Shown here: positions 1 to 64,000 of the stretch, one piece after another
How the letters are laid out: each line of letters begins with the position of its first letter
How positions within the stretch are numbered: position 1 is the stretch's first letter
Source: Planctomycetota bacterium
GTDB taxonomy: Bacteria; Planctomycetota; B15-G4
Direction of reading: 5' to 3'
DNA: 64,000 nucleotides
Assembly: GCA_029259725.1 (NCBI GenBank)
Contig: JAJDER010000045.1
Location: 15,799-79,798 of the forward strand
The notes under the pieces: model-generated
Database searches by the model: none
Told to the model about the DNA's origin: nothing
The model's input: only the letters and a program-made list of their open reading frames with translations
Program-made: the position numbers and the translations under genes

Positions 1-960
1 AAGTGGCATCTGGGCGAGGCGCCCGGCATGCGTCCGACCGAACGCGGCTTCGATGAGTTCTTCGGCATGTTGCGCGCGAGCAGCGGCTACTGGTCGCACA
101 GCTATCGAGGCACTCCGGATCTGTGGCGCGGGACCGAGGCCGTGCGCGCCGAGGGCACCTACTCCACCGACCTGTTCGCGGCGGAGGCGATCGCTTTCCT
201 GGAGCGTCACGCCGGGCAGCGGTGGTTCTTGACGCTGAGCTACAACGCGCCGCACCTCGCGGACGATCGCCGCAGTCTGCCCGCTCCCGACGCCGATCGA
301 GAGCGCTTCGCGGACCTGGAGGCAGCGCCGCAGCGCCGGGACTACCTGGCCGCCGTGTCCGCCATGGACGCGGCCACGGGTCGGGTGCTCGACGCCCTCG
401 ACCGACTGAAGCTCGCCGAGAACACGCTGGTCGTGTTCCTCTCGGACAACGGGCCCCTGCCGCCCTACGGCTCGGCCGGCGGGCTGCGGCGGGGCAAGGA
501 CACCCTGGACGAGGGCGGCATCCGGGTGCCCTGTCTGCTGCGCTGGCCGGGAGTGACCCCGGCGGGGAGCGTGAGCACCGAACCCATCCTGGCCACCGAC
601 CTGACCGCGACCCTGCTCGTGGCCGCGGGGATCGACACCCGAGCGGATGTCGTCCTCGACGGGCGCAACGTGCGGCCCGTGCTCGCCGGCGAGGCCCGGA
701 CGCCGCGGGCCGCGCTGGTCTGGGACCACCCCAGCCGCATCGCGGGGCGCGACGGTCACTACGAACACGACCGGGTCATCCGTCGCGGCTCCTGGCGGCT
801 CACCCGGCATCGCGACGGATCCGTGGAACTCGCCGATCTCGCTGCGGATCCGGGACAGACCCGCGACGTGTCCGCGGCCCACCCCGATCAGGTGGTCGAG
901 TTGCTGGGCGCCCTCGATGACGTGCTGGCGTCGGTGCCCGCTCCCGGCGACGATCCGTAG
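1..960 (+). CDS. Sulfatase (alkaline-phosphatase superfamily), C-terminal ~320 aa. The 5' end lies outside the window.
   Basis: The reading frame is open from base 1 (KWHLGEAPGMRPTERGFDEFFGM...) and stops at TAG 958-960. It carries the sulfatase-family 'WHLG' and 'FLSDNGP' motifs. The N-terminal CxPSR formylglycine motif would lie upstream of the window. Confidence 0.8.
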   Translation, partial: KWHLGEAPGMRPTERGFDEFFGMLRASSGYWSHSYRGTPDLWRGTEAVRAEGTYSTDLFAAEAIAFLERHAGQRWFLTLSYNAPHLADDRRSLPAPDADRERFADLEAAPQRRDYLAAVSAMDAATGRVLDALDRLKLAENTLVVFLSDNGPLPPYGSAGGLRRGKDTLDEGGIRVPCLLRWPGVTPAGSVSTEPILATDLTATLLVAAGIDTRADVVLDGRNVRPVLAGEARTPRAALVWDHPSRIAGRDGHYEHDRVIRRGSWRLTRHRDGSVELADLAADPGQTRDVSAAHPDQVVELLGALDDVLASVPAPGDDP

Positions 961-1015
961 GCGACCGAGGTCCCCCCGTGGCCCCGGCACCGAGGTCCTG
1001 GCGAGGAAGCCCGCG

Positions 1016-2107
1016 ATGAGGTCTCTCGACACCGTCCCATCAGGAGTCCGTGCGAGTCGTCGGCAGTTCCTCGCGGGGCTGGGCGCCTCGGTGGGTGCGG
1101 CGACCGGACTCGCGGCGTGCTCGACGACCGGTCCGGGAGCCCGGGCCGTGGGTGCCTCGGCCGAAGCTCTCGCCGCGGCCGGCCACGGCGGCGGCGAGGA
1201 CCAACTCGTCGTCTCCACCTGGAAGTTCGGCATGGCGGCCAACGCGGCGGCGATGGCGGCCTTCGACGCCGGCGTCAGCCACCCGTTCGAAGCCTGCGAG
1301 GCCGGTGTGCGCGTGCCCGAGGCTGACCCAGAGATCAGCAGCGTGGGCTACGGCGGGTTGCCGAACGCGCACGGGGTCGTGCAGCTCGACAGCTGCCTGA
1401 TGCGCGGCGACACCCTGGGCTGCGGCGGCGTGGCGGCGCTCGAAGGCATTCTGCACCCGGTGTCCGTGGCACGGCGGGTCATGGAGCGCACACGGCACGT
1501 GCTTCTGGTGGGCGAGGGCGCGCGGCAGTTCGCGTTGTCGCAGGGGTTCCCGAGCCAGGACCTGACCACCGAGCGCTCGCGCGAGGCCTACCAGCGCTGG
1601 CGGGCGAATCAGCCCGCCGAGATCGTCGAGCCCTGGGAAGCGGCGCGACGCGACCCCAACGAGGACCACGACACGATCGGCATGATCGCCCTCGACGCCG
1701 GGCGCCTGGCGATGGCCGTGACCACCAGCGGGATGGGCTGGAAGCTGCCGGGCCGGGTGGGCGACAGCCCGATCATCGGCGCGGGTGGATACGCCGACGA
1801 CGCGGCCGGCGCGGTGGTCTCCACCGGCGTGGGCGAGGAGGTCATCCGGAGCTGCGGCAGCTTCGCCATCGTGGAGGGCATGCGCCGCGGGGCCACGCCG
1901 CTGGAGGCCTGCGCGGAAGTGTTGACGCGGATCCGCGACACGGTCACGCGCCTGCGTCCGACGGACTGGGCCGACGACGTGCAGGTGGGCTTCATCGCCG
2001 TGACACCCGAGGGCGAGGTGGCTGCGCTGGCCCTGCGCAAGGGCTTCACGTACGCGCTGTCGCGGCACGGCGAGACCGAGCTGATCGACGTCGAGCCGCT
2101 GGCATGA
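1016..2107 (+). CDS. Isoaspartyl peptidase / L-asparaginase (glycosylasparaginase-type Ntn hydrolase) with a Tat signal peptide.
   Basis: The start was chosen at the in-frame ATG at 1016, which gives MRSLDTVPSGVRASRRQFLAGLGASVGAATGLAAC, a twin-arginine signal. The body has asparaginase-2 family motifs (VVSTWKFG..., DTIGMIALDA, GAGGYADD, the autoproteolytic Thr region). Confidence 0.8.
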   Translation: MRSLDTVPSGVRASRRQFLAGLGASVGAATGLAACSTTGPGARAVGASAEALAAAGHGGGEDQLVVSTWKFGMAANAAAMAAFDAGVSHPFEACEAGVRVPEADPEISSVGYGGLPNAHGVVQLDSCLMRGDTLGCGGVAALEGILHPVSVARRVMERTRHVLLVGEGARQFALSQGFPSQDLTTERSREAYQRWRANQPAEIVEPWEAARRDPNEDHDTIGMIALDAGRLAMAVTTSGMGWKLPGRVGDSPIIGAGGYADDAAGAVVSTGVGEEVIRSCGSFAIVEGMRRGATPLEACAEVLTRIRDTVTRLRPTDWADDVQVGFIAVTPEGEVAALALRKGFTYALSRHGETELIDVEPLA

Positions 2108-2505
2108 GCGCGAACGGGAACGGTGCGCGCGCCCGGCAGCCCGGGCCGGGTGAGCGGGCCTTGATCGCCGAGAGCGAGTGGTACCGCGTGCTCGAGACGA
2201 GCGAGCCGGTGCACCAGTGGGGCTCGGCGCTGCTGGTCGAGCACGTCGGCGGCACCCTGCTGCTCTACGTGCGCGACACGTCGGGCGCCGAGAGGCACGC
2301 CTGCGTGCACCTGGACGCCGCGGCCACCGCTCGCGCTCGGGCAGGCGTGGCGCAGATCGAGGCGCTCTCGGCGGCGGCGGCGGACCTGGTCACGCGGCAG
2401 ATGGAGGAGGGCGCGACGTCGGCCCAGATCCAGGCGCAGCAGGACGCCAGCGCCGCCTTCGTCCAGTTGGCGGAAGAACTCTACCGCGAGCTGCTGTCCG
2501 CCTGA
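2104..2505 (+). CDS. Hypothetical protein (133 aa).
   Basis: The ORF overlaps the upstream stop by ATGA (translational-coupling geometry). I recognise no domain. Confidence 0.35.
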   Translation: MSANGNGARARQPGPGERALIAESEWYRVLETSEPVHQWGSALLVEHVGGTLLLYVRDTSGAERHACVHLDAAATARARAGVAQIEALSAAAADLVTRQMEEGATSAQIQAQQDASAAFVQLAEELYRELLSA

Positions 2506-2512
2506 TCGCCGG

Positions 2513-4174
2513 TCAGGCGGCGGCCTCGACGGCTTCCCTGCGCATCGGGTCACCGGCGCGCGCGGCGTCCGTCGGGTCCAGCGGCGGCCGCACGATCAGC
2601 GGCAGCCGGTTGCTGCGCGTGAGCCAGCCCTTGAGCTTGAGCCCCATGAAGTACGCGATCAGGCGCGGGTAGCGCGCCCAGCCGATGTCGTACCCCTCGC
2701 GCGCCTTCGGGAACTTCTTCACCGACCAGGTGTGCTTGAAGGCGTAGAAGGCGCGTAGGAGCGTCGGCATGCGCAGGACCCAGGCGACCTTCCACATCCC
2801 CGTGTCCCACAGCCAGTGCCCGATGCGGGGCCCGAACACATTGCGCACGTCCATGCGCTGGGCATAGACCTTGGCGAACTCGTTGCTGTAGTTGCGCGTG
2901 GTGCTGATGCAGCCGTGCTCGTCCTCCATGCCCGACTGCTGCTTGATGAAGGTGGCCTGCTCCTGCGTGATCGTGCCGGCGTCCACCGACTGCTGCAGCA
3001 CGTCCGCCCCGGCCCAGATGTCGAGCCAGTAGATCGAGACCACGTCGGCCGGGTGTTCGCGGTAGAAGCGCTCGAGCTTCTTGCAGTCCTCCTCGGTCTC
3101 GCCCGGGAGCCCGAAGATCTGGTCCACGTAGAGGCCGATGCCCTGCTCGCCGATCAGGTCGATGGCGTTGGCGATCTGGGCGTCGCTGTTCGGGCGCCCG
3201 ATCATCTTGCGGATCTCGGGGTTGAGCGACTGCACACCCATCTGCAGCTGCTGCACACCGATCGACTTCATCGCGGCGGCGGTGCGCTCGTTGACGTTGT
3301 TGGGGATCACGAAGGCCTTGAGCGGGATGCGCTCGGCGTCGGTCATCCGCTCGGCCAGCTCGAGCAGCCAGGGCTCGTCGGCGCAGATGTCGTCGTCGTT
3401 CACGCGCATCAACGGTGGGTTGTACCTGGCCTTCACGAAGCGCAACTCCGCGAGCACGTCGTCCACCGACCGGCTGCGCAGGAACTTGCGCGTGAACATG
3501 TAGTCCTTCTGGTCACCGAAGTAGATCTTGCGGTAGTAGTTGTTGCCGCAGAACGTGCAGCCCCACGGACAACCGCGGCGCCACTCGCTCATGTGCGCGA
3601 TCTGGAACGGCCGGCCCAGGTTCCAGAAGAGCTCCTTGTCCGACATGCCGTGCTTGTCGAGGTCCGCCTCGTACGGGCGGAGCGGGTTCTCGATGTAGGC
3701 GTCGTCCTCGTCCAGGTAGGCCAGGTTCTGGATCGAGCGATCGACGGCGCCGAGCTGCAACCCGGCCATCAGCTCGACCAGGGCTTCCTCGCCCTCGCCG
3801 CGGATGATCCAGTCGTAGAGCCCGCTGCGCAGCACCGACTCCCCGCTGGCCGTGGCGTGGTAGCCGCCGGCGAGGATCGGGATCTCGGGGAACTCCTCAC
3901 GGATGCGCCGGGCGTACTTGCAGCACCAGTCGTAGTTGGCCGTGAGCATCTGGAAGCCGATGACGTCCGGCTTGTACTCCCGGATCCGCTCCATGACCTG
4001 CTCCTCGAAGGAGAAGATCCGCTTCAGGAGGCGGTTGTTGTACTCGTGCCGGAAGAAGTCGAAGAGCTTGGGGTCGAAGACCAGCGCGGCCTCGTGCCCG
4101 GCCTTGCGGAGCGAGCTGCTCAGGTACTGCAGGCCGACACTCTCGACCTCGTTGTAGACAAACAGGACGCGCAC
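2513..4174 (-). CDS. B12-binding-domain radical SAM protein (class B radical SAM family).
   Basis: The start is a GTG at 4174 (VRVLFVYNEVESVGLQYLSS...), the first plausible start in frame. The N-terminus is a Rossmann-like B12-binding domain (DVIGFQMLTANY..., ILAGGYHAT). The radical SAM cluster motif is CPWGCTFC. The long upstream extension in the ORF track has no ATG and is Pro/Arg-rich, so it is probably read-through. Confidence 0.8.
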   Translation of the reverse strand: MRVLFVYNEVESVGLQYLSSSLRKAGHEAALVFDPKLFDFFRHEYNNRLLKRIFSFEEQVMERIREYKPDVIGFQMLTANYDWCCKYARRIREEFPEIPILAGGYHATASGESVLRSGLYDWIIRGEGEEALVELMAGLQLGAVDRSIQNLAYLDEDDAYIENPLRPYEADLDKHGMSDKELFWNLGRPFQIAHMSEWRRGCPWGCTFCGNNYYRKIYFGDQKDYMFTRKFLRSRSVDDVLAELRFVKARYNPPLMRVNDDDICADEPWLLELAERMTDAERIPLKAFVIPNNVNERTAAAMKSIGVQQLQMGVQSLNPEIRKMIGRPNSDAQIANAIDLIGEQGIGLYVDQIFGLPGETEEDCKKLERFYREHPADVVSIYWLDIWAGADVLQQSVDAGTITQEQATFIKQQSGMEDEHGCISTTRNYSNEFAKVYAQRMDVRNVFGPRIGHWLWDTGMWKVAWVLRMPTLLRAFYAFKHTWSVKKFPKAREGYDIGWARYPRLIAYFMGLKLKGWLTRSNRLPLIVRPPLDPTDAARAGDPMRREAVEAAA

Positions 4175-4308
4175 ACGGGACTCCCGGAATCGGGTTCGTC
4201 CGGCCGGGGAGGGGAGGTCGGCTGGGGACGGGGAGGAACGGGAGAGGATACCACGCGGACCCGGCGCGCGACGGCACCCGCGGGCCGCGCCGAGCTCCCG
4301 CAGCGGCC

Positions 4309-4379
4309 CTGGATCGGGCCTCGGATCAGGCCTCGGATCGGGCCAACGAGCGCGCCGAGCCGTGGCCCCGGATCGGGCC
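4309..4379. repeat. 12-bp direct repeats (YYGGATCRGGCC) in three perfect tandem copies plus a fourth copy 23 bp downstream, in the divergent radical SAM / LysW-like promoter region.
   Basis: Seen in the sequence: ctggatcgggcc (4309-4320), tcggatcaggcc (4321-4332), tcggatcgggcc (4333-4344), ccggatcgggcc (4368-4379). They are followed by a perfect TTGACA at 4393-4398, about 70 nt upstream of the 4467 ATG. Confidence 0.5.
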
Positions 4380-4466
4380 GCGGGCCAGGAGATTGACAAT
4401 TTCCGCGGGCGGTGTTGTCGTTCGAAAGACAGACGACCCGAGGCGCGGCCTGGCGGAGTGAGCGCG

Positions 4467-4697
4467 ATGTGGGAGTGCACCGAGTGCGGGACCGAGAACG
4501 ACCTGGATCCCGATGCCGAAGAGGCGCAGATCCTCGATTGCCTCGAATGCGGCGCCGAGTTCGAGATCGTGGCCTTGGATCCGCTCGAGCTGACGTTGCT
4601 CTTCGAAGCGCCTGACGAGGTCGTGCATTCCCTCGAGGGGGACGACGAGGCTGTCGACGACGATGACGACGACGACCGCGAACCCTGGGTCGGCTGA
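4467..4697 (+). CDS. LysW/ArgW-like zinc-ribbon amino-group carrier protein homologue (76 aa) with an atypical acidic C-terminal tail.
   Basis: The start is the ATG at 4467, with GGAG 8 nt upstream (MWECTECGTENDLD...ILDCLECGAEFEIVALDPLELTL...DDDDDDDREPWVG). Two CxxC pairs and a LysW-like core align by eye to Thermus LysW (CPECGAEL...CEDCGAELEVVGLDPLRLE...EDWGE). The tail ends EPWVG rather than EDWGE. Confidence 0.6.
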   Translation: MWECTECGTENDLDPDAEEAQILDCLECGAEFEIVALDPLELTLLFEAPDEVVHSLEGDDEAVDDDDDDDREPWVG

Positions 4698-4710
4698 GCG
4701 GCCCGAAGGT

Positions 4711-5472
4711 TCAGGACGGCTTGCGCGCCACCATCACGAGGGAGTGGCCCGCCGGCGCGCTGAGCGCCTTGAGCAGGGTGGCCTCGCTGCTGAAGATCGA
4801 GGTCAACACTTCGTTCATCCAGGTCGGGATGGGGATCCCCACGTTGCTGCCCGCGCCGGCGTCCGCGGGCTTGCTCAAGGACTGCCAGGCCTTCATCGCG
4901 AGCACGGCGGGCAGGATGCCCGGGAACAACAGGAAGTTGATGTAGCTCGCCTTGACGATCTCGAATCCCACCGAGCGAGCCTTCGCCTGCATGTCGCCCA
5001 GGGTGTAGCGGCGCACGTGGTGCGTCACGCGGTCCTGCTGGCTGAACAGGAACTGGTAGGCGGGCCCGGAGGCGACCAGCAGGCCGCCGGGCTTGAGCAT
5101 GCGATGGATCTCGCGCATCGAGCCGACGTCGTCCTCGATGTGCTCGAGCGCGTCGAAGGCGGTGATGCAGTCCAGCGTCTCGTCGGCGAAGCAGCCGTAC
5201 GGCCCGTTGCAGGCCACCAGCCGGTCGAAGTCCCGCTCGGCGCAGTGCATCAAGCCGGTCAGGGTCACGTCGGTGCCGATGACCCGCCCGTAGGCGCCGA
5301 GCGGCCCGAGCATGCCACCGACGCCGCACCCGAGGTCCATGATGAGCCGCTCGCCGATCCGCTCGCGCCTCAGGTAGGTGTCCAGCAGCGAGATGAAGAT
5401 CGCGCGGCGTCCACGGAACCACCAATGCCCCTGCTCCAGCTCGAGGAACTCCTGGTAGACCGAGGCTTCCAT
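4711..5472 (-). CDS. Class I SAM-dependent methyltransferase.
   Basis: The start is the ATG at 5472 (MEASVYQEFLELEQGHWWFRG...). Motif I is DLGCGVG, and it has an acidic post-I region and an LKPGG motif. The upstream part of the ORF is Pro/Arg-rich and unlikely to be coding. Confidence 0.75.
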   Translation of the reverse strand: MEASVYQEFLELEQGHWWFRGRRAIFISLLDTYLRRERIGERLIMDLGCGVGGMLGPLGAYGRVIGTDVTLTGLMHCAERDFDRLVACNGPYGCFADETLDCITAFDALEHIEDDVGSMREIHRMLKPGGLLVASGPAYQFLFSQQDRVTHHVRRYTLGDMQAKARSVGFEIVKASYINFLLFPGILPAVLAMKAWQSLSKPADAGAGSNVGIPIPTWMNEVLTSIFSSEATLLKALSAPAGHSLVMVARKPS

Positions 5473-5696
5473 GGGAGGTCCGCGTCGAAGGGGCGGGGGC
5501 GGGGCCGGCCGAGGCGGTCGGGGCCCGCCGTGGGGCGAAGGGCACCGGACACGGCACTCGAGGGCAGCGTCCGGCACGCGGGGCGCGGATTCTAGAGGGA
5601 TCCGGGAGGCCCGGGAAGATAACTTTGTACGGGCCGCCCGTCGGTGCGGGCGCGGCTGGGTGGGAGTTCTCGGGAGGACCGGTGGACCGGAACACG

Positions 5697-8507
5697 ATGC
5701 TGGCGGCAGCCGCGGCCGTGCTCCTGACTGCGCTCGCGTTGGTCGGACCGGCGCTGCTCCCCGGATCGGTCTTCCTGCCCTTGCTGCCTGAGGACTTTCC
5801 GGCCTGGGGCGCCGGCGAGGCGCCCGCCGCGGTCGCCCACCACCCGGCGCCCAATCGGAACATGTCCGACGTCCTGCACCTGCTCCTGCCGGGACTCGCG
5901 ACCACGGAGGCCGCCTTCTCCCGAGGTGAGCTGCCGCTGTGGGATCCCTCCCAGGCGCTGGGACTGCCCCACATCGATCAGGTGCACTACGGGGTCTTCT
6001 ATCCCCCGGCCTGGCTGCCGCTGCTCTTCGGCGTCTACGGCCTGGGGCTGATGGCCCTGGTCCACGTGCTCGTGGCCGGGTGGGGCATGCTGCTCTACCT
6101 GCGCACCATCGACCGCTCGACGGCGGCCTGCGTCGTGGGCGCCGTGTGTTTCGCCTGCTCGGCCTGGGTCATGGCGCGACTGCACGCCTTCCCGGTGGTC
6201 GGTGCGGCGGTGTGGACGCCGTGGATCCTGTGGGGCCTGGAGCGCGGGGCCCGGAACCGATCCTGGCGGCCCCGCATGGTGGCGGCCGCGGCCGTGGCGC
6301 TGTCGGTCTTCGCCAACTTCCCGCAGGTGACGATGTGGGTGCTGCTGCTCGCGGGCCTGCTCGAGGTGGTGCGCGTGCCGGCCTGGATGCGTGCCAGGCA
6401 AGGCGGTCCGGAAAGCCTGCTCGCGGCCGGCCTGACCGTCGCGCTCGGACTGGCGCTGGCCGCGCCGCAGGTGTTGCCGACGGCCGAGTACCTGCGCGGC
6501 GAGTCGGCGCGCAGCGACCAGACCGTGGAGGCGCTGCTGGCCGATGGCCTGGAGTGGCCCCTCTTGTGGCACCTGATCTCGCCCAACCACTACTCGGCGG
6601 CGCCCTTGGACCGCCCGGATCGGCCGCACCCGGTGGCGCTCATGGACCTCGAGCAGGCCGAGCGGCCGGTGGCGATCAACCGCGCCGAGACCTCCATGGG
6701 CATCGGCGCCCTGGGGCTGGTGTTGGCCCTGGTCGCGCTCGTGTTCGGGCGCAACTGGCGCACGCTGACCTTCTCGGCCGTGACCGTCGGCGTCTTCGCG
6801 CTCTTGCTGTGGCCTGGCGCCCTGGCCCTGGCCTACGACGTCCTGCCCCCGATCCGCTTCGGGAATCCCAAGCGGCTGCTGCTGTTGTCGACCTTCGCGC
6901 TCTCGGTGCTCGCCGCCGGTGGAGTGGACCTGGTGCGGACGCCGCGGCTCCCGGTCACGGTGGTGGCCTGGATCCTGTCGGTCGTGGGCCTGGCGGTGGC
7001 CGTGATGTTGCGGCTGTCGGTGCCCTCCGCGGCGCTGGCCGAGGACGTCGACACCTGGGCCGGACAGCTCCTGCGGCAGGCGGGTCGCAATCCCCTGGCC
7101 CTGGACGAGATCTTCGCCGTCATCCCGCGCGAGGCCTTCGCCGCCGCGGCGGCCATGTCCGCGGCGTCCTCGTTGCTGGCGGTGGCGGCCCTGGCCCTGG
7201 CGGTGCTCACCTTCCGGCCCAAGCGCAAGCTGACCTCGGAGGGGGGCTGGGCCACCTGGGCGCGGCGCAAGCCGACCCTGCTGGGCGTCTTCATCGCGGC
7301 CGAACTCGTGCTCGGCAGCTGGTCGCTCGTGCGCCCGGCGCCCGCCGCCGAGGTGGCGTCTCCGATCACCGACCTGGGCGCGGTGGAGGTTCCCGCGCTG
7401 GTGGTCGAGGTGCGCGCGTTGGCCCACGGCGACCCGGTGCCGCTGCGCATCGGCCGGTTCGGAAACGAGCCACCGTGGCTGCGCCCGGACTTCCCGAGCC
7501 TGTTCGGCCTCCACGACCTGCAGTGCTACGCACCCATGGCCCCGCGGCGCGTCACCGAGTTGCTCGACGCGCTGGAGCCGGGAGTCGTCGTCAACGGCTC
7601 GACCCTGGCCGGCTTCTCCGACCCGACCACGCTCTCGCGGCCGTTGCTCGACGGGCTGGGTGTCGACGTGCTGCTCACGGACCGTCCGGGCGAGCTGCCG
7701 GGTTGGAGCGATCGATCGCAGGTCGGCCTGGTGCGGGTGCTCGAGAACGACGAGGCCCTGCCACGGGCCCACCTGGTCCATGAGATCCGCGTGTTGCCGG
7801 GAGCCGAGGCGCGCCTGTCGTACCTGGTGTCCGATGAGTTCAACCCGCGCGCCGAGGTGGTGCTGTCCGCCGCGCCGCCGACGACGGACGTCGAGTGGCG
7901 CCGCCGTCGCGCGGCCGAGGCCGTGCGGCGCAATGCCGGCGTGCCCGTGGTGACCGAGGAGGCGGTGATGCCGGAGCCCGCCGCAGGGCCCCGCACGGCC
8001 CGCGTCGTGGACTACGCGCCGGGTCACCTGCGCGTGGTCGTCCCGGCCGGAGAGCCGGGCTTCCTCGTCGTCAGCGAGACCTGGAACCGGAACTGGCGGG
8101 CGCGGGTGGGGGCCGAGGAGGCGCCCGTGGTCGAGGCCGACCACGCGATCCTGGCCGTGCCGGTGGAGTCGCCGCACGAGGTGGTCGTGACCCTGGACTA
8201 CGAGCCGGGCAGCGTCACCTGGGGGCTGCGCATCGCCGCGGGCGCCACGCTGCTGCTGGTGCTGGGACTCTTCGTCGGGCGCGGCCGGCCGCGGGGCACG
8301 GTGCCGCCGCCACCCGGTGCCCACCCCGACCTGTTGACCGGCGAGCCGGTCACCAGGGTCACCCGGCGTTCCGAGGTGCCGGGGCTGTCGGCGGACACCG
8401 GTGGAGCGCAAGCGGCCCCGCCGAGCGGGGAGACAGGCGACGGCGAGGGCGGCGGCGAGGGCGGCGGCAAGGGTGGCGGTGAGGGTGGCGGTGCGCCCCG
8501 AGGCTGA
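5697..8507 (+). CDS. YfhO-like polytopic membrane protein (putative GT-C type glycosyltransferase) with a Gly/Glu-rich C-terminal tail.
   Basis: It has more than 10 predicted TM helices and a YfhO-like N-terminal region (LLPGLATTEAAFSRGELPLWDPS..., FYPPAWLPLLFG). The start is uncertain: the ATG at 5697 gives MLAAAAAVLLTALALV, while the ORF track begins at a TTG at 5625. The C-terminus is GETGDGEGGGEGGGKGGGEGGG. Confidence 0.5.
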   Translation: MLAAAAAVLLTALALVGPALLPGSVFLPLLPEDFPAWGAGEAPAAVAHHPAPNRNMSDVLHLLLPGLATTEAAFSRGELPLWDPSQALGLPHIDQVHYGVFYPPAWLPLLFGVYGLGLMALVHVLVAGWGMLLYLRTIDRSTAACVVGAVCFACSAWVMARLHAFPVVGAAVWTPWILWGLERGARNRSWRPRMVAAAAVALSVFANFPQVTMWVLLLAGLLEVVRVPAWMRARQGGPESLLAAGLTVALGLALAAPQVLPTAEYLRGESARSDQTVEALLADGLEWPLLWHLISPNHYSAAPLDRPDRPHPVALMDLEQAERPVAINRAETSMGIGALGLVLALVALVFGRNWRTLTFSAVTVGVFALLLWPGALALAYDVLPPIRFGNPKRLLLLSTFALSVLAAGGVDLVRTPRLPVTVVAWILSVVGLAVAVMLRLSVPSAALAEDVDTWAGQLLRQAGRNPLALDEIFAVIPREAFAAAAAMSAASSLLAVAALALAVLTFRPKRKLTSEGGWATWARRKPTLLGVFIAAELVLGSWSLVRPAPAAEVASPITDLGAVEVPALVVEVRALAHGDPVPLRIGRFGNEPPWLRPDFPSLFGLHDLQCYAPMAPRRVTELLDALEPGVVVNGSTLAGFSDPTTLSRPLLDGLGVDVLLTDRPGELPGWSDRSQVGLVRVLENDEALPRAHLVHEIRVLPGAEARLSYLVSDEFNPRAEVVLSAAPPTTDVEWRRRRAAEAVRRNAGVPVVTEEAVMPEPAAGPRTARVVDYAPGHLRVVVPAGEPGFLVVSETWNRNWRARVGAEEAPVVEADHAILAVPVESPHEVVVTLDYEPGSVTWGLRIAAGATLLLVLGLFVGRGRPRGTVPPPPGAHPDLLTGEPVTRVTRRSEVPGLSADTGGAQAAPPSGETGDGEGGGEGGGKGGGEGGGAPRG

Positions 8508-8553
8508 GTCGGCCGCTCGCTTCGCCGAGGTCTGCTCCGGATACGATGTCCGC

Positions 8554-11289
8554 ATGACGGGCGACGACAGGCACACGGGACGAGGATCACGGCGCGTGGC
8601 CTCGACCGCGCCGGCGCGGCAGCGCGTGCTGCCGTTCGCGCGGCTGTGCGTGCTGCTGTGCGTGCTGCTGCTCGGGCTCGTGACCGCGGCGTGCGCGGAC
8701 CCACCGGCGCCGCCCGTCGTGCTGCGCCTCTGGCGTGACGTCGCACCGGTGGCCGTCAGCGGCCCGCCGGCCACCTCGAGTGAGTGGGAGATCCTGATCG
8801 ACAGCGACCTTCGCCACGGGGCGGCGACGGCGCTGTCCTTCCGTCGCATCGTCGACCGCGAGGGTGAGTGGGTGCCCGTGCCCTTCGAGCTGCCCGCGCA
8901 GGGGCCGCTGGTCCTGCGCCGGTCGAGTGGCTGGAGCCTGGTGACCACGCTGCCGGTGCGCTCGGGCGATGCGCTGGCCGTGGAGATCACCGTGCGCGGC
9001 GAGGGGGCGGGCGTCGGCGAGACGGTCAACGTCGGCGCCGTCGTCGAGCTGGCCGAGCCCTGGGATCACGAGCGCCGGTTGTCGGGCCAGGACGTGCTCG
9101 ACCTCTTCGACGAGAGCCGCCACGCGTCGGTGACCCTCGAGGGACCGGTGAGGGCGACGTCGACGGTGTTCGCGGCCGAGTTCGCGTTGGACAGCCGGAC
9201 GCGCGAGGTGGCGCTGTTCCTCACGGCGCCCTGGGATGGCAAGCCCGAGCGCTTGGTCTTCGAGCGCCTGGTCGTGAAGCGTCAGGCGCTGTCGGGGTGG
9301 GTGGCCGCGGGCGGCACGGTGCCTCGGCTGGACCGCATCGTGGGGCCCGGAGGTGCGGACGCCGATCGCTCGCCGGCGACGGGCGCGGTGCGCGTGCGCT
9401 TCGATCGCGACGAACGCGAGGGCCTGCTGGCCCTCGCGCCGACGTCGTATGCCTATGACCTGCCACCCTGGCCCGAGGTGCGACTGCTGGACGTGGCGCT
9501 CGGCGTGCGCCCCGAGCCGCGCGATCCGGCAGGCCCCGCCGCGCGCATGTACCGCACCGCGACGTTCAAGGTGGAAGCCGGGGGCGAGCTCTTCTTCGAG
9601 GAGTCCTTCACGGCGCCCGACGAGATCACGCAACCGGCCTGGCGCGATCGCCGCATCGTGTTGCCGCCCAGCCCCGACGGGCCCCTGCGACTGGTGTTGT
9701 CCACGGAGGTCTGGGCCGTGGGCGGCGAACCACCCCTGGCCGTCTGGGGGCATCCCACGGTGCGCACGCCGCGTGTGTCGCCGAGGCCCTCCGGGGCGCC
9801 CGCGTCGCCCACGTCGCCCACGCCGCCCACGCCGCCCACGCCGGCCCCGCCGCCCACGCCGGCCGGCTCGCGCGCCCCGCACGTCGTGCTGATCTGCCTC
9901 GACACGCTTCGCCCCGACCGGCTGGGCTGCTACGGCGGGCCGGCGGGCAACAGTCCGCGCCTGGATGCGCTGGCCGCCGAGGGTGTGCGCTTCACCCGCG
10001 CGTACTCGACCACCAGCTACACCCTGCCTTCGCACGCGTCGCTGATGACCGGGCAGTTCCCGGCGTTGCACGGTGCGGTGGACGTGGTCGACAAGCTGTC
10101 GACGCAGCGCTCGGCGTTCCTGGCCGACCAGCTCGCCCGCGCCGGCTACGTCACGGCCGCGTTCACCGGCGGCGGCTACGTGTCGACGGACTACGGTTTC
10201 GGCAACGGGTTCGATCGCTACTCACACAACGACCCGGTCTGGGCCACCGAGACGGTGCGCGGCGCGCAGCTGGTCAACACGGTGAGCTGGCAGCGCAACC
10301 CGGTCCAGCTCGACCTGCTGCGGCGCTACGACGCCGAGGCGGTCACGGACTGGATCGGGAGCCAGCAGCCGGACGTGCCGTTCTTCCTGTTCCTGCACAC
10401 CTACATCGTCCACAACTACGCGCCCGACAACACAAGGCTGGAGGCGCGTGAGCTGCTGACGGACGACTTCGAGCAGCGGCCCTTCGACCACCGCGCGCGG
10501 ACCCGCTTCAACGCGGGCGAGCTGGAGCTGCGCGACGAGGTCTACGACGCGTACATGCCCTTCTACGACGCGACCGTCGCCATGGCCGACGAGTTCGTCG
10601 GTAAGGTCCTCGACGCCCTGGGCCACGCGGGGTTGGCCGACGACACCCTCGTGATCGTGACCTCCGACCACGGCGAGGAGTTCGGCGAGCACGACTTCTT
10701 CGGCCACGGTGAGACGCTCTACGACAGCAACGTGCGCATCCCCATGATCGCGCGGCTGCCGCGCGGCGCGGCGGACGGCGCCCTGGCCGGCACGGTCACG
10801 GACCAGCCGGTGAGCCTGGTGGACGTCGCGCCGTGGATCCTGCGGGTTGCCGGCCTGGAACCGGATCCGCGCATGTCCGTGCGGCCGCCGCTCGGTCCCG
10901 ACCAGGTCAGCCCGCCCGGCCGTGAGCTGACCTTCATCGAGCTGGACACGCACCGCAGCCGCAAGAGCGCGGTGGTGCTCGACGAGCTCAAGCTGCACGT
11001 GCAGCTCGGCGAGAACGGCGAGGACCTGCCCGAGGAGCGGCATCAGCTCTACGACGTCGGCACCGACCCCGCCGAGGAGCACGACGTGTTCGCCGAGCAT
11101 GACGACAGGGCGGCGTTGCTGCGCGAGCGACTCGCCGGCCTGCACCGCCTCGGTGAGGTGCTCAATCCGCGCGGCGACACATCGCTCTCGCTCGAGGACC
11201 TGGAGGGCATGGACCCGGCGCTCCTCGAACAGCTGCGCGCGCTGGGCTACCTGGAGCTGCTGGGCGGCGGGACGGACGACGACGGTTGA
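8554..11289 (+). CDS. Two-domain secreted protein or lipoprotein: an N-terminal ~430-aa domain of unknown function, a Pro/Thr-rich linker, and a C-terminal S1-sulfatase-like domain with a non-canonical Thr/His active-site motif.
   Basis: The start is the ATG at 8554 (MTGDDRH...RLCVLLCVLLLGLVTAAC, a signal or lipobox-like sequence). The sulfatase fold runs from HVVLICLDTLRPDRLG. The signature reads TTSYTLPSHASLMTG at 10012-10056 (TLPSH at 10021-10035) instead of C/S-x-P-S-R. The linker is SPTSPTPPTPPTPAPPPTPA. Confidence 0.7.
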   Translation: MTGDDRHTGRGSRRVASTAPARQRVLPFARLCVLLCVLLLGLVTAACADPPAPPVVLRLWRDVAPVAVSGPPATSSEWEILIDSDLRHGAATALSFRRIVDREGEWVPVPFELPAQGPLVLRRSSGWSLVTTLPVRSGDALAVEITVRGEGAGVGETVNVGAVVELAEPWDHERRLSGQDVLDLFDESRHASVTLEGPVRATSTVFAAEFALDSRTREVALFLTAPWDGKPERLVFERLVVKRQALSGWVAAGGTVPRLDRIVGPGGADADRSPATGAVRVRFDRDEREGLLALAPTSYAYDLPPWPEVRLLDVALGVRPEPRDPAGPAARMYRTATFKVEAGGELFFEESFTAPDEITQPAWRDRRIVLPPSPDGPLRLVLSTEVWAVGGEPPLAVWGHPTVRTPRVSPRPSGAPASPTSPTPPTPPTPAPPPTPAGSRAPHVVLICLDTLRPDRLGCYGGPAGNSPRLDALAAEGVRFTRAYSTTSYTLPSHASLMTGQFPALHGAVDVVDKLSTQRSAFLADQLARAGYVTAAFTGGGYVSTDYGFGNGFDRYSHNDPVWATETVRGAQLVNTVSWQRNPVQLDLLRRYDAEAVTDWIGSQQPDVPFFLFLHTYIVHNYAPDNTRLEARELLTDDFEQRPFDHRARTRFNAGELELRDEVYDAYMPFYDATVAMADEFVGKVLDALGHAGLADDTLVIVTSDHGEEFGEHDFFGHGETLYDSNVRIPMIARLPRGAADGALAGTVTDQPVSLVDVAPWILRVAGLEPDPRMSVRPPLGPDQVSPPGRELTFIELDTHRSRKSAVVLDELKLHVQLGENGEDLPEERHQLYDVGTDPAEEHDVFAEHDDRAALLRERLAGLHRLGEVLNPRGDTSLSLEDLEGMDPALLEQLRALGYLELLGGGTDDDG

Positions 11290-11804
11290 CGAGCCCGCCC
11301 CGAGGACCCGTCTGCGAGGTGCGGATCCTGGAGCCTGAGCACTTCGAGGGGGCCCGGGCCCTGGTGAGGCGGACCTGGCGCGTGTCCTACGCCCACCTGT
11401 TCACGCCCGAGGAGATCGCCGCCTTCTTCGAGGGGCCACGACCTCCGCGCGATCCGGCGCTGGTCTTCTGGTCCGTGGCGCGCTGGGGCGCCTTCCTCGA
11501 CGGAGAGCTCGTGGGCTCGAGTTCGCTGGAGATGCGCGCGGACGGGAATGCCGAGTTGCGCACCCTCTACGTCGATCCCGATGTCCACGGACGCGGCATC
11601 GGTCGGGCGCTGTGGGACACGGCCGTGGATCGGGCGCGCGTCGAGGGTGCCGACGGATTCGTGGTGCGTGTCCTGGAGCGGGCCGAAGCGCTCGGCTTCT
11701 ATCGGCACCTCGGCGCCGAGGAGATCACACGTGGCACGCTCCGGGTCGGGGCTCGCGTCGCGCCGACGATCACCCTGCGGCTCGGACTGCGCCCAGGCGT
11801 CTGA
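11286..11804 (+). CDS. GNAT family N-acetyltransferase.
   Basis: It overlaps the upstream stop by ATGA. The acetyl-CoA binding motif reads VDPDVHGRGIGRALWD, in a typical GNAT fold. Confidence 0.75.
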   Translation: MTSPPRGPVCEVRILEPEHFEGARALVRRTWRVSYAHLFTPEEIAAFFEGPRPPRDPALVFWSVARWGAFLDGELVGSSSLEMRADGNAELRTLYVDPDVHGRGIGRALWDTAVDRARVEGADGFVVRVLERAEALGFYRHLGAEEITRGTLRVGARVAPTITLRLGLRPGV

Positions 11805-14492
11805 TCAGTTCCCCGGCAGCAGCAGCGGCTTGAGCGTCGCGAAGAAGTGCTGGATCTCCAGCCGGCTGTCGACTTCCTCGAGGTGTCCGCGTGCGTCGAG
11901 GGCCTGCAGGAACTCGTAGGCCTTGACCAGGTAGGCGATGTCACCCGTATGGCGATAGCCCTCGGCCATGCCGAGCAGGATCGTCTGGAAGTCGGACTGC
12001 GTCTCGCTCACGGTCTGCTGCAGGCTGACCGCGTAGCTGTAGATCAGGTGCCGGTCCTCGACGACCGGGTTGTAGGGGTACAGCTCACCCTCGACGTAGG
12101 TCGCGAGGTCCACGCCGCGCAGGCGCGCGAGCAGGCCGTCGGGGTCGGTGGGGGCGTCGTCCAGCAGGTAGCGGGACGTGTGGTAGTAGGCCAGCGGGCC
12201 GAGGGTGGCGGTGATGAAGCCGCGCGTGATGTAGTTCTCGCCCGGCGGCTTCTCGCTGTTGCCCTGCGTGCTGTTGACGTAGTATCCGCGGCTTCCGGCG
12301 CCCGGCGGGGCTTCCCAGCCGAAGCCGTCCACGAGCGTGTTCACGTCGAGGGTCGGCGTGGCGATGTACTGCAGGTGCTCGCGCAGCTTCGCCACCAGGG
12401 GGTCGGTCAGCGCCGGCGTGTGATCCAGCGCGTCGGCCACGAAGACCATGGCCCGCAGCGTCTGGTAGGCGGAACGCTCGTGCTCGTTGGGGTCCAGGTC
12501 GAGCAGGATCTCGACCTCGTCCAGCAGCGCCTCCAGGTAGCGGTCGTCGCCGGTGAGCAGGAAGGCCCACCAGATGCCCTCGCGGTAGCGGTGCTCCTTG
12601 TCGCCCTGGAACGCCGTCGAGTGGGGCAGCTCCGGGTTGATCGCGCCGGGGTCGTCGACGTGAGCGAAGTCGTCGCTGCGCTCGATCTGCCACTCCGACT
12701 TGTACAGCGCCTCGTCGAGGCCGCGCTGGATCCCGCCGCCGGTGCCGGCGCGCAGGAACTCGTCCATGAGCCGGCGTTCGCTGCTGGCGTGGTTGTTCTC
12801 ACCGCCGCCCTGACCCGCCGGCAGGTGTCGGATGACGCGCGCCGAGAGGTTCTTGATGTTGACGTTGTGGTTGAAGCCCAGCGCCGCGTAGAGCGCGTTG
12901 TGTTCGGCCAGGGTCACGAGGTCGTAGGGAATGCAGCCGCTCTCGTCGTAGGCCTTGTAGTCCACGGCGCGGGCGAGGGCGGGCAGGTCGAGTCGACGCG
13001 CGACCTCCTCGGGCGCCTGCGGCCCGCCGGAGTGGAAGGCGAACACCGCCGTGCGGCTCTCGTGCTGCCGCCACGCGAAGGTGTACCCGGCCGGGTTGCG
13101 CCGCGTGAAGAGTCCTGCGACGAGCCAGCCGTCGCCGGTGGTCTCGAGCGCGCCGGGCCAGGTGAAGGCCGCGTGTTGCAGGGCGCACGTCACGCCGCCG
13201 TTGTCGCCCCACAGGGCGACCCAGCCTTCCTGCGGAGTCTCGTCCTTGGTCGTCTGCAGCAGGACCTGCTCGTCGTATCCGAAGGTCCAGCCCTCCTGGG
13301 CGAGGGTGGTCGCGTCGAGCTTGGGGATGTGCGGCTTGTAGGCGCTGCCGTTGCCCTCGACGCCACCGGTGTTCGCGTTGCTGTAGGCCTGGTACGCGTA
13401 GGCCGAGTGAGCCGGTGCGAGTTCGACCGTGCCCGGGCCGAGCGGGGTGTCGAACCGCGCCTTGGTGTCGGCGCCCGTGTTCAGCTTGAGCACCAGCTCG
13501 ATCCAGCGGAGTGGGGTGTGCTGGGGCCGCTCGATGGAGGCGTTGCGCACCGTGAAGATCGTCTTGACCTCGCGCGAACCGGCCGCGAACTCGAGCCGGC
13601 AGGTGAAGTCGATGACCTTGGTGCCGGCCGCGTTGACGAGGGTGCCATCGGCGCGGATCTGGGCCGACGCGGGACCGTTGTGCAGCACGCTCACGAGGGT
13701 GTCGTCGGCGGGGAAGAGCAGGTTGCCGTCGATGTCGCTGGCGAGGATGCCGGGACTGGTCCCGGGGCTGACGAGCTCGACGCCGTCCACGAGGACGCGC
13801 TCGAAGACGCGGTAGCTGGTCGTGGAGACCTCGACCTGCAGCGGGCCGGTGTCCACAGCCAGCCGTCCGCCGAGGTCGGTGACCAGGTCGGTGCCCGCCG
13901 ACTGGCCCGGACCGAGGGTCACGTCGACGTTGCTGTCGACGCCCTCGCCCACGTGCAGCACGGCCGAACCGAGCGCCCACTTGGCGGTACCCTCGGGCCA
14001 CACGTCGAGCAGCCGGAACTGCCAGGCCTCGCTGCCCTTGATGCGCAGGGCGGGGCGCCCGTCGATGATCGGCACGGCCAGGCTGCGCGCGAGGGGCACG
14101 GCGAAGAGGGTGAGACGATCCGCCGGCTGATAGGTGTGGGCGTCCTTGGGGCTGACGGCGCTCACCACGAAGGGCACCGAGTAGGCGCCCACCTCCTCGG
14201 TCGTTCCCCCCGGGCCACCCGGATCGCCGGGATCCTCCCCACCGGGACCGGTGGGATCCTCGCCGCCGGGCGGGGGCTCGGACGGCGGGTCCTCACCACT
14301 GCCGGGGTCGCTTCCCCCGGGAGCTCCGGGCGGCTCTCCGCCGGGGGCCCCGCCACCACCGCCGCAGGACGACAGTCCGACGATCAGGAGCAGGGCCAGG
14401 AGGAAGACGGAGAAGCTGGACGAGGAGCGGGACGAGATCGGGGAGACCACGCCGCGCCGGCCCGATCGGGACGGGATGCGGAGAGCACTCAT
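11805..14492 (-). CDS. Large lipoprotein (895 aa), paralogue A; function unknown, possibly a polysaccharide-lyase-like alpha/alpha toroid protein.
   Basis: The N-terminus is MSALRIPSRSGRRG...FLLALLLIVGLSSCGGGGG, with lipobox LSSC followed by a Gly/Pro-rich linker. The C-terminal ~350 aa are clearly homologous to the protein at 14861-17380 (GENYITRGFITATLGP..., LLGMAEGYRHTGD.AYLVKA, ARGHLEE.D.RL..QHFF). Confidence 0.6.
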   Translation of the reverse strand: MSALRIPSRSGRRGVVSPISSRSSSSFSVFLLALLLIVGLSSCGGGGGAPGGEPPGAPGGSDPGSGEDPPSEPPPGGEDPTGPGGEDPGDPGGPGGTTEEVGAYSVPFVVSAVSPKDAHTYQPADRLTLFAVPLARSLAVPIIDGRPALRIKGSEAWQFRLLDVWPEGTAKWALGSAVLHVGEGVDSNVDVTLGPGQSAGTDLVTDLGGRLAVDTGPLQVEVSTTSYRVFERVLVDGVELVSPGTSPGILASDIDGNLLFPADDTLVSVLHNGPASAQIRADGTLVNAAGTKVIDFTCRLEFAAGSREVKTIFTVRNASIERPQHTPLRWIELVLKLNTGADTKARFDTPLGPGTVELAPAHSAYAYQAYSNANTGGVEGNGSAYKPHIPKLDATTLAQEGWTFGYDEQVLLQTTKDETPQEGWVALWGDNGGVTCALQHAAFTWPGALETTGDGWLVAGLFTRRNPAGYTFAWRQHESRTAVFAFHSGGPQAPEEVARRLDLPALARAVDYKAYDESGCIPYDLVTLAEHNALYAALGFNHNVNIKNLSARVIRHLPAGQGGGENNHASSERRLMDEFLRAGTGGGIQRGLDEALYKSEWQIERSDDFAHVDDPGAINPELPHSTAFQGDKEHRYREGIWWAFLLTGDDRYLEALLDEVEILLDLDPNEHERSAYQTLRAMVFVADALDHTPALTDPLVAKLREHLQYIATPTLDVNTLVDGFGWEAPPGAGSRGYYVNSTQGNSEKPPGENYITRGFITATLGPLAYYHTSRYLLDDAPTDPDGLLARLRGVDLATYVEGELYPYNPVVEDRHLIYSYAVSLQQTVSETQSDFQTILLGMAEGYRHTGDIAYLVKAYEFLQALDARGHLEEVDSRLEIQHFFATLKPLLLPGN

Positions 14493-14619
14493 GTGGGGCG
14501 GGGGTCGCGGTGCGACGGAGGTGCAGTGGCAGAGGTGGCAACCGGGAGACTGCGATCGCGCGAGTCGTGCTGAACGTCGTGGTGGTCGTGCGTCGCCGTG
14601 GTGCTCCGTTGCCCTGCGG

Positions 14620-14690
14620 AGCAGCTGACGAGGTGTGCTGCTGAACTGCTGCTGAAGTGCTGCGGGACCTGCTGGGGGACCTGCTGCGTC
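14620..14690. repeat. Short CTGCTG-containing degenerate repeats upstream of lipoprotein paralogue A, in the region between the two paralogues.
   Basis: gtgtgctgctgaactgctgctgaagtgctgcgggacctgctgggggacctgctgcg is non-coding (between the stop at 14861 and the start at 14492 on the minus strand). Confidence 0.3.
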
Positions 14691-14860
14691 CGTGTCCTGA
14701 CCGATCAGGAGGCGGGCTCCGTCACGATCGACGCTGCGGGATGATCACGAGCACGACGGCGCGTGTCAAAGGGTCCCCCTCGGGTAGGGAGCCAGAAGTC
14801 CGTTCCGGGACGCGGATCGTGGATGGAAGGCCGGGGAAGGCTCGGCGAGCGGTCTGCGCC

Positions 14861-17380
14861 TCAGTCCACGCCGTCGAGACTCTCGAGGTAGGCGTGGAAG
14901 AAGTGCTGATGGTCGAGTCGCGTGTCCATCTCGTCGAGGTGGCCGCGAGCCTCGAAGGACTCGATCATCTCGACCGCCTTGACCAGGTAGCCGGGGTCGC
15001 AGGTGAGGCGCCAGCCCTCGGCCATCGCCAGCAACAGCGTGTGGTGGTCCGACGACGTGAAGCTGTGCACGGTCTGCAACTGCACGCCGTAGCTGTAGGC
15101 GAGGTGCCGGTCGGCGGGATCGTCGAACCACGGGTGCAGTTCACCGCGCGCGTACGTGGCCAGGTCCAGCAGCCGGTCCGCGGCGAGCAGCCCGTCAGGG
15201 TCCTCCGGTCCGAGGAAGTCGCTCACCAGATGGAAGGCGATGGGGCCGAGCGTGGCCGAGATGAAGCCGCGCGTGACGTAGTTCTCGCCGGGCGGCTTCT
15301 CGCTCTGGCCCTGGGAACTGTTCACGTAGTAGCCGCGCTCGCCCAGGCCCGGCAGGGTTTCCCAGCCGTAGCCGTCCGCGCCGGTCTCCACGTCGAGCAA
15401 GGGAGTCGAGAGGCCGGCCAGCCAGCTGCGCATGGCGTCCACGAGGGGGGCCTGCAACTCCGGCTGATCGTCGGTGAAGCGGGCCAGGTGCACGAGCGCG
15501 CGCAGGGTCTGGTAGGCCGAGCGCTCCTGCGGCGTGAAGGCCAGCGTGGGCAGGATCTCGGCCTCGTCGAGGAGCGCCTCGCGGTAGCGCGGGTCGCCGG
15601 TGAGGTAGTAGGCCCAGAGGATGCCGGCGCGGTAGCGGTGCTCCTTGTCGCCTTCGTGATTCGTCGTGTGAGGGACCTCGTCATCGATCGCGCCCGGGTC
15701 CTCACCGTGGTGGAACCCATCGCTGCGCAGGATCTGCCACTCGCTCTTGTAGAGCGCCAGTTCCAGGCCGCGCTGCAGGGCGCCGCCGCTGCCGAAGCGT
15801 TGCCAGTGGTCGAGCAGGTGCTTCTCGATGATCGCTTCGTTGTTGGATCCGCCGGTCTGATGCGCCGGGAGGAAGCGCGTGATCCGGCGCGTCTTGTCGC
15901 TGGGCAGGGGCGCGTGATCGAGACCCAGCGCGGCGTAGACGGCCTCCTGCTCGCCGGGCGTGACCAGGTCGTAGGGGATCGTGCCGCTCGCACGCAGCCA
16001 GTTCGGGTCCGCGAGTCGTCCGAAGACCGGCGCATCGAGTCGACGCGCGCACTGCTCGGGATCGGCGGGGTCCCCGGCATGGAAGGCGAAGAGCGCCGTC
16101 CGGCTCTCGTGCTGTCTCCAGGTGAAGGTGTAGTCGACGGCGTTGCGCGCCGTGAACACGCCGGCCATGGCCGTTCCGTCGGCGATCGCCTCCAGACCCG
16201 CCGGCCACAGGAACGGCATCTCTCGGATGGCGACGGTCACGCCGCCCTCGGGCGCCGACAGGTCCATCCACCCGTGCTCGGGCCACTCCTCGCGCGACGT
16301 CTGCAGCGTGACCTCGCCGTCGACGACGAGGCGGAAGCCCTCCTCGGCCAGCGTGTTCGCGTCGAGTTTGGGGATGTGCGGAAGGTAGCCGGGGCCGGGC
16401 CCCTCGACACCGTCCGTGTTCGAGTCGCTGTAGGCCTGGTAGGCGTGGGCCGCGGTGCCCGCCGGGAGGGGGATCTCCTGGACGCCGTCCGGCACGGCGA
16501 ACAGCGCGGTGAGTCCGCCCTCGGGGACGATGCGCAGCCCCAGCTCCACCGAGCCGACGAGCGTGTGCTGGGGCCGCTCGAGGTTGGCGTTGCGCACGGT
16601 GGTCACGACGACGACGTCGCGGGAGCCCGCCTCGAACGCGAGACGCAGCGTGACGTCGATCACGCCCTCGCCGGAGGCGTCCCCGAGCGTGCCGTCCCAG
16701 CGCAGCGCGGAACGCGCGGGCCCGTTCTCCTCCAGGAGCACGACCGCGCCCGGCAGCGGCACGAGCGGATCGCCGGTCGCGGCGGCCGTGGCGATGAGGC
16801 CGGGGCTGGACCCGGGGCGCACGATCTCGGTGCCGTCCACCACGACGTGCTCGAACAGGCCGAGGCCGTCGTAGCGCACGGTGGCCTGCAGCGGCCCGGT
16901 GTCCACGAGCCAGCCGTCGGGCTTGGCGCGCACCAGTTCGTCCTGCCCGGAGTCGCCTGCACCGGTCTCGACGGTGAGGGTCGGCTTCACACCCTGCCCC
17001 ACGACCACCCGCGCGCGGCCCAGCGCCCACTTCACCGAGCCGTCGGGCCAGGTGTCGAGGGCCTCGAACTGCCAGGTGTCGCTGCCGACCACGGACAGTT
17101 GCGGACGGCCGCCCACGATCGGGATCGCGAGCCCCTGGGGAAGCGGGAGCCCGAAGGTGGCGATGCGGTCGGTGGCGAGGTAGGGAGCAGCGTCGGTGGG
17201 CTGGTAGGGCTCGACGAGGATGTCGGTGGGGAGTTGCACCGAGCCGAGCACGCCATCGTCGGTGGAGATCGTGGCGGTGTCGCCACCCTCGCCCGCAGCG
17301 TCGCCGCCGGCGTTGTCCCCGCCGGGTCCACCGCCGCACGCGCTGCAGAGGACCCCGAGCGCGACGGAGACGAGGCGCAC
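14861..17380 (-). CDS. Large lipoprotein, paralogue B of 11805-14492 (about 840 aa).
   Basis: There is no in-frame ATG near the signal peptide. The start was chosen as the GTG at 17380, giving (M)RLVSVALGVLCSACGGG, with a GGCGAGG Shine-Dalgarno-like sequence just upstream. The conserved C-terminal block reads GENYVTRGFISATLGP..., LLAMAEGWRLTCDPGYLVKA, ARGHLDEMDTRLDHQHFF. The upstream 330 codons in the ORF track are probably not translated. Confidence 0.55.
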   Translation of the reverse strand: MRLVSVALGVLCSACGGGPGGDNAGGDAAGEGGDTATISTDDGVLGSVQLPTDILVEPYQPTDAAPYLATDRIATFGLPLPQGLAIPIVGGRPQLSVVGSDTWQFEALDTWPDGSVKWALGRARVVVGQGVKPTLTVETGAGDSGQDELVRAKPDGWLVDTGPLQATVRYDGLGLFEHVVVDGTEIVRPGSSPGLIATAAATGDPLVPLPGAVVLLEENGPARSALRWDGTLGDASGEGVIDVTLRLAFEAGSRDVVVVTTVRNANLERPQHTLVGSVELGLRIVPEGGLTALFAVPDGVQEIPLPAGTAAHAYQAYSDSNTDGVEGPGPGYLPHIPKLDANTLAEEGFRLVVDGEVTLQTSREEWPEHGWMDLSAPEGGVTVAIREMPFLWPAGLEAIADGTAMAGVFTARNAVDYTFTWRQHESRTALFAFHAGDPADPEQCARRLDAPVFGRLADPNWLRASGTIPYDLVTPGEQEAVYAALGLDHAPLPSDKTRRITRFLPAHQTGGSNNEAIIEKHLLDHWQRFGSGGALQRGLELALYKSEWQILRSDGFHHGEDPGAIDDEVPHTTNHEGDKEHRYRAGILWAYYLTGDPRYREALLDEAEILPTLAFTPQERSAYQTLRALVHLARFTDDQPELQAPLVDAMRSWLAGLSTPLLDVETGADGYGWETLPGLGERGYYVNSSQGQSEKPPGENYVTRGFISATLGPIAFHLVSDFLGPEDPDGLLAADRLLDLATYARGELHPWFDDPADRHLAYSYGVQLQTVHSFTSSDHHTLLLAMAEGWRLTCDPGYLVKAVEMIESFEARGHLDEMDTRLDHQHFFHAYLESLDGVD

Positions 17381-17635
17381 GCCTCGCCACGTGGACCGGC
17401 GTCGACGACAGCGACGTCGTGGGGCCGTCACGTCGGCAGACGACGCGACGGCTCGTTCGGGGTGACAGCGCCCGGATGCGTGCACGAGATGAGCCCAACC
17501 GCCCAGGTGGCAGAGTCCAGGGAGTGGTCCTACCCTGCCGACCCGCGAGCCCGTCTTCCACCCCTTCCCGACGGGGTTCGGCGAGTGCCATGATTCGCCG
17601 TCCGTCGCTGCCGTTCCTCCGTCCCCGGAGTCGTC

Positions 17636-18433
17636 ATGGTCCCCGTGCCGCTCACCGCCATCGACGGCCTCGGCCGGTCCGTCGTTCTGGAAGTGCCGCC
17701 GCGGAGGATCGTGTCGCTGGTCCCGTCCACGACGGAGACGCTGTCGGCCCTCGGGCTCGCCGAGCGCGTCGTCGGCCGCACGCGGTTCTGCGTCCATCCG
17801 CGGCCGTGGGTGGACACGGTGCCCGAGGTCGGGGGCACCAAGGCCGTGCGCTACGACGACCTCGCCGCGCTGGAACCCGACCTGATCGTGGCCAACCAGG
17901 AGGAGAACAAGCCCGAGATGTGGCCGCGGCTGGAGGCGGTCGCCCCGCTCTGGGTGGCGTACCCGCGCAACGTCGACGAGGCCCTCGCGGACCTGCGCGG
18001 GATGGGAAGCGTGCTCGGCTGTCGGGACCGGGCGGAGGCGCAGGTGAGCCTGATCGAGTCCGCGCGCGGGGCGGCCCATGACGCGACGGCCGGCCGGGCG
18101 TTCCGTTACGCCTACCTGATCTGGAAGCACCCCTGGATGACCATCAACGCCGACACCTTCATCGACGCCATGCTCGGCGAGGTCGGCGGCCGCAACGTCT
18201 TCGGTGAGCGCGAGCCGCGCTACCCGGAGATCACGCTCGAGGAGCTGGTCGGCGCCGATCCCGAGGTCGTCTTCCTGTCGAGCGAGCCGTTCGCGTTCGA
18301 GCCGGGGCACGCGGCGGAGCTCGGCCCGCTGGCGTCCCGCGCGCGGACGATCGACGGAGAGATGGCCAGTTGGCACGGCGTGCGGATGGGGGCGGCGTTG
18401 GCGTACCTGGTCTCGGCGACGCGGTCGGCCTGA
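17636..18433 (+). CDS. Cobalamin/siderophore-type (BtuF/FecB-like, class III) periplasmic-binding-protein fold; no recognisable signal peptide.
   Basis: Motifs are RIVSLVPSTTETLSALGLAERVVG, PDLIVANQ, and VVFLSSEPFAFE, typical of the BtuF-like 'cobalamin-binding protein' family. The N-terminus MVPVPLTAIDGLGRS is not a Sec or Tat signal. Confidence 0.65.
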   Translation: MVPVPLTAIDGLGRSVVLEVPPRRIVSLVPSTTETLSALGLAERVVGRTRFCVHPRPWVDTVPEVGGTKAVRYDDLAALEPDLIVANQEENKPEMWPRLEAVAPLWVAYPRNVDEALADLRGMGSVLGCRDRAEAQVSLIESARGAAHDATAGRAFRYAYLIWKHPWMTINADTFIDAMLGEVGGRNVFGEREPRYPEITLEELVGADPEVVFLSSEPFAFEPGHAAELGPLASRARTIDGEMASWHGVRMGAALAYLVSATRSA

Positions 18434-18449
18434 GCGCGCGGTGTGTGCC

Positions 18450-19730
18450 TCAGCCCAGGGTGGCGGCGAGCTTCTCGAGCCCGACCCAGCCGAAGAACAG
18501 AAGCGTCCCGACCAGTGCGGCGTTCCCCAACCCGCGCGTCCGGAACGGCGCCGCGATCCAGCGCGGCTGATTCGTCATCACCAGCAGCGTCGCGGCGAGC
18601 AGCGGCATGAACAGCGCGCCCAGGATCGCGTAGAGCAGCTGCACCTCGGCCACGTCGAGCCCCAGCAAGAGCGCGATGGGCAGGCTCGCGAGCCCGAGTT
18701 GCCAGAGCACGTAGGGCCGGCTGGCGTGCACGGTCTCCGGATCCAGCGGCCGTCCCGCGCGGATGGCGACGACGTCGGCGAACAGGTAAGGCACGCCTTC
18801 CCACACGCCCATCAGGCTCGAGAACACCGCGCCCCAGAAGCCGGCCAGGAACACCCACCGCAACGCGGGGCCGAGCACGGCGTCGATCCGCGCGGCCAGC
18901 AGCGTCGCCACCTGCGGCCCCTTGCCCTCCAGTTCGACGCTGGAGCCGATGATGACCATGGCGACGCCGAAGATCGCCGTGAGGGTGTAGGCCACGCCCA
19001 GATCGACGCGACACACCTGGATCGCGCCGGGGCCGCGCCGCCCGCGCTCACGGATCCAGTAGCCGTAGCTGAGCAGCGTGACGGTTCCGCCCACGCCCCC
19101 GACCAGCGCCACGATCCAGGTCAGGCCGCCTGCCGGCATGGCCGACGGCGCGAGCCCGGCGAGCAGCGCGTCCATCGACGGCCACAGCTGCACCGCCGTC
19201 ACGACCACGGCCGCGAACATGAGCCCGATGCACAGGGTCATGGCCTTCTCGAAGAAGGCGTAGCCGCCGCGCCGCACGAGGATCAGTCCGAGCATCGAGT
19301 GCGCCACGCCCCAGACCTGCTTGCCGGTCTCCGCGTCGTCGAACGGAAGCAGCGCCTGCCCGGCCACGCCACAGGCCGTCATCAGCGCGCCACCCACGCA
19401 GAACGACCAGGCCAGCAGATAGGCGACGAAGATCCAGATCACGACGCGCCCGAGTCGGTGGCTCCAGCCGTGCAGCAGGCTCGTGTCGGTGGCGAGCTGC
19501 CAGCGCGCGAGCCCTTCGTTGAGCGCGAACTTCATCACCGCGCCGATCGGCACCGCCCACAGCGCCGCGAGGCCCAGGGCGCTCCCCGCCAACGCCCCGG
19601 TCACCAGGTCCCCGGCCCCGACCCCGGTCGCCGCGACGAGCAGCCCGGGCCCGAGGACCGCGAGGAGTCCCCGTCCTCCCGTGTGTGTGCCGGCTTCCAC
19701 CACGCGCGCAGTGTACGGGGCGGAACGCAT
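18450..19730 (-). CDS. mntH: NRAMP-family divalent metal cation transporter.
   Basis: It has about 11 TM helices. An Nramp-like N-terminal motif reads LGPGLLVAATGVGAGDLVTG (GPG...D.G). A conserved MPH-like region is present (SLMGVWEG). Confidence 0.7.
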   Translation of the reverse strand: MRSAPYTARVVEAGTHTGGRGLLAVLGPGLLVAATGVGAGDLVTGALAGSALGLAALWAVPIGAVMKFALNEGLARWQLATDTSLLHGWSHRLGRVVIWIFVAYLLAWSFCVGGALMTACGVAGQALLPFDDAETGKQVWGVAHSMLGLILVRRGGYAFFEKAMTLCIGLMFAAVVVTAVQLWPSMDALLAGLAPSAMPAGGLTWIVALVGGVGGTVTLLSYGYWIRERGRRGPGAIQVCRVDLGVAYTLTAIFGVAMVIIGSSVELEGKGPQVATLLAARIDAVLGPALRWVFLAGFWGAVFSSLMGVWEGVPYLFADVVAIRAGRPLDPETVHASRPYVLWQLGLASLPIALLLGLDVAEVQLLYAILGALFMPLLAATLLVMTNQPRWIAAPFRTRGLGNAALVGTLLFFGWVGLEKLAATLG

Positions 19731-19934
19731 GGTCGTAGCGGGCGTCCGCGCACCGCAACCACCACCGATGCAAACTCAGCCCCGAACCAAGAGAGCGGGG
19801 CCGCCGATCCAAGATCGACGACCCCGCTGAGAACTCGGACACGGTGGGAGGTGCCGGTTCTTCCAGCCCCCGAGACAGGCGATGCGTGTCTCGCGGAGCC
19901 GGTCGCCGAAAGGCGCGCGGAGCGACCGTTCGCA

Positions 19935-19955
19935 GGGACGGGCTTTGCCCGTCCC
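19935..19955. terminator. Perfect 9-bp GC-rich stem-loop (GGGACGGGC-TTT-GCCCGTCCC) in the blaR1-like / Nramp intergenic region.
   Basis: Seen directly in the sequence. It lies about 90 nt downstream of the stop of the 20048-22933 gene on the minus strand. No U-tract follows, so it is a candidate factor-independent terminator or an RNA structural element. Confidence 0.3.
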
Positions 19956-20047
19956 GAGTCGGGTCGTGAGCACGCCTTTCGGCGCCCGTCGACTCGCAAC
20001 CGCGAATCGCCGGGCGAGGCCGACCCCCGAGCCGGCCTCGATGCTGT

Positions 20048-22933
20048 CTAACGCACGTCGTGGAGCTTGGCGCCCTCGGAGGTCTTCTTGGCCTTCTGCT
20101 TCAGCGTCTTGGCCGGCTCCTCGGCCCAGCTCTTCTTGCCGGTCTTCACGGCGGCCTGCATGTGGGCCGCGATCTGCTTGAAGCGCGGGTCGCCGTGCAG
20201 GTTGGCGAGGTCCGGGTCGTTGACCAGGTGCTCGGCGTCGAGGAAGCCCTCGTCCATCGCGGCGTAGAGCCACTTGAACGCCGGGTCCGCCTCGCCCATG
20301 AGTGCGTAGCTGCAGGCCAGGTTGTAGGTGGCCGTGTCGGTCGAGAAGCCGGTCTCGTTCTGCGCCTCGAACGCGTCGACCGCGTCGGCGTAGCGACCGA
20401 GACGCAGGTTGGCCCAGCCCATGCGGTGGTAGCCCTGCCCGTCGTCCTGGTTCTCCAGCACGCGCTCGGCCGACAGCTCCAGCAGGTGCTCCCAGCTCAC
20501 GGCGCCGAAGGCCTTGAGTTGCGCGACGTCGGCGGCGCGGTTGACGTAGCTCGCCATGCGTGCGTCGTCGCGGAGCGGACCCAGATCCGGATCCGTCGCC
20601 ACCAGCTCGGGATCGTCCAGGCCGGCATCGATGGCGAGGCCGAGGCACTCGAAGGCCTTCTCCTTCTGACCGAGCATCGCGTGGGCACAGGCCATGTTGT
20701 AGAGCCCCTTGTCGACGTCGTCGCCGGACTCGACCTGCTCCTCGAACGCGGCCAGCGCGCCCGCGTAGTCGCCGTCACGGAAGCGGGCGATGCCCAGCTC
20801 GGAGGCGACGTAGCTGTCGGCCTGCCCCTCTTCGACGAGACCGGTCCAGGCCTTCACCGCCTCGGTCCAGTCGCCCTGCTCGGTGGCCTTGGCCGCCTCG
20901 GCGTGCTTCTGGTTCATGGAGGCGAACCGGGCTTGCAGCTTCTCCATGCGCGGGTCACCGCGCAGGCTCTCCAGGTCCGGGTCGGTGTGCAGCAGCTCGG
21001 CGTTGGCGAAGCCCTGCTCGAGCGAGGTCTTCAGGGAGGCGAAGGCCGCGTCGGTCCGCCCCGCCAGCGCCTGGGCGCAGGCGATGTTGTAGGACCCGGT
21101 GGCCGGCTTGAAGCCCAGCTCGATCTGGCGCTCGCACGAGGCGATGGCCTGGTCGTACTCGCCCAGGCCGATCAACGCATAGGCCTGCATGTGCCACGGC
21201 TCGCCGACCTCGGGCGTGAGTCGCGTGAGCCTGCCGTAGGACGTCGCGGCGGCCTCCCAGTCGCCCTTGTCCACGGCCTGCTGCGCGAGTGCCTTCGTCT
21301 CGGCCACGTCGTCGATGGCCGCGAACAGCTCCTCGAGGTGCGCGCCGTGCCGGATCAGATCGAGATCGGAGTCACCCTCGATCTGGTCCTTGTCGTCGAA
21401 GCCGCACTGGATCGCGGCGACGAGGTGTTGCAGCGTGCCGTCCTCCTGCTCGAGCATGGCGTAGGCGCAGGCCATGTTGTACTCGGCGTTCTCCTTCTGG
21501 TAGCCGACCGTGCGCTGGTGCTTCCAGGCCGCGAGCGAGCCCTCGTAGTCGCCCAGCATGTGGCGGCTGTAGCCGAGCCAGTGCGCGGCCTCGCCGTTCT
21601 GGGTGTCCTGCTCCAGGACCTCGCTCCAGGCCTGCGCGGCCTGTTCCCACTTGCCGGCGCTCGAGAGCGCTGCGGCCTCCTGCGTCATCAGGGCCCGCTC
21701 GACCTTCGGCTTCACGCCGTCGTCGACGACGACCCAGCCACTCTCCTGCGCCAGGGTGCCGACGGGAAGCAGGAAGGTGGTGGCCAGAACGGCCGCCGCG
21801 GCAACGACGGGGGACACCCGCCGCGAAACGCGCTCGCGCATGATCATCCTCAATCTCCTCTCGAACTCTCGTGGCTCTTCCTCGATGACCGCGAGCACGG
21901 GTGCAGGCCCGGTGGGGGCCGACATGCGCTCGGCGACGTCGATCAAAGCCTCGGCATAGTCACGGCGGCCGTGGGGGTACGCCCACACGGCCCAGGCGTC
22001 GCACGACAGTTCCGCATAGCTGTGCATGCGGGTGCGAGCGAACCAGTACAGGGGGTGCCACCACAGCAGGGCCGAGATGGCGACTTCGAACCACGCGACC
22101 CAGTGGTCGCGGCGGGCCAGGTGGGCCAGCTCGTGCGCGACGATGCCGCGCGCCGAAGTGGTGCTGACCGCACGGCCGTGCTCGTCGGCCGGCCAGAGCA
22201 GCACGGGCCGGCCGAAGCTCCAGACCACCGGCGAGCCCAGCGTGGCCAGCAGGTGCACGCGCGGCACGGACACGTCGAGTCGGCGGGCGACGTCGGCCAC
22301 GAGGGCGCAGAGGTCGGCCGGGGCCGGGTCGCCGGCCTTCACCAGGCGCTGGAAGCGCAGCGCGCGGCGCGCCTGGCGGGCCAGCACGAAGAGTCCGCCG
22401 ACGAGCCAGACCCACAGGGCGGCCTGCCCGGCCAGGTCCCATGCGGCGACACCGACGGGTGTGCCCGGACCGCCCGGCGGCCGCGTGGCCGTGGGCAGCA
22501 CGAAGTCGGCGCGGGACTCCTGCGGCCTCATGTCGGCCGCGGACTCCTCGCGGGCGGGCTTCCCGTCGGCGACGTCACTCGCGGTCTCGAGCTCGCGCGC
22601 ACCGAGCCAGGCGATGCTGCGGCCCTTGTCCTCGCCCGCCCAGCCTGACGAGCGCTGCGGCACCGGGAGGCGCATGACCTGGATCGGCTCGGCGTCGAGC
22701 CAGTCCGCGTCGGTGCCCGTCCCGCGCTCGGTCGATGCCGGGGCGACCCAGTCCAGCACGTCGCCGGCGGACCAGGTCTCGAAGGGCAGCGGCGGCGCGA
22801 CCAGGCGCACCAGCACGAGCAGCCAGATCAGGTGGCACACGGCGGGGCGGAAGCGCGCCAACAGGCAGAGCGGCACGGCGACGCCGGCGAGCAGCAGGGC
22901 GGAGAAGGTGTTCTCGGCGATCCATGGCAGCAT
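20048..22933 (-). CDS. BlaR1/MecR1-family M56 zinc metallopeptidase signal transducer with a C-terminal TPR-repeat domain of about 600 aa.
   Basis: The start ATG at 22933 (MLPWIAENTFSALLLAGVAV...) lies 2 nt after the blaI-like stop. It has four N-terminal TM helices and an HELAHLARRDHW motif (HExxH plus the M56 signature). Many TPR-like repeats follow (YNMACAYAML..., YNIACAQALAG..., YNLACSYALMG...) in place of a penicillin-binding sensor domain. Confidence 0.75.
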   Translation of the reverse strand: MLPWIAENTFSALLLAGVAVPLCLLARFRPAVCHLIWLLVLVRLVAPPLPFETWSAGDVLDWVAPASTERGTGTDADWLDAEPIQVMRLPVPQRSSGWAGEDKGRSIAWLGARELETASDVADGKPAREESAADMRPQESRADFVLPTATRPPGGPGTPVGVAAWDLAGQAALWVWLVGGLFVLARQARRALRFQRLVKAGDPAPADLCALVADVARRLDVSVPRVHLLATLGSPVVWSFGRPVLLWPADEHGRAVSTTSARGIVAHELAHLARRDHWVAWFEVAISALLWWHPLYWFARTRMHSYAELSCDAWAVWAYPHGRRDYAEALIDVAERMSAPTGPAPVLAVIEEEPREFERRLRMIMRERVSRRVSPVVAAAAVLATTFLLPVGTLAQESGWVVVDDGVKPKVERALMTQEAAALSSAGKWEQAAQAWSEVLEQDTQNGEAAHWLGYSRHMLGDYEGSLAAWKHQRTVGYQKENAEYNMACAYAMLEQEDGTLQHLVAAIQCGFDDKDQIEGDSDLDLIRHGAHLEELFAAIDDVAETKALAQQAVDKGDWEAAATSYGRLTRLTPEVGEPWHMQAYALIGLGEYDQAIASCERQIELGFKPATGSYNIACAQALAGRTDAAFASLKTSLEQGFANAELLHTDPDLESLRGDPRMEKLQARFASMNQKHAEAAKATEQGDWTEAVKAWTGLVEEGQADSYVASELGIARFRDGDYAGALAAFEEQVESGDDVDKGLYNMACAHAMLGQKEKAFECLGLAIDAGLDDPELVATDPDLGPLRDDARMASYVNRAADVAQLKAFGAVSWEHLLELSAERVLENQDDGQGYHRMGWANLRLGRYADAVDAFEAQNETGFSTDTATYNLACSYALMGEADPAFKWLYAAMDEGFLDAEHLVNDPDLANLHGDPRFKQIAAHMQAAVKTGKKSWAEEPAKTLKQKAKKTSEGAKLHDVR

Positions 22934-22935
22934 GG

Positions 22936-23358
22936 TCAGCCCTCCCCCTTGCGACGGCGCGAGGTCTTGCGCCTGCTCTCGAGCGAGTCGAGCAGTTGCC
23001 GGAACTGGGCGATCTCGTCGTCGGTGAAGCGGTGGCTGTGGGCCAGGCTCAGCATGAGCGGCACCGCCGCGCCTTCGCAGACCCGGTCCGCGATGTCGTC
23101 GAGGTGCTCGCCGAGGAATTCCTCCCGCGAGACGGCGGGCGTGAACACGTGGGCGCGGCCGCTGCGCTCCGCGATCACGTAGTCCTTCTGCTCGAGCCGC
23201 GTGAGCAGCGTCTGGACCGTCGTGTACGCCCAGTCCTTGCCCGGCCCCTCGAGCTTGGCGGCGAGCTCGCGCACGGTGCAGGGCGCGTGGGCCCAGAGCG
23301 CCTTGAGGACGACCAGCTCGGTGTCGCTGATCGGAAGCGGGGTGCCACCCATGTCCAT
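22936..23358 (-). CDS. BlaI/MecI/CopY-family transcriptional repressor.
   Basis: MDMGGTPLPISDTELVVLKALWAHAPCTVRELAAKL... is a winged-helix Penicillinase_R fold, with a C-terminal dimerisation helix. It sits directly upstream of the M56 peptidase gene. Confidence 0.8.
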   Translation of the reverse strand: MDMGGTPLPISDTELVVLKALWAHAPCTVRELAAKLEGPGKDWAYTTVQTLLTRLEQKDYVIAERSGRAHVFTPAVSREEFLGEHLDDIADRVCEGAAVPLMLSLAHSHRFTDDEIAQFRQLLDSLESRRKTSRRRKGEG

Positions 23359-23751
23359 CCTCCATGGCCCAGGACAGGACGCTCTGGCTGCGCCGGCTGC
23401 AGCCGTGCTCCCGCCCGTCACCTATCTCCTACAGGCTGTAGGAGGATCAGGCAACCCGAATCAGGAAGGGCTGGTGACGATTCGTCGGCGAGTGTTCGGG
23501 GACGCGACGCCTGGTCCCGCGGATGCCATGTCCCGTCCAGCGGAAGGGCGCAGGGGGCTGGGTGAAAGAAACGTCCGCGCCGATCCACTGGCCTCGGGAG
23601 AACCGTGCCAGACTGTCTCGCGACGGCCTTCCGGGCGTGTCGCGAAGCGACCAGCCGCCGAGGGGAACGGGAAGCGGCCCGGGCTGGTGCGGTGGGGGAG
23701 GCGGACGACGAACCCTCGCACTTTGGCGAGATTCCGTCCGGAGGCCCGATC

Positions 23752-25308
23752 ATGCAGCCACCCCGCGTGTCACTCATCCTCGCCCTCCTGGTCTGCGTCG
23801 CCTTGTCGGCGCGCTGCCTGGCCCTGGCCCCCGTGCCGCTTGCGGGCGATCCGTGGACCGATCTGGGCTGCGCCCACTCCGGCGTGGCGGGCGATCCCCT
23901 GCTCGTCGGGTCGGGCACGCTGCAACTCGGGACCCTGGGCGCGCTCGACCTCACCTCGGCCGCCCCCGACGCCGCCGCCGTGCTCTTCGTCGGGCTCGCG
24001 CCGGATGCGCTGTCCTTCAAGGGGGGGACGCTCAAGGCGAACCCCGTGATCACCGTTTCGCTGGTGACCGGGCCCGGCGGGACGCTGAACCTGCCCTTCC
24101 TGTGGTCGACCGCGCTGCCCGAGGGCACCGAACTCACCTTCCAGTACGGCATCGAGGACGTGGCGGCGAGCAAGGGTGTGGCCCTCTCCAACGCCGTGCT
24201 GGCGACGACCCCGCTGCTCATCCCGGAAGTCGACTCCTTCGGGCCGTCGACCGGTGGCTTGGGCACGGTCGTAACGATTACCGGCGACGGCTTCGTCGAG
24301 GACCCGATCGACTACTGCCTGCAGGTCCGGGATCCGTTCAACAACACCGTGGGCTTCATGCGTGCGACGGCCGCGACGGGGACCACGCTCACCGGCGAGA
24401 TCCTGGCGGCGCCGAGCGTGGTGGCCAGCGGCTTCCTGCTGATCACGCCGGGCGAGGGCAGCGAGTTCGTGCCCTCCTCGATCCCGCCCGACGTCAACGT
24501 GGTGGGCGACGTCTGGCTGTGGGAAGGCGACATGGCCGACACGGTCGTCGCACCGGAACTCTTCTCGTTCGACCCGGGTGGTGGAGACGACGACTCGTCC
24601 GGGCCCTGCCAGTACCACTACGGCTTCCTCAACACGGCCGGGAACCTGCAGATCGTGTTCCCCTTCGGCGGGAACCCGTGTCCGGTCAACACCCAGTTCA
24701 CCCTGCAGATGGACATCGGGTCCTCGCTCGGCACCGTGAGCCTCGATTACAACGCGTGCATCGAGAACACCGTGCCCCTGTCGGCCGTCGACTGCGCCAG
24801 CAAGGTCTGCCAGTTGTTCCAGCAGGCGTACTTCGACGTTTCGGGGCAGTTCGTTCCGTGCTCGGTCAGTGTGGTCGGGTCCGAGGTGCAGATCATCGTG
24901 TCGCCACCGTTCGGAGAGACCTGGAACTACGCGGGGGGCTCCCTGACCGTGTGCGGGGACGACATCCTGCCGTGCACCGATGACTTCGACATCGCGACGG
25001 GCACCGGGACGCTCGAGGTCCAGACCGAGTGTCCGCCGACCGGCGGGCAGGTGACGTACTACATCACGAACAACGTCGGCATCCTCGGGTCGGGCTCCAG
25101 TGCGCTCTGGGCCTTCGCCCAGTTCACGGCCCCGCCCGGCCTGACCGAGAGCATGTGCGCGTGCGAGTGGTGCGACGAGATCGTGGCCGCGGTCTTGACC
25201 CAGACGGGCGCGACGCTGACGTGTACCGACGTGGGGAGTGGCAAGATCGAGCTGTCGACCCTCCCGCCGACGTCCGCGTCTTCGCAGCAGGTCTGCCCGA
25301 ACCCGTAG
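23752..25308 (+). CDS. Secreted Cys-rich protein with an IPT/TIG-like Ig domain.
   Basis: The signal peptide is MQPPRVSLILALLVCVALSARCLALAP. An IPT/TIG-like segment reads PEVDSFGPSTGGLGTVVTITGDGF. More than 20 cysteines occur in the C-terminal half (CQYHYG..., CPVNTQF, CASKVCQLF, CACEWCDE). Confidence 0.5.
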   Translation: MQPPRVSLILALLVCVALSARCLALAPVPLAGDPWTDLGCAHSGVAGDPLLVGSGTLQLGTLGALDLTSAAPDAAAVLFVGLAPDALSFKGGTLKANPVITVSLVTGPGGTLNLPFLWSTALPEGTELTFQYGIEDVAASKGVALSNAVLATTPLLIPEVDSFGPSTGGLGTVVTITGDGFVEDPIDYCLQVRDPFNNTVGFMRATAATGTTLTGEILAAPSVVASGFLLITPGEGSEFVPSSIPPDVNVVGDVWLWEGDMADTVVAPELFSFDPGGGDDDSSGPCQYHYGFLNTAGNLQIVFPFGGNPCPVNTQFTLQMDIGSSLGTVSLDYNACIENTVPLSAVDCASKVCQLFQQAYFDVSGQFVPCSVSVVGSEVQIIVSPPFGETWNYAGGSLTVCGDDILPCTDDFDIATGTGTLEVQTECPPTGGQVTYYITNNVGILGSGSSALWAFAQFTAPPGLTESMCACEWCDEIVAAVLTQTGATLTCTDVGSGKIELSTLPPTSASSQQVCPNP

Positions 25309-25329
25309 ACGGGAGGCCGCGCGCTGTCC

Positions 25330-26043
25330 ATGCTCCTGCTGCTCGCCAGCCTGTTGCTCGCCGTGCCGCAGGACGAGCCGTTCTTCGTCGACGCGGAGTT
25401 CGCCTTCGTGTTCGCGCCGCCGGCCCGGATGTCCGAGCTGGCGACGCAGAACCCGACGCGCGCCGGGTGGACGCGCACCGGCGAAGCGTTCACGCGCACG
25501 CACACCTGGATCGACGTCGGGGATCAGGGGCGCGCCCTCGAGCTCACCCTCGTCGACGAGCATCCCTACGCGTCCTCCGAGGCGTTCGCGCGCGCGGTCG
25601 ATCCCGACGGCGACGCTTCGGTCCGCCCCGCGCGCCTGGAGCCTCCGATCGGGCCGGGGGTGGTGCACGAGCATGGCTACCGGGACGAGGAGCTGGGCCG
25701 GCTGCTGCGTCAGCGGAGCGTCTACCTGCTCGATCTGGGCGAGCAGCGCGCGGCGGTCCTGCGGATGAGCGCCTTCGACGAGGACTGGGCCGACGCCCGG
25801 CCGGCCTTTGACGCCGTGCTCCGCGGCATCCGGTGGAACCGGCAACTCCCCGAGCAGGTCATCGCGGCCAGGGTTGCCGACGGCCACCTCGGCGCGGGCG
25901 GACTCGGCACGGGCAGGGCTCGGGCCGACGGCGCCCGTGACTCGGGTGACTGGGACGAGTTGGAAGTGTGGGGCAGCCTGGTCCTCGCCGTGGTGACGGC
26001 GCTCGTCCTGCTCCTGGGGGTCGGAGGTCGTGCCGCCACTTGA
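25330..26043 (+). CDS. Hypothetical membrane-anchored protein.
   Basis: It has an N-terminal signal-like sequence (MLLLLASLLLAVPQ) and a C-terminal TM helix (LVLAVVTALVLLLGVGG). No domain was recognised. Confidence 0.4.
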   Translation: MLLLLASLLLAVPQDEPFFVDAEFAFVFAPPARMSELATQNPTRAGWTRTGEAFTRTHTWIDVGDQGRALELTLVDEHPYASSEAFARAVDPDGDASVRPARLEPPIGPGVVHEHGYRDEELGRLLRQRSVYLLDLGEQRAAVLRMSAFDEDWADARPAFDAVLRGIRWNRQLPEQVIAARVADGHLGAGGLGTGRARADGARDSGDWDELEVWGSLVLAVVTALVLLLGVGGRAAT

Positions 26044-26181
26044 CCGGGCGCGCGAGCCGCGAGCGGAACCGGCGCGGGAGCGGGGGCGAGGCGTCGGGGG
26101 CGAGGCGTCGGCGTCGAGGGGACGCATCCGCCACCGCGAACCTCGAGGCTGGGCTAGGCTGGGAGCCCTTCCCGACCGGAG

Positions 26182-28773
26182 GTGGTCATGAGGCTCACGC
26201 TCGTCGCCGAGGCGTCCGCCACGGCTCGCGTCCTGCTCGCCGGCGCGTTGCTGGCGTCCGCGGCGTTCGGTGTGCAGACGGCGGCCACCGAACTGCCGCG
26301 CTTCGCCGGGCCCAAGGTGCGGGTCGGCAGCGAGCCTCGTCGGCTGCTGGTGGCGGACCTCGACGGGGACGGCCTCGACGACGTGCTCGCGACCGGCCGA
26401 GCGGACACCGGCCTGCTGTCGGTGCGCCGCGCCCTGGGCGAGGGGCTGCTCGACGACACACTCGATGTCACGCTCAACGGCATCCCCTGGGGCGTAGGCG
26501 TCGGCGACCTCGACCTCGATGGTGCACTCGACGCGGTCGTCACGCTCTCGTCCGAGGATGGCTTCGCGGTGCTCTACGGCGACGGCGCGGGCGGGTTCGA
26601 CACGGCGGTGTTCGTGCCGTCGTTGGACGAGCCGCGCGAGATCGTGCTCGCGGACGTCGACGCCGACGGCGCGCTGGACGCGGTGGTCTGCGGCGCCGTC
26701 GACGACCTGGTGGCCGTGCACCCGGGCACCGGCGCGGCGCCGATCCTCTCCGTCGCGCCCGCGGCGGAGCCGCTCGCCGTGGCCGACTTCGACGGCGACG
26801 GTGACCTCGACGCTGCCGTCGGTCGGGTGCTCACCGACACGGTCATGATCCTCGAGGGCGACGGCACCGGCGGCTTCGTGCCCGTGCAGTCGCTGGCGAT
26901 CACCGGTCAGCCGGGGCGCATCGTGGCGCGTGACCTGGATGGCGACGGCGACCTCGACCTGGCGGCCAGCGGACGTGCCGCGAACATCTTCATCGCGGGC
27001 GAGCCGGCCAACACCTTCACCAATCTGGGCGCGGGCACCTTCGGAGCGGCCACGCCCTGGGCCAACCTCTCGGACCTGTGCGGCATCGGCCTGGTCGCCG
27101 ATCAGCTCGACGGCGACGGGATCCCCGACCTCGCCTACGCCGACTGGCTCGAGTGCGGCCTGGCCTTCTCGAACGGACCGATCCAGGTGCTGCCAGGCCT
27201 GGGCGGTCTCACCTACCGCGAGGGCGATCGCTGGAACACCGGGGTGCGCGCGATGGACCTCGCGGCGGGGGACATCGACGGCGACGGCGCGCGCGATCTG
27301 GTCTCGCTCAGCCTCTACGGGCCCTATGGCTTCGTCGGGCCGTTCGCGGGCGGCGGGCCGTCCGACCTCTCGGTGTTCCTGGGGAACGGCGACGCGACCT
27401 TCCACCACACCACCCTCGTGCCGCAGGCGGGGTTCGGGCTGACGTTCCAGCGCGGGCACCTGCTGGACGTGGACGACGACGGGCGAGAGGACTTCGTCGG
27501 CATCGCCTCGGACGCGCTCGGGCTGGCCCTCGGGCAAGGCGACGCCACCATGAACGCGGTGGTCATGTGGCCCTCCAGCTTCTCCCTGGTCGACCTGGCC
27601 CTGGGTGATCTGGACGCGGACGGCGACGAGGATGTCGTCGTGGGTCATGACGACGGCAAGCTGATCACCTGGATGGACATCGGAGTGACGCTCGCGCCCG
27701 GGCCCGAGACACCGACGTCCGCCACGCCCCAGGCGCTGGATCTCGCCGACCTCGACGGCGATCCGTTCGCGGACGCGGTCGTGGGTGCGGCCGACGCGCT
27801 GCTCGTGCTGCCGGGACTCGGCGACGGCACCCTCGGTCCGGAGTCGGTCGTGGCGCTGGAGGGCGACCACCACGCGGCGGTGCGCGGCGCGGATCTCGAC
27901 GGCGACGGGCTCACCGACGTCGTCACGCTCGGCGGCGCGCCGGACCGGCTCAACACGCTGCTGGGTGATGGAGCGCTGGGCTTCGGCCCGCCGTCGTGGA
28001 CGGACTCGGCCACGCCGCTCCCGGTCGGGGTCGAGCTCGGTGACCTCGACGGCGACGGGGTGCTCGACGCCGTCACCGTCGGGGCGATCGACGTGCGCAC
28101 CTGGATCGGCGACGGGACGGGAGGCTTCGCGGCCGCCGGCAGCGCCACGGCGGCCGTCGCGCGTGGGGTCGACCTCGCGGACGTGGACGTCGACGGGCAC
28201 CTCGACGTCCTGGTCGGCAACGACGACTCGGGCGACGTGGCCGTCTACCGGGGGCAGGGCGACGGCGCGCTGGAGCACCCCGTCTTCCTTCCCGTGGCCG
28301 GCGTGGTGCTCGTGGTGCGCGGCAGCCAGCTCGACGCCGACCGCCCGCTGGAGATCCTGGCGACGACGCTGGGTCGCCTCCATCTGCTCGAGGAACGTGT
28401 CACGCCGTGGCGCGACCTGGGAGTTCCGCTGCCGGGCTCGAACGGCGCGCCGCGGCTTCTGGGGGATGGTTTCCCGGCCGCGGGCGAGACCGTCACCCTG
28501 CAGCTCTCGTCGGCGCGGGCGGCCACGGCCGCCACGTTGGTGGTCGGGTTCGTGGAGCTGGGCGTGCCCCTCAAGGGCGGCCTGCTCTGGCCCAGCCCCG
28601 ACCTGCTCACGGGCGGACTCGTGACCGGCGTGGAGGGGACGGCCGACCTCACCGCGTCCTGGCCGGCCGGCATCCCGCCCGGCACGTCGATCGTGCTCCA
28701 GGCCTGGCTTCCGGATGCCGCCGGGCCGGCGGGGTTCGCGGCGAGCAACGGCGTCGAGGTCGTCGTGCCCTAG
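26182..28773 (+). CDS. FG-GAP/VCBS-repeat (integrin-alpha-like beta-propeller) secreted protein.
   Basis: Calcium-binding-like DxDGDG motifs repeat throughout (VADLDGDGLDDVL, DVDADGALDAVV, DFDGDGDLDAAV, DLDGDGDLDLAA...). A signal peptide is present. Confidence 0.65.
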   Translation: MVMRLTLVAEASATARVLLAGALLASAAFGVQTAATELPRFAGPKVRVGSEPRRLLVADLDGDGLDDVLATGRADTGLLSVRRALGEGLLDDTLDVTLNGIPWGVGVGDLDLDGALDAVVTLSSEDGFAVLYGDGAGGFDTAVFVPSLDEPREIVLADVDADGALDAVVCGAVDDLVAVHPGTGAAPILSVAPAAEPLAVADFDGDGDLDAAVGRVLTDTVMILEGDGTGGFVPVQSLAITGQPGRIVARDLDGDGDLDLAASGRAANIFIAGEPANTFTNLGAGTFGAATPWANLSDLCGIGLVADQLDGDGIPDLAYADWLECGLAFSNGPIQVLPGLGGLTYREGDRWNTGVRAMDLAAGDIDGDGARDLVSLSLYGPYGFVGPFAGGGPSDLSVFLGNGDATFHHTTLVPQAGFGLTFQRGHLLDVDDDGREDFVGIASDALGLALGQGDATMNAVVMWPSSFSLVDLALGDLDADGDEDVVVGHDDGKLITWMDIGVTLAPGPETPTSATPQALDLADLDGDPFADAVVGAADALLVLPGLGDGTLGPESVVALEGDHHAAVRGADLDGDGLTDVVTLGGAPDRLNTLLGDGALGFGPPSWTDSATPLPVGVELGDLDGDGVLDAVTVGAIDVRTWIGDGTGGFAAAGSATAAVARGVDLADVDVDGHLDVLVGNDDSGDVAVYRGQGDGALEHPVFLPVAGVVLVVRGSQLDADRPLEILATTLGRLHLLEERVTPWRDLGVPLPGSNGAPRLLGDGFPAAGETVTLQLSSARAATAATLVVGFVELGVPLKGGLLWPSPDLLTGGLVTGVEGTADLTASWPAGIPPGTSIVLQAWLPDAAGPAGFAASNGVEVVVP

Positions 28774-28831
28774 CAGCCCGGGCGCAAGTCACCCGCGTCG
28801 AGGACGCCTCGCGAACGCGCGCCGGGTCTAG

Positions 28832-30748
28832 CTAGCTCGCCGCACCCGCGAGGTGCAGGTGGTACAGCTTGTGGTAGAGCCCGCGTGCGGCGAGCAGCTC
28901 GTCGTGCGTGCCCTCTTCGTGCAACCGGCCCTTGTGCATGACCAGGATGCGGTCCGCGTTGACGACGGTGGACAGCCGGTGCGCGATGACCAGGCTGGTG
29001 CGCCCCTTCATCAGCGTGGCGGTGGCGCTCTCGATCAGCGCCTCGGTCTCGCTGTCCACCGAGGAGGTGGCCTCGTCGAGGATCAGCACCTCGGGGTCGG
29101 CGGCGAGTGCGCGCGCGAAGGCGAGCAGCTGGCGCTGGCCGGACGAGAGGTTGGCGCCGCGTTCGGCCAGCACCGTCTCGTAGCGTTGGGGCAGGCGGTC
29201 CACGAAGGTGTCGGCGCGCACCGCCTCGGCCATCGCGCGCACGCGCGTCTCGGGCATGTCGGCGGTGCCCATCTTGATGTTGGCGGCCACCGTGTCGCTG
29301 AACAGGAACACGTCCTGCTGCACGATGGCGATGCGCGACCGCAGGGTGCCCTGGCGGATGTTCTTGGTGTCCACGCCGTGCAGGCGGATGGTGCCGTGCT
29401 CGATCTCGTGGAACCGCAGCAGCAGGCTCGCCAGCGTCGTCTTGCCCGCGCCGGTGTGCCCCACGACGGCGACGCGTTCGCCCGTGGCGATGCGGAAGGA
29501 CACGTCCTGCAGCACTCGCGGCCCGTCGCCGTAGGCGAAGCTCACGCCCTCGAAGGCGATGGCCGTGTCCGGGTCGGGGGCGGCTTGCCCGTTCGCGGTC
29601 TGCCCCTGCGCGACAGGGCCGGCGGTCGTCGCCATCGCGGCGCCCACATCCTCGGGCTCCACGTCGAGGATGCCGAAGACCCGCTCGGCCGCGGCCATCG
29701 CCGCCTGCAGCACGTTGTAGCGTTCGGCCAGCTCGCGGATCGGCTCGAACACGTAGTCGAGGTAGATCCAGAACTGGATGAAGACGCCGGGGTGCAGCCG
29801 GTTCTGTGACACGAGCCAGCCGCCCCAGACCAGCGAACCCATCTTGACCGTGGTCGAGAGCACGTCGACGGTGGGGAAGAACAGCGAGAAGTGCCGCACC
29901 GTGACGAGGTTGTCGTCGTAGTAGCGCTGGTTGAGCTGCTCGAAGCGCGCCTGGCTGTCGGCCTCGCGGCGGAACAGGTGCACCACGTCGAGCCCGGTGA
30001 GGCGCTCCTGCAGGAACACGTTGAGCCGCGAGAGCGACTTGCGCGTGGCGCGGAAGGCCATGCGCGCCTTGAGCCGGAAGCGAAAGCTCACGAACACCAT
30101 CAGCGGCAGGATCAGGACGGCGACCGTGGCCAGCTCCGGCGCGATCCAGAAGAGCATGCCGATCACGACGAAGATGGTCAGGATGTCGTAGGCGATGGTG
30201 GCCAGGCCGGTGGTGAAGACCTCCGACAAGGCATCGACGTCGCTCGTGCTGCGCGTGACGATCCAGCCCACGTGGTTCCTGTCGAACCAGCCCACGGGCA
30301 GGCGCAGCACATGACCGAAGAGCTGGCTGCGCATGGTCAGCACGATGCGCTGCCCGGTGCGCGCCATGAGCCGCTCGCGGAAGACCTGCAGGAGCGCCGT
30401 GGCCAGGGCGACGACCAGGAAGAGGCCCGCGATGAGCTTGACCTGGTCCAACAGCGCGCCGGAGTCGAAGGCGTCGGTGCCGCGCGTGTCGATGGCCGTC
30501 TGGACCGGGCCGTCGATGGCACGCTGGATCAGTTCGGGGCCGGTCAGGCGCAGGCCCAGGCCGCTGACGAGCAGCACCACCGTGATCAGCAGTGCGCCGC
30601 GGTGCGGTCTGGCGAAGGCGATCAGCCGCCGCAGCATCTGCCGGTCCTTGCGGCTGCCGACGGCGTGCTCGACGACGTGGTCGTCCCGCTCGCGTTCGGG
30701 CTTGGGTGTGGGCCCGGCCGCCGTGCGCTCGTCGGTCGCGGTGGTCAC
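28832..30748 (-). CDS. ABC exporter half-transporter (TMD-NBD fusion), subunit 2 of a heterodimeric pair.
   Basis: The GTG start at 30748 overlaps the upstream stop as GTGA. It has six TM helices. Walker A reads GHTGAGKTT. The ABC signature reads LSSGQRQLLAFARAL. Walker B reads ILILDEATS. The H-loop is IAHRL. Confidence 0.85.
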   Translation of the reverse strand: MTTATDERTAAGPTPKPERERDDHVVEHAVGSRKDRQMLRRLIAFARPHRGALLITVVLLVSGLGLRLTGPELIQRAIDGPVQTAIDTRGTDAFDSGALLDQVKLIAGLFLVVALATALLQVFRERLMARTGQRIVLTMRSQLFGHVLRLPVGWFDRNHVGWIVTRSTSDVDALSEVFTTGLATIAYDILTIFVVIGMLFWIAPELATVAVLILPLMVFVSFRFRLKARMAFRATRKSLSRLNVFLQERLTGLDVVHLFRREADSQARFEQLNQRYYDDNLVTVRHFSLFFPTVDVLSTTVKMGSLVWGGWLVSQNRLHPGVFIQFWIYLDYVFEPIRELAERYNVLQAAMAAAERVFGILDVEPEDVGAAMATTAGPVAQGQTANGQAAPDPDTAIAFEGVSFAYGDGPRVLQDVSFRIATGERVAVVGHTGAGKTTLASLLLRFHEIEHGTIRLHGVDTKNIRQGTLRSRIAIVQQDVFLFSDTVAANIKMGTADMPETRVRAMAEAVRADTFVDRLPQRYETVLAERGANLSSGQRQLLAFARALAADPEVLILDEATSSVDSETEALIESATATLMKGRTSLVIAHRLSTVVNADRILVMHKGRLHEEGTHDELLAARGLYHKLYHLHLAGAAS

Positions 30749-32547
30749 AGGTCCTCGAGCTCCGCCTCGATGCGCTGGCGTTCCTCGATCTCGGCGTAGA
30801 GGCCGTCGTGCTCCAGCAACTCGTCGTGGCTGCCCTGCTCGACGATGCGGCCCTCGTCGAGCACCACGATCCGGTCCGCCAGCGACAGGGCGGCGACGCG
30901 GTGGCTGACGATGACGGCGGTGCGGCCGCGCAGGCGATCGCGCAACTCGGCCAGGATCGCGCGCTCGGTGACGGCGTCCACGGCCGAGAGGCAATCGTCG
31001 AGGACCAGCACCGGCGGGTCGGCGGCCAGGGTGCGCGCGATGGTCACGCGCTGGCGCTGGCCGCCCGAGAGCGTGACCCCGCGCTCGCCGAGGAGCGTGT
31101 CGTAGCCGTGCTCGAGGGCCTCGATGTCGTCGTGCACGCGAGCGGTGCGGGCGGCGCCGTGGAGGGCTTCGTCATCGAGCTGCTCGTGCGCGAAGCCGAT
31201 GTTGTCGGCGATGGACTCGCTGAACAGGAAGGCATCCTGGGGCACCACGCCGAAGGTCCGGCGCAGGCGTTCGAGCGGCAGCTCTCGCACGTCGGTGCCG
31301 TCGAGGTAGACGCTGCGCGCGGGTGGGTCGACCTGCCGACTGAGCAGCTTGATCAGCGTGGTCTTGCCACAGCCGGTGCGCCCGGTGACGCCCAGCACGG
31401 AGCCGGCGGGTACGTCGAAGGAGACCTCCGAGAGCACGTCGTGCCCGTTCCACGCGTAGGTCAGGTCGGACACGGACAAGCGGCCCGTGACCGGTCCCGG
31501 GTCGACGGCCTCGGGCAGTTCGGCCACCGAGGGCGGCACGGTGAAGATCTCCTCGAGCCGCTCGGCGCCGGACTTGGCCCGGGTGTACATGCCCAGCATC
31601 CAGCCGATGGCGATCAGCGGCCACAGCGCGCGGGTGAGCACGTCGAGGAAGACCACGAAGTCGCCCAGCTCGATCCGGCCCTCGACCAGGTGCCAGCCGC
31701 CCAGGCCCAGCACGCACAGCACGCCGAGGTCCTTGGTGGCGTGGATCGCGGCCGAGGTCGTGCCGCGGAGGGTCGCCAGGCGCAGGTTGGCGTCGAGGAA
31801 GGCCTGCCCCATCTGCTTGAACGCGTTCCCCGACACGGCCTCCTTGGCGAAGGCCTTCACGATGCGGATGCCGCTGAAGTTCTCCTGCGCGATGACGGAC
31901 AGGTCCGCCATGCGCTCCTGGGCCACCGAACTCCACTTCTGCGTCGGCCTGGCGGCGATCTTCACGATCGAGGCCAGGCCGATGAAGGGGATCAGCATCA
32001 CCGCCGCGAGTTGCGGGTCGAGCCAGAACATGACTCCGATGGCGCCGGGGACGACGACGGCCGCGTTGAGCACGTACATGACCGACGGCCCGAGCAGCAG
32101 GCGGACCGCCTCGAGATCGGAGACGGAGCGCGACATGATGTCGCCGGTGCGCACGTGCTGGATGTCGTGAGGCTGGAGCGTGAGCAGGTGCTTGAAGAAG
32201 TCGTCGCGGAAACGTCGCTCGAAGTCCCGGGACGCGCCCGTGATGTAGAAGCGCATGCCGTACTTGAAGACGCCCTTGACCAGCGTGAGCGCGAGCACGA
32301 GTGCGCACCACCAGGCGATCTGTTCGAAGCCCATGCGGGCCGCGTCGGTGTCGGTGGTGATGCCGTTGATCACCTCGCGCACGATGAGCGGGATGGCGAT
32401 GACGTCGATCAGGCCCTGCGGCACGCCGCAGGCCACGCCCTTCAGCCACTGCCGCCGCACGGACGGGAAGTACGTCAGCGCGCGCGCGAACGGGCCGTGG
32501 TCACGGAACGCGCGCAGCCGCTCGAAGGGTGACGCGCCGCCGGACAC
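30745..32547 (-). CDS. ABC exporter half-transporter (TMD-NBD fusion), subunit 1 of a heterodimeric pair.
   Basis: Walker A reads GRTGCGKTT. The ABC signature reads LSGGQRQRVTIARTL. Walker B reads VLVLDDCLSAVD. The H-loop is VSHR. The start at 32547 lies 4 nt after the stop of the radical SAM gene. Confidence 0.85.
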   Translation of the reverse strand: MSGGASPFERLRAFRDHGPFARALTYFPSVRRQWLKGVACGVPQGLIDVIAIPLIVREVINGITTDTDAARMGFEQIAWWCALVLALTLVKGVFKYGMRFYITGASRDFERRFRDDFFKHLLTLQPHDIQHVRTGDIMSRSVSDLEAVRLLLGPSVMYVLNAAVVVPGAIGVMFWLDPQLAAVMLIPFIGLASIVKIAARPTQKWSSVAQERMADLSVIAQENFSGIRIVKAFAKEAVSGNAFKQMGQAFLDANLRLATLRGTTSAAIHATKDLGVLCVLGLGGWHLVEGRIELGDFVVFLDVLTRALWPLIAIGWMLGMYTRAKSGAERLEEIFTVPPSVAELPEAVDPGPVTGRLSVSDLTYAWNGHDVLSEVSFDVPAGSVLGVTGRTGCGKTTLIKLLSRQVDPPARSVYLDGTDVRELPLERLRRTFGVVPQDAFLFSESIADNIGFAHEQLDDEALHGAARTARVHDDIEALEHGYDTLLGERGVTLSGGQRQRVTIARTLAADPPVLVLDDCLSAVDAVTERAILAELRDRLRGRTAVIVSHRVAALSLADRIVVLDEGRIVEQGSHDELLEHDGLYAEIEERQRIEAELEDL

Positions 32548-32550
32548 GGG

Positions 32551-34596
32551 TCAGCGGGCGGCCGGGCGGGGGGCGCGGACCGGCCCCGGTCCCTCGACGG
32601 TGAGCTGCTTGCCGGCCCCAGCATCGACGCCGACGACTCCGCGCGTCACGCCGTTCTCGTCGATCTCGAGGATGCCCTTCTCGGTGGCGCGCAGCAGGCC
32701 CATGTCGCGCTTGATCGCGAAGCAGAGCGAAGGCGGCACGCCGCACACGTGGCAGACCTTGCCCACGCAGTAGTCGGTCTTGATCAGCTTCCGGGCCTTC
32801 TCGCGCTCTTCCCAGAGGTAGTCGCGGTGGGGGCCGATGTCGAGGTGATCCCAGGGCAGGGCCTCGTCCTTGCCGCGTTCGCGCAGGGCGAAGGCGTCGG
32901 GGTCCAGGCCCGCCGCGTCGAAGGCGTCGGTCCAGCGCGTCAGGCCGAAGCCCTCGCTCCAGGCGTCGAAGCGCGCGCCGCGCTCCCAGGCGCCGATGAG
33001 CGCGGGGGCCAGGCGACGGTCGCCGCGCGAGAGCACGCCCTCGAGGTAGCTCTGCTCGACGTCGTGGAACTTCAGCTTCACCTTGCGGCTGCTCAGCAGT
33101 CCGCGCATCCAGCGCTGCTTCTCGACCACCAGCTTCGGGTCCATCATCCCGTCCCACTGGAACGGCACGAAGGCCTTGGGCACGAAGGTGGTCACGGTCA
33201 CGTTGACCTGGGCCGGGCCCTTGCCGGTGACCCTCTGGCGCAGCTTGGAGAGTTCCTCGGCGAACTCCACCACCGCGCGCAGGTCCTCCTCGCGCTCGCC
33301 GGGGATGCCGATCATGTAGTAGAGCTTGACCTTGGCCCACCCTTGTTCGTACGCCGCGGCCGCGCTCTTGAGCACGTCCTCGTTCTTGATGTCCTTGTTG
33401 ATCACGGCGCGCAGGCGGTCGGTGGCCACCTCGGGGGCGAAGGTCAGCCCGCCCTTGCGCACGTTGTTGATCATGCCGGGCAGGTGCGCCAGCTCGCCGG
33501 TCACGCGCAGCGAGGGCAGCGAGACCGAGATGCGCCGGGGCGTGAAGCGCTTGTCCATCTCGGTGATGAGCTCCTCGATCCAGGGGTAGTCACCCGAGGA
33601 GAGGCTGGTGAGCGTGACGTCGTCGTAGCCGGTGGTGGCGATGGCCTCCTCGGCGGCTTCCACCAGTTGCTCCACCGTGCGGTAGCGCATCGGGCGCGTG
33701 ATCATGCCCGCCTGGCAGAAACGACATCCGCGCGTGCAGCCGCGCATGATCTCGAGGCTGACCTTGTCGTGGACCGTGCGCCCGTAGGGCACCACCGGCC
33801 GCGTGGCCATGGGCACCTGGCTGAAGTCGAAGACGCTCGCGCCGGAGATGCGTGCGGGCACGTCGTCGAAGCGCGGGGTCAGGCCGCGGAAGGGCCCGTT
33901 CTTCGGGTCGGCCTCGTCGTAGGCCGGCGTGTAGAGCGAGGGCACGTAGGCCCAGGCGAAGCGGGTCGCGATCTCGCGCAGCAGCTCCTCGCGCGCCATG
34001 CCCGCACGGCGGCGCGCGGCGACCAGGCGCAGCAACGGCAGGATCGTCTCCTCGCCGTCCCCGGGCATGAAGACGTCGATGAACTCGGCCAGGACTTCGG
34101 GGCTGTGCGCGCCATGCCCGCCCGCGATCACGATCGGGTGCTCGTCGCCGCGCTCGGACGCCAGCAGCGGCAGGCCGGCCAGGTCGAGGGTCTCGAGCAC
34201 GTTGCTGTAGGTCAGCTCGGTCTGGAGCGTGATGCCCAGCACGTCGTGGCCGGACACCGGGGTGTGGGTCTCGAGCGTGAACAGCGGCACGCCGGCCTCC
34301 CGCATCGCGTCGGCCATGTCCATCCACGGCGTGAAGCAGCGCTCGGCGGCCAGGTCGGGCTCGTCGTTCACGATCCGATAGAGCACTTGCAGGCCGTTGT
34401 GCGAGCTGCCGACCTCGTAGGTGTCCGGGTAGCAGAGCGCGATGCGACCCGAGACCGAGGACGGGTCCTTGGTCACCGAGTTGACCTCGCGGCCCAGGTA
34501 CTGGATCGGGTTCTGGACCTGCTCGCAGAGCTTGCGCACGCGGGGCAGAAGGGACTCGAGGGTCGGGATTCGGGGTGCGTTCATGAAGCCGGCCAT
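32551..34596 (-). CDS. Radical SAM superfamily protein with an N-terminal B12-binding-like domain (TIGR03960-like family; function unknown).
   Basis: The cluster motif is CTRGCRFCQAG. The N-terminal Rossmann-like domain reads HPIVIAGGHGAHSPEVL. A conserved C-terminal Cys-rich tail reads DYCVGKVCHVCGVPPSLC. Confidence 0.8.
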   Translation of the reverse strand: MAGFMNAPRIPTLESLLPRVRKLCEQVQNPIQYLGREVNSVTKDPSSVSGRIALCYPDTYEVGSSHNGLQVLYRIVNDEPDLAAERCFTPWMDMADAMREAGVPLFTLETHTPVSGHDVLGITLQTELTYSNVLETLDLAGLPLLASERGDEHPIVIAGGHGAHSPEVLAEFIDVFMPGDGEETILPLLRLVAARRRAGMAREELLREIATRFAWAYVPSLYTPAYDEADPKNGPFRGLTPRFDDVPARISGASVFDFSQVPMATRPVVPYGRTVHDKVSLEIMRGCTRGCRFCQAGMITRPMRYRTVEQLVEAAEEAIATTGYDDVTLTSLSSGDYPWIEELITEMDKRFTPRRISVSLPSLRVTGELAHLPGMINNVRKGGLTFAPEVATDRLRAVINKDIKNEDVLKSAAAAYEQGWAKVKLYYMIGIPGEREEDLRAVVEFAEELSKLRQRVTGKGPAQVNVTVTTFVPKAFVPFQWDGMMDPKLVVEKQRWMRGLLSSRKVKLKFHDVEQSYLEGVLSRGDRRLAPALIGAWERGARFDAWSEGFGLTRWTDAFDAAGLDPDAFALRERGKDEALPWDHLDIGPHRDYLWEEREKARKLIKTDYCVGKVCHVCGVPPSLCFAIKRDMGLLRATEKGILEIDENGVTRGVVGVDAGAGKQLTVEGPGPVRAPRPAAR

Positions 34597-34635
34597 CCTA
34601 GCATCGGGCGTCCGCGCCCCGTGAGACGTGGGTGG

Positions 34636-35967
34636 TCAGGGTTCGTCCCGCGGCGCCTCGTCATCCGCGGACCAGCACGGCGACAGACTCGTGAACATGC
34701 GCCGGTACGGGTAGAGGCCGTCGTTCCCGAGCAGCAGCTGCCCGGCAAGGGGCGCATAGAGGGCTTCGAACTCGGCGCGGGCTGCGCCCTCGTCGTCGGG
34801 CAGGTTGTCCATGGCCGCGATCAGGTCGGCGGCCAGCAACTCCGGCGGCCGCTCGTCACCGGGGACCTCGCGCGATTCTCCGGTGGTGGCGTCCAGGGCG
34901 AAGCGGCCCTCCCAGGGCAGCAGCGCGCGCCGACCGAGGATGCCGATGACCTCGGGGCAAACGACCTCGTCCTGATCGAAGTCCAGGTTGATCGAGAACA
35001 GGTGCAGGTCGGCTCGGTGGGGCGCCACGGCCGCCGCCACGTTGGCGAACTCGGCGGCGTTGGCCGCCATGAGCAGCAACGGAGAGCCCGCGTGGTCGGC
35101 GAAGTCGGTGACGAACGCGGCACCGAGCCGGATCGCCAGGGCTCGTGCCGCCGGCTCGCTGGCGGGCGACACGGCGGCCACCGCGCCGATGCGGACCTCC
35201 AGGCGTTCCAGCAGGTGCGCGAGTCGCTGCAGCAGGAAGGCGACCATGTCGAGGGTCAGGTGCACGACGTCGAAGCGCCCTGCTCGGCTGCCGTCCTCGA
35301 TCAGGCCACCGGCCACCTTGAGGACCACGCCCGCGTGCTGGATGAAGTGCCAGGCGCGCAGATCCAGGTCCTTGATCGACTCCCAGCCCAGGGAGCGGCC
35401 GACCATGTGGTGGAAGCCGTCGAGCCGCGCGCGCTGGGTGTCGTCCGGGATCAGGAGTTCGCACTCGTCCAGCAGGGCCCGGGCGAGATCCCGCTTGCCC
35501 AGGTAGAAGGCCGCCTCGGCCTTGAGCAGCAGCACGTCCAGGACCTCCGCGTCGGCCAGCTCAGGATCGGTCTCCAGGGGGGCCAGGGCCCGCAGGCAGC
35601 CGGCGAAGTCGCGGTTGCAGAAGCGCGCGAAGGCCAGCTCACGGCGGACCGACGGGTGGTCGGGTGCGTGCGTCAGGCAGCGATCGAGCAGGGCCGCCGC
35701 CACGTCGGGTCGTCGCTGATCGACCATGCGGTAGCCCAGCGAGAACAGCGCCGTGGGGTCCTCGGGCCGGTCCGCGAGCTCCTCGAACAGGCGCCCGTCC
35801 TCGGGGGCGCCGAGCATGGTGCAGATCCGGGCGGCGGAGCGCAGGGCGACGTCGTAGGTGGGTTCCTGGGCCAGGCTGTCGAGCAGGTCGGTCAGGGCGG
35901 CGCGGACGTTGCCGCGGCGGACGTGATCGACCGACCGGTCGAAGAACTCTTGGGCGCGGTTGGACAT
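34636..35967 (-). CDS. Hypothetical protein with a TPR-like helical repeat N-terminal half.
   Basis: The start is the ATG at 35967 (MSNRAQEFFDRSVDHVRRGNVRAALTDLLDSL...). The upstream 280 codons in the ORF track are Arg/Gly-rich and likely spurious. The gene lies 39 nt upstream of the radical SAM gene on the same strand. Confidence 0.5.
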   Translation of the reverse strand: MSNRAQEFFDRSVDHVRRGNVRAALTDLLDSLAQEPTYDVALRSAARICTMLGAPEDGRLFEELADRPEDPTALFSLGYRMVDQRRPDVAAALLDRCLTHAPDHPSVRRELAFARFCNRDFAGCLRALAPLETDPELADAEVLDVLLLKAEAAFYLGKRDLARALLDECELLIPDDTQRARLDGFHHMVGRSLGWESIKDLDLRAWHFIQHAGVVLKVAGGLIEDGSRAGRFDVVHLTLDMVAFLLQRLAHLLERLEVRIGAVAAVSPASEPAARALAIRLGAAFVTDFADHAGSPLLLMAANAAEFANVAAAVAPHRADLHLFSINLDFDQDEVVCPEVIGILGRRALLPWEGRFALDATTGESREVPGDERPPELLAADLIAAMDNLPDDEGAARAEFEALYAPLAGQLLLGNDGLYPYRRMFTSLSPCWSADDEAPRDEP

Positions 35968-36165
35968 GGGGCGCGGGATTCTAGCCTGCCGAGGGCCCCG
36001 AGCGCCCGTGCCCGCCGGTCGATGGCGCCGACCCGGTGGACCCTGTCGCCGCGCGGGAGACGAGATTCCAGGGGCCCGGCCCGGTACCCTCTGGGGAAGG
36101 CGCGGGAGGGCATCCAGGCCACTCCCGTGTCCACACCGATGGCGTGAGCACCCGGGGGAGGACCC

Positions 36166-37026
36166 ATGACCACGACGCGTCGCATCGCGGTCACGAACCA
36201 GAAGGGCGGCGTCGGCAAGACCACGACGGCCGTCAACCTCGGCGCGGGCCTTGCTCGGCTCGGCAGGCGCGTCCTGATCTGCGACCTGGACCCGCAGTGC
36301 AACCTGACGGTCCACGTCGACAAGGATCCCAGCGGGGACGCGCCCGGGGTCTACGAGTTGCTCCACGGCAAGGCGTCCCTGGCCGACATCGCCCAGCCCA
36401 CCGGTGTCGAGGGACTGGAGGTCGCGCAGGCCTCGGTCGACCTCGCGGGCGTGGAACTGGAGCTGGCCGGCGAGGTCGGGCGCGAGGTCATCCTGCGGCA
36501 CGCCTTCGAGCGCGACGAACGCGAGCGCGGTCACGTCTGGGACTTCGTCCTGATCGACTGCCCGCCGAGCCTCGGCTTGCTGGCCCTCAACGCGCTGGTG
36601 GCCTGTGACGAGGTGTTCGTGCCGATCCAGGCCGAGTTCTTCGCGCTCCAGGGACTCGGCAAGCTCGCGGGCGTCGTCGACCTCGTCCAGGGGCGACTCA
36701 ATCCCGCGCTCCGGATCACCGGGATGGTGAGCTGCCGCCACGATCCGAGCACGAATCTGGGCCGCCAGGTCATGGCCGACATCCGGGACCACTTCGGCGA
36801 CGTCGTGCACCAGACGGTCATCCGGCGCAACGTGAAGCTGGCCGAGGCGCCCAGCTACGGCAAGACCATCTTCGAGTACGACGCCGAGTCCCGAGGGGCC
36901 GAGGACTATCTGGCGCTTGCGCGGGAGCTGCTGGGTGAGAACACTGGCACGCCGGCCGTCGATGCCGACTCCGGATCGTCGCCCGCGTCGCCGTCGGCAG
37001 AGGCCGCCAGCGAGTCGGCGGCCTGA
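36166..37026 (+). CDS. parA: ParA/MinD-family P-loop ATPase (orphan ParA-like).
   Basis: A deviant Walker A reads VTNQKGGVGKTTTAVNLG. Other motifs are LICDLDPQ and VLIDCPPSLG. It has an Ala/Ser-rich C-terminal extension of about 40 aa. No parB is present in the window. Confidence 0.85.
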   Translation: MTTTRRIAVTNQKGGVGKTTTAVNLGAGLARLGRRVLICDLDPQCNLTVHVDKDPSGDAPGVYELLHGKASLADIAQPTGVEGLEVAQASVDLAGVELELAGEVGREVILRHAFERDERERGHVWDFVLIDCPPSLGLLALNALVACDEVFVPIQAEFFALQGLGKLAGVVDLVQGRLNPALRITGMVSCRHDPSTNLGRQVMADIRDHFGDVVHQTVIRRNVKLAEAPSYGKTIFEYDAESRGAEDYLALARELLGENTGTPAVDADSGSSPASPSAEAASESAA

Positions 37027-37094
37027 TGACGACGGCCTGAAGTCCCGATCGCGCGTCGCCGCGGTCGGCGGATGCCCGCTGACGAGATCGCCCG

Positions 37095-38150
37095 ATGCTG
37101 ACTTCGCTCGCTGACCGCCTCATGGCCGGTCGGGACGACCCACTGACCCTGGTCCTGCGGCTCTTGCTGCTGCCGTTGACGCTGACCTACCTGGTCGTGA
37201 TCACGACCAGGAACGCGTTGTACGACGGCGGACTGCTCAAGCCGAAGCGGGTCGGCGTGCCCGTCGTGTCCATCGGCAACGTGACGGTGGGAGGCACCGG
37301 CAAGACTCCGCTGGTCGTCCACCTCGCCAATGCGGCCCACGCCGCCGGCCGCAAGGTGGCCGTGGTCAGCACGGGCTACGGCGCCAAGGCCGGCGACGGT
37401 CGATCGGACGAGGCCGGACTGCTCGCGGCCCGCTGCCCGGGCGTGGATGTCATCGTCGCGCCGGACAAGCTCCCCGGCGCTCGCGAGGCCGCGGCGCGGG
37501 GCGCCGACCTGATCCTGCTGGACGACGCACTCCAGACGCGCCACCTGCATCGCGACCTGGAGATCGTGGTCGTGGACGCGCGCGCGCCGCTGGGCAACGG
37601 TTGGGTGCTTCCCGCCGGAAGCCTGCGCGAGCCGGCCTCGGGCATCGGCCGTGCGGACGTGCTGGTCCTGACGCACCATGAACGGCTGGCCGACGAGTCC
37701 TTGATCGAAGTCGAGAACCGGCTGCGCGCGTACAACCGCACGGCGACCCTCGTCTACGCCAGCCACCGCGCGCGCGGCGTGCGCCCGGTCACGGGCGGCC
37801 CCGAGGTCGACCCCGCGACCCTGGCCGGGCAGGAGCTGTTCCTGTTCGCAGGGATCGCCTCGACCGAGGGCTTCATCGACACCATCGAGGGCCTGGGCGC
37901 CGAGGTCACCGGCTGCCTCGCGTTCCCCGACCACCATGGGTTCGTGCCCGCGGACATGGCCGCGGTACGCGCCTATGCCCGGACCGCACGCCTCGTCTGC
38001 ACCGAGAAGGACGCCGCCAAGGTGGCCGCCATGCCCGGCAACGACGATGTGGTCTGCCTGACGATCGACCTCGAGCTGGACGGCGAACTGCCGGCGCTGC
38101 CGACGGCGGTGGTTGCCGAACCGACCGACGAGCCGGCCGGTCACCACTAG
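37095..38150 (+). CDS. lpxK: Tetraacyldisaccharide 4'-kinase (lipid A biosynthesis).
   Basis: A P-loop reads VVSIGNVTVGGTGKTP. It has an N-terminal membrane helix and LpxK-family organisation. Confidence 0.85.
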   Translation: MLTSLADRLMAGRDDPLTLVLRLLLLPLTLTYLVVITTRNALYDGGLLKPKRVGVPVVSIGNVTVGGTGKTPLVVHLANAAHAAGRKVAVVSTGYGAKAGDGRSDEAGLLAARCPGVDVIVAPDKLPGAREAAARGADLILLDDALQTRHLHRDLEIVVVDARAPLGNGWVLPAGSLREPASGIGRADVLVLTHHERLADESLIEVENRLRAYNRTATLVYASHRARGVRPVTGGPEVDPATLAGQELFLFAGIASTEGFIDTIEGLGAEVTGCLAFPDHHGFVPADMAAVRAYARTARLVCTEKDAAKVAAMPGNDDVVCLTIDLELDGELPALPTAVVAEPTDEPAGHH

Positions 38151-38203
38151 CTGCTCGCTGCGGACGGTGCCCTCGGGGACCTGCCGGTTCCGGCGCGGAG
38201 CGT

Positions 38204-39682
38204 TCAGCGGAAACGACGCGCCAGCGCCGAGGCCAGGCTGGTCGCGGAGCCCGGATCGGCCAGGGCATCCAGCGCCTTCTTGAGCGCCTTGCTGGCCGCG
38301 GAACCCGTGTCGAGCCCGGCGTCCTTGGCGTCCTGCGTCACGCTGAGCATCTCGCCGCTGGCCAGGTCCACGAGCTCGGCCGTGACCTCGACCCGCGACC
38401 AGTGCAGCGTGCGGCCGCCGCCGGTGGGGTTGTTGCTCGAGGCCGCGCCGGTGGAGCGCACGCGCAGCTCGTAGACCGGTGCCTCCCGCGAGATCGACCC
38501 GATCACCGGGAAGCCGAGGCGCACGAGCATCTCGCTCATCGCCGCGGCACTCGGCGCGGGGCGCAACGGGAGCGTGCGGCCGTCGATGGTCTGGTAGTCC
38601 TCGGCCACGACGCGCACGCGAGCCGTGCCGCGCTCGGGGAAGGGGAGGTCGACCGCGGTGGCCAGGGCCGTCGCCACGCTGGAGGCCGGGCCCACGGTGA
38701 CGGTGGGATCCTCGGGATCGAGCGGCGGCATCGACACCAGGGCCACGCCATGCTCGTCGGTGTAGGCGACCGGGCCCTGGGCTGCACCCGAGCGGGCGGC
38801 GAGCGACAGCCGCGGAATCGGCTGGTCGTCCCAGAGCGCGGTCACCTTCAGGGGCGTGGCCTGGGATCCGAGCGAGAGGGTCACGCCGCGGGTGTCGGTC
38901 AGCAGTTGCAAGCGCGCGGCGGCGTCGGCCGTGCGGCTGGCGATCTGCGCGCGAAGTGTCGGGTAGCGGGCGGCGAGCATGCCCGCGTCGGACCCGGCGG
39001 GGGGGCGGATCGCGGCGACCACCGGGAGGATCTCGCCCGGCTCGCGAAGGGCCGCACCGGCTCGCGCCAGGGCTTCCAGTCCCTGGGCCGTGCCCTCGTC
39101 GGTTGGCCGGCCCAGTGCCAGCCGGGAGATGGCCGTCTCCATGTCCGCCTGCGCCGAGGTGATCCCCTCCCGGGCGGCTTCGGCGAAGTGGGACGCGAGC
39201 GCCCGGCGATCGATCAGGGCGCGCGCGTAGGTGAAGGCACCCGCCGAGCCTTCGGTGGTGGCCAGCTCGTAGTCCACGCCGACGACATCCAGCTCGGTGC
39301 GGATGTTCACCTCGCGGTCCTTGCGATCGTCGTTCTCGATGGACTCGGAGTAGCTGCCGTCGTCCAGGGTGCGGTTGATGGTCTCGAGCTGCCGCGTGGT
39401 GGTGTCCGCGCGCACCGAGGCCACGATCTGCTCGACGAGGGTCGAGAGCGCCTGGTGTCGGGCGATGGTCGCGGCCTGGGGGCCCGACCCGGGAGCCTCG
39501 CCCACACCGACGAGCGTGCGGGTCTCGTCGAGCCCGTGGCCGGGGTCCAGCATCCAGGCCGGCGCGCTCCCGCGGCCCGATCCGGTCGAGGCGCACGCCG
39601 CCAGCAGGCACGCGACCAGGGTCAGTGTCGGGGCGCACCACCGGCGCGAGGCGTGCGGCGGTGGGTGGGGAGTGGCAACCAT
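38204..39682 (-). CDS. Lipoprotein of unknown function (492 aa).
   Basis: The N-terminus is MVATPHPPPHASRRWCAPTLTLVACLLAACAS, with lipobox LAAC. Confidence 0.5.
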   Translation of the reverse strand: MVATPHPPPHASRRWCAPTLTLVACLLAACASTGSGRGSAPAWMLDPGHGLDETRTLVGVGEAPGSGPQAATIARHQALSTLVEQIVASVRADTTTRQLETINRTLDDGSYSESIENDDRKDREVNIRTELDVVGVDYELATTEGSAGAFTYARALIDRRALASHFAEAAREGITSAQADMETAISRLALGRPTDEGTAQGLEALARAGAALREPGEILPVVAAIRPPAGSDAGMLAARYPTLRAQIASRTADAAARLQLLTDTRGVTLSLGSQATPLKVTALWDDQPIPRLSLAARSGAAQGPVAYTDEHGVALVSMPPLDPEDPTVTVGPASSVATALATAVDLPFPERGTARVRVVAEDYQTIDGRTLPLRPAPSAAAMSEMLVRLGFPVIGSISREAPVYELRVRSTGAASSNNPTGGGRTLHWSRVEVTAELVDLASGEMLSVTQDAKDAGLDTGSAASKALKKALDALADPGSATSLASALARRFR

Positions 39683-39744
39683 GATCGTCCTCCCAGGCTC
39701 GAGGCTTTCGTATCCTAACCGTCGCGCACGGAGGAACCCTCGTC

Positions 39745-41361
39745 ATGCCGGCCTCGTCGGCTCCCGCCGCCTCGATTCCGGGTGTCCTCCGCGGGCTCGT
39801 CCTGCCGGTGCTGGCCGTCCTCCTGACAGCGCTGGGCATGACGAGGGTCTTCGGGGATCCCTTCCAACACGAGTGGTTGGGACACAATGGCGCCCGATAT
39901 GCCCACATCGCCCGCAACTACGAGCGCTTCGGGCTGACCCACCTCGGTGGTGCCCCGCTGCTCGACGTCGCGCAAGCGCCGGGCGGCGAGGGCTCGGCGA
40001 GCGCTCCGGACATCTACGCGCACCACCCGCCGGGGCTGTCCATGACGATCGCGGTCGTCGATCGGCTCCTCGGCGTGGAGGGTGAGGCGTTCGCGCGAGA
40101 GGACCACGCGCGGTTGGTGCCGGCCGTGGCGACGCTGGTGTCGATCGTGGTGTTGGCGTGGCTGGTCGCCGCGGCTCTCGGCGTGGATGCCGCACGCGGT
40201 GACGCGCAGGCCCTCTCCCCGGCCTGGGCCGGCGGGCTGGCGGCCGTGGCCCTGGCCGTGATGCCGATGGTCAACCTGTACGGAGCTCATCCGGATCCAC
40301 AGGGAGCCCCGGTGTTGCTCGGCAGCCTCGCCACGGTGCTCGCCTATCACCGGTGGCTGCGCGGACACGGCCTGCTGCCCTGGCTGGTGGCCTCCGCGCT
40401 GGCCGTGTTCTTCGACTGGTACGGGCTGTATGCGCCGACGCTGTGTGCCGTGCACCTGTTCCTGACGCAGCCGACCCGTCGCCTGGCGGCCCTCGGGCTC
40501 GGCGGTTGGACGCTGCTGCTGTTCAGCGTGGGACTGTGGTGGCTCACGAGCCTGCCGGGCATGTCGCTCGACCGACTGGCGGGCGCGGCCGGCTTGCGGG
40601 GGCCTGCCGGGTTGGGCGGTGACATCGAGGGGCTCGGCCGACACCTCGGTGCATGGTGGTCGGATACGTTGCGACTGATGCCCGCCTGGCCGGTCCTGAC
40701 GCTGGTGCTTGCCTGGGAGGGTTGGCGTGGGCTGCGCATGGCGCGGTCTCCCGGCCGTGGGCAGGCGACGGGGCTCGGAAGCGGCTCGCTCCTGTTCCTG
40801 CTCGCGGCGCCGCCGCTGCTGCACGCGATTCTGTTCCCGGCGGGCCTGCTGGTCCACTCGTACTGGCTGTTCGGGCTGCCGCCCGCCCTGGCCGCCGCCG
40901 TGGCCCTGGCCTGCCAGCGCTGGCGCGCTCCCGTCGGTGTGCTGCTGGTCGGCCTGTTGGCCGTCGCCGGATGGTCCGCGGCGGATGAACTCCTGGCCCG
41001 GGAGGATCCGGTGCCGGCCCTGGTGGGCGACCTGCTGGCCCGGCACACGGCGCCCGGGGAGGCGGTCCTCACCAACTTCGACACCAACCCGTTCGCCGAC
41101 AACGCGGCCGGTTACGTGATGAAGCTTCCTGAGGTGACGTTTGCCTCGGATCGGCAGGTGCGGGGCCGGGTAGGCCGGTCGGGAGAGCCGAGTCTGGCCG
41201 AGGCCCGGACGCGGCTCCCGGCGGCCCGGTGGTTCCTGCTGGTCGGTTGGCCGGAGTCAGCGGACCCGGCCCTCGTCGCCGAGGTCTCCGCCGCGACCCT
41301 CGGCGAGCCCCTGCAGGTCATGCCGGGAGTCGCTGTGAGTCTGCACCGACTGGCCGAGTAG
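39745..41361 (+). CDS. Polytopic membrane protein, possibly a GT-C family (ArnT/PMT-like) glycosyltransferase.
   Basis: It has about 12 TM helices. An N-terminal loop with DPFQHEWLGHNGARYAHIARNYERFG is reminiscent of the GT39/GT83 first periplasmic loop. This assignment is tentative. A GGAGG Shine-Dalgarno sequence lies upstream of the ATG at 39745. Confidence 0.4.
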   Translation: MPASSAPAASIPGVLRGLVLPVLAVLLTALGMTRVFGDPFQHEWLGHNGARYAHIARNYERFGLTHLGGAPLLDVAQAPGGEGSASAPDIYAHHPPGLSMTIAVVDRLLGVEGEAFAREDHARLVPAVATLVSIVVLAWLVAAALGVDAARGDAQALSPAWAGGLAAVALAVMPMVNLYGAHPDPQGAPVLLGSLATVLAYHRWLRGHGLLPWLVASALAVFFDWYGLYAPTLCAVHLFLTQPTRRLAALGLGGWTLLLFSVGLWWLTSLPGMSLDRLAGAAGLRGPAGLGGDIEGLGRHLGAWWSDTLRLMPAWPVLTLVLAWEGWRGLRMARSPGRGQATGLGSGSLLFLLAAPPLLHAILFPAGLLVHSYWLFGLPPALAAAVALACQRWRAPVGVLLVGLLAVAGWSAADELLAREDPVPALVGDLLARHTAPGEAVLTNFDTNPFADNAAGYVMKLPEVTFASDRQVRGRVGRSGEPSLAEARTRLPAARWFLLVGWPESADPALVAEVSAATLGEPLQVMPGVAVSLHRLAE

Positions 41362-41511
41362 TCTTGGTCGCCGCCCCGCACCCGGGATATCATTCCAGCG
41401 ATGGACGGCGTCGGTGCGGCGGTCGTCTGGATCGGAGGGCGACACGCCGGTCGCCACACTCCTTCCCCCTCTCCCACACCCACTCTCGCACCGTTCGCCG
41501 AGGGCTCCCGG

Positions 41512-42801
<1,290 letters not shown>

Positions 42802-42860
42802 TGACGGACCCCGTCCGTCGCCCGCCACATCGCGGTGCGCCCGAGTCGATCGCCTGATCG

Positions 42861-44759
<1,899 letters not shown>

Positions 44760-44790
44760 AGGCGCCTCGCGGCCCCGCTCGCACGGGCTC

Positions 44791-46710
44791 CTAGGGCGAC
44801 GTGCTGCCGCGGAGGCCCATCGACACACGCAGGGCCGCGATGGCCCCGGCGTCGATGCGCCGCTGGTGGGTGGCGTCGCCGCCGACGAAGAGCACAGGCC
44901 CGGGTCGGAGCTCGAACGGGACCGGAACCGCCTGGCACTCGCGGGTCGGGCCGACGGCCGGGTTCAACACGAGCTGGAGGTGTCCATCGGCTCCCGACCA
45001 ACTCAAGCGCGCATGGTCGAGCGCTCCGGGAGCCGGATCGACGTCGGGGGCGAGCGGGATGGCCAGCGTGACGGCGTCGCCCAGGGAGTCGGTGAGCGTG
45101 GCCCGCAGCTCGCCCTGCTCGAGGTACAGCTCGAGGCCGTCGGACGGCGAGGGTGACGGTCCGTAGGGCATGGTCCCGCCGGAGACGTGGATGCCGATAC
45201 CCTCGCCGGCCGCCTGGCCTCGCGTGCGCCGCGCCGCGAGCACGAAGGCCGGCTGTTGCACGTCGTCCCGCGTGCCGTCTCGGCTCCGACCGTGTTCGTC
45301 CAGCAGGAAGACCGGGACTTCGGGCGTGCTCGACGAGTGGAAGGCGAGGTCGTGCAACCCGTCTCCGTCCATGTCACCGATCGTCAGGCTGACCGCGTCC
45401 TCGACGGCGAAGGTCAGCGTCACGCCGTCGTGGACGTACGGGCCGTCCCCGCTGTCGACCGGGAGGAACGGGCCCAGATGCGCGCGAGACACCGAGGACC
45501 GTTGCCGCCCCGAGCGCCAGTTGGCCACGACCAGGTCCAGGTGCCCGTCGTGGTCCAGATCGCGCTCCGCCGAGACGGTGAACGGCCGCGGCGTCGGCAC
45601 GACGATGTCGGCGTGTCGGGCGAACCCGCCCTGGCCGTCGTTGAAATGGACGGCGAGTTCGTCCTCCAGGGTGCGCGCGAGGACGATGTCGAGCCAGCCG
45701 TCCGCATCGAGGTCGGCCATGGAGAGACCGAGGGCGCGAGCGGAGAGGGGCGAGCCCTCGCCGTCGAAACCTCCCAGGGTGTAGCCGTCGCCGTCGCGCG
45801 CGCCGAGGAGCAACAGGCTGGGAAGCGCATCGAGGCTCGCGTAGGCGACGTCGAGCAGGCCGTCCCGATCGACGTCACCGACGGCCAGGGCCTCGGCCGA
45901 CGAGCCGAAGTCTCCAAACCCGAACGGCGTCGGGGTGAAGCCGCCGCGGCCGTCGCCGGAGAAGCCGACCAGGGGTGGGCTGGCCGGGTAGAACGAGGCC
46001 ACCACGAGGTCCAGCCCGGGTCGATCGTCGAAGTGCAGCAGCGCCAGCCCCTGAGGCTGGTCGACCTCCAGGACGAGGTCGGGAACCTCGCGCCGCTGGC
46101 CGCGGACGAGGGGGCCCCGGAAGACGTGGACTTCGCCGGGGACTTCGGGGGTGGCCGGGTCGGGTAGGGTCGAGGCGGCGTTCATGCTCAGGATCAGGTC
46201 TTGATGGCCGTCCCCGTCGAGGTCGGCCATGGCCAGTCCTCGCGGAACGTCACAGAGCAGCCGGCCCGGCGTGGAGCGGTCGAGGCCGTCGTCACTCCCG
46301 AAGTACACCTTGGACACTGCGCCACCGACCTGGCGCGGGGCGTCGCCCACGAAGAGATCGGTGGTGGCGTCGTCGTCGAGCGACCGGATGGTCGGCAGGC
46401 AGGCCAGCATGTGGCGGCCCGGTCGCGTGGATGGGGCAGGTCGCTCGAACCAGACTTCGATCGTCCCGGCGACGAGGGGCGTGTCGCCGAAGTGGATCAT
46501 CTCGGCTGCCGGAGTACCCAGGGCACCCCGGCCGCTGCGCACGCGCGTCGGCGCTCCCGCGGACCTCAGCGCGAGCGTGATGTCGTCCCAGACGGGCTCC
46601 GGGGCCGCCTCACCGCCGCACGAAGCGCACAGCAGGGCGGCGAGGGCCGGGCCGATGCGCCGCGGGGCGCGCGCGACCGGGGCGCAACGAGAACGCTGGC
46701 GTCGGAGCAT
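44791..46710 (-). CDS. FG-GAP/VCBS-repeat lipoprotein.
   Basis: A lipobox-like signal reads ALAALLCASCGG. Repeated motifs are MADLDGDGHQD, VGDVDRDGLLD, MADLDADGWLD, LDHDGHLDLVVANW and IGDMDGDGLHD. Confidence 0.6.
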   Translation of the reverse strand: MLRRQRSRCAPVARAPRRIGPALAALLCASCGGEAAPEPVWDDITLALRSAGAPTRVRSGRGALGTPAAEMIHFGDTPLVAGTIEVWFERPAPSTRPGRHMLACLPTIRSLDDDATTDLFVGDAPRQVGGAVSKVYFGSDDGLDRSTPGRLLCDVPRGLAMADLDGDGHQDLILSMNAASTLPDPATPEVPGEVHVFRGPLVRGQRREVPDLVLEVDQPQGLALLHFDDRPGLDLVVASFYPASPPLVGFSGDGRGGFTPTPFGFGDFGSSAEALAVGDVDRDGLLDVAYASLDALPSLLLLGARDGDGYTLGGFDGEGSPLSARALGLSMADLDADGWLDIVLARTLEDELAVHFNDGQGGFARHADIVVPTPRPFTVSAERDLDHDGHLDLVVANWRSGRQRSSVSRAHLGPFLPVDSGDGPYVHDGVTLTFAVEDAVSLTIGDMDGDGLHDLAFHSSSTPEVPVFLLDEHGRSRDGTRDDVQQPAFVLAARRTRGQAAGEGIGIHVSGGTMPYGPSPSPSDGLELYLEQGELRATLTDSLGDAVTLAIPLAPDVDPAPGALDHARLSWSGADGHLQLVLNPAVGPTRECQAVPVPFELRPGPVLFVGGDATHQRRIDAGAIAALRVSMGLRGSTSP

Positions 46711-46793
46711 CCGACCGAGGATGCCTCGCGCTCGGCCCGTCTGCCAGCCCGACGTCAGCGGGGCCGAGGATCCACCCGATCCCGCGACGCCGG

Positions 46794-48110
46794 CTACTCC
46801 ATGCCGCCGATGTGGCTGCTGCTGCTGACGCCTTCGTTGCGCCAGCGTTCGCGGCGCTCAGCCAGGTCGGGCTCGGTGGCGAGCAGCCGCTTCTCGATCT
46901 TGGCCGGCAACTGGAAGCCACGCTCGTAGAGGACGAAGGGGAGGTGCGGCTTGATGCAGCTGCTGCAGGTCCACTTCTTGTCCATCTCGTCGCGTGGCAC
47001 ACGGAAGTTGCTGATGTTCCGCAGGTAGCGGTAGTCGGCGCCGTTCCAGAAGGCCTCGAAATCGGCGCGGGTCTTGCCGAGGAACTGCGTCGCGCTGCCG
47101 AGATCGTGCGAGGGCTCGGTGGTGCCGTCGCAGCAGGGCAGGATGCCGCCGTCCCAGTTGAAGAAGATGCTGCGGTAGGGCCAGGAGCACGCCTGGACCG
47201 CGGCCTTGGGGCGGTTGGCGTTCTCGGCGATCTTCTCGCCGCGCGCGATGGCCTGGTCGTCCGACGACATCGACACGCCCGGACTGACCTGCACGGCGCC
47301 CTCGCCCGAGTTCGCATCGCTGCGCTCGTCGTCGCGGCGCGGTCGCCACTCGTCCTTGTGCTCGGGCGGGATGTTCGGGTTGATGAAGCGGATCGCGTTG
47401 ACGCCGATCTCCTTGGCCATCTCGCGGGCCTTGGGGATCTCGTGCTGGTTGTGGCTGAAGCGCAGGAACTGCCAGTCCACGAAGGGCAGCTTCTTGCCGT
47501 GCTTCTTCTTGGCGTCGCAGATCGCCTTCATGTTCTCCTGCGTCTTCCAGAAGTCGCCGCCGATGTTGTACTTGTCGTACGTCTCGGGCGAGGCGCCGTG
47601 GCAGCTCACGATGAGATGCTCGAGGCCGGAGAGCACCAGCTTCTCGGCGTTCTCCTTCTTGAAGACGGAGAGGTTGGCGCTGATCGTCACGCCGATGTTC
47701 CTGTCGGCCGCGTACCGGATCATCTCGTAGATGTCGGGGTAGAGGACGGGCTCTCCGGAGCCGTAGAGATTGACGCGCAGGGCTGTCGGCGCGAGGACGT
47801 CGATGATCTGCTTGAAGCGCGGCAGGTCCATCTTGCCGAAGCCGCGACCGTCGTCCTCGATCTTGCTGCGGTCCCGGTCGAGGCAGAACGGGCAACGCTG
47901 GTTGCACACGTTCGTGGACTCGACCTTCAGGATGTAGGGAAAGCCGCCCACCGTGTCCTTGCCGCGGACGCGGGACCACTCCACGCGAGCGATGTTGACC
48001 AGCTTGCGCGGGGTCATGTGCCGCAGCGCCGAGAAGGCGTAGCGGCTCAGGATCTTGACGTTGGTGAGGGTCGGCCCCGTGGTGGCGAGGACGAAGTTGA
48101 AGACACGCAT
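46794..48110 (-). CDS. Radical SAM enzyme with a C-terminal SPASM/twitch-like auxiliary Cys cluster region.
   Basis: The radical SAM motif is CNQRCPFC. The C-terminal Cys-rich region reads CSWPYRSIFFNWDGGILPCCDG and WTCSSCIKPH. The protein is unusually Lys-rich compared with its neighbours. The N-terminal ~60 aa precede the cluster. Confidence 0.8.
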   Translation of the reverse strand: MRVFNFVLATTGPTLTNVKILSRYAFSALRHMTPRKLVNIARVEWSRVRGKDTVGGFPYILKVESTNVCNQRCPFCLDRDRSKIEDDGRGFGKMDLPRFKQIIDVLAPTALRVNLYGSGEPVLYPDIYEMIRYAADRNIGVTISANLSVFKKENAEKLVLSGLEHLIVSCHGASPETYDKYNIGGDFWKTQENMKAICDAKKKHGKKLPFVDWQFLRFSHNQHEIPKAREMAKEIGVNAIRFINPNIPPEHKDEWRPRRDDERSDANSGEGAVQVSPGVSMSSDDQAIARGEKIAENANRPKAAVQACSWPYRSIFFNWDGGILPCCDGTTEPSHDLGSATQFLGKTRADFEAFWNGADYRYLRNISNFRVPRDEMDKKWTCSSCIKPHLPFVLYERGFQLPAKIEKRLLATEPDLAERRERWRNEGVSSSSHIGGME

Positions 48111-48240
48111 GGTGCTGGAACCTTACCGCCGGGGCATAGGTCCGGCAAACGGGCTGGGAGAGGGGCGATGCGCCCGACCCTTGAGCCTAAGGCATGATCG
48201 GCTCGGCAGGCGCTACGGCTCCAGGATTCCCGGTTGGAAG

Positions 48241-50067
48241 TCAGTCGGAGACGGCCGCCAGCAGGGTCAGGGCGGCGTATCCCGTCGCGAGCGTCGGTGC
48301 GCCTTCCCACCAGCGTGGAGACTGCTCGTTGATCCAGGATCCGTCGGTCCGCTGATCGTCGATCAGGTGTCGCGTCAACTCGGCGCGCCAGGGCACCACG
48401 TGACCGTCGGCGTCGAGGAAGTCCCGGTCGGGGAGCAGCCTCAGCGTCCGGGCCATCGCCAGGTAGTAGTAGTACAGCCCGTCGGAACCCTTCTCGGGCG
48501 GGTCGAAGCCCGGGTTCACATCCACCCGGAAGTTGGCACCGAGCCAGCGCACGGCGGCGACCACGCGGGGGTGGTCGGGCTCGAGGCCGCAGAGCAGGAA
48601 CGACTTGGTCAGGGCGTAGGTCATCGAACCGTAGGAGCGGGCCACCCAGGCGTCCTCGCCGACCCTCAGTTCGCCCGCCGGGCTGTTTCCCGGCATGTAG
48701 GTTGCGCCGCCGTCGGTGCCCGAGACCATCCGACCCCCCTTGGCCCGCGGCCAGGCCATCGGCGCGTCCTCGCCCAGATTCTGGTTCTTCTCGAGGAACT
48801 CCATGGCCCGTGTGAAGAACGGGTCGTCGGTGGGGGTACCGGCGCGGCGGGCGGCCTCCACGGCCATCTGGGTGTTCGAGAGGTCCGGGCGTTCGTCACC
48901 GCCGTAGCCGATCCCGCCGTAGTGGGGATCGTGTTCGGAACTGTAACCCTCGCCCTCATCGGCCTGGGCCTCGAGCAGGAAGCGGCGGGCCCGCTCGACG
49001 ACCGTCGCGTCTGCCGGGCGGCCGCCATCCAGCAGCGCGTCGATCGCCGCCGCGGTGGTGTAGACCGCGAGGCCCATGTCGTAGATCGCGCCGTCGGGCT
49101 TCTGAAGCGCGACGAGGTAGTCGAGACCGTCGTCCACCCAGGCCGGAGTCGGGCGCTCGAGTTCGGCGGCAAGGCCGATCGCAGCGGAGAGGCACAGCGC
49201 GGTGATGCCGGGTTCGGGGCCGGACCAACCCGGCAGCTCGAGACCGAAGCGACCCTGCTCCTGGTGGTCGTCGAGAAAGCGTGCCGCGTCCTCCAGGGCC
49301 GCCGTCAGCTCGCGGCCCGGGACGACGTGGGGCGGTGGTCCCGGGAGCTCGACATCGGCCGTCTGGGGAACGTTCGTGACGGGCACGCCATGGCACGCGA
49401 TGACCGTGTCGAGGTCGGCCAGCAGGTCGGCCAACGAGGCCTCGGCGCGGGAGGCGGGGAGCGGCGGCAGGGCGCGGGGGACGAGGCCCCTCAGCCGTGC
49501 CGCGCGGGCCCAGCGAGTCCAGCCGGCGACCTCGTCGGTCGCGGGCTCGGCCAGCGTTTCTGCGCGGTCGGCGGCCAGGACCAGGAGTTCGAGGTCCGCG
49601 TCGTCGGGCGGCCTGGGCCAGGCGAGGTCGACCAGCTCCACGTGCATGCCTTCGACGGTCCTGAGCGCCATGAGGACGTCGTGATCGGCAGGAATCGGAA
49701 CCGTGGCGATGCGTTCCAGGGCCGCATCGCGGACGTCCGTGAAGCGCGGCGTGATGGTGCCCGCCAGGCCCAGCACCAGCTTGGCGTCCTCACGCACCGT
49801 CCCGTGCTCCGCGGTCGCACGCTCGGCGACGAGCCACTCGGCCGCGCGGCGGAAGAAGGGGCCGTCCAGCTCGTTGTAGCGGCGAGGCGAGCGGGCCAGG
49901 GCCGACAGCACGTCACAGGTGTCGTGGAAGCCGTCGCCGTAGTGGCCAGCGTCGTGCTGCAGGGCGCGAATCTGGCGAACGAGGCCATCCGCTGCTCCCT
50001 GGGTATCCTGGGCGGTGACCGGGCTGACGAGGACCAGCAACGCGCAGAGCAGGGACAGGGGGTGCAT
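48241..50067 (-). CDS. Secreted prenyltransferase / squalene-oxidase repeat protein (terpenoid-cyclase-like alpha/alpha barrel).
   Basis: The start is the ATG at 50067, giving signal peptide MHPLSLLCALLVLVSPVTAQD. Repeats with the Q-W-like pattern are present (DGSWINEQSPRWWEG..., PDGAIYDMG, YGGIGYGGDERPDLSNTQMAVEA). Confidence 0.6.
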   Translation of the reverse strand: MHPLSLLCALLVLVSPVTAQDTQGAADGLVRQIRALQHDAGHYGDGFHDTCDVLSALARSPRRYNELDGPFFRRAAEWLVAERATAEHGTVREDAKLVLGLAGTITPRFTDVRDAALERIATVPIPADHDVLMALRTVEGMHVELVDLAWPRPPDDADLELLVLAADRAETLAEPATDEVAGWTRWARAARLRGLVPRALPPLPASRAEASLADLLADLDTVIACHGVPVTNVPQTADVELPGPPPHVVPGRELTAALEDAARFLDDHQEQGRFGLELPGWSGPEPGITALCLSAAIGLAAELERPTPAWVDDGLDYLVALQKPDGAIYDMGLAVYTTAAAIDALLDGGRPADATVVERARRFLLEAQADEGEGYSSEHDPHYGGIGYGGDERPDLSNTQMAVEAARRAGTPTDDPFFTRAMEFLEKNQNLGEDAPMAWPRAKGGRMVSGTDGGATYMPGNSPAGELRVGEDAWVARSYGSMTYALTKSFLLCGLEPDHPRVVAAVRWLGANFRVDVNPGFDPPEKGSDGLYYYYLAMARTLRLLPDRDFLDADGHVVPWRAELTRHLIDDQRTDGSWINEQSPRWWEGAPTLATGYAALTLLAAVSD

Positions 50068-50178
50068 CGAGGGACTCCAGCTGGTCGGGTGCGCCCCCTT
50101 ATCTTGCCGCCTCCAGGCGACTCCAGGCAACCGGGACGGGCGCCTCACCCACCGACCCGGTTAGTCCCGAGGGGGGTC

Positions 50179-52107
50179 CTAGAAACCGAGAGCGAGGAGG
50201 TTCCGGACCGCCGTGCTGCGGGTGAAGTAGTTGTCGTCCGCGGCCAGCCTCGAGAGCGCCGGGCGTCGATCGACGTCGAACAGCTGCCCCATCGCGGCGA
50301 CGGCATAGGTCGTGGTCACGCCTCGCGGCCCCTCCCGCTCGACCAGCTGCATGAGTGGGCCGATGGCGTCTTCGTCGCCCATGAAGGCGATGCCGATGGA
50401 GGCCATGCTCGCCACGAAGGGGTTGTTGGTGGTCCGGATGAGGTCGACCAGGGCGGGCACCGAGCTGCGGTCACCGAGGATCCCGAGACCGAGTGCGGCG
50501 TTGCGCAGGACGACGGGGTTCGTCGATCGCTTGACCACGCCCTGCAGGATCGGAGCCGCCGCAGCCTGACCCGACATGCCCAGGCCGAGAGCCGCGTAGC
50601 CAGCCACCGAACGGACGCTCGAGTCGAGGACGAGTGCGCCGAGGACGGACACGCCCCGCTCGCTCCGAGTGAGGCCCAGGGCCACGGCTAGGGCGCCCAG
50701 TGTGTCGCTGTTCGGTTCCCGGGCCATGCGGTCGATGAGGAGTGCCGGGATCTCGTCGTCCTGGCTCGGGCGCGCCGCCAAGCCCAGGCCGAGGGCGAGC
50801 CAGGGGCGCATGTCCGCCGCGTGGTCCTGGAAGCTCGCGGTCAGGACCTGCTTGGCTTGCTCGCCGCCGATGCGACCCAGGGCGATGGCGGCGAAGTGCC
50901 GAGCGGAGGCGTCGCTCTCGGTCTCGAGCATGCCGGCCAGGTGCTCGATCACGCGGGTCGAGCCGGGATACGCGACGATTCCCAGCGCCAGTGTCGCGGC
51001 GCGCTTGGGCTCCAGGTCGTTGTTGCTGGCGGCGAGTTTGACCAGGGCCGGCGTGACGGTCGGATCCCCGATGCGTCCGAGGGCGGTGGCCGCGGCCGAG
51101 CGCACGTACTCAGGACGCTTGCGGTCGAAGGCGAGGTCCATGAGCGGCTGGATCGAGCGCACCGAGCCCATCAGTCCCGCCGCGTCGGCAACGGTCGAGA
51201 GCAGCTCGTCGTTCATGCCCTCGCGCTGCTCGAGCAGCTCGAGGACGACCGCCTCCGCGCGTCGATCACCTCGCAGAGCCGCGGTGACGAGCGCGGTCCC
51301 GCGGTCTTCGATCGACAGCGTGGACTCGGTACCGAGCAGGTGCTTGCCGACGTCACTGCTGTCGATCAGGTTCAGCAGCATGTAGCTGGCCCGGCCCGAG
51401 TCGACGAGACCGAGGGCGAGCATGGCCGAGCGGCGGACGTCGTAGTTCTCGTCGGTGAGCAGCTTGCGGGCGAGGTCCACGCCTTCGGCGTCGCGAAGCT
51501 TGCCCAGTGCGACGATCGCAGCACCGCGCACGGCCGCGTCGTCGGACGCCGCCAGCGAACGGCACACCGGGATGACCTTCTCGCGGATCAGGCGGCGGAC
51601 GTCCGCCATGCGGATCTCGCGCGCCTCGGCGGTCTCGACGCGGAGCCCCTGCTGGTCGAGGGGGGCGTCATAGCTGCGGCGCAGGCTGATGAACTCGAAC
51701 TTGTTGGTCTCCCACCAGCGCGCCCAGTCGTCATTCTGGATCATGACCGTCGTGGCGCCGAGATTGTCGCCGATGCCGCCACGGCCGCCCGACACCAGGC
51801 TGCTCGGGGCGCCTGCACCGCCGCGCGCGGAAGAGCCGCGCAGGGCACGCTTTGCCCCACCCTGCGCCCCTGCGTTCGAGCCGGGGCCGACGGATCCACC
51901 GCCGTCGCCACCGGAGTCGTCGCCCGGGTACTCGGTGTCCGGCGGCGGAGTGTACTGGCCGCCGCCGAATCCCGGCGGCGTGAACACTGACGGAGGTTCG
52001 GCGGGTCCGGTGTTGCCGACGCCCGGTGGGCCGACGGACTGGGCACCAAGCGGAGCCGCCGCGGCCGCCAGAAGCAGTACCGAGCAGAATCGGGAGAGGG
52101 GGATCAT
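50179..52107 (-). CDS. Secreted HEAT-repeat (PBS-lyase HEAT-like) protein.
   Basis: The signal peptide is MIPLSRFCSVLLLAAAAAPLGAQS, followed by a Gly/Pro-rich low-complexity region. Then come more than 10 HEAT-like repeats (VRGAAIVALGKL, VRRSAMLALGLV, VRSAAATALGRIGDP, KRAATLALGIV, ARHFAAIALGRIGG...). Confidence 0.55.
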   Translation of the reverse strand: MIPLSRFCSVLLLAAAAAPLGAQSVGPPGVGNTGPAEPPSVFTPPGFGGGQYTPPPDTEYPGDDSGGDGGGSVGPGSNAGAQGGAKRALRGSSARGGAGAPSSLVSGGRGGIGDNLGATTVMIQNDDWARWWETNKFEFISLRRSYDAPLDQQGLRVETAEAREIRMADVRRLIREKVIPVCRSLAASDDAAVRGAAIVALGKLRDAEGVDLARKLLTDENYDVRRSAMLALGLVDSGRASYMLLNLIDSSDVGKHLLGTESTLSIEDRGTALVTAALRGDRRAEAVVLELLEQREGMNDELLSTVADAAGLMGSVRSIQPLMDLAFDRKRPEYVRSAAATALGRIGDPTVTPALVKLAASNNDLEPKRAATLALGIVAYPGSTRVIEHLAGMLETESDASARHFAAIALGRIGGEQAKQVLTASFQDHAADMRPWLALGLGLAARPSQDDEIPALLIDRMAREPNSDTLGALAVALGLTRSERGVSVLGALVLDSSVRSVAGYAALGLGMSGQAAAAPILQGVVKRSTNPVVLRNAALGLGILGDRSSVPALVDLIRTTNNPFVASMASIGIAFMGDEDAIGPLMQLVEREGPRGVTTTYAVAAMGQLFDVDRRPALSRLAADDNYFTRSTAVRNLLALGF

Positions 52108-52385
52108 GCGCGTTGTGACTCGATGGAGCGTGGGCGGCACCCGGGAAAGGGCGCGCCGGAAGACGCGACGGCCGAGGGGGCTCTTGCATCCCTCTTGCTT
52201 ATCGGCCGTCCATCCGACGGCTGGTTCTAAGTCGTCCCGTCTCAGCGCATTACGGACGACAGGGAGGGACGCTGCAAGCCTGGGGCGAGATTCGGGAGTG
52301 AGAGCAGTCCACTACAGCTCGGGCGCCGTGGCCGCCGCCCGGCGGGAATGATGATTCTGCCTCGCCGTCGGGCTGGCTCGCCGAG

Positions 52386-52994
52386 ATGTCCGCGGGCGGT
52401 TCAAGTCGCCTGGGTGGGTCTCCGAGAAGGGTGAGCGACACCGCAGACCCACTTGGAGTGCCCTACGTGAACCCCACCCGTGACAGAGCCCCCCGTCGCG
52501 GCTCGCGCCGCAGCCTCAGCGGCGCAACCTTCGCGGAGGTCATGCTTTCCGCCGCGATCATCGGTACGACGGTCGTGGGCGCCATGGCCTCCCTGCAGAG
52601 CACGGCGGAGGTGTTCCACTACTTCTCCGATGGGCCACATGAAGCCCTGATGCTCGCCCAGGAGATCCACGAGGCGGCCATGTTGCTTCCGTGGGAAGAG
52701 GGCGGCGAGTCGGCCGGTTTCGGCCCCCAGATCTCGATTCTCGGCGACTTCCACGACCAGACCTTCAAGCCGCCGAAGTCCGCCGAGTTCGACAACATCG
52801 TGAGCCACAAGCTGTGGCGGCAGTCCGTGGAGGTCGTCCAGGTGGACCTTACGGACCCCTCCGTCGTCATCGAGAGCCCCGAGTCGTTCTCCGGCGACAC
52901 GCTCACGGAACTGCGGGTCCTGATCCACTCCGAGGACGGGACCGAGATGGGCACCTTCAGTTGGTGGATGACGGAACCCGAAGACGACGGGTGA
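52386..52994 (+). CDS. Pseudopilin-like protein with a degenerate prepilin cleavage motif.
   Basis: ...RRSLSG|ATFAEVMLSAAIIGTTVVGAMASL has Gly at -1, Glu at +5 and a hydrophobic helix. The start is either the ATG at 52386 or the in-frame GTG at 52467, which has GGAG 8 nt upstream. Confidence 0.45.
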   Translation: MSAGGSSRLGGSPRRVSDTADPLGVPYVNPTRDRAPRRGSRRSLSGATFAEVMLSAAIIGTTVVGAMASLQSTAEVFHYFSDGPHEALMLAQEIHEAAMLLPWEEGGESAGFGPQISILGDFHDQTFKPPKSAEFDNIVSHKLWRQSVEVVQVDLTDPSVVIESPESFSGDTLTELRVLIHSEDGTEMGTFSWWMTEPEDDG

Positions 52995-53034
52995 TCGCCG
53001 TCCCGCCGACCCAGCCCCTCCACCCCCGACACCC

Positions 53035-54051
53035 ATGAGATCCACATCGATGAAGAACCACCGGCGATCCCCACGGCGACACAAGTCGCGCGGCTGGGTC
53101 CTGATCGCATCCCTGCTCATCTCCTCCATGCTCGCCGCCTTGACGGTGACGTGGGCCCGCCACGCCGTGCTCGCGAAGAAGAGCCTGGAGGTGGACAGCG
53201 GTGCGAGCGAATCCGAGGAAGCCACCCGCTCCGGCCTGGAGCGCACCCGTGAGCGCATGCGCATGGGCGAGCTTCCCGGCGGCTGCGAGACCGGCACCGA
53301 GGACTCGATCGAGACCAACGGCCGCATCGTCATGAGCGAGCGGCACGAGGACGGTCACGACCGTCGTGAGATCCGCGTCCGGACCCGCAAGGTCGAGACT
53401 CCCGAGGAGGACGAGGCCAACGTGCGCGCTCGCACCGAGGTCGTCCCCGGTGGTGGCAGCTCGAAGCGCCGTGCCCGCCTCAACTGCGAGGAGGGCACCG
53501 CGGTGCTCGCTTCGGGCCTGCTCACCATCATCAGTGACGACACGACTCTTCAGGACGTCTCGCTCGCCGGACACTTCCTGCTCGAGCCAGGCGTCGAGCT
53601 GACCCTGGACAACGTCCAGCTGCGCGGCACGATCCTCACGCGCGCCGGGCTCTGCGAGGACGAGCCGCTGCAGGAGGGCTCCTCACGCCCCAGTGTCCGT
53701 GTCTTCGGCGACGTGCGCTTGCTCGCCGGCACGGAACTCCCGGGCGTGGCCATGGTCGCGCCGGATGCGCGGTTCGAGACCGATCTCTCCTCGCGTGTCG
53801 AGGTGCGCGGTTTCGCGGCTGTCGACGAGCTGAAGATCCGTGGCAGAGGCACCGCGCGCGGCATGCTCGTCGCGTACAGCGACGAGGAGATCAGCGACGA
53901 CGTCTCGCGCCCGGGCTACGGCCGTGGCGTGCAGTCCTGGCCGGACAAGATCGACCCCGGTGCCGAGCGCGTGGTGCGCATCGCCTTCCCGGTGGACGAA
54001 GTGCCCGAAGCCACGCTCGATGCCATGGACGACTACGAGATCGACGACTGA
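53035..54051 (+). CDS. GspK-like minor pseudopilin / hypothetical secreted protein.
   Basis: An N-terminal basic stretch is followed by a single hydrophobic helix (RGWVLIASLLISSMLAALTVTW). The remainder is acidic/basic low-complexity plus a beta-rich domain. This is a weak assignment. Confidence 0.4.
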   Translation: MRSTSMKNHRRSPRRHKSRGWVLIASLLISSMLAALTVTWARHAVLAKKSLEVDSGASESEEATRSGLERTRERMRMGELPGGCETGTEDSIETNGRIVMSERHEDGHDRREIRVRTRKVETPEEDEANVRARTEVVPGGGSSKRRARLNCEEGTAVLASGLLTIISDDTTLQDVSLAGHFLLEPGVELTLDNVQLRGTILTRAGLCEDEPLQEGSSRPSVRVFGDVRLLAGTELPGVAMVAPDARFETDLSSRVEVRGFAAVDELKIRGRGTARGMLVAYSDEEISDDVSRPGYGRGVQSWPDKIDPGAERVVRIAFPVDEVPEATLDAMDDYEIDD

Positions 54052-54054
54052 TCG

Positions 54055-54552
54055 ATGATGACCTCGACGCGCACGAATCGCGGTTTCACGCTGATCGAAC
54101 TGCTGATCGTCTCGGCCGTGTTGATGATGCTCGCGCTCATCGCCATGCCTGCTGGCGGGATGAACGACCACCGCAAGCTCGACATCATCCAGCTCGCGGT
54201 GCAGGACGCTCTCGACGTCGCGCAGCGCCAGTCCTACAAGTCCGGCGTTCCCTATGGCGTGCGCTTCGGCACGAACGCAGGCGGCTGGTTCGCCGTCGTC
54301 AACGAAGCCGGCATCCCCATCGAAGACCCGCTCAGTCACGGCTCGTACGTCGTGCGCCTGAGCGACCCCGGTCATCCCACGAACGTCACCATCGAGTACG
54401 CCATCTTCGGGCTGCGTCCCGTCGCTGCGTACGACGAGAAGGGCGTGCTGGTCCAAGGGGGCCAGATCCATCTACGGGCCGGCGACCAGGTGCGCTGGCT
54501 TCAGCTCACCACGGCGAGCCCCGAGCTCGAGGTGGTCCCGGCCACGCCGTAG
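54055..54552 (+). CDS. Type II secretion / type IV pilus pseudopilin (GspG/GspH-like) with a canonical prepilin N-terminal methylation motif.
   Basis: MMTSTRTNRG|FTLIELLIVSAVLMMLALIAM has the G-FTLIEL consensus with Glu at +5. Confidence 0.75.
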   Translation: MMTSTRTNRGFTLIELLIVSAVLMMLALIAMPAGGMNDHRKLDIIQLAVQDALDVAQRQSYKSGVPYGVRFGTNAGGWFAVVNEAGIPIEDPLSHGSYVVRLSDPGHPTNVTIEYAIFGLRPVAAYDEKGVLVQGGQIHLRAGDQVRWLQLTTASPELEVVPATP

Positions 54553-54586
54553 TCCGGCCCGGGACCAGAAGAAGGAGACAAGAGAG

Positions 54587-55966
54587 TTGAAGAGGCGCAA
54601 GTCCGGAAGCATCGGAATTGTCATCGGTGACGGCATGTTGCGTGCCGCCCAGCACGTCGACGGACGCCTTGTGTCCGCGACCGTTCCGGCCGACGACAAT
54701 CTCGACAATCTGAAGAAGAGCATGCGACAGCTGCTCTCCGCCGCACCCTTTTCAGGGCGCGACGTCGTGCTCGGCCTCGAGGGCAAGTCCGTCCTCGTCG
54801 AGTCGCTGGTCGTCCCTCCGCACCATGCCAAGTCGATCCGGTCGTTCTGCGCGGACCGCCTGAAGGGGGACCCGCTGTTCGACAGCAGCAAGGCTGCCCA
54901 CGGCGTGTCCTCCGGTACGGCCAAGAGTGAGCAGGGACGGGGGGCAACCCTCGCCGTGTTGGCGGCGATCAACTCCGACCGCCTGGAGACGATCATCCGC
55001 ACCTGCCGCGAGATGGAACTCGTGGTGATCTCGGTCGAAGCCGCTCCGCTCGCCGCCTGGCGCGCCTGGAGTGGGGAAGGCGTCCAAGCGCGCTTCCTCC
55101 GCTCCGACAAGGGCGACGTCGTCCTGGCCGGCCAGGACGATCAGCTGCTCTTCTGCCGCGTCGTGCCGGGGTCGATCTCGCTCGCCGAGCTCTCCACGAC
55201 CCTCTCGCGCGCCACGACCCTGCTGGGTGCCCAGGAGCTCGACCGGCTCGAAGCCACGGGTCTGTCCGAAGCCGACATGCAGATCCTCTCCGGTGACCTG
55301 GGCATGAACGTGTCCTCGCCCCAGGAGGAGATGCCCGACGCTGCGGCGGCCGGCCTCGCCGCCGAAGGCCTCCCGCTGATCGACTTCACGCCTCCCGAGG
55401 AGCGCGTGCTCCGCGAGAAGCGTCGCGTGCGCAAGATGCGCATCGGCGTGAGTGGTGTGGCCACGGCACTGGTCGCTGCCATCGCCATCATGGGGCAGCA
55501 GCAGCTCGGCGGCCTGGTGGACGAGCACATCGCCCTCGCCGCCCGGGTCGACCAGATCCGGGACACGCGCTCCCAACTCGAGGCGCTCCAGAAGGAGGTC
55601 CAGGTCCAGCAGGCCAACGAGACCGTCATCAACGAGGCCCGCCCGGGCCACAACATGTCGACGCTCTTCCAGCTGGTCAGCCGTGCCGCCACGTCCTCGA
55701 TCTCCTTCGAGACGATCCAGTGCGAAGACCGGCCCGATCCGTCGGTGCCGATCGACCAGCGTGACGACGGCCCGATCCGCCGCATGCTCGAGATCCAGCT
55801 GAACGGCCTGGCCGCGAACGGCATCGCCGTGCGCGACTACGCCGACGTCCTGCTCAGCACCAAGGCGTTCACGGACGTCCGAGTCGAGTCGAGCGAGCGC
55901 GTGCTGCTCGGCGCCGGCACCGAGGGTGAGCGATTCCGCATCTACGCGCGCGCGGAGACCCGGTGA
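54587..55966 (+). CDS. GspL-like protein: cytoplasmic actin-like (PilM-like) domain, single TM helix, periplasmic PilN-like coiled-coil domain.
   Basis: It starts at a TTG at 54587 with a GAAGGAGA Shine-Dalgarno sequence 8 nt upstream. The N-terminus reads IGIVIGDGMLRAAQ. The TM helix reads IGVSGVATALVAAIAIMG and is followed by a coiled coil. Confidence 0.6.
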   Translation: MKRRKSGSIGIVIGDGMLRAAQHVDGRLVSATVPADDNLDNLKKSMRQLLSAAPFSGRDVVLGLEGKSVLVESLVVPPHHAKSIRSFCADRLKGDPLFDSSKAAHGVSSGTAKSEQGRGATLAVLAAINSDRLETIIRTCREMELVVISVEAAPLAAWRAWSGEGVQARFLRSDKGDVVLAGQDDQLLFCRVVPGSISLAELSTTLSRATTLLGAQELDRLEATGLSEADMQILSGDLGMNVSSPQEEMPDAAAAGLAAEGLPLIDFTPPEERVLREKRRVRKMRIGVSGVATALVAAIAIMGQQQLGGLVDEHIALAARVDQIRDTRSQLEALQKEVQVQQANETVINEARPGHNMSTLFQLVSRAATSSISFETIQCEDRPDPSVPIDQRDDGPIRRMLEIQLNGLAANGIAVRDYADVLLSTKAFTDVRVESSERVLLGAGTEGERFRIYARAETR

Positions 55967-56490
55967 TGAAGTTCGGAGCACATATCGCCGTCACGGGGAT
56001 GGCCCTCGCGGTCGCCTCCGCTGGCGTCCTCTTCCCGATCTACGGCAAGGTCGGAGGACTTCAGGAGGAAGTCGCGAGCCTCGAGGCCGAGCAGGCCACG
56101 GGGGGAGCCATCGAAGCGCAGTTCATGCAGCTCGAGGCCGAGAAGCGTGACCTGGAGGAACGCATCGCGGGCCGCCAGTTCCGACTGCTTCCCGACAACC
56201 AGGAGGCGCATCACAACTTCGAGACGCGCCTGCTGCAGCTCGTCGGTGACTCCGGGTTGAACAGCGTCCGGACCGGCCGCGGCAAGGACGCGGTGGGCGG
56301 ACTCTACCGCCACCTGGACTGGGAACTCGTGGTCGAAGGCGCTGCCGGAGACCTGGACCGCTTCCTGATCTCGCTCGAGCGCATCGAGTGGGTGACGCGG
56401 GTGCAGTCGCTGCAGGTCGAGCCTGGCGACGAGATGCGTCGCATCACGATGAAGATCGCCGTGATGCTCGAGACGAAGGGAAACGCATGA
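55963..56490 (+). CDS. GspM/PilO-like bitopic inner-membrane protein.
   Basis: It overlaps the upstream stop by ATGA. An N-terminal TM helix (IAVTGMALAVASAGVLF) is followed by a coiled coil and then a ferredoxin-like periplasmic domain. Confidence 0.5.
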   Translation: MMKFGAHIAVTGMALAVASAGVLFPIYGKVGGLQEEVASLEAEQATGGAIEAQFMQLEAEKRDLEERIAGRQFRLLPDNQEAHHNFETRLLQLVGDSGLNSVRTGRGKDAVGGLYRHLDWELVVEGAAGDLDRFLISLERIEWVTRVQSLQVEPGDEMRRITMKIAVMLETKGNA

Positions 56491-57053
56491 AGAACCCGCC
56501 CAACAACGCCGCGAAGATCCAGGCGGCCAAGCAGAAGAAGCAGTTGATGATGCTGGGCGTGCTCGCCCTGGTGCTCGTCGCCGTCCTGTTCGTGCAGTTT
56601 GGCAGCGAGGACGGCGCGCCCGAGATCGTGGCCATGGCTGCGCCCGAGGAGCACTTCAACGCCGATGCCTCCGACGACGAAGCGGTGGTCCTGAACGTCG
56701 CCGGCCCGGTCGCCGACAACTCGGTGTTGAACCAGGCGCCCGATTACGAGGGCATGACCACCAACCCCTTCAAGAACTTCTGGAACACGCCCGTCGAGGA
56801 CGCCCCCGAGGTCGTCCAGGAGGTCATGCCTCCGTCGGTCGTCCTCAACGGAACGCTCACCGCGGACGCCGAGGTGCCGATGGCCCTCATCGACGGCTCG
56901 TTGCGATTCATCGGTGACGACGTCGGCGGGTGGGAACTGGCCGAGGTGCGTTCCCGCTCCGTGATCCTCAGGGCGCCGACCCAAGAGTGGGTTGTCGTCG
57001 AGATGCCGCTGCTCCGGGCCGAGATCCACGCGCCCGTGGCCATCGACGGCTGA
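56487..57053 (+). CDS. PilP/GspC-like periplasmic protein (secretin-interacting).
   Basis: It overlaps the upstream stop by ATGA. An N-terminal TM helix reads LMMLGVLALVLVAVLF. A C-terminal beta domain reads VVLNGTLTADAEVPMALIDGSLRFIGDDVGGWELAEVRSRSVIL, resembling the PilP/GspC HR domain. Confidence 0.4.
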   Translation: MKNPPNNAAKIQAAKQKKQLMMLGVLALVLVAVLFVQFGSEDGAPEIVAMAAPEEHFNADASDDEAVVLNVAGPVADNSVLNQAPDYEGMTTNPFKNFWNTPVEDAPEVVQEVMPPSVVLNGTLTADAEVPMALIDGSLRFIGDDVGGWELAEVRSRSVILRAPTQEWVVVEMPLLRAEIHAPVAIDG

Positions 57054-57073
57054 GAACCCGCCTGGAGGCTCCG

Positions 57074-58777
57074 ATGTCCCCCGATTCAAGAACCCGTCCG
57101 TACACGGTCGATAGGTGCCGCCGCCCGGCCCTCTCCGAGAGTCCGCTCATGTTCCGCTGCCTGCTTCTCATCGCCCTCGCCACCGCCTTCGTCGCAGCCC
57201 CTGTCGGGGCCCAGGACGACGACGGCCTGGTGACCCTCAACGTCCGAGCCACGTCACTCGGCCAGGTGCTGGAGATGATCTCCGTCCAGCAGCGGGTCAA
57301 CATCGTCACGGGTGTCGACACCAACGTCCCCGTCACGGCGAACTTCTACGACGCCAGCCTCGAGGAAGCCCTCGACTGGGTGCTCAACCCGCTCGGTCTC
57401 GGCTGGGTCTTCGACGGCAAGGTCTATCACGTCATGCCGCTCGACGACCTCGACGCGATCGAGCAGCCGCTGGTGCACTCGATCATCCACCCGAACTACA
57501 TGACGGTGCAGGAGCTGCAGGCGTTCGTCCTGCCCCTGCTCTCGGCGCGCGGCAGTGTCGTGTTGTCCGAGGCCTCGCAGGAGGGGATCGAGTCGGGTTC
57601 CAGCGAAGCGGGCGGCAACGACTCCACGCTGCCCGAGACCATGCTCGTGATCGACACCGAGGACGCCATCCGCCGCATCATGCAGCTGGTGGCCGAGCTC
57701 GATGGGCGACCGTTGCAGGTGCTCGTGCAGGCCACGATGATCGAGGTCAAGCTCGATGAGACCAACAAGTTCGGCGTGGACCTGGCGCTGCTCGGCGGCG
57801 GCACGTCCTTCTCCGACTTCGAGAGCCTGACGGCCCTCGACACGCCCTACTCGGCGCCGACGACGTTCGTGCCCGGTGAGTTCGGGGCCGGCGGCCTGGC
57901 GGCCGGCGCGCCCTTCCTGCAGCCCTCGGGCACGAGCTCGGCGGTGACCAGCGGCTTCACGGATCCGACCGGCGACGGTCTGCGCATCGGGTGGGTCGGG
58001 AGTGGCGCGGCGGTCTTCATCGAAGCGCTGTCCGAGATCGCCGACACGAACGTGCTCGCCAACACCGAGGTCCTGGCGCTCAACAAGCAGCGCGCCGAGC
58101 TGATCATCGGTGGTCGCCTGGGCTACTTCGGCGGCACGACGGTCAGTGACGGCATCAGCCAGCAGACGGTCGAGTTCCTCGAGGTCGGCACGCAGCTGCG
58201 CTTCCGTCCCTTCATCGGGAACGACGGCTTCGTCCGCCTGGAGATCCACCCGCAGCGAGGTAGCGGCGTCGTCGACCCCGACACCGGCCTGCCCAACGAG
58301 ACCACCTCCGAGGTCACGACCAACGTCATGGTGCGCGACGGTGAGACCGTCGTCATCGGCGGCCTGATCGAGACCCGCGACGTCGCCACCGAGTCCAAGG
58401 TGCCGGTGCTCGGTCACCTGCCCGGTATCGGCTGGCTCTTCAGCTCCGAGACCACCGAGGTCGAGCGGACCGAGATCATCACCCTGATCACCCCGCACAT
58501 CCTCGAGAACGGTGAGACCTTCCAGGACGGCAGCCTGATCAAGGAGCGGTACGAGCGCGACAGCGAGTACTTCCGCGATTCGTTCGGCATCGAGGCCCGC
58601 TACACGCAGGGTCAGGCCGTCCAGGAAGAAGCGCGTGCCGCCATGAACGCCGGTCGCCTCGAAGAGGCGCGCATGCTCTGCGACCGCGCGCTGAAGATCG
58701 ACCCGCTGGCCGAGGGCCTGGTCGACCTGTCCGTCGAGATCGACCGTCGCCTGGCTGGCCAGGGCGGAGGCAACTGA
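57074..58777 (+). CDS. gspD: Secretin (GspD/PilQ family).
   Basis: N-domain motifs are VTLNVRATSLGQVLEMISVQQRVNIV and FYDASLEEALDWVL. The secretin domain reads NTEVLALNKQRAELIIGG...VMVRDGETVVIGGLI...SKVPVLGHLPGIGWLF...ITPHIL. The start is the ATG at 57074, with GGAGG upstream. An alternative ATG at 57149 gives a classical Sec signal, MFRCLLLIALATAFVAAPVGAQ. Confidence 0.8.
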   Translation: MSPDSRTRPYTVDRCRRPALSESPLMFRCLLLIALATAFVAAPVGAQDDDGLVTLNVRATSLGQVLEMISVQQRVNIVTGVDTNVPVTANFYDASLEEALDWVLNPLGLGWVFDGKVYHVMPLDDLDAIEQPLVHSIIHPNYMTVQELQAFVLPLLSARGSVVLSEASQEGIESGSSEAGGNDSTLPETMLVIDTEDAIRRIMQLVAELDGRPLQVLVQATMIEVKLDETNKFGVDLALLGGGTSFSDFESLTALDTPYSAPTTFVPGEFGAGGLAAGAPFLQPSGTSSAVTSGFTDPTGDGLRIGWVGSGAAVFIEALSEIADTNVLANTEVLALNKQRAELIIGGRLGYFGGTTVSDGISQQTVEFLEVGTQLRFRPFIGNDGFVRLEIHPQRGSGVVDPDTGLPNETTSEVTTNVMVRDGETVVIGGLIETRDVATESKVPVLGHLPGIGWLFSSETTEVERTEIITLITPHILENGETFQDGSLIKERYERDSEYFRDSFGIEARYTQGQAVQEEARAAMNAGRLEEARMLCDRALKIDPLAEGLVDLSVEIDRRLAGQGGGN

Positions 58778-59193
58778 TGATCCAGCGTGTGGAGGCTGGT
58801 CGCGAGCTGACCCACGGTGCCATCGCCGACCTCGGAGCGACACTCTCCGAGCAGGTGGCCCGCGGCGTGACGACGGTGCACATGAGTGCGGCGCGCGTCT
58901 CGCAGTTCGACAGCCAGACCCTCGAGTCGCTGCTCGAGTTCGATGCGTTGGCCCGCTCCCGCGGGCTCTCTTTCACCCTCATCGACCCGTCCGACCTGCT
59001 CCAGGCGGCCCTGCGTGTGACCGGCGTCGACAGCCGCATCCAGGTCCGGCAGGGCGAGGGAGAGGTGGACTCGTCGCCCGACGACGAGACGCCGGTGCTC
59101 GCTGAGGAACTCGCCGAGGAGGATCTCGACGAGGAGTTCGACATCGCCGCGGGGGATCTCGCCGGCGACGATGACCCAGGGGATTCCGAATGA
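58777..59193 (+). CDS. STAS-domain protein (anti-sigma-factor-antagonist-like) with an acidic C-terminal tail.
   Basis: It overlaps the secretin stop (TGATG) and the GspE start (ATGA). The fold pattern LTHGAIADL..., VHMSAARVSQFDSQTLESLLEFDALARSRGLSFTLIDPSDLLQ looks like SpoIIAA/STAS. The C-terminus is highly acidic. Confidence 0.55.
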   Translation: MIQRVEAGRELTHGAIADLGATLSEQVARGVTTVHMSAARVSQFDSQTLESLLEFDALARSRGLSFTLIDPSDLLQAALRVTGVDSRIQVRQGEGEVDSSPDDETPVLAEELAEEDLDEEFDIAAGDLAGDDDPGDSE

Positions 59194-60920
59194 CCGTCGT
59201 CGGTCTCGATCACGCGAGCCTCGCTGACACCCTTCGCGACGCGGGCATCCTCTCCGATGCCGATCTCGACCGGGGCCTGAAGGCCCCTGCGAAGGGCATC
59301 GGGGAACAGCTCGACAAGCGTCTCATCCGCCTCGGTCTCCTCGACGAGGTCGGACTGCTCCAAGCCCTCGCGATCCAGCGCGGCATGCCCTTCGCCCGGA
59401 TCGACAAGGGGCTCGGCGATCGTGCGATGTTCGAGGTGCTCGACAAGGAGTGGGCGCGCAGCCATGCCGTGCTCCCGCTCTACCGCGTGCACGGCGAACT
59501 GACCGTCGCGATCTCCGATCCCACCGACGTCTTCACCATCGATGCGCTCACGCGCCTCACGGGCCTGAAGATCCGGCTCGTGGTGGCGCCGGCCGGTGAC
59601 ATCGACAGCGGGCTGTCCCAGATGGGCGGCAAGCTGAGCGGGTTGTCGGTGGACGACATCCTGGACGACGCCGAGGACGACGGGGGCCTCGACCTCATCA
59701 AGGCCGAGGCCGACGAGGCCGAGAACCTCGAGGAGATCGCCGGTCTGTCCCCGGTCGTGCGACTGGTGAACCGCGTGATCAAGGGCGCGATCACGCACGG
59801 CGCGTCCGACATCCACATCGAGCCGGACGAGAACACGCTGCGTCTGCGCTTCCGCATCGACGGCATCCTCCGCGAAGCCGATGAGATCATGGGCGTCACG
59901 CGCCTGCCGCCGCGTTTCGCGCCGGCCATCGTGTCGCGCGTGAAGATCATGGCCGCTCTCGACATCGCCGAGCGCCGCGTCCCGCAGGACGGCCGCATCC
60001 CGGTCATGTTCGACGGGCGCGCCATCGACCTGCGTGTCTCGACGTTGCCCACGGGCTTCGGCGAGAAGGTCGTCATGCGTATCCTCGACCGCTCGGCCAT
60101 GCTCCGCGACCTGGCGTCGCTGGGCTTGAGCCCGCGTATCGAGGACGGTCTCAAGGACCTGGTGGGCGCGCCCAACGGCGTGCTGCTGGTCACGGGCCCG
60201 ACCGGCTCGGGCAAGACGACCACGCTCTACGCCGCGCTCGCGACGATCAACTCCATCGACCGCAACATCTGCACGGTGGAGGACCCGACCGAGTACACGA
60301 TCCCGATGATCAACCAGGTCCAGGTGAACGAGCGGGCCGGTCTGACCTTCGGGTCGGCGCTGCGTTCGCTGCTGCGTCAGGACCCGGACGTGATCATGGT
60401 GGGTGAGATCCGCGACCGCGAGACGGCGCAGATCTGCATCGAGGCGGCGCTCACGGGCCACCTCGTGTTCTCGACCCTGCACACCAACGACGCCATCGCC
60501 GCGGTGCCGCGCCTGGTCAACATGGGGCTGGAGTCCTACCTCATGGCCGCCGCGCTCAACGGCATCCTGGCCCAGCGCCTCGTGCGCAGGTTGTGCGAGC
60601 ACTGCAAGGTCACCGTGCGTCCCACCGAGCGCGATCTCGCGCTGCTCGAGAAGTTCGAGGTCGGTGATGTCGATCTGGCGCGCGGCGAGGGCTGCGCCCA
60701 GTGCACGGGCACCGGCTACAGCGGGCGTGTCGGCATCCACGAGCTGTTCGTCATCGACGACTGCCTGCGCGACATCATCACGAAGAACCCGACCCTCTCG
60801 GCACTGCGCCGTGAAGCCAAGAAGCAGGGGCACCTGGCTCTGGCGTACGACGGCCTGATCAAGGCCGGCGAGGGACTCACCACCATCGACGAAATCATCC
60901 GGGTCGCCGAGATCCGCTAG
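59190..60920 (+). CDS. gspE: Type II secretion / type IV pilus assembly ATPase (GspE/PilB family).
   Basis: A GspE_N-like N-terminus reads LLQALAIQRGMPFARI. Walker A reads LVTGPTGSGKTTTLYAAL. The Asp box and Walker B (DPDVIMVGEIRD) are present. A tetracysteine motif reads CEHC...CAQCTGTGY. Confidence 0.9.
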   Translation: MTVVGLDHASLADTLRDAGILSDADLDRGLKAPAKGIGEQLDKRLIRLGLLDEVGLLQALAIQRGMPFARIDKGLGDRAMFEVLDKEWARSHAVLPLYRVHGELTVAISDPTDVFTIDALTRLTGLKIRLVVAPAGDIDSGLSQMGGKLSGLSVDDILDDAEDDGGLDLIKAEADEAENLEEIAGLSPVVRLVNRVIKGAITHGASDIHIEPDENTLRLRFRIDGILREADEIMGVTRLPPRFAPAIVSRVKIMAALDIAERRVPQDGRIPVMFDGRAIDLRVSTLPTGFGEKVVMRILDRSAMLRDLASLGLSPRIEDGLKDLVGAPNGVLLVTGPTGSGKTTTLYAALATINSIDRNICTVEDPTEYTIPMINQVQVNERAGLTFGSALRSLLRQDPDVIMVGEIRDRETAQICIEAALTGHLVFSTLHTNDAIAAVPRLVNMGLESYLMAAALNGILAQRLVRRLCEHCKVTVRPTERDLALLEKFEVGDVDLARGEGCAQCTGTGYSGRVGIHELFVIDDCLRDIITKNPTLSALRREAKKQGHLALAYDGLIKAGEGLTTIDEIIRVAEIR

Positions 60921-60936
60921 AGAGGGCAACACCACC

Positions 60937-62067
60937 ATGGCTGTCAGTGCCGATCCCGTCCACATCCCAGCTGACGACGCACCGCTCATGGAGCGGATCC
61001 AGGCGAACGCCAAGCTCGCCATGAAGCGCATGCAGGTCCCGCCCGAGCAGATCCTCGATCTGGTCAGTCAGCTCGGGATCATGTTCGAGACGGGGCTCAA
61101 CCTGTCCGCGGCGCTCGAGGTCCTCGAGCGTCAGGCGGGAACGCCGCACCTGTCCGTGTTCGTCGGCGACATCCGCCGGTGTGTCGAGGAGGGCCTGCCC
61201 CTGTCGCAGGCGATGGGCCGCCACCCGTGGGCCTTCTCGCCCGTCGCGCTGGCCCTGGTCCGCGCCGGCGAGATGACCGGTGACCTCGGCACGATGCTGC
61301 GCAAGGTCAGCGAGTTCATGGAGCGCGACATCGGGACCAAGAAGAAGGTCCGCGGGGCGCTGGCCTACCCGGCGTTCATGGCCATCTTGGCCGTGTGCGT
61401 GATCATCTTCCTGCTGGTCAACGTCTTCCCGAAGTTCGCCGACCTGTTCAAGGACGCCGAGAAGCTGCCCGGGCCGACCAAGATGTTCATGAACCTGTCC
61501 GACTTCATGTCGGCGCACGGGACCTGGCTGCTGCCCACCGCTTTGCTCGGGGTGATCGTGAGCCTGACCTTGATCAAGTCGCGCAAGGGGCGGGAGATCT
61601 TCGATCCGATCTGGCTGAAGGCGCCGGCGTTCGGAAACCTGATCAAGGCCGTGGCCATCTCGCGCTCGTTCCACGTGCTCGGCGTCATGCTCAACGCCGG
61701 CCTGAACGTGCTCGAGGCGCTGCGCCTTGCCGCCGACGTGGCCGGCAACAACGAGTACAAGAAGCTCTGGAACCAGTGCCGGATGGACGTCGAGCAGGGC
61801 GGCGACATCTCCGCCAGTCTCATGGACAACCCGCTGGTGCCGCCGACCGAGACCGCCATGGTCTCGCTGGGTGAGCGCTCCGGGACGCTGCCCGAGGTGC
61901 TGGACAAGATCACCAAGCACCACGAGAAGAAGGTCGACGGTGCGATCAAGGCGTTCGTCGGTGTCATCGAGCCGGCCATGACGATCATCATGGGCGCGGT
62001 CGTCGCGCTCATCGTCTCCAGCTTGATCATGCCCATGTTCAGCCTGAGTTCGGCCCTGCGCGGCTGA
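60937..62067 (+). CDS. gspF: Type II secretion / type IV pilus platform protein (GspF/PilC family).
   Basis: It has two T2SSF-like repeats (GLPLSQAMGRHPWAFSPVALALVRAGEMTGDLGTML... and GGDISASLMDNPLVPPTETAMVSLGERSGTLPEVL...) and three TM helices. Confidence 0.8.
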   Translation: MAVSADPVHIPADDAPLMERIQANAKLAMKRMQVPPEQILDLVSQLGIMFETGLNLSAALEVLERQAGTPHLSVFVGDIRRCVEEGLPLSQAMGRHPWAFSPVALALVRAGEMTGDLGTMLRKVSEFMERDIGTKKKVRGALAYPAFMAILAVCVIIFLLVNVFPKFADLFKDAEKLPGPTKMFMNLSDFMSAHGTWLLPTALLGVIVSLTLIKSRKGREIFDPIWLKAPAFGNLIKAVAISRSFHVLGVMLNAGLNVLEALRLAADVAGNNEYKKLWNQCRMDVEQGGDISASLMDNPLVPPTETAMVSLGERSGTLPEVLDKITKHHEKKVDGAIKAFVGVIEPAMTIIMGAVVALIVSSLIMPMFSLSSALRG

Positions 62068-62176
62068 TCCGGGAGTCGGGCGCCGGCCTTCACGGCGGCG
62101 GCCGCGACGACACGACGGGGCGGTTCCCTCGCAAGGGGAGCCGCCCCGTCGGTCGTGTCGGGCGTAGGATGCGCCC

Positions 62177-63313
62177 ATGCCCCTCGACGTGTTGCGCTTG
62201 ACCGAAGACCTCGTCGCCCTCGACAGCGCGCCGGGGTGCTCCACCGGGCCGGTGATCACGCGGCTGGTGGAGCAGCTCTCCGCGCTCGGCGCTCACGTCC
62301 GCGTCCAGGCCGGGGAGCACGACGGCGTTCCGCAGCAGAACCTCGTGGCGCGCTTCGGTGGCGACGCATCGGCCGGCCTGGTCCTCGCCGGCCACGTCGA
62401 CACGGTGCCGTGGGACGCGGCGATGCGCGCCACCACGAGACCCGAGCGCGACGGGCGCAGGCTCTACGGCCGCGGCGCGTGCGACATGAAGGGACCCGTC
62501 GCGGCTCAGCTGGTCGCGGTGGCGGCGCGTCGAGAGGCCCTGCGTCGACCCCTGGTCCTGGCCTTCACCTATGCCGAGGAGGTCGGCTGTCACGGTGCCG
62601 TGCACCTCGTGACCGACGCGGCCCTCGTGGGCGACGTGAGCGACGCCGTCGGTGTCGTCGGCGAGCCCACCGGCATGACGCCCATCATCGGGCACAAGGG
62701 CTACGTCATCGCCTACCTGGATCTGTTCGGGGTGCCGGCACACTCGTCCGATCCCTGGGCCGGCGCGGATGCGAGCGTGGTCCTGGCCGATCTGTTGGCT
62801 CGGCTGCACGCCCTCCGCGAGGCGCTGAGGGACGAGGGCGCCGGGTCGGGGTTCTCGCCGGCAGGCACCGTGCTGAACACCGGGCTCGTCAGCGCCGGCT
62901 CGGCGCGCAACGTGGTTCCGGACCGGGCGCGCGTCGTGCTCGAGTTGCGCCCGCTCCCCGGTACCGATGTCGCGGCGCTGCGTGCTCGCGTCGAGGCCTG
63001 CCTGGCCGCGGCCTGCGAGGGCGTGGCGGCCGTGAGCGGAGCGGCCACGTGGATCGAGGAGCAGCCGCCGTTCGAGCAGTCACCGGACGCCAGCGTGGTC
63101 GATTGGTTGGTGCAGCGCACCGGGCGCGCGAGCGACGTCGTGCGCTTCTACACCGAGGCGGAGATCTACCGCCGCGGACTGGGGATCCCGTTCACCGTGT
63201 GTGGTCCCGGCTCGATCGACCAGGCCCACCGGGTCGATGAGTCCATCGCCTTCGACGAACTCGAGGCCGGCGTCGCGCTGTACGCCGACACCATCGACGC
63301 CTTCTGCACCTGA
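62177..63313 (+). CDS. M20-family metallopeptidase (ArgE/DapE-like deacylase).
   Basis: Motifs are LVLAGHVDTVP, GRGACDMKG and YAEEVGCHGA. It has an M20 dimerisation-domain layout. Confidence 0.75.
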   Translation: MPLDVLRLTEDLVALDSAPGCSTGPVITRLVEQLSALGAHVRVQAGEHDGVPQQNLVARFGGDASAGLVLAGHVDTVPWDAAMRATTRPERDGRRLYGRGACDMKGPVAAQLVAVAARREALRRPLVLAFTYAEEVGCHGAVHLVTDAALVGDVSDAVGVVGEPTGMTPIIGHKGYVIAYLDLFGVPAHSSDPWAGADASVVLADLLARLHALREALRDEGAGSGFSPAGTVLNTGLVSAGSARNVVPDRARVVLELRPLPGTDVAALRARVEACLAAACEGVAAVSGAATWIEEQPPFEQSPDASVVDWLVQRTGRASDVVRFYTEAEIYRRGLGIPFTVCGPGSIDQAHRVDESIAFDELEAGVALYADTIDAFCT

Positions 63314-63350
63314 GCGCTGCGGGCGGGCCCGGCGGCGCGACACCCGTGGC

Positions 63351-64000
63351 TCAGCGGTTCGCGCGGACCCAGTCGCACGCGTTGGCGAAGAGCGGGGCGC
63401 CCGGGCCGTGGTCCGGCACGCTGTCCCCCTGGCGCGTCCACTCGGGATGGTGATAGCCGAAGAGCGCGCGTTCGGGGTGCGGCATCAGGCCGAGCACGCG
63501 GCCGGTGGCATCGGTGAGCGCGGCGATGGCGCCGTGGCTGCCGTTGGGATTGGCCGGGTAGTCCTGGGTCGGGGCGCCGGTCCTGTCGGCGTAGCGGAAG
63601 ACGACGCGATCGTCGGTGTCGAGTGCAGCCGCGACCCGCTCGTCGAGGGCGACGAGTCGGCCTTCGGCGTGGGCGACGGGCAGCTCGGGCGCGTCCATGT
63701 CGCCGACGAAGACGCACCGCCGCGAGCTGATCGCCAGCTTCACCCAGCGGTCCTCGTACTTGTGCGAGGCGTTGTCGGTCAGGGCCACCTCGCGCTCGCC
63801 GAGCGGAGCGGACAGGCCGGGCAGCAGGCCCAGGCGGACCAGCACCTGGAAGCCATTGCAGATGCCGAGCACGAGGCCGCCGTCCGCGACGAACCGCTGC
63901 AGCGACGAGGCCAACCGCGTGCCGAGTTCCGTGCCGAAGACGGCGCCCGCCGCGATGTCATCGCCGTAGGCGAAGCCGCCGGGCACGGCCAGGACGTGGT
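63351..64000 (-). CDS. purQ: Phosphoribosylformylglycinamidine synthase I (glutamine amidotransferase subunit PurQ), partial. The N-terminus lies beyond the window edge.
   Basis: The frame is open to base 64000. A class I GATase catalytic region reads GGFAYGDD...LVLGICNGFQVL...MPHPER. The stop codon is at 63351. Confidence 0.8.
   Translation of the reverse strand, partial: HVLAVPGGFAYGDDIAAGAVFGTELGTRLASSLQRFVADGGLVLGICNGFQVLVRLGLLPGLSAPLGEREVALTDNASHKYEDRWVKLAISSRRCVFVGDMDAPELPVAHAEGRLVALDERVAAALDTDDRVVFRYADRTGAPTQDYPANPNGSHGAIAALTDATGRVLGLMPHPERALFGYHHPEWTRQGDSVPDHGPGAPLFANACDWVRANR

Follow-up and report, generated by a model that had tools for sequence, protein, structure and literature searches.

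A LysW-fold zinc-ribbon protein without the carrier-defining tail in a clade of Planctomycetota

Introduction

LysW and ArgW are defined by a zinc-ribbon domain with 3-4 zinc-binding cysteines, and the characterized proteins have in common an EDWGE motif, in which the gamma-carboxyl of the terminal Glu is the site of substrate attachment; mutation of the terminal Glu of Natrinema gari ArgW (E54A) abolished its function (PMC10433800). The LysW-like protein that we describe here resembles these proteins (TIGR01206; PDB 3WWL, 5K2M, 3VPB) in its zinc-ribbon fold, its two CxxC knuckles and its CG-E-[FL]-E-[IV]-V...DPL-L core, and also in its strong acidity and in a flexible, acidic C-terminal tail that carries a Trp. 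It differs from them in that EDWGE and a terminal Glu are missing, the tail exceeds theirs by about 20 residues, the equivalog cutoffs are not reached, the gene does not lie beside lysX/argX or lysZYJ-type genes, and the identity of the terminal residue is not conserved among the orthologues. The GSWGR motif of LysX/ArgX recognizes the C-terminal EDWGE of LysW/ArgW. To our knowledge, the one role so far known for LysW is that of a covalent carrier of amino groups, in the biosynthesis of lysine, arginine and ornithine and in a few natural-product pathways of Streptomyces.

The neighbors of the gene also have described relatives. Class B radical SAM methyltransferases, such as the P-methylases PhpK/Sden_1168, HpnR, BchE and the C-methylases of RiPPs, have the same domain order as the radical SAM enzyme encoded in the window (the whole 64-kb stretch of DNA analyzed), but this enzyme fits no curated subfamily, staying below every threshold (best NCBIfam NF038361, 112 bits vs a cutoff of 575), and the context closest to it is an envelope cluster of methyltransferase, YfhO and sulfatase genes. 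Surface glycan clusters of the ABC-transporter type contain methyltransferase-YfhO pairs that are homologous to the pair in the window, with 45-50% identity for the methyltransferase and ~26-27% for the YfhO-like protein. Unlike in those clusters, the two genes are divergently transcribed in the window clade, where they are joined by genes for a sulfatase-domain protein, an exported Asparaginase_2 lipoprotein and orf133 and, variably, by the radical SAM and LysW-like genes.

Results

A LysW-fold zinc ribbon with a divergent tail

A sequence-only reading of the window had pointed out an orphan LysW-like gene, and all the sequence features it described were found at the locus (Table 1). The product, MWECTECGTENDLDPDAEEAQILDCLECGAEFEIVALDPLELTLLFEAPDEVVHSLEGDDEAVDDDDDDDREPWVG, has four Cys and a net charge of about -28, and contains the knuckles CTEC and CLEC, the GAEFEIVALDPLEL core, a D7 run and an EPWVG end. 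The Pfam profile Zn_ribbon_LysW (PF21344) matches it with 45.5 bits against a gathering score of 27 (E=5.7e-12), residues 3-44 aligning with profile positions 2-43 of 46, which places the protein in this family, but it falls below the equivalog cutoffs of TIGR01206 lysW (33.6 vs 53.2) and NF041070 (29.4 vs 75). The LysW match that the sequence-only reading had anticipated was obtained with the Pfam domain and not with TIGR01206. A phmmer search of the PDB returned LysW (5k2m_E, 4.8e-6; 3wwl_A, 8.9e-6). The AF2 model has a pLDDT of 74-86 in the globular part and 50-62 in the tail, and in a Foldseek search of the PDB the top six matches were all LysW, with a probability of 0.98-1.0 and TM scores, normalized to the target, of 0.66-0.80; solved LysW structures were the sole matches for the predicted fold. 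The domain profile, the PDB sequence matches and the predicted fold thus agree on the LysW architecture claimed earlier from the two CxxC knuckles, the core and the acidic tail. The layout is that of a globular part (~residues 1-45) holding the four Cys, followed by a disordered polyanionic tail (46-76).

Table 1 Features of the locus and their coordinates in the window
Feature	Coordinates	Strand	Remarks
Asparaginase_2 (Ntn-hydrolase) lipoprotein	1016..2107	+	PF01112 215.8 bits; longest ORF from 647
orf133, 133-aa conserved protein	2104..2505	+	start overlaps asparaginase stop
Class B (B12-binding) radical SAM enzyme	2513..4174	-	553 aa, GTG start, coding 2516-4174, stop 2513-2515
Intergenic region between the divergent radical SAM and LysW-like genes	4175..4466	.	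292 bp
LysW-like zinc-ribbon gene	4467..4697	+	76 aa, stop codon included; PF21344, PDB matches, AF2/Foldseek, dN/dS
Class I SAM methyltransferase	4711..5472	-	253 aa, coding 4714-5472; Methyltransf_11/23/25
YfhO-like (GT-C type) large membrane protein	5625..8507	+	PF09586 29.8 bits vs 28.5 (weak); start codon uncertain
Sulfatase / alkaline-phosphatase-superfamily protein (C-terminal domain)	8401..11289	+	~950 aa; PF00884 165 bits; start codon uncertain

The gene is conserved in a clade of Planctomycetota metagenome-assembled genomes, and the subfamily is restricted to this one clade. The four Cys and the D/E-L-D...EEGQ loop are retained in all of the fifteen orthologues found at other loci, and the inter-knuckle loop of the clade, ENDLDPDAEEGQI, is far more conserved than that of canonical LysW. 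The dN/dS of the gene is 0.20-0.45 against fourteen of the fifteen orthologues and 0.71 against the other (L102). Codon usage is native (GC3 0.83), and the reading frame, the four Cys and the clade-invariant globular residues are all intact in the window copy. The gene is genuine and under purifying selection. An identical protein is encoded on a separately assembled contig of run SRR15505516, probably from the same reads.

The tail ends in DDDDDDDREPWVG, with a Val-Gly end in place of EDWGE and its terminal Glu. The carrier-defining features fail in this protein; the EPWVG end and the missed TIGR01206 and NF041070 cutoffs bear out the earlier view that it is not a canonical LysW. Relatives in the clade end in DDWDE, DDWDD, GDWEE, DLDE or DEDWD, and the last residue in the clade is E, D or G. 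The majority of the clade tails have the form G-D-W-[DE]-[DE], with Trp at -3 as in EDWGE; in the sub-branch of the window, the Trp lies 2 to 5 residues from the end or is missing. The PWVG of the window protein is an outlier seen in a single genome, the sole one among ~20 clade tails without acidic residues past the aromatic position. A frameshift or sequencing error in the poly-GAC run had been raised as a possibility, but the C-terminus is no obvious product of a frameshift: neither alternative frame past the run gives a DW[DG]E end, and the nearest relatives likewise carry long poly-acidic tails. The tails show no feature that sets loci carrying the radical SAM gene apart from those that lack it.

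None of the credible ORFs of the window, all of which were scanned with Pfam, contains an ATP-grasp/RimK, AA_kinase, Semialdhyde_dh or Aminotran_3 domain. With a genuine planctomycete LysX and LysY as queries, tblastn gave no match in the window or in another 119 loci (1.86 Mb in total). The sequence covered was the window and ~20 kb per related genome; within ~10 kb, neither LysX nor LysY was present among ~25 clade loci and ~65 Acidobacteriaceae loci. In a canonical control locus (L020), a planctomycete lysW (ending in EEDWGE, 70.7 bits) is located directly upstream of lysX and lysY. The window had been said to lack ATP-grasp and LysZ/Y/J/K homologues, which holds for ATP-grasp and LysZ/Y/J but has to be qualified for LysK: an M20 peptidase, of a family that also contains LysK/ArgE, is encoded at 62168-63310. 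It lies 57 kb from the LysW-like gene, and nothing connects the two.

The LysW-like and radical SAM genes come and go separately

The neighbors are laid out as the sequence-only reading had drawn them, with the B12-radical SAM gene divergent from the LysW-like gene, the methyltransferase gene convergent with it at a distance of 13 bp, and the weakly matched YfhO-like gene adjacent. The radical SAM enzyme, which carries the motif CPWGCTFC, is assigned to class B by its N-terminal cobalamin-binding domain (PF02310, 72 bits, residues 6-135) and its core with CxxxCxxC (PF04055, 73.8 bits, residues 200-369); Pfam and NCBIfam gave no RRE/PqqD or SPASM domain in it. A 12-bp tandem repeat (GGATCGGGCCTC, 2.8 copies) lies at 4311-4344 between the radical SAM and LysW-like genes, and no sigma-70-like promoter or terminator was detected in this intergenic region. 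The methyltransferase gene, whose orthologues are 62-78% identical, is located upstream of the radical SAM gene on the same strand and is divergent from the YfhO-like gene. Orthologues of the YfhO-like protein (46-63% identical) also match the YfhO family and adjoin the methyltransferase wherever the sequence is long enough, and the sulfatase-domain gene follows downstream in an order kept in most related loci. The left edge of the conserved block is the Asparaginase_2 gene, whose product has a Tat-type signal (RRxFL) and a lipobox Cys in the window and in the orthologues. The protein encoded by orf133 has orthologues in nearly all related loci and no Pfam or NCBIfam match; its AF2 model (pLDDT 88), a beta-sheet plus a helical hairpin, gave no significant fold match in the PDB.

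Presence and absence of the genes were compared in ~21 related loci. The LysW-like, radical SAM and methyltransferase genes occur together in 12 of these, and the LysW-like and methyltransferase genes without radical SAM in 5; in 3 (L095, L096, L118) the methyltransferase gene is followed by the radical SAM gene after a gap of 13-155 bp with no LysW-like remnant, and in 1 the radical SAM gene lies in another context. The radical SAM gene is thus missing at five or more loci where the LysW-like gene is unchanged, and four or more loci have it without a LysW-like gene. The methyltransferase tree implies several independent absences of each of the two genes, which fall on separate branches. The LysW-like gene and its radical SAM neighbor are present or absent independently of each other. 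The arrangement recurs in about a dozen related loci, and therefore it cannot be said that the triad is conserved in no related genome; it is kept to this extent and not in the several lineages where the radical SAM or the LysW-like gene is missing.

A new carrier-protein pathway, proposed earlier for the three genes, is unsupported because the LysW-like gene comes and goes independently of the adjacent radical SAM gene. The proposal is also at odds with the gene order: the methyltransferase and radical SAM genes are a co-directional pair of their own, with the LysW-like gene between them on the opposite strand. In Wzm/Wzt-type glycan clusters devoid of a LysW-like gene, methyltransferase homologues with 45-50% identity directly precede YfhO-like genes. 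Over evolutionary distance, the long-term partner of the methyltransferase is the YfhO-like glycosyltransferase and not the LysW-like gene, and the triad does not appear to be a functional unit. The LysW-like gene lies beside the methyltransferase gene in 17 of the ~21 related loci, in which the flanking proteins have roughly 50% identity, and this persistent adjacency could reflect function instead of inheritance.

Possible roles of the LysW-like protein

The locus encodes a small, very acidic LysW-fold zinc-ribbon protein without the carrier-defining tail. Most likely, the protein is neither an amino-group carrier nor a substrate of the neighboring radical SAM enzyme. We favor, at slightly better than even odds (about 0.55), a stand-alone acidic zinc-ribbon adaptor that carries no substrate, in keeping with the LysW fold and the purifying selection; a repurposed LysW paralogue of this kind, the third and least stressed option of the sequence-only reading, fits the evidence best. 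We infer the adaptor role by analogy with the binding of LysW to the LysW enzymes. The protein would be cytoplasmic and would have kept the non-covalent half of LysW behavior, with a strongly conserved acidic globular face and an acidic tail, usually with a Trp, through which it would dock, as adaptor or regulator, to a partner of positive charge, and the covalent half, substrate loading on the gamma-carboxyl of the terminal Glu, would have been lost. The position of the gene, antisense within the methyltransferase-radical SAM pair, would be a matter of gene-order history. This pair belongs with the divergent YfhO-like and sulfatase-domain genes in an apparent cluster for the modification of cell-envelope glycans or lipids, the envelope role being suggested for these neighboring genes.

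If the protein were a true amino-group carrier of another pathway, its acidic tail would be loaded by an ATP-grasp ligase encoded, like the tailoring enzymes, elsewhere in the genome. The LysW fold and acidic surface would suit this, as would the D-W-[DE]-[DE] ends of most clade members, which have Trp at -3 and finish with a carboxylate side chain, and the existence of canonical LysW systems in Planctomycetota. We nevertheless consider it improbable, given the Val-Gly end of the window protein, the alternation of E, D and G at the terminus of the orthologues with a drifting Trp in the sub-branch of the window, both missed equivalog cutoffs, the lack of LysX/LysY near the clade and Acidobacteriaceae genes, and the lysX gene adjoining the canonical lysW of L020. 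With the G-D-W-[DE]-[DE] ends in mind, carrier-like docking with the ligase encoded elsewhere may occur in the clade. Nor is it likely that the window genome holds a decaying copy, non-functional after losing the terminal acidic motif of the clade: the unique PWVG end would be explained, but the frame, the Cys and the invariant globular residues are intact, the codon usage is native, the dN/dS values are well below 1, and the tails of the sub-branch are variable anyway.

Small zinc-ribbon activators of class I methyltransferases, such as Trm112, are a known concept, and the LysW-like gene abuts a gene for such an enzyme in most related loci. It is doubtful, however, that the protein is a regulatory or activating subunit in the manner of Trm112, since the two genes are convergent and not co-transcribed, the methyltransferase orthologues of L095, L096 and L118 and the more distant homologues in YfhO clusters lack the small gene locally, and the protein has no match to the Trm112 family in Pfam. 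That the B12-radical SAM enzyme, the methyltransferase or both modify the protein like a RiPP precursor was another earlier suggestion. Proximity in 12 loci and weak, sub-threshold similarity of the radical SAM enzyme to models of RiPP C-methyltransferases, TIGR03975 (78 vs 282 bits) and ApyD (82 vs 750), speak for it. This similarity, however, is a generic class B signal common to lipid and phosphonate methylases, the enzyme lacks RRE/PqqD and SPASM domains, and the conserved part of the protein is a folded zinc ribbon and not organized as leader and core. The separate absences of the two genes in several lineages are incompatible with the obligate co-occurrence of precursor and maturase, and we regard such tailoring as very improbable.

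Acidic-tailed LysW-fold orphans in other phyla

The gene is an example of the LysW fold in proteins that are under purifying selection and have neither EDWGE/terminal-Glu chemistry nor a nearby ligase, and many such orphans across several phyla were seen in a profile survey. The locus reveals no new radical-SAM-dependent carrier pathway; it marks out an uncharacterized family of small acidic proteins, and a match to PF21344 should not be annotated as evidence of an aminoadipate pathway. The window subfamily is part of a far larger uncharacterized population of acidic-tailed orphan LysW-fold proteins. As a rather unlikely extension, we also entertain a new functional class that would unite the clade with the acidic-tailed orphans of Acidobacteriota, Planctomycetota and other phyla. 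Its members would use the docking principle of LysW, in which an acidic zinc ribbon inserts an acidic-aromatic C-terminal tail into a partner, outside lysine and arginine biosynthesis, either to regulate or escort a basic enzyme or to carry a substrate via a ligase encoded elsewhere.

Among the loci examined, no acidic-tailed orphan LysW-fold gene had an ATP-grasp neighbor, and further orphan members have unrelated neighbors. The 64-aa PF21344 orphans of Acidobacteriaceae, which end in ...DEEEE, are 50-55% identical to the LysW-like protein in the globular domain; like it, they have a poly-acidic tail and lack ATP-grasp genes within 10 kb. They differ in phylum, in a poly-Glu tail with no Trp near the end, and in context, lying among housekeeping genes between rhomboid and CarboxypepD_reg-like genes and near AspRS, HisRS and S1. 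The profile search returned 264 representatives; in the top 150, 6 end in EDWGE and at least 45 have acidic-aromatic or poly-D/E tails.

The LysW-like protein and the canonical carriers

The product of the LysW-like gene is strongly acidic (29 Asp+Glu against one Lys+Arg; pI ~4.05), and its residues 3-44 match the Pfam family Zn_ribbon_LysW (PF21344) with E=5.7e-12, their 45.5 bits exceeding the gathering score of 27. The models TIGR01206 (33.6 against a cutoff of 53.2) and NF041070 (29.4 against 75) stayed below threshold, both aligning to the globular part only. LysW was the sole match among PDB sequences by phmmer (5k2m_E, 4.8e-6; 3wwl_A, 8.9e-6), and the six best Foldseek matches of the AF2 model in the PDB were LysW chains (Thermus, Thermococcus and Sulfolobus), at probabilities of 0.98-1.0. 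The LysW architecture recognised in the sequence-only reading is thus borne out by all three comparisons, and that reading was accurate overall as to the gene, its motif-bearing neighbours and their spacing. With a pLDDT of 74-86 over residues 1-44 and 50-62 in the tail, the modelling shows a predicted zinc ribbon of the LysW type that is stably folded, followed by a polyanionic tail that is disordered. A frameshift in the poly-GAC run, which had been considered as a source of the odd C-terminus, was rejected: no DW[DG]E end arises in either alternative frame, and long poly-acidic tails are also seen in the closest relatives.

Coordinates of the features discussed, as window positions
Feature	Position	Strand	Description
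orf133	2104-2505	+	133 aa, conserved
Radical SAM gene	2516-4174	-	553 aa, B12-binding, GTG start, CPWGCTFC
Tandem repeat	4311-4344		12 bp, GGATCGGGCCTC x2.8
LysW-like gene	4467-4697	+	product MWECTECGTENDLDPDAEEAQILDCLECGAEFEIVALDPLELTLLFEAPDEVVHSLEGDDEAVDDDDDDDREPWVG
Methyltransferase	4714-5472	-	253 aa, class I
YfhO-like gene	5625-8504	+	960-aa membrane protein, weakly YfhO-like
Predicted lipoprotein	11808-14492	-	~900 aa
Predicted lipoprotein	14864-18574	-	~900 aa
Further radical SAM gene	32554-34635	-	
Further radical SAM gene	46797-48122	-	
Secretion/pilus-like cluster	52302-62064	+	secretin, GspE/PilB ATPase with MshEN domain, GspF
M20/ArgE-type peptidase	62168-63310	+	family includes LysK

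In characterised LysW/ArgW proteins, the Cys residues bind zinc, the C-terminal EDWGE is recognised by the GSWGR motif of LysX/ArgX, and the gamma-carboxyl of the terminal Glu is ligated to the substrate; Natrinema ArgW loses its function when it carries E54A (PMC10433800). The window protein shares the zinc-ribbon fold with these proteins, but it departs from them in motif, terminal residue, HMM score relative to threshold and local synteny. A Planctomycetia genome recovered by chance (L020) carries a canonical 56-aa LysW that ends EEDWGE and scores 70.7 bits with PF21344, followed directly by LysX (LysX_preATP_grasp + RimK) and then by LysY. When the L020 LysX and LysY were used as tblastn queries (E<=0.01) against the window and all 120 loci (1.86 Mb, including ~25 clade loci and ~65 Acidobacteriaceae loci), there was no match beyond L020. 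In Pfam scans, none of the credible ORFs of the 64-kb window matched ATP-grasp/RimK, AA_kinase, Semialdhyde_dh or Aminotran_3 domains, in agreement with the earlier claim that a ligase and LysZ/Y/J/K homologues are absent; for LysK the claim needs amending, because the window holds an M20 peptidase of the LysK/ArgE family, although this gene lies 57 kb from the LysW-like gene, beside purQ, and nothing links the two. These comparisons show that the window protein is not a canonical carrier.

Conservation of the gene and variation of its tail

Combining word-indexed with exhaustive protein searches and a single scan each of genomes and of metagenomes, we recovered ~20 distinct orthologous loci of the LysW-like gene, all of them in Planctomycetota metagenome-assembled genomes or metagenome contigs. 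The globular domains are 60-73% identical, and the four Cys and the acidic inter-knuckle loop (consensus ENDLDPDAEEGQI) are near-invariant. Codon substitutions show the gene to be under purifying selection: between the window and 15 orthologues, dN/dS is 0.20-0.45 in all comparisons but the one with L102, where it is 0.71 (Nei-Gojobori, 43 codons). Judged by this conservation, the gene is real and a member of a clade-specific subfamily. The clade tails are acidic without exception, the commonest end being G-D-W-[DE]-[DE] (DDWDE, DDWDD, GDWEE, SDWED), and some end in DLDE; in the long-tailed sub-branch of the window, the endings are DDDDWTSDE, GDEDWD, SWDDED, AWDDD and DMDAEDE, and REPWVG in the window itself. 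This variability implies that neither the terminal residue (E, D or G) nor the distance of the Trp from the C-terminus is conserved.

Gene content of the related loci

The sequence-only reading had proposed a triad of radical SAM, LysW-like and methyltransferase genes, read as a new carrier pathway or as RiPP-like tailoring. When the window's proteins were compared with all fetched loci by tblastn, the three genes were found together in 12 distinct loci (the window, L002, L007, L009, L088, L089, L094, L097, L099, L100, L102 and L103), the LysW-like and methyltransferase genes without the radical SAM gene in five (L003, L010, L011, L012 and L090), the methyltransferase and radical SAM genes without the LysW-like gene in three (L095, L096 and L118), and the radical SAM gene among sulfatases, without the other genes, in one (L098). 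The methyltransferase gene and, downstream of it, the radical SAM gene are read in one direction; the LysW-like gene that separates them in the window is antisense to both. The radical SAM start (VR[VI]LF[LV]YNEVES) comes 155, 13 and 108 bp after the methyltransferase stop in L095, L096 and L118, respectively, and these intervals hold no zinc-ribbon remnant in any reading frame. On a neighbour-joining methyltransferase tree, the loci lacking the radical SAM gene occupy four or more separate branches and those lacking the LysW-like gene two, implying repeated independent loss or gain of each. Loci that have the radical SAM gene and loci that lack it cannot be told apart by the tail features of their LysW-like proteins. 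The co-occurrence proposed earlier therefore holds in 12 loci, but, judged by gene content, the triad is not a unit, as its radical SAM and LysW-like genes are independently absent across the tree. The same counts show the occurrence of the LysW-like gene to be uncoupled from that of the radical SAM gene, whose independent occurrence leaves the proposed pathway and tailoring readings unsupported.

The neighbours of the LysW-like gene, divergent by 292 bp on the radical SAM side and convergent by 13 bp on the methyltransferase side, are as first described: a B12 radical SAM enzyme, a class I methyltransferase and a weakly YfhO-like protein. The radical SAM and methyltransferase genes have a GC3 of 0.96-0.97 (0.83-0.97 with the LysW-like gene included), and all three are native in their codon usage. 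In the clade, the block runs Asparaginase_2 lipoprotein, orf133, radical SAM (in some loci only), LysW-like, methyltransferase, YfhO-like and usually a sulfatase-domain protein, with variable flanks beyond. The exported lipoprotein has a Tat signal and a lipobox in every ortholog examined; orf133 is translationally coupled to it and kept across the clade. The AF2 model of orf133 (pLDDT 88) has a five-stranded sheet and a long helical hairpin, and because it has no significant match among solved PDB structures and only three homologues were retrieved, it offers no functional lead.

Methyltransferase homologues at 45-50% identity are directly followed, on the same strand, by one or two YfhO-like genes, which makes the GT-C-type membrane protein the long-term partner of the methyltransferase. 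These distant clusters contain Wzm/Wzt-type ABC transporter genes, GT2 glycosyltransferases, a GLF-like flavoenzyme, nucleotidyltransferases and PMT_2, and neither a LysW-like gene nor a radical SAM ortholog. From the methyltransferase and its partner, we infer a role in surface-glycan or lipid modification. The window radical SAM enzyme, whose best curated match is the Sden_1168 P-methylase family (112 bits, the cutoff being 575), is by its sequence a generic class B enzyme; its homologues at 29-47% identity share none of the window's neighbours and do not help to assign a substrate. One homolog at 38% identity heads a series of three adjoining B12-binding radical SAM genes (L105:6001-10584), upstream of which are encoded an ArsP-type permease, a DsbD-like membrane protein and an SBF/ACR3-like transporter; this trio may belong to an organo-arsenic or similar pathway. 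PADLOC defence models gave generic weak matches to the radical SAM enzyme and methyltransferase only.

A wider group of orphan LysW-fold proteins

A profile search of 1.84 billion representative proteins returned 264 relatives at E<=1e-3. Among the best 150 of these, six end in EDWGE and at least 45 complete sequences end acidic-aromatic (...DEDWD, ...EEESW, ...DSDY, ...EEDY) or in poly-D/E. Several relatives are tandem domain repeats; P0016, P0017, P0019, P0020, P0026 and P0030 each carry two or three LysW-like zinc ribbons, each followed by an acidic Trp-containing linker. An Acidobacteriaceae family of 62-69 aa (mostly 64), with a poly-Glu tail ...EEVADEEEE, is found in dozens of genomes (L013-L087, e.g. 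L025:10001-10195); its gene has a rhomboid protease gene on one side and, on the other, a 114-aa CarboxypepD_reg-like gene that begins within its stop; ribosomal protein S1, AspRS and HisRS are near, and no ATP-grasp gene is. In two other orphan contexts, the neighbours were unrelated (ThiF, SNase) or the contigs too short, and no recurring partner gene emerged from the contexts examined. A full-text literature search found canonical LysW/ArgW work only and nothing on orphan or acidic-tailed LysW-like proteins. As these relatives indicate, the window gene is one member of a widespread, uncharacterised group.

A proposed binding role and its alternatives

We propose, with a probability of about 0.55 and by analogy with LysW, that the protein acts non-covalently, its conserved acidic loop and acidic Trp-bearing tail binding a basic surface or pocket of a partner. 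LysW is handed between LysX, LysZ, LysY, LysJ and LysK, and the window protein would use the same physical principle without substrate loading. The repurposed zinc-ribbon adaptor, the fallback of the sequence-only reading, thus fits best, since the fold is kept, the carrier features are missing and the gene is uncoupled from the radical SAM gene.

A true carrier with its ligase encoded elsewhere would share the LysW fold, but the tail lacks the terminal Glu that is ligated in LysW/ArgW, and we consider this reading improbable. Similarly doubtful is a Trm112-like partner of the methyltransferase: the two genes adjoin in the window and co-occur in 17 loci, and the methyltransferase also occurs without any LysW-like gene. 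The window's tail is the only one among the clade tails compared that has no acidic residue after the aromatic position, and the gene is under purifying selection; a decaying copy in this genome is unlikely. Least probable is a RiPP-like substrate of the radical SAM enzyme, its divergent neighbour in the window, as five loci keep the LysW-like gene without that enzyme. We found no evidence for new chemistry at the locus. The result does provide a helpful caution for annotation, and it defines a family of small proteins for which an interaction screen would be worthwhile.

Other features of the window

A promoter and terminator scan of window 2300-5800 found nothing exceeding shuffled expectation. 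The tandem repeat in the divergent radical SAM/LysW-like intergenic region, with a further GGATCGGGCC copy ~30 bp downstream, could be an operator or a mere simple repeat. The two predicted lipoproteins are adjacent paralogues, alike over long stretches, and have no Pfam match at E<=1e-5. Four upstream ORFs of the type II secretion/type IV pilus-like cluster are likewise without a Pfam match. Of the two further radical SAM genes, one has a Radical_SAM_N2 domain and adjoins an ABC exporter gene pair, a trio that recurs close to the conserved block of L002; the other encodes a SPASM-domain enzyme and adjoins genes for two repeat proteins, one squalene-hopene-cyclase-like and one with HEAT repeats.

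What the first reader, a model, noticed from the sequence alone, without database searches (positions are those of the whole stretch)
52386..62067. Non-canonical T2SS / type IV pilus-like gene set: pseudopilins, GspL-like (PilM-N fusion), GspM/PilO-like, PilP-like, small secretin, STAS, GspE, GspF
The gene order is pseudopilin, GspK-like, pseudopilin, L, M, PilP-like, D, STAS, E, F, with four consecutive start/stop overlaps. This matches neither the classical gspCDEFGHIJKLM order nor pilMNOPQ. The secretin is short, at about 540-570 aa. No PDZ-containing GspC, prepilin peptidase, or clearly distinct major pseudopilin is seen in the window. The first pseudopilin-like gene has Ala at +1 of the cleavage motif. 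This looks like a streamlined or hybrid secretion or pilus system, comparable to those described in Myxococcota, Chloroflexi or Bdellovibrio-like lineages. Its cargo or fibre is unknown.
Basis: partly seen in the sequence, partly recalled or inferred. Interest (0 to 1): 0.55.

Follow-up and report, generated by a model that had tools for sequence, protein, structure and literature searches.

The report
Planctomycete pilus/secretion machine with STAS
This is a real, conserved ten-gene operon from an uncultured planctomycete that builds a type IV pilus / type II secretion-like envelope machine; it mixes features of both classes and carries a small STAS regulator gene fused in register to its motor ATPase gene, a pairing I found across the phylum but not in the literature I could search.

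Summary

The same ten genes in the same order, with the same unrelated flanks, occur in six other loci from Planctomycetota MAGs (29-74% protein identity). The cluster is therefore complete and vertically inherited. No prepilin peptidase, PilT or major pilin lies beside it.

No component reaches an NCBIfam T2SS or T4aP equivalog cut-off. The ATPase is PilB-like over its full length and groups with planctomycete PilB genes, some of which have an adjacent PilT. In relatives PilM and PilN are separate genes, so the GspL-like fusion is specific to this lineage. The 'GspK-like' protein is a pilin module plus a β-solenoid domain with no structural match in the PDB.

A STAS gene directly upstream of the ATPase recurs in Planctomycetota loci and in no other phylum sampled.

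Verdict: a new variant within the type IV filament superfamily. Whether it makes a fibre or secretes cargo is unresolved.

The parts
52141..52385 (.). Intergenic region between the divergent HEAT-repeat gene and g1; presumed promoter region of the operon.
   Evidence: No sigma-70 consensus site was found, and the two terminator-like hits (one of them here) are no more than the shuffled-sequence expectation. Its role is inferred from position only.
52386..52994 (+). g1: small prepilin-like minor pilin (SG|ATFAEV, Ala at +1, Glu at +5). The likely real start is GTG 52467, giving 175 aa.
   Evidence: The motif and a HEALMLAQEIHEAA helix are conserved in 7 orthologues. GGAG lies 10 nt before GTG 52467. 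There are no Pfam or PDB sequence hits. The family HMM matches the last small pilin of Phycisphaerae-type clusters, E 4e-5 to 6e-4. It shares only the N-terminal segment with g3.
53035..54051 (+). g2: large minor pilin lacking Glu5 (RG|WVLIA) with a C-terminal β-solenoid domain; candidate tip subunit. The likely start is ATG 53050, giving 333 aa.
   Evidence: The AF2 model has pLDDT 88: helix 20-76, β-sheet 90-138 and a β-solenoid-like region 160-317. Foldseek against the PDB gave no hit with E<=0.001; the best was 0.49, an ice-binding β-helix. Only 119 relatives were found among 1.84 billion representative proteins. There are no Pfam or PDB sequence hits.
54055..54552 (+). g3: canonical prepilin (RG|FTLIELL), a GspH/FimU-like minor pilin.
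   Evidence: N_methyl E 2e-7, and weak GspH hits (PF12019 E 0.09; TIGR01708 29 bits against a cut-off of 80). PDB hits cover only the N-terminal helix. It gives a full-length HMM match (E 1e-10 to 1e-14) to the gene called GspH (weak) in Phycisphaerae-type clusters. In those clusters a separate ~157-aa pilin precedes that gene.
54587..55966 (+). g4: PilM-PilN fusion (GspL-like). It has a cytoplasmic actin-like domain (1-260), a TM/coiled helix (270-350) and a periplasmic ferredoxin-like domain (357-457).
   Evidence: AF2 pLDDT 88. Foldseek: PilM 1.6e-13, cyto-EpsL 2.7e-10 with TMt 0.62-0.65, and FtsA. Pfam PilN is weak. There are 64 homologues, all about 450-475 aa. In relatives PilM and PilN are separate ORFs.
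55963..56490 (+). g5: bitopic GspM/PilO-like protein.
   Evidence: GspM_XpsM E 3e-5 (23.7 bits, cut-off 60). PilO Pfam E 0.065. M. xanthus PilO E 0.027 over nearly the full length. Its start overlaps the g4 stop by 4 nt.
56487..57053 (+). g6: bitopic protein with an N-terminal TM helix, an acidic/Pro-rich linker and a C-terminal HR-like β domain (GspC/GspB/PilP-like). It has no PDZ domain and no lipobox.
   Evidence: See the alignment. PF16537 T2SSB is hit in 3 of 7 orthologues, best E 3.5e-4. The protein at the same position in Gimesia gives the same hit. The HR domains of GspB, GspC and PilP share one fold and bind the secretin N0 domain (PMC9239104).
57149..58777 (+). g7: short secretin (542 aa). 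It has a signal peptide, N0 (STN-like), one N1-type domain, the secretin domain, and a conserved C-terminal TPR-like hairpin in place of an S domain.
   Evidence: Secretin E 3e-39, with weak STN and Secretin_N hits. GspD scores 182.5 bits (cut-off 351) and PilQ 152 bits (cut-off 284). In the PDB, GspD aligns from residue 155/192 on, while PilQ aligns over 54-480. The start and the C-terminal extension are conserved in orthologues.
58777..59193 (+). g8: single-domain STAS protein (SpoIIAA/RsbV class) with the conserved Asp-Ser at the phospho-site position and an acidic disordered tail.
   Evidence: STAS_2 scores 40.2 bits (cut-off 29.2). The profile hits TM1442 at 5e-13, SpoIIAA at 6.5e-8 and MlaB at 5e-4. 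D45 and S46 are invariant in the 13-sequence profile alignment, and the DS pair is present in all 16 planctomycete STAS genes that lie next to an ATPase. It overlaps the g7 stop by 1 nt and the g9 start by 4 nt.
59190..60920 (+). g9: PilB/GspE-family hexameric assembly ATPase with an N-terminal MshEN-type region.
   Evidence: T2SSE E 6e-131 and MshEN E 5e-19. GspE scores 586.7 (cut-off 630) and PilB 571 (cut-off 676). In the PDB, Geobacter, Myxococcus and Thermus PilB/PilF score 445-449 bits over residues about 10-573, while GspE scores 403-406 bits only from residue 157 on. Walker A, Walker B and two CxxC motifs are conserved in all seven orthologues; the His-box pattern matched in six of seven.
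60937..62067 (+). g10: GspF/PilC inner-membrane platform protein (376 aa).
   Evidence: T2SSF E 3e-58, two repeats. GspF scores 286 bits (cut-off 424) and PilC 255 bits (cut-off 700). It is the most conserved gene of the cluster, 63-74% identical to orthologues.

Best explanation
The ten genes form one operon encoding a complete envelope-spanning type IV filament machine. It belongs to a Planctomycetota-specific branch and descends from the phylum's T4aP-like pilMNOPQ / STAS-pilB-pilC gene set. In this lineage the set has been remodelled into a compact, T2SS-like single locus.

Proposed working (steps marked shown or inferred):
1. g1, g2 and g3 are made as prepilins. A peptidase encoded elsewhere processes them. 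The motifs are shown; the processing is inferred.
2. g4 (PilM-PilN fusion), g5 (PilO/GspM-like) and g6 (HR domain) form the inner-membrane alignment complex. [quoted passage not shown] The folds and domains are shown; the contacts are inferred from homologous systems.
3. The hexameric ATPase g9 sits under the platform g10. The actin-like domain of g4 holds it there, as GspL holds GspE (inferred).
4. The STAS protein g8 is co-translated with g9. It binds the motor or its tether and gates assembly through its conserved Ser, as a partner-switch-type on/off input. This is a hypothesis.
5. g1-g2-g3 prime the filament. The Glu5-less g2 sits at the tip and exposes its β-solenoid domain (inferred).
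6. A major pilin encoded elsewhere polymerises underneath. It pushes the tip through the 542-aa secretin (inferred).

I judge the product more likely to be a surface fibre that presents g2 for adhesion or substrate capture than a pure secretion piston, but only by a narrow margin.
For: The machine is real and under selection:
- The same ten genes in the same order occur in six other loci at 29-74% identity, with the same unrelated flanks.
- The ATPase catalytic motifs are largely intact: Walker A/B and the CxxC pairs in all seven orthologues, the His-box pattern in six of seven.

T4aP-type ancestry:
- The ATPase aligns over its full length with PilB/PilF but only from residue 157 on with GspE.
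- It sits inside a planctomycete-only clade that includes PilB genes followed by PilT.
- The Gimesia locus reads PilN, PilO, HR protein, secretin, TPR, HK, GGDEF, STAS, PilB, PilT, PilC.
- The secretin has a PilQ-like N0-N1-secretin span.

T2SS-like remodelling:
- g4 is a single 459-aa PilM+PilN polypeptide. Its actin-like domain is the size of cyto-GspL (TMt 0.65).
- Relatives keep PilM and PilN separate.
- No PilT lies in the cluster or the window.

STAS link:
- The stop/start overlaps on both sides of g8 are shown.
- A STAS ORF lies directly upstream of the ATPase in 9 of 21 planctomycete loci and in 0 of 59 loci from other phyla.
- It also does so in 3 of 3 independently sampled members of the 111-aa STAS subfamily.
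- The Asp-Ser pair is present in every planctomycete STAS sequence aligned.

Tip pilin: g2 lacks Glu5 and has a pilin module plus a β-solenoid.

Minor-pilin identity of g1 and g3: they match the GspH-like and last small pilins of Phycisphaerae-type clusters, which additionally carry a ~157-aa pilin that is absent here.
Against: - No major pilin, prepilin peptidase or retraction ATPase could be located; only 64 kb of the genome is visible.
- No protein-protein contact was tested.
- The STAS role is inferred from conserved adjacency alone. No Ser kinase or phosphatase is in the cluster. In relatives the neighbouring kinase is a HisKA histidine kinase, which is not the kinase type that phosphorylates SpoIIAA-class STAS proteins.
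- The ATPase tree is neighbour-joining without support values and without curated T2SS, T4aP or MSH references.
- By NCBIfam bit score, GspD, GspE and GspF are each the top hit for their protein, and a single-locus layout without PilT is typical of T2SS. Secretion is therefore a serious alternative.
- The g2 model has no structural neighbour, so an adhesin role is a guess based on fold class.
Confidence: 0.55

Rival explanations
1. It is a working type II secretion system. A short periplasmic pseudopilus, primed by g1-g3, pushes folded exoproteins such as the CAZymes and sulfatases abundant in Planctomycetota through the small secretin. There is no surface fibre.
For: The single locus holds pilins-L-M-C-D-E-F, a rotation of the gsp/xps order (own knowledge). 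It has a fused GspL-like protein, a GspM_XpsM hit, a bitopic HR-domain protein like GspC/GspB and a GspH-like pilin. No PilT is present. By NCBIfam bit score, GspD, GspE and GspF are the top hits.
Against: Every T2SS equivalog cut-off is missed. There is no GspG, GspI or GspJ, and no GspK fold. The secretin lacks N2/N3 and an S domain. The ATPase N-terminus is PilB-type, and the ATPase groups with PilB genes that have an adjacent PilT. The fusion arose within a lineage whose relatives have separate PilM and PilN.
Confidence: 0.3
2. The STAS gene is an ordinary anti-sigma-factor antagonist. It acts on transcription or on a remote partner and merely travels with the ATPase gene. The machine itself runs without it.
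For: Its best structural-family matches are the classical antagonists TM1442, SpoIIAA and RsbV. No contact with the ATPase was tested. Relatives place sensor kinases and a GGDEF protein next to it, which suggests a signalling cassette.
Against: Adjacency to the ATPase is kept across lineages whose ATPases are only 41-49% identical to g9, while everything else around the pair is rearranged. The reading frames overlap on both sides in the window and in L088-L092. No anti-sigma kinase or sigma factor gene accompanies it in any of the loci read.
Confidence: 0.3
3. It is a DNA-uptake (competence) pilus machine.
For: Competence pili in diderms are T4aP-type machines with short fibres and few pilins (Denise et al. 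2019, PMC6668835).
Against: No ComEA, ComEC or DprA-type genes were seen in the cluster or window. Nothing specific points to DNA.
Confidence: 0.07
4. It is a decaying remnant that no longer assembles anything.
For: The major pilin, the peptidase and PilT are missing from the locus.
Against: All ten ORFs are intact in seven loci that have diverged to 29-74% identity. Walker A/B and the tetracysteine motifs are kept in all seven ATPases (the His-box pattern matched in six), and the prepilin motifs and translational coupling are also kept.
Confidence: 0.03

Closest known systems
Type IVa pilus machine (PilB, PilC, PilM, PilN, PilO, PilP, PilQ of Myxococcus xanthus, Pseudomonas aeruginosa, Geobacter, Thermus)
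   Same: The ATPase matches PilB/PilF over its full length, including the N-terminal MshEN-type region (445-449 bits). A PilC-type platform is present. PilN-, PilO- and PilP(HR)-like proteins lie in the pilMNOPQ order. The secretin aligns with PilQ across N0-N1-secretin. Minor pilins are encoded apart from the major pilin.
   Different: PilM is fused to PilN. The HR protein is bitopic rather than a lipoprotein. The secretin has no AMIN domains, and no PilT/PilU lies in the locus. Only three minor pilins are present and there is no PilY1. A STAS gene lies between the secretin and the ATPase. The PilB, PilQ and PilC NCBIfam cut-offs are all missed.
Classical type II secretion system (Gsp/Xps/Eps)
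   Same: A GspL-like fused protein whose actin-like domain matches cyto-EpsL. A GspM-like protein. A bitopic HR-domain protein like GspC/GspB. The D-E-F order and a one-locus layout. A GspH-like pilin. A large Glu5-less pilin at the GspK position. No retraction ATPase.
   Different: There is no GspG, GspI or GspJ. The large pilin has a β-solenoid, not the GspK fold. There is no PDZ domain or coiled coil on the C-like protein. The secretin has one N1-type domain instead of N1-N3 and a TPR-like tail instead of an S domain. The ATPase N-terminus is not GspE-like. All equivalog cut-offs are missed.
Unnamed Planctomycetota clusters found here: (HK)-STAS-PilB-PilC-PilM-PilN-x-x-pilins in Phycisphaerae-type loci (L052, L057, L088, L090, L092), and PilN-PilO-HR-secretin-TPR-HK-GGDEF-STAS-PilB-PilT-PilC in Gimesia (L001)
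   Same: The ATPases fall in the same clade. A STAS gene overlaps or abuts the ATPase start. The g1, g3, g4 C-terminal half, g5, g6 and g7 families are homologous.
   Different: Those clusters keep PilM and PilN separate. They carry a sensor histidine kinase (plus GGDEF and PilT in Gimesia) and an extra ~157-aa pilin. Their large pilin is not detectably related to g2. Their STAS ends in a conserved AVxSF helix instead of an acidic tail.
Reduced or atypical type IV filament systems classed as 'generic' (for example the Chlamydiae T2SS-like system)
   Same: The key components (ATPase, platform, pilin, secretin) are present, but the accessory proteins are not recognised by standard profiles (Denise et al. 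2019, PMC6668835; Abby et al. 2016, PMC4793230).
   Different: Here L-, M- and C/P-like proteins are present and can be shown by structure or weak profiles. The Chlamydiae system is reported to lack GspL/M homologues.
STAS-domain partners of other machines: MlaB-MlaF (ABC transporter) and the BtrU/V/W partner switch of the Bordetella T3SS
   Same: In each case a single-domain STAS protein is genetically tied to a transport or secretion ATPase or machine. MlaB is a detectable relative (E 5e-4). BtrV regulates type III secretion through a conserved Ser (PMC8256260).
   Different: No Mla or Btr components are present here, and the association with a PilB-type ATPase is different. These are analogies for a mechanism and carry no claim of membership.

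Membership tests
Type IV filament superfamily (generic definition of Denise et al. 2019: ATPase + IM platform + pilin; secretin and peptidase accessory) | PilB/GspE-family AAA+ ATPase | tested here: met
   T2SSE E 6e-131. Walker A/B and tetracysteine motifs are conserved in all seven orthologues; the His-box pattern matched in six.
Type IV filament superfamily (generic definition) | GspF/PilC platform protein | tested here: met
   T2SSF E 3e-58, two repeats.
Type IV filament superfamily (generic definition) | Protein(s) with a class III (prepilin) signal peptide | tested here: met
   g3 has N_methyl at E 2e-7. The G|xxxxE motifs are conserved in g1 and g3. Which pilin is the major one is unknown.
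Type IV filament superfamily (generic definition) | Prepilin peptidase (accessory; may be shared or remote) | tested here: not met
   No Peptidase_A24 was found in any scanned ORF of the window or in the called genes of six syntenic loci. The rest of the genome could not be tested.
Type II secretion system (NCBIfam equivalogs / classical Gsp set) | GspD, GspE and GspF reach their equivalog cut-offs | tested here: not met
   GspD 182.5 against 351.35; GspE 586.7 against 630.25; GspF 286.4 against 424.
Type II secretion system | Major pseudopilin GspG in the locus | tested here: not met
   The best GspG score is 16 bits against a cut-off of 88.85, and it covers the N-terminal helix only. g3 is orthologous to a GspH-like minor pilin.
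Type II secretion system | GspI-GspJ-GspK tip complex | tested here: not met
   g1 and g2 have no Pfam, NCBIfam or PDB sequence hits. The g2 model has no GspK-like Foldseek hit.
Type II secretion system | GspL: one polypeptide with a cytoplasmic actin-like domain, a TM segment and a periplasmic ferredoxin-like domain | tested here: met
   See the AF2 model. Cyto-EpsL/GspL hits have E 2.7e-10 and TMt 0.62-0.65. The architecture is met, but the fusion appears to have arisen independently.
Type II secretion system | GspM | tested here: inconclusive
   GspM_XpsM scores 23.7 bits against a cut-off of 60. PilO hits are equally weak.
Type II secretion system | GspC with an HR domain plus a PDZ or coiled-coil domain | tested here: not met
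   Only an HR-like domain is present (weak T2SSB hits). There is no PDZ domain.
Type II secretion system | Secretes folded periplasmic proteins | not testable with these tools
   This needs secretome comparison of mutants.
Type IVa pilus | PilB, PilC and PilQ reach the NCBIfam cut-offs | tested here: not met
   PilB 571 against 675.65; PilC 254.7 against 700; PilQ 152.1 against 284.35. PilB proteins are nonetheless the best solved-structure matches over the full length.
Type IVa pilus | Retraction ATPase PilT | tested here: not met
   There is none in the cluster, the window or the flanks of six syntenic loci. One is present next to PilB in the related Gimesia locus. The rest of the genome was not testable.
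Type IVa pilus | Separate cytoplasmic PilM and bitopic PilN | tested here: not met
   They are fused in g4 and separate in relatives.
Type IVa pilus | PilQ with N-terminal AMIN domain(s) | tested here: not met
   The mature secretin begins directly with an N0/STN-like domain, and there is no AMIN hit.
SpoIIAA/RsbV-class STAS-domain-only proteins | STAS fold at the family cut-off | tested here: met
   STAS_2 scores 40.2 bits against a cut-off of 29.2. The profile hits TM1442 at 5e-13 and SpoIIAA at 6.5e-8.
SpoIIAA/RsbV-class STAS-domain-only proteins | Conserved phosphorylatable Ser after Asp | tested here: met
   D45 and S46 are invariant in the 13-sequence alignment, and the DS pair is present in all 16 planctomycete sequences aligned. 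That this position corresponds to SpoIIAA Ser58 is my own knowledge.
SpoIIAA/RsbV-class STAS-domain-only proteins | Cognate Ser kinase (anti-sigma) and PP2C phosphatase partners | tested here: not met
   None lies in the cluster or its flanks. The neighbours in relatives are HisKA histidine kinases. The rest of the genome was not testable.
MshEN c-di-GMP receptor domain | Two intact RLGxx(L/V/I)(L/V/I)xxG(L/V/I)(L/V/I)xxxx(L/V/I)xxx(L/V/I)xxQ motifs | tested here: inconclusive
   The Pfam MshEN hit covers residues 65-147 only. The c-di-GMP motif model scores 19.9 bits against a cut-off of 38. In the alignment, motif 1 lacks the Arg, Gly and Gln, and motif 2 has Gly replaced by Asp or Ser. The motif definition is from my own knowledge.

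The most novel reading that the evidence does not exclude
Two linked readings remain open.

1. The STAS protein is a dedicated, phylum-wide switch subunit of PilB-type motors in Planctomycetota. It would couple Ser-phospho or partner-switch signalling directly to filament assembly. This control mode has not been described for any type IV filament machine.

2. This lineage is a natural intermediate in which a T4aP-type machine has independently acquired T2SS hallmarks: a PilM-PilN fusion into a GspL-like protein, loss of PilT from the locus, and a single-locus layout. It would then be a living model for how T2SS arose from pili.
Probability: 0.25. Interest if true: 0.65.

Novelty: new variant of a known kind. 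Interest (0 to 1): 0.45.

Why it matters
Type IV filament machines are usually sorted into pili or secretion systems using proteobacterial models. Hundreds of 'generic' systems in other phyla remain unassigned (PMC6668835).

This locus gives a concrete, well-conserved example from Planctomycetota, a phylum whose fibres, crateriform structures and polymer uptake are poorly understood at the molecular level. It contributes three testable points:
- A STAS protein is genetically locked to the assembly ATPase across the phylum.
- A PilM-PilN fusion parallels GspL but arose inside a clade whose other members keep the two genes separate.
- A rare pilin family carries a β-solenoid head with no solved structural relative.

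Any of these could be followed up in culturable planctomycetes that carry the STAS-pilB pair.

Tried and rejected
- Exact look-ups of the window ATPase and of P0001 in the contig index found nothing.
The orthologous loci were reached instead through the g4 family.
- tblastn of the ten proteins against the 80 ATPase-seeded loci saw only D, E and F, plus two isolated g3 (pilin) hits. Family HMMs were needed to see the other components.
- Profile searches of g1, g2 and g6 against PDB sequences gave nothing credible.
- hhalign of g1 against g3 aligned only the prepilin segment.
- The idea that the ATPase N-terminus is an intact c-di-GMP-binding MshEN module was not supported (19.9 bits against a cut-off of 38; degenerate motifs).
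- Promoter and terminator consensus scans were uninformative: 0 promoters, and terminators at the shuffled-sequence expectation.
- Cluster look-ups returned no accession or organism name for the window's own proteins. The taxon is inferred from the names of relatives ('Planctomycetota bacterium'; contig name 'Planctomycetota_B15_G4').
- The 1537-aa ORF at 23770-28383 (-) was rejected as a shadow of + strand genes, on the basis of its inverted GC1/GC3 pattern.
- Literature searches for STAS with PilB or type IV pili found no paper. A 2021 review of STAS-only proteins mentions no pili, T2SS or Planctomycetes.

Full report
**Observation**

They show the strong third-position GC bias of real genes in this genome. 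Four junctions overlap: g4/g5 and g5/g6 by 4 nt, g7/g8 by 1 nt, and g8/g9 by 4 nt. They are not consecutive, because about 95 nt separate g6 from the secretin start. Alignment with orthologues moves three starts. g1 probably begins at GTG 52467, which has GGAG 10 nt upstream. g2 probably begins at ATG 53050, and the secretin at ATG 57149, giving 542 aa.

**Source and conservation**

The ATPase-seeded scan of species-representative genomes found nothing closer than 49-51% identity, and the best hits were Planctomycetota MAGs. The g4 protein has 64 homologues of 41-100% identity. All hits that carry a name are 'Planctomycetota bacterium' or hypothetical.

Six loci read around such homologues (L081, L082/83, L084-L087) carry the same ten genes in the same order. 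Five of the six also keep the full conserved upstream flank: typA, a radical-SAM/SPASM gene, a squalene-hopene-cyclase-like gene and a HEAT-repeat gene on the other strand; L086 lacks the cyclase-like gene. Downstream of gspF they carry unrelated genes, mostly an M20 peptidase, purQ and purL. Identity to the window ranges from 29-41% (g5, g6) to 63-74% (g10). The cluster is therefore a complete, vertically inherited unit under purifying selection. The 'missing' components are not adjacent to it.

Pfam scans of the other large ORFs of the window and a six-frame motif scan found no prepilin peptidase, PilT, PDZ-containing GspC or further prepilin.

**Components**

- **g3** is a canonical prepilin (RG|FTLIELL; N_methyl E 2e-7) with weak GspH similarity.
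- **g1** has a conserved G|[AT][TS]F[AV]E motif, confirming Ala/Thr at +1 with Glu5 kept. It has no family or PDB sequence match.
- **g2** has G|WVL[IA]A and no Glu5.
  - Its AlphaFold2 model (pLDDT 88) is an N-terminal helix, a four-stranded sheet and a C-terminal β-solenoid-like domain.
  - Foldseek found no significant PDB neighbour, and in particular no GspK.
  - An exhaustive profile search of 1.84 billion representative proteins found only 119 relatives.
- **g4** models confidently (pLDDT 88) as an actin-like domain (1-260), a long helix and a ferredoxin-like domain.
  - It matches PilM (E 1.6e-13) and cyto-EpsL/GspL (E 2.7e-10).
  - The GspL domains are covered better (TM 0.62-0.65 against 0.44-0.54 for PilM, normalised to target).
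- **g5** is weakly GspM/PilO-like.
- **g6** is bitopic. Its C-terminal domain weakly hits the GspB HR-domain model in 3 of 7 orthologues. That domain shares a fold with GspC-HR and PilP and binds the secretin N0 domain (PMC9239104).
- **The secretin (g7)** has an STN/N0-like domain, one N1-type domain and the secretin core. A C-terminal TPR-like hairpin is conserved across the lineage.
- **g8** is a STAS domain above the Pfam cut-off, of the SpoIIAA/RsbV/TM1442 class.
- **g9** has Walker A, Walker B, His-box and tetracysteine motifs and an N-terminal MshEN-type region.
- **g10** is a two-repeat GspF/PilC platform protein.

**Relation to other planctomycete systems**

I built HMMs from the seven orthologue sets and searched them against six-frame ORFs of the 80 ATPase-seeded loci. 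A STAS ORF lies directly upstream of the ATPase in nine records. All nine are Planctomycetota (Gimesia, Planctomycetaceae, Rubripirellula, several Phycisphaerae). None was found in the 59 records from other phyla.

A profile search with planctomycete STAS sequences found 1101 relatives. Three 111-aa members chosen only for contig length all sit in the arrangement histidine kinase - STAS - PilB - PilC - PilM - PilN - x - x - pilin - GspH-like pilin - 338-364-aa pilin - small pilin, with STAS overlapping the ATPase start.

The Gimesia locus reads PilN, PilO, HR protein, 793-aa secretin, TPR protein, histidine kinase, GGDEF, STAS, PilB, PilT, PilC.

In these relatives PilM and PilN are separate genes, so the fusion in g4 is specific to the window's lineage.

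g3 matches the GspH-like pilin of these clusters over its full length, and g1 matches their last small pilin. Their additional ~157-aa pilin, a candidate major subunit, has no counterpart in the window. g1-g3 are therefore best read as minor, priming pilins.

A neighbour-joining tree of the ATPases places the window lineage inside a planctomycete-only clade, away from loci with an E-F-G-H layout. The tree has no support values and no curated references.

**Classification**

No component reaches any NCBIfam T2SS or T4aP equivalog cut-off:

| Family | Score (bits) | Cut-off (bits) |
|---|---|---|
| GspE | 586.7 | 630 |
| PilB | 571 | 676 |
| GspD | 182.5 | 351 |
| PilQ | 152 | 284 |
| GspF | 286 | 424 |
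| PilC | 255 | 700 |

Against solved structures, PilB/PilF proteins align with the ATPase over residues about 10-573 (445-449 bits). GspE/EpsE aligns only from residue 157 on (403-406 bits). GspD aligns only with the C-terminal part of the secretin, whereas PilQ aligns across N0-N1-secretin.

Features that look T2SS-like:
- the fused L-like protein;
- the bitopic HR protein;
- the GspH-like pilin and the Glu5-less pilin;
- the single locus without PilT.

Features that look T4aP-like:
- the ATPase architecture and its clade;
- the secretin span;
- synteny with pilNOP(Q)...pilB(T)C in relatives.

It fits the 'generic' type IV filament class of Denise et al. 2019, which needs an ATPase, a platform and a pilin (PMC6668835). 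It fits neither named class. MacSyFinder itself could not be run.

**Mechanism**

The most economical reading is a functional type IV filament machine.
- Prepilins g1-g3 are processed by a remote peptidase and prime a filament, with the Glu5-less, β-solenoid-bearing g2 at the tip.
- g4, g5 and g6 form the alignment complex, with the HR domain of g6 on the secretin N0.
- g9 and g10 drive polymerisation of a major pilin encoded elsewhere.

These contacts are inferred from homologous systems. None was tested here.

The STAS gene is translationally coupled to both the secretin and the ATPase genes. Its adjacency to the ATPase is kept while the rest of the neighbourhood is shuffled across the phylum, and its Asp-Ser is invariant. 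I therefore propose that it binds the motor or its PilM-like tether and gates assembly.

Two precedents exist for STAS proteins serving machines:
- MlaB with the MlaF ATPase, detectable here at E 5e-4;
- the BtrV partner switch of the Bordetella T3SS (PMC8256260).

Against this proposal, no Ser kinase or phosphatase lies nearby. The neighbouring kinases in relatives are HisKA-type.

Fibre versus secretion cannot be decided from sequence. I lean slightly to a fibre that presents g2.

**Novelty**

The machine belongs to a known superfamily in which atypical systems are common, so the basic finding is not surprising. Three things appear new in the material I could search:
- the phylum-wide STAS-PilB gene pair (no paper found; absent from a STAS review);
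- a lineage-specific PilM-PilN fusion that parallels GspL;
- a rare β-solenoid pilin family.

I rate it a new variant of a known kind, of moderate interest.

**Limits**

- Only 64 kb of the genome and 10-kb flanks of relatives were visible.
- Two fold libraries were unavailable.
- The tree is approximate.
- The taxon is inferred from the names of relatives only.

Noticed in passing
window 41401-52140 and 62177-63986; L081-L087 flanks: The block gdh - typA/bipA - radical-SAM/SPASM - squalene-hopene-cyclase-like - HEAT-repeat protein (the last three on the - strand) upstream, and M20 peptidase - purQ - purL downstream, stays syntenic with the cluster in most relatives. There is no sign of a mobile element or a composition shift.
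   Followed up: partly
window 58500-58777 (secretin residues about 450-542); L001 4842-5927: The secretin ends in a conserved ~90-residue extension with one TPR-like hairpin (EAR.AL..G.L.EAR.LCDRA...DPL) where GspD has its pilotin-binding S domain. In Gimesia a separate TPR protein follows the secretin gene. This could be a fused or built-in pilotin-like element.
   Followed up: partly
L088, L090, L092 (7071/7155-8999); L001 6138-9600: In other Planctomycetota the STAS-PilB pair is immediately preceded by a HisKA/HATPase_c histidine kinase (PAS domain weakly detected in two of the three) whose stop abuts the STAS start. In Gimesia it is preceded by a histidine kinase plus a GAF-GGDEF diguanylate cyclase. 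The window's lineage has lost this sensor module.
   Followed up: partly
window 59190-59390 (ATPase residues 1-65): The ATPase N-terminus carries two tandem helical repeats that resemble the MshEN c-di-GMP-binding motif. The key Arg, Gly and Gln of repeat 1 and the Gly of repeat 2 are replaced. The dedicated NCBIfam motif model scores 19.9 bits against a cut-off of 38.
   Followed up: partly
window 59080-59193 (STAS residues about 100-138): The window's STAS protein has a 40-residue, very acidic, probably disordered tail; the whole protein is 23% Asp+Glu. Within the lineage the tail varies from absent to about 45 residues. Other planctomycete STAS proteins instead end in a conserved AVxSF helix.
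   Followed up: no
window 23770-28383 (-) versus 23605-25308, 25330-26043 and 26182-28773 (+): The longest ORF of the window (1537 aa, - strand) is Arg/Gly-rich and has an inverted GC1/GC3 pattern. It is a shadow of + strand genes. One of those is an 863-aa FG-GAP/VCBS-repeat protein. A second FG-GAP protein lies at 44791-46710 (-).
   Followed up: yes
window 2513-5974 (-), 32551-34596 (-), 46794-48110 (-): The 64 kb holds three radical-SAM genes. One is a 1153-aa B12-binding type and one has a SPASM domain. Two fused ABC exporters lie at 28832-32547 (-). This could be a peptide-modification or export neighbourhood. No link to the pilus cluster was seen.
   Followed up: no
window 14861-18376 (-), 38204-39682 (-), 39745-41361 (+): Three sizeable ORFs with good coding statistics (1171, 492 and 538 aa) have no Pfam match at E<=0.001.
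   Followed up: no
window 8401-11289 (+), 20048-23365 (-): A 962-aa sulfatase with a long N-terminal extension and a 1105-aa BlaR1-type M56 peptidase fused to many TPR repeats. Both are typical of planctomycete genomes and consistent with the taxonomic assignment.
   Followed up: no
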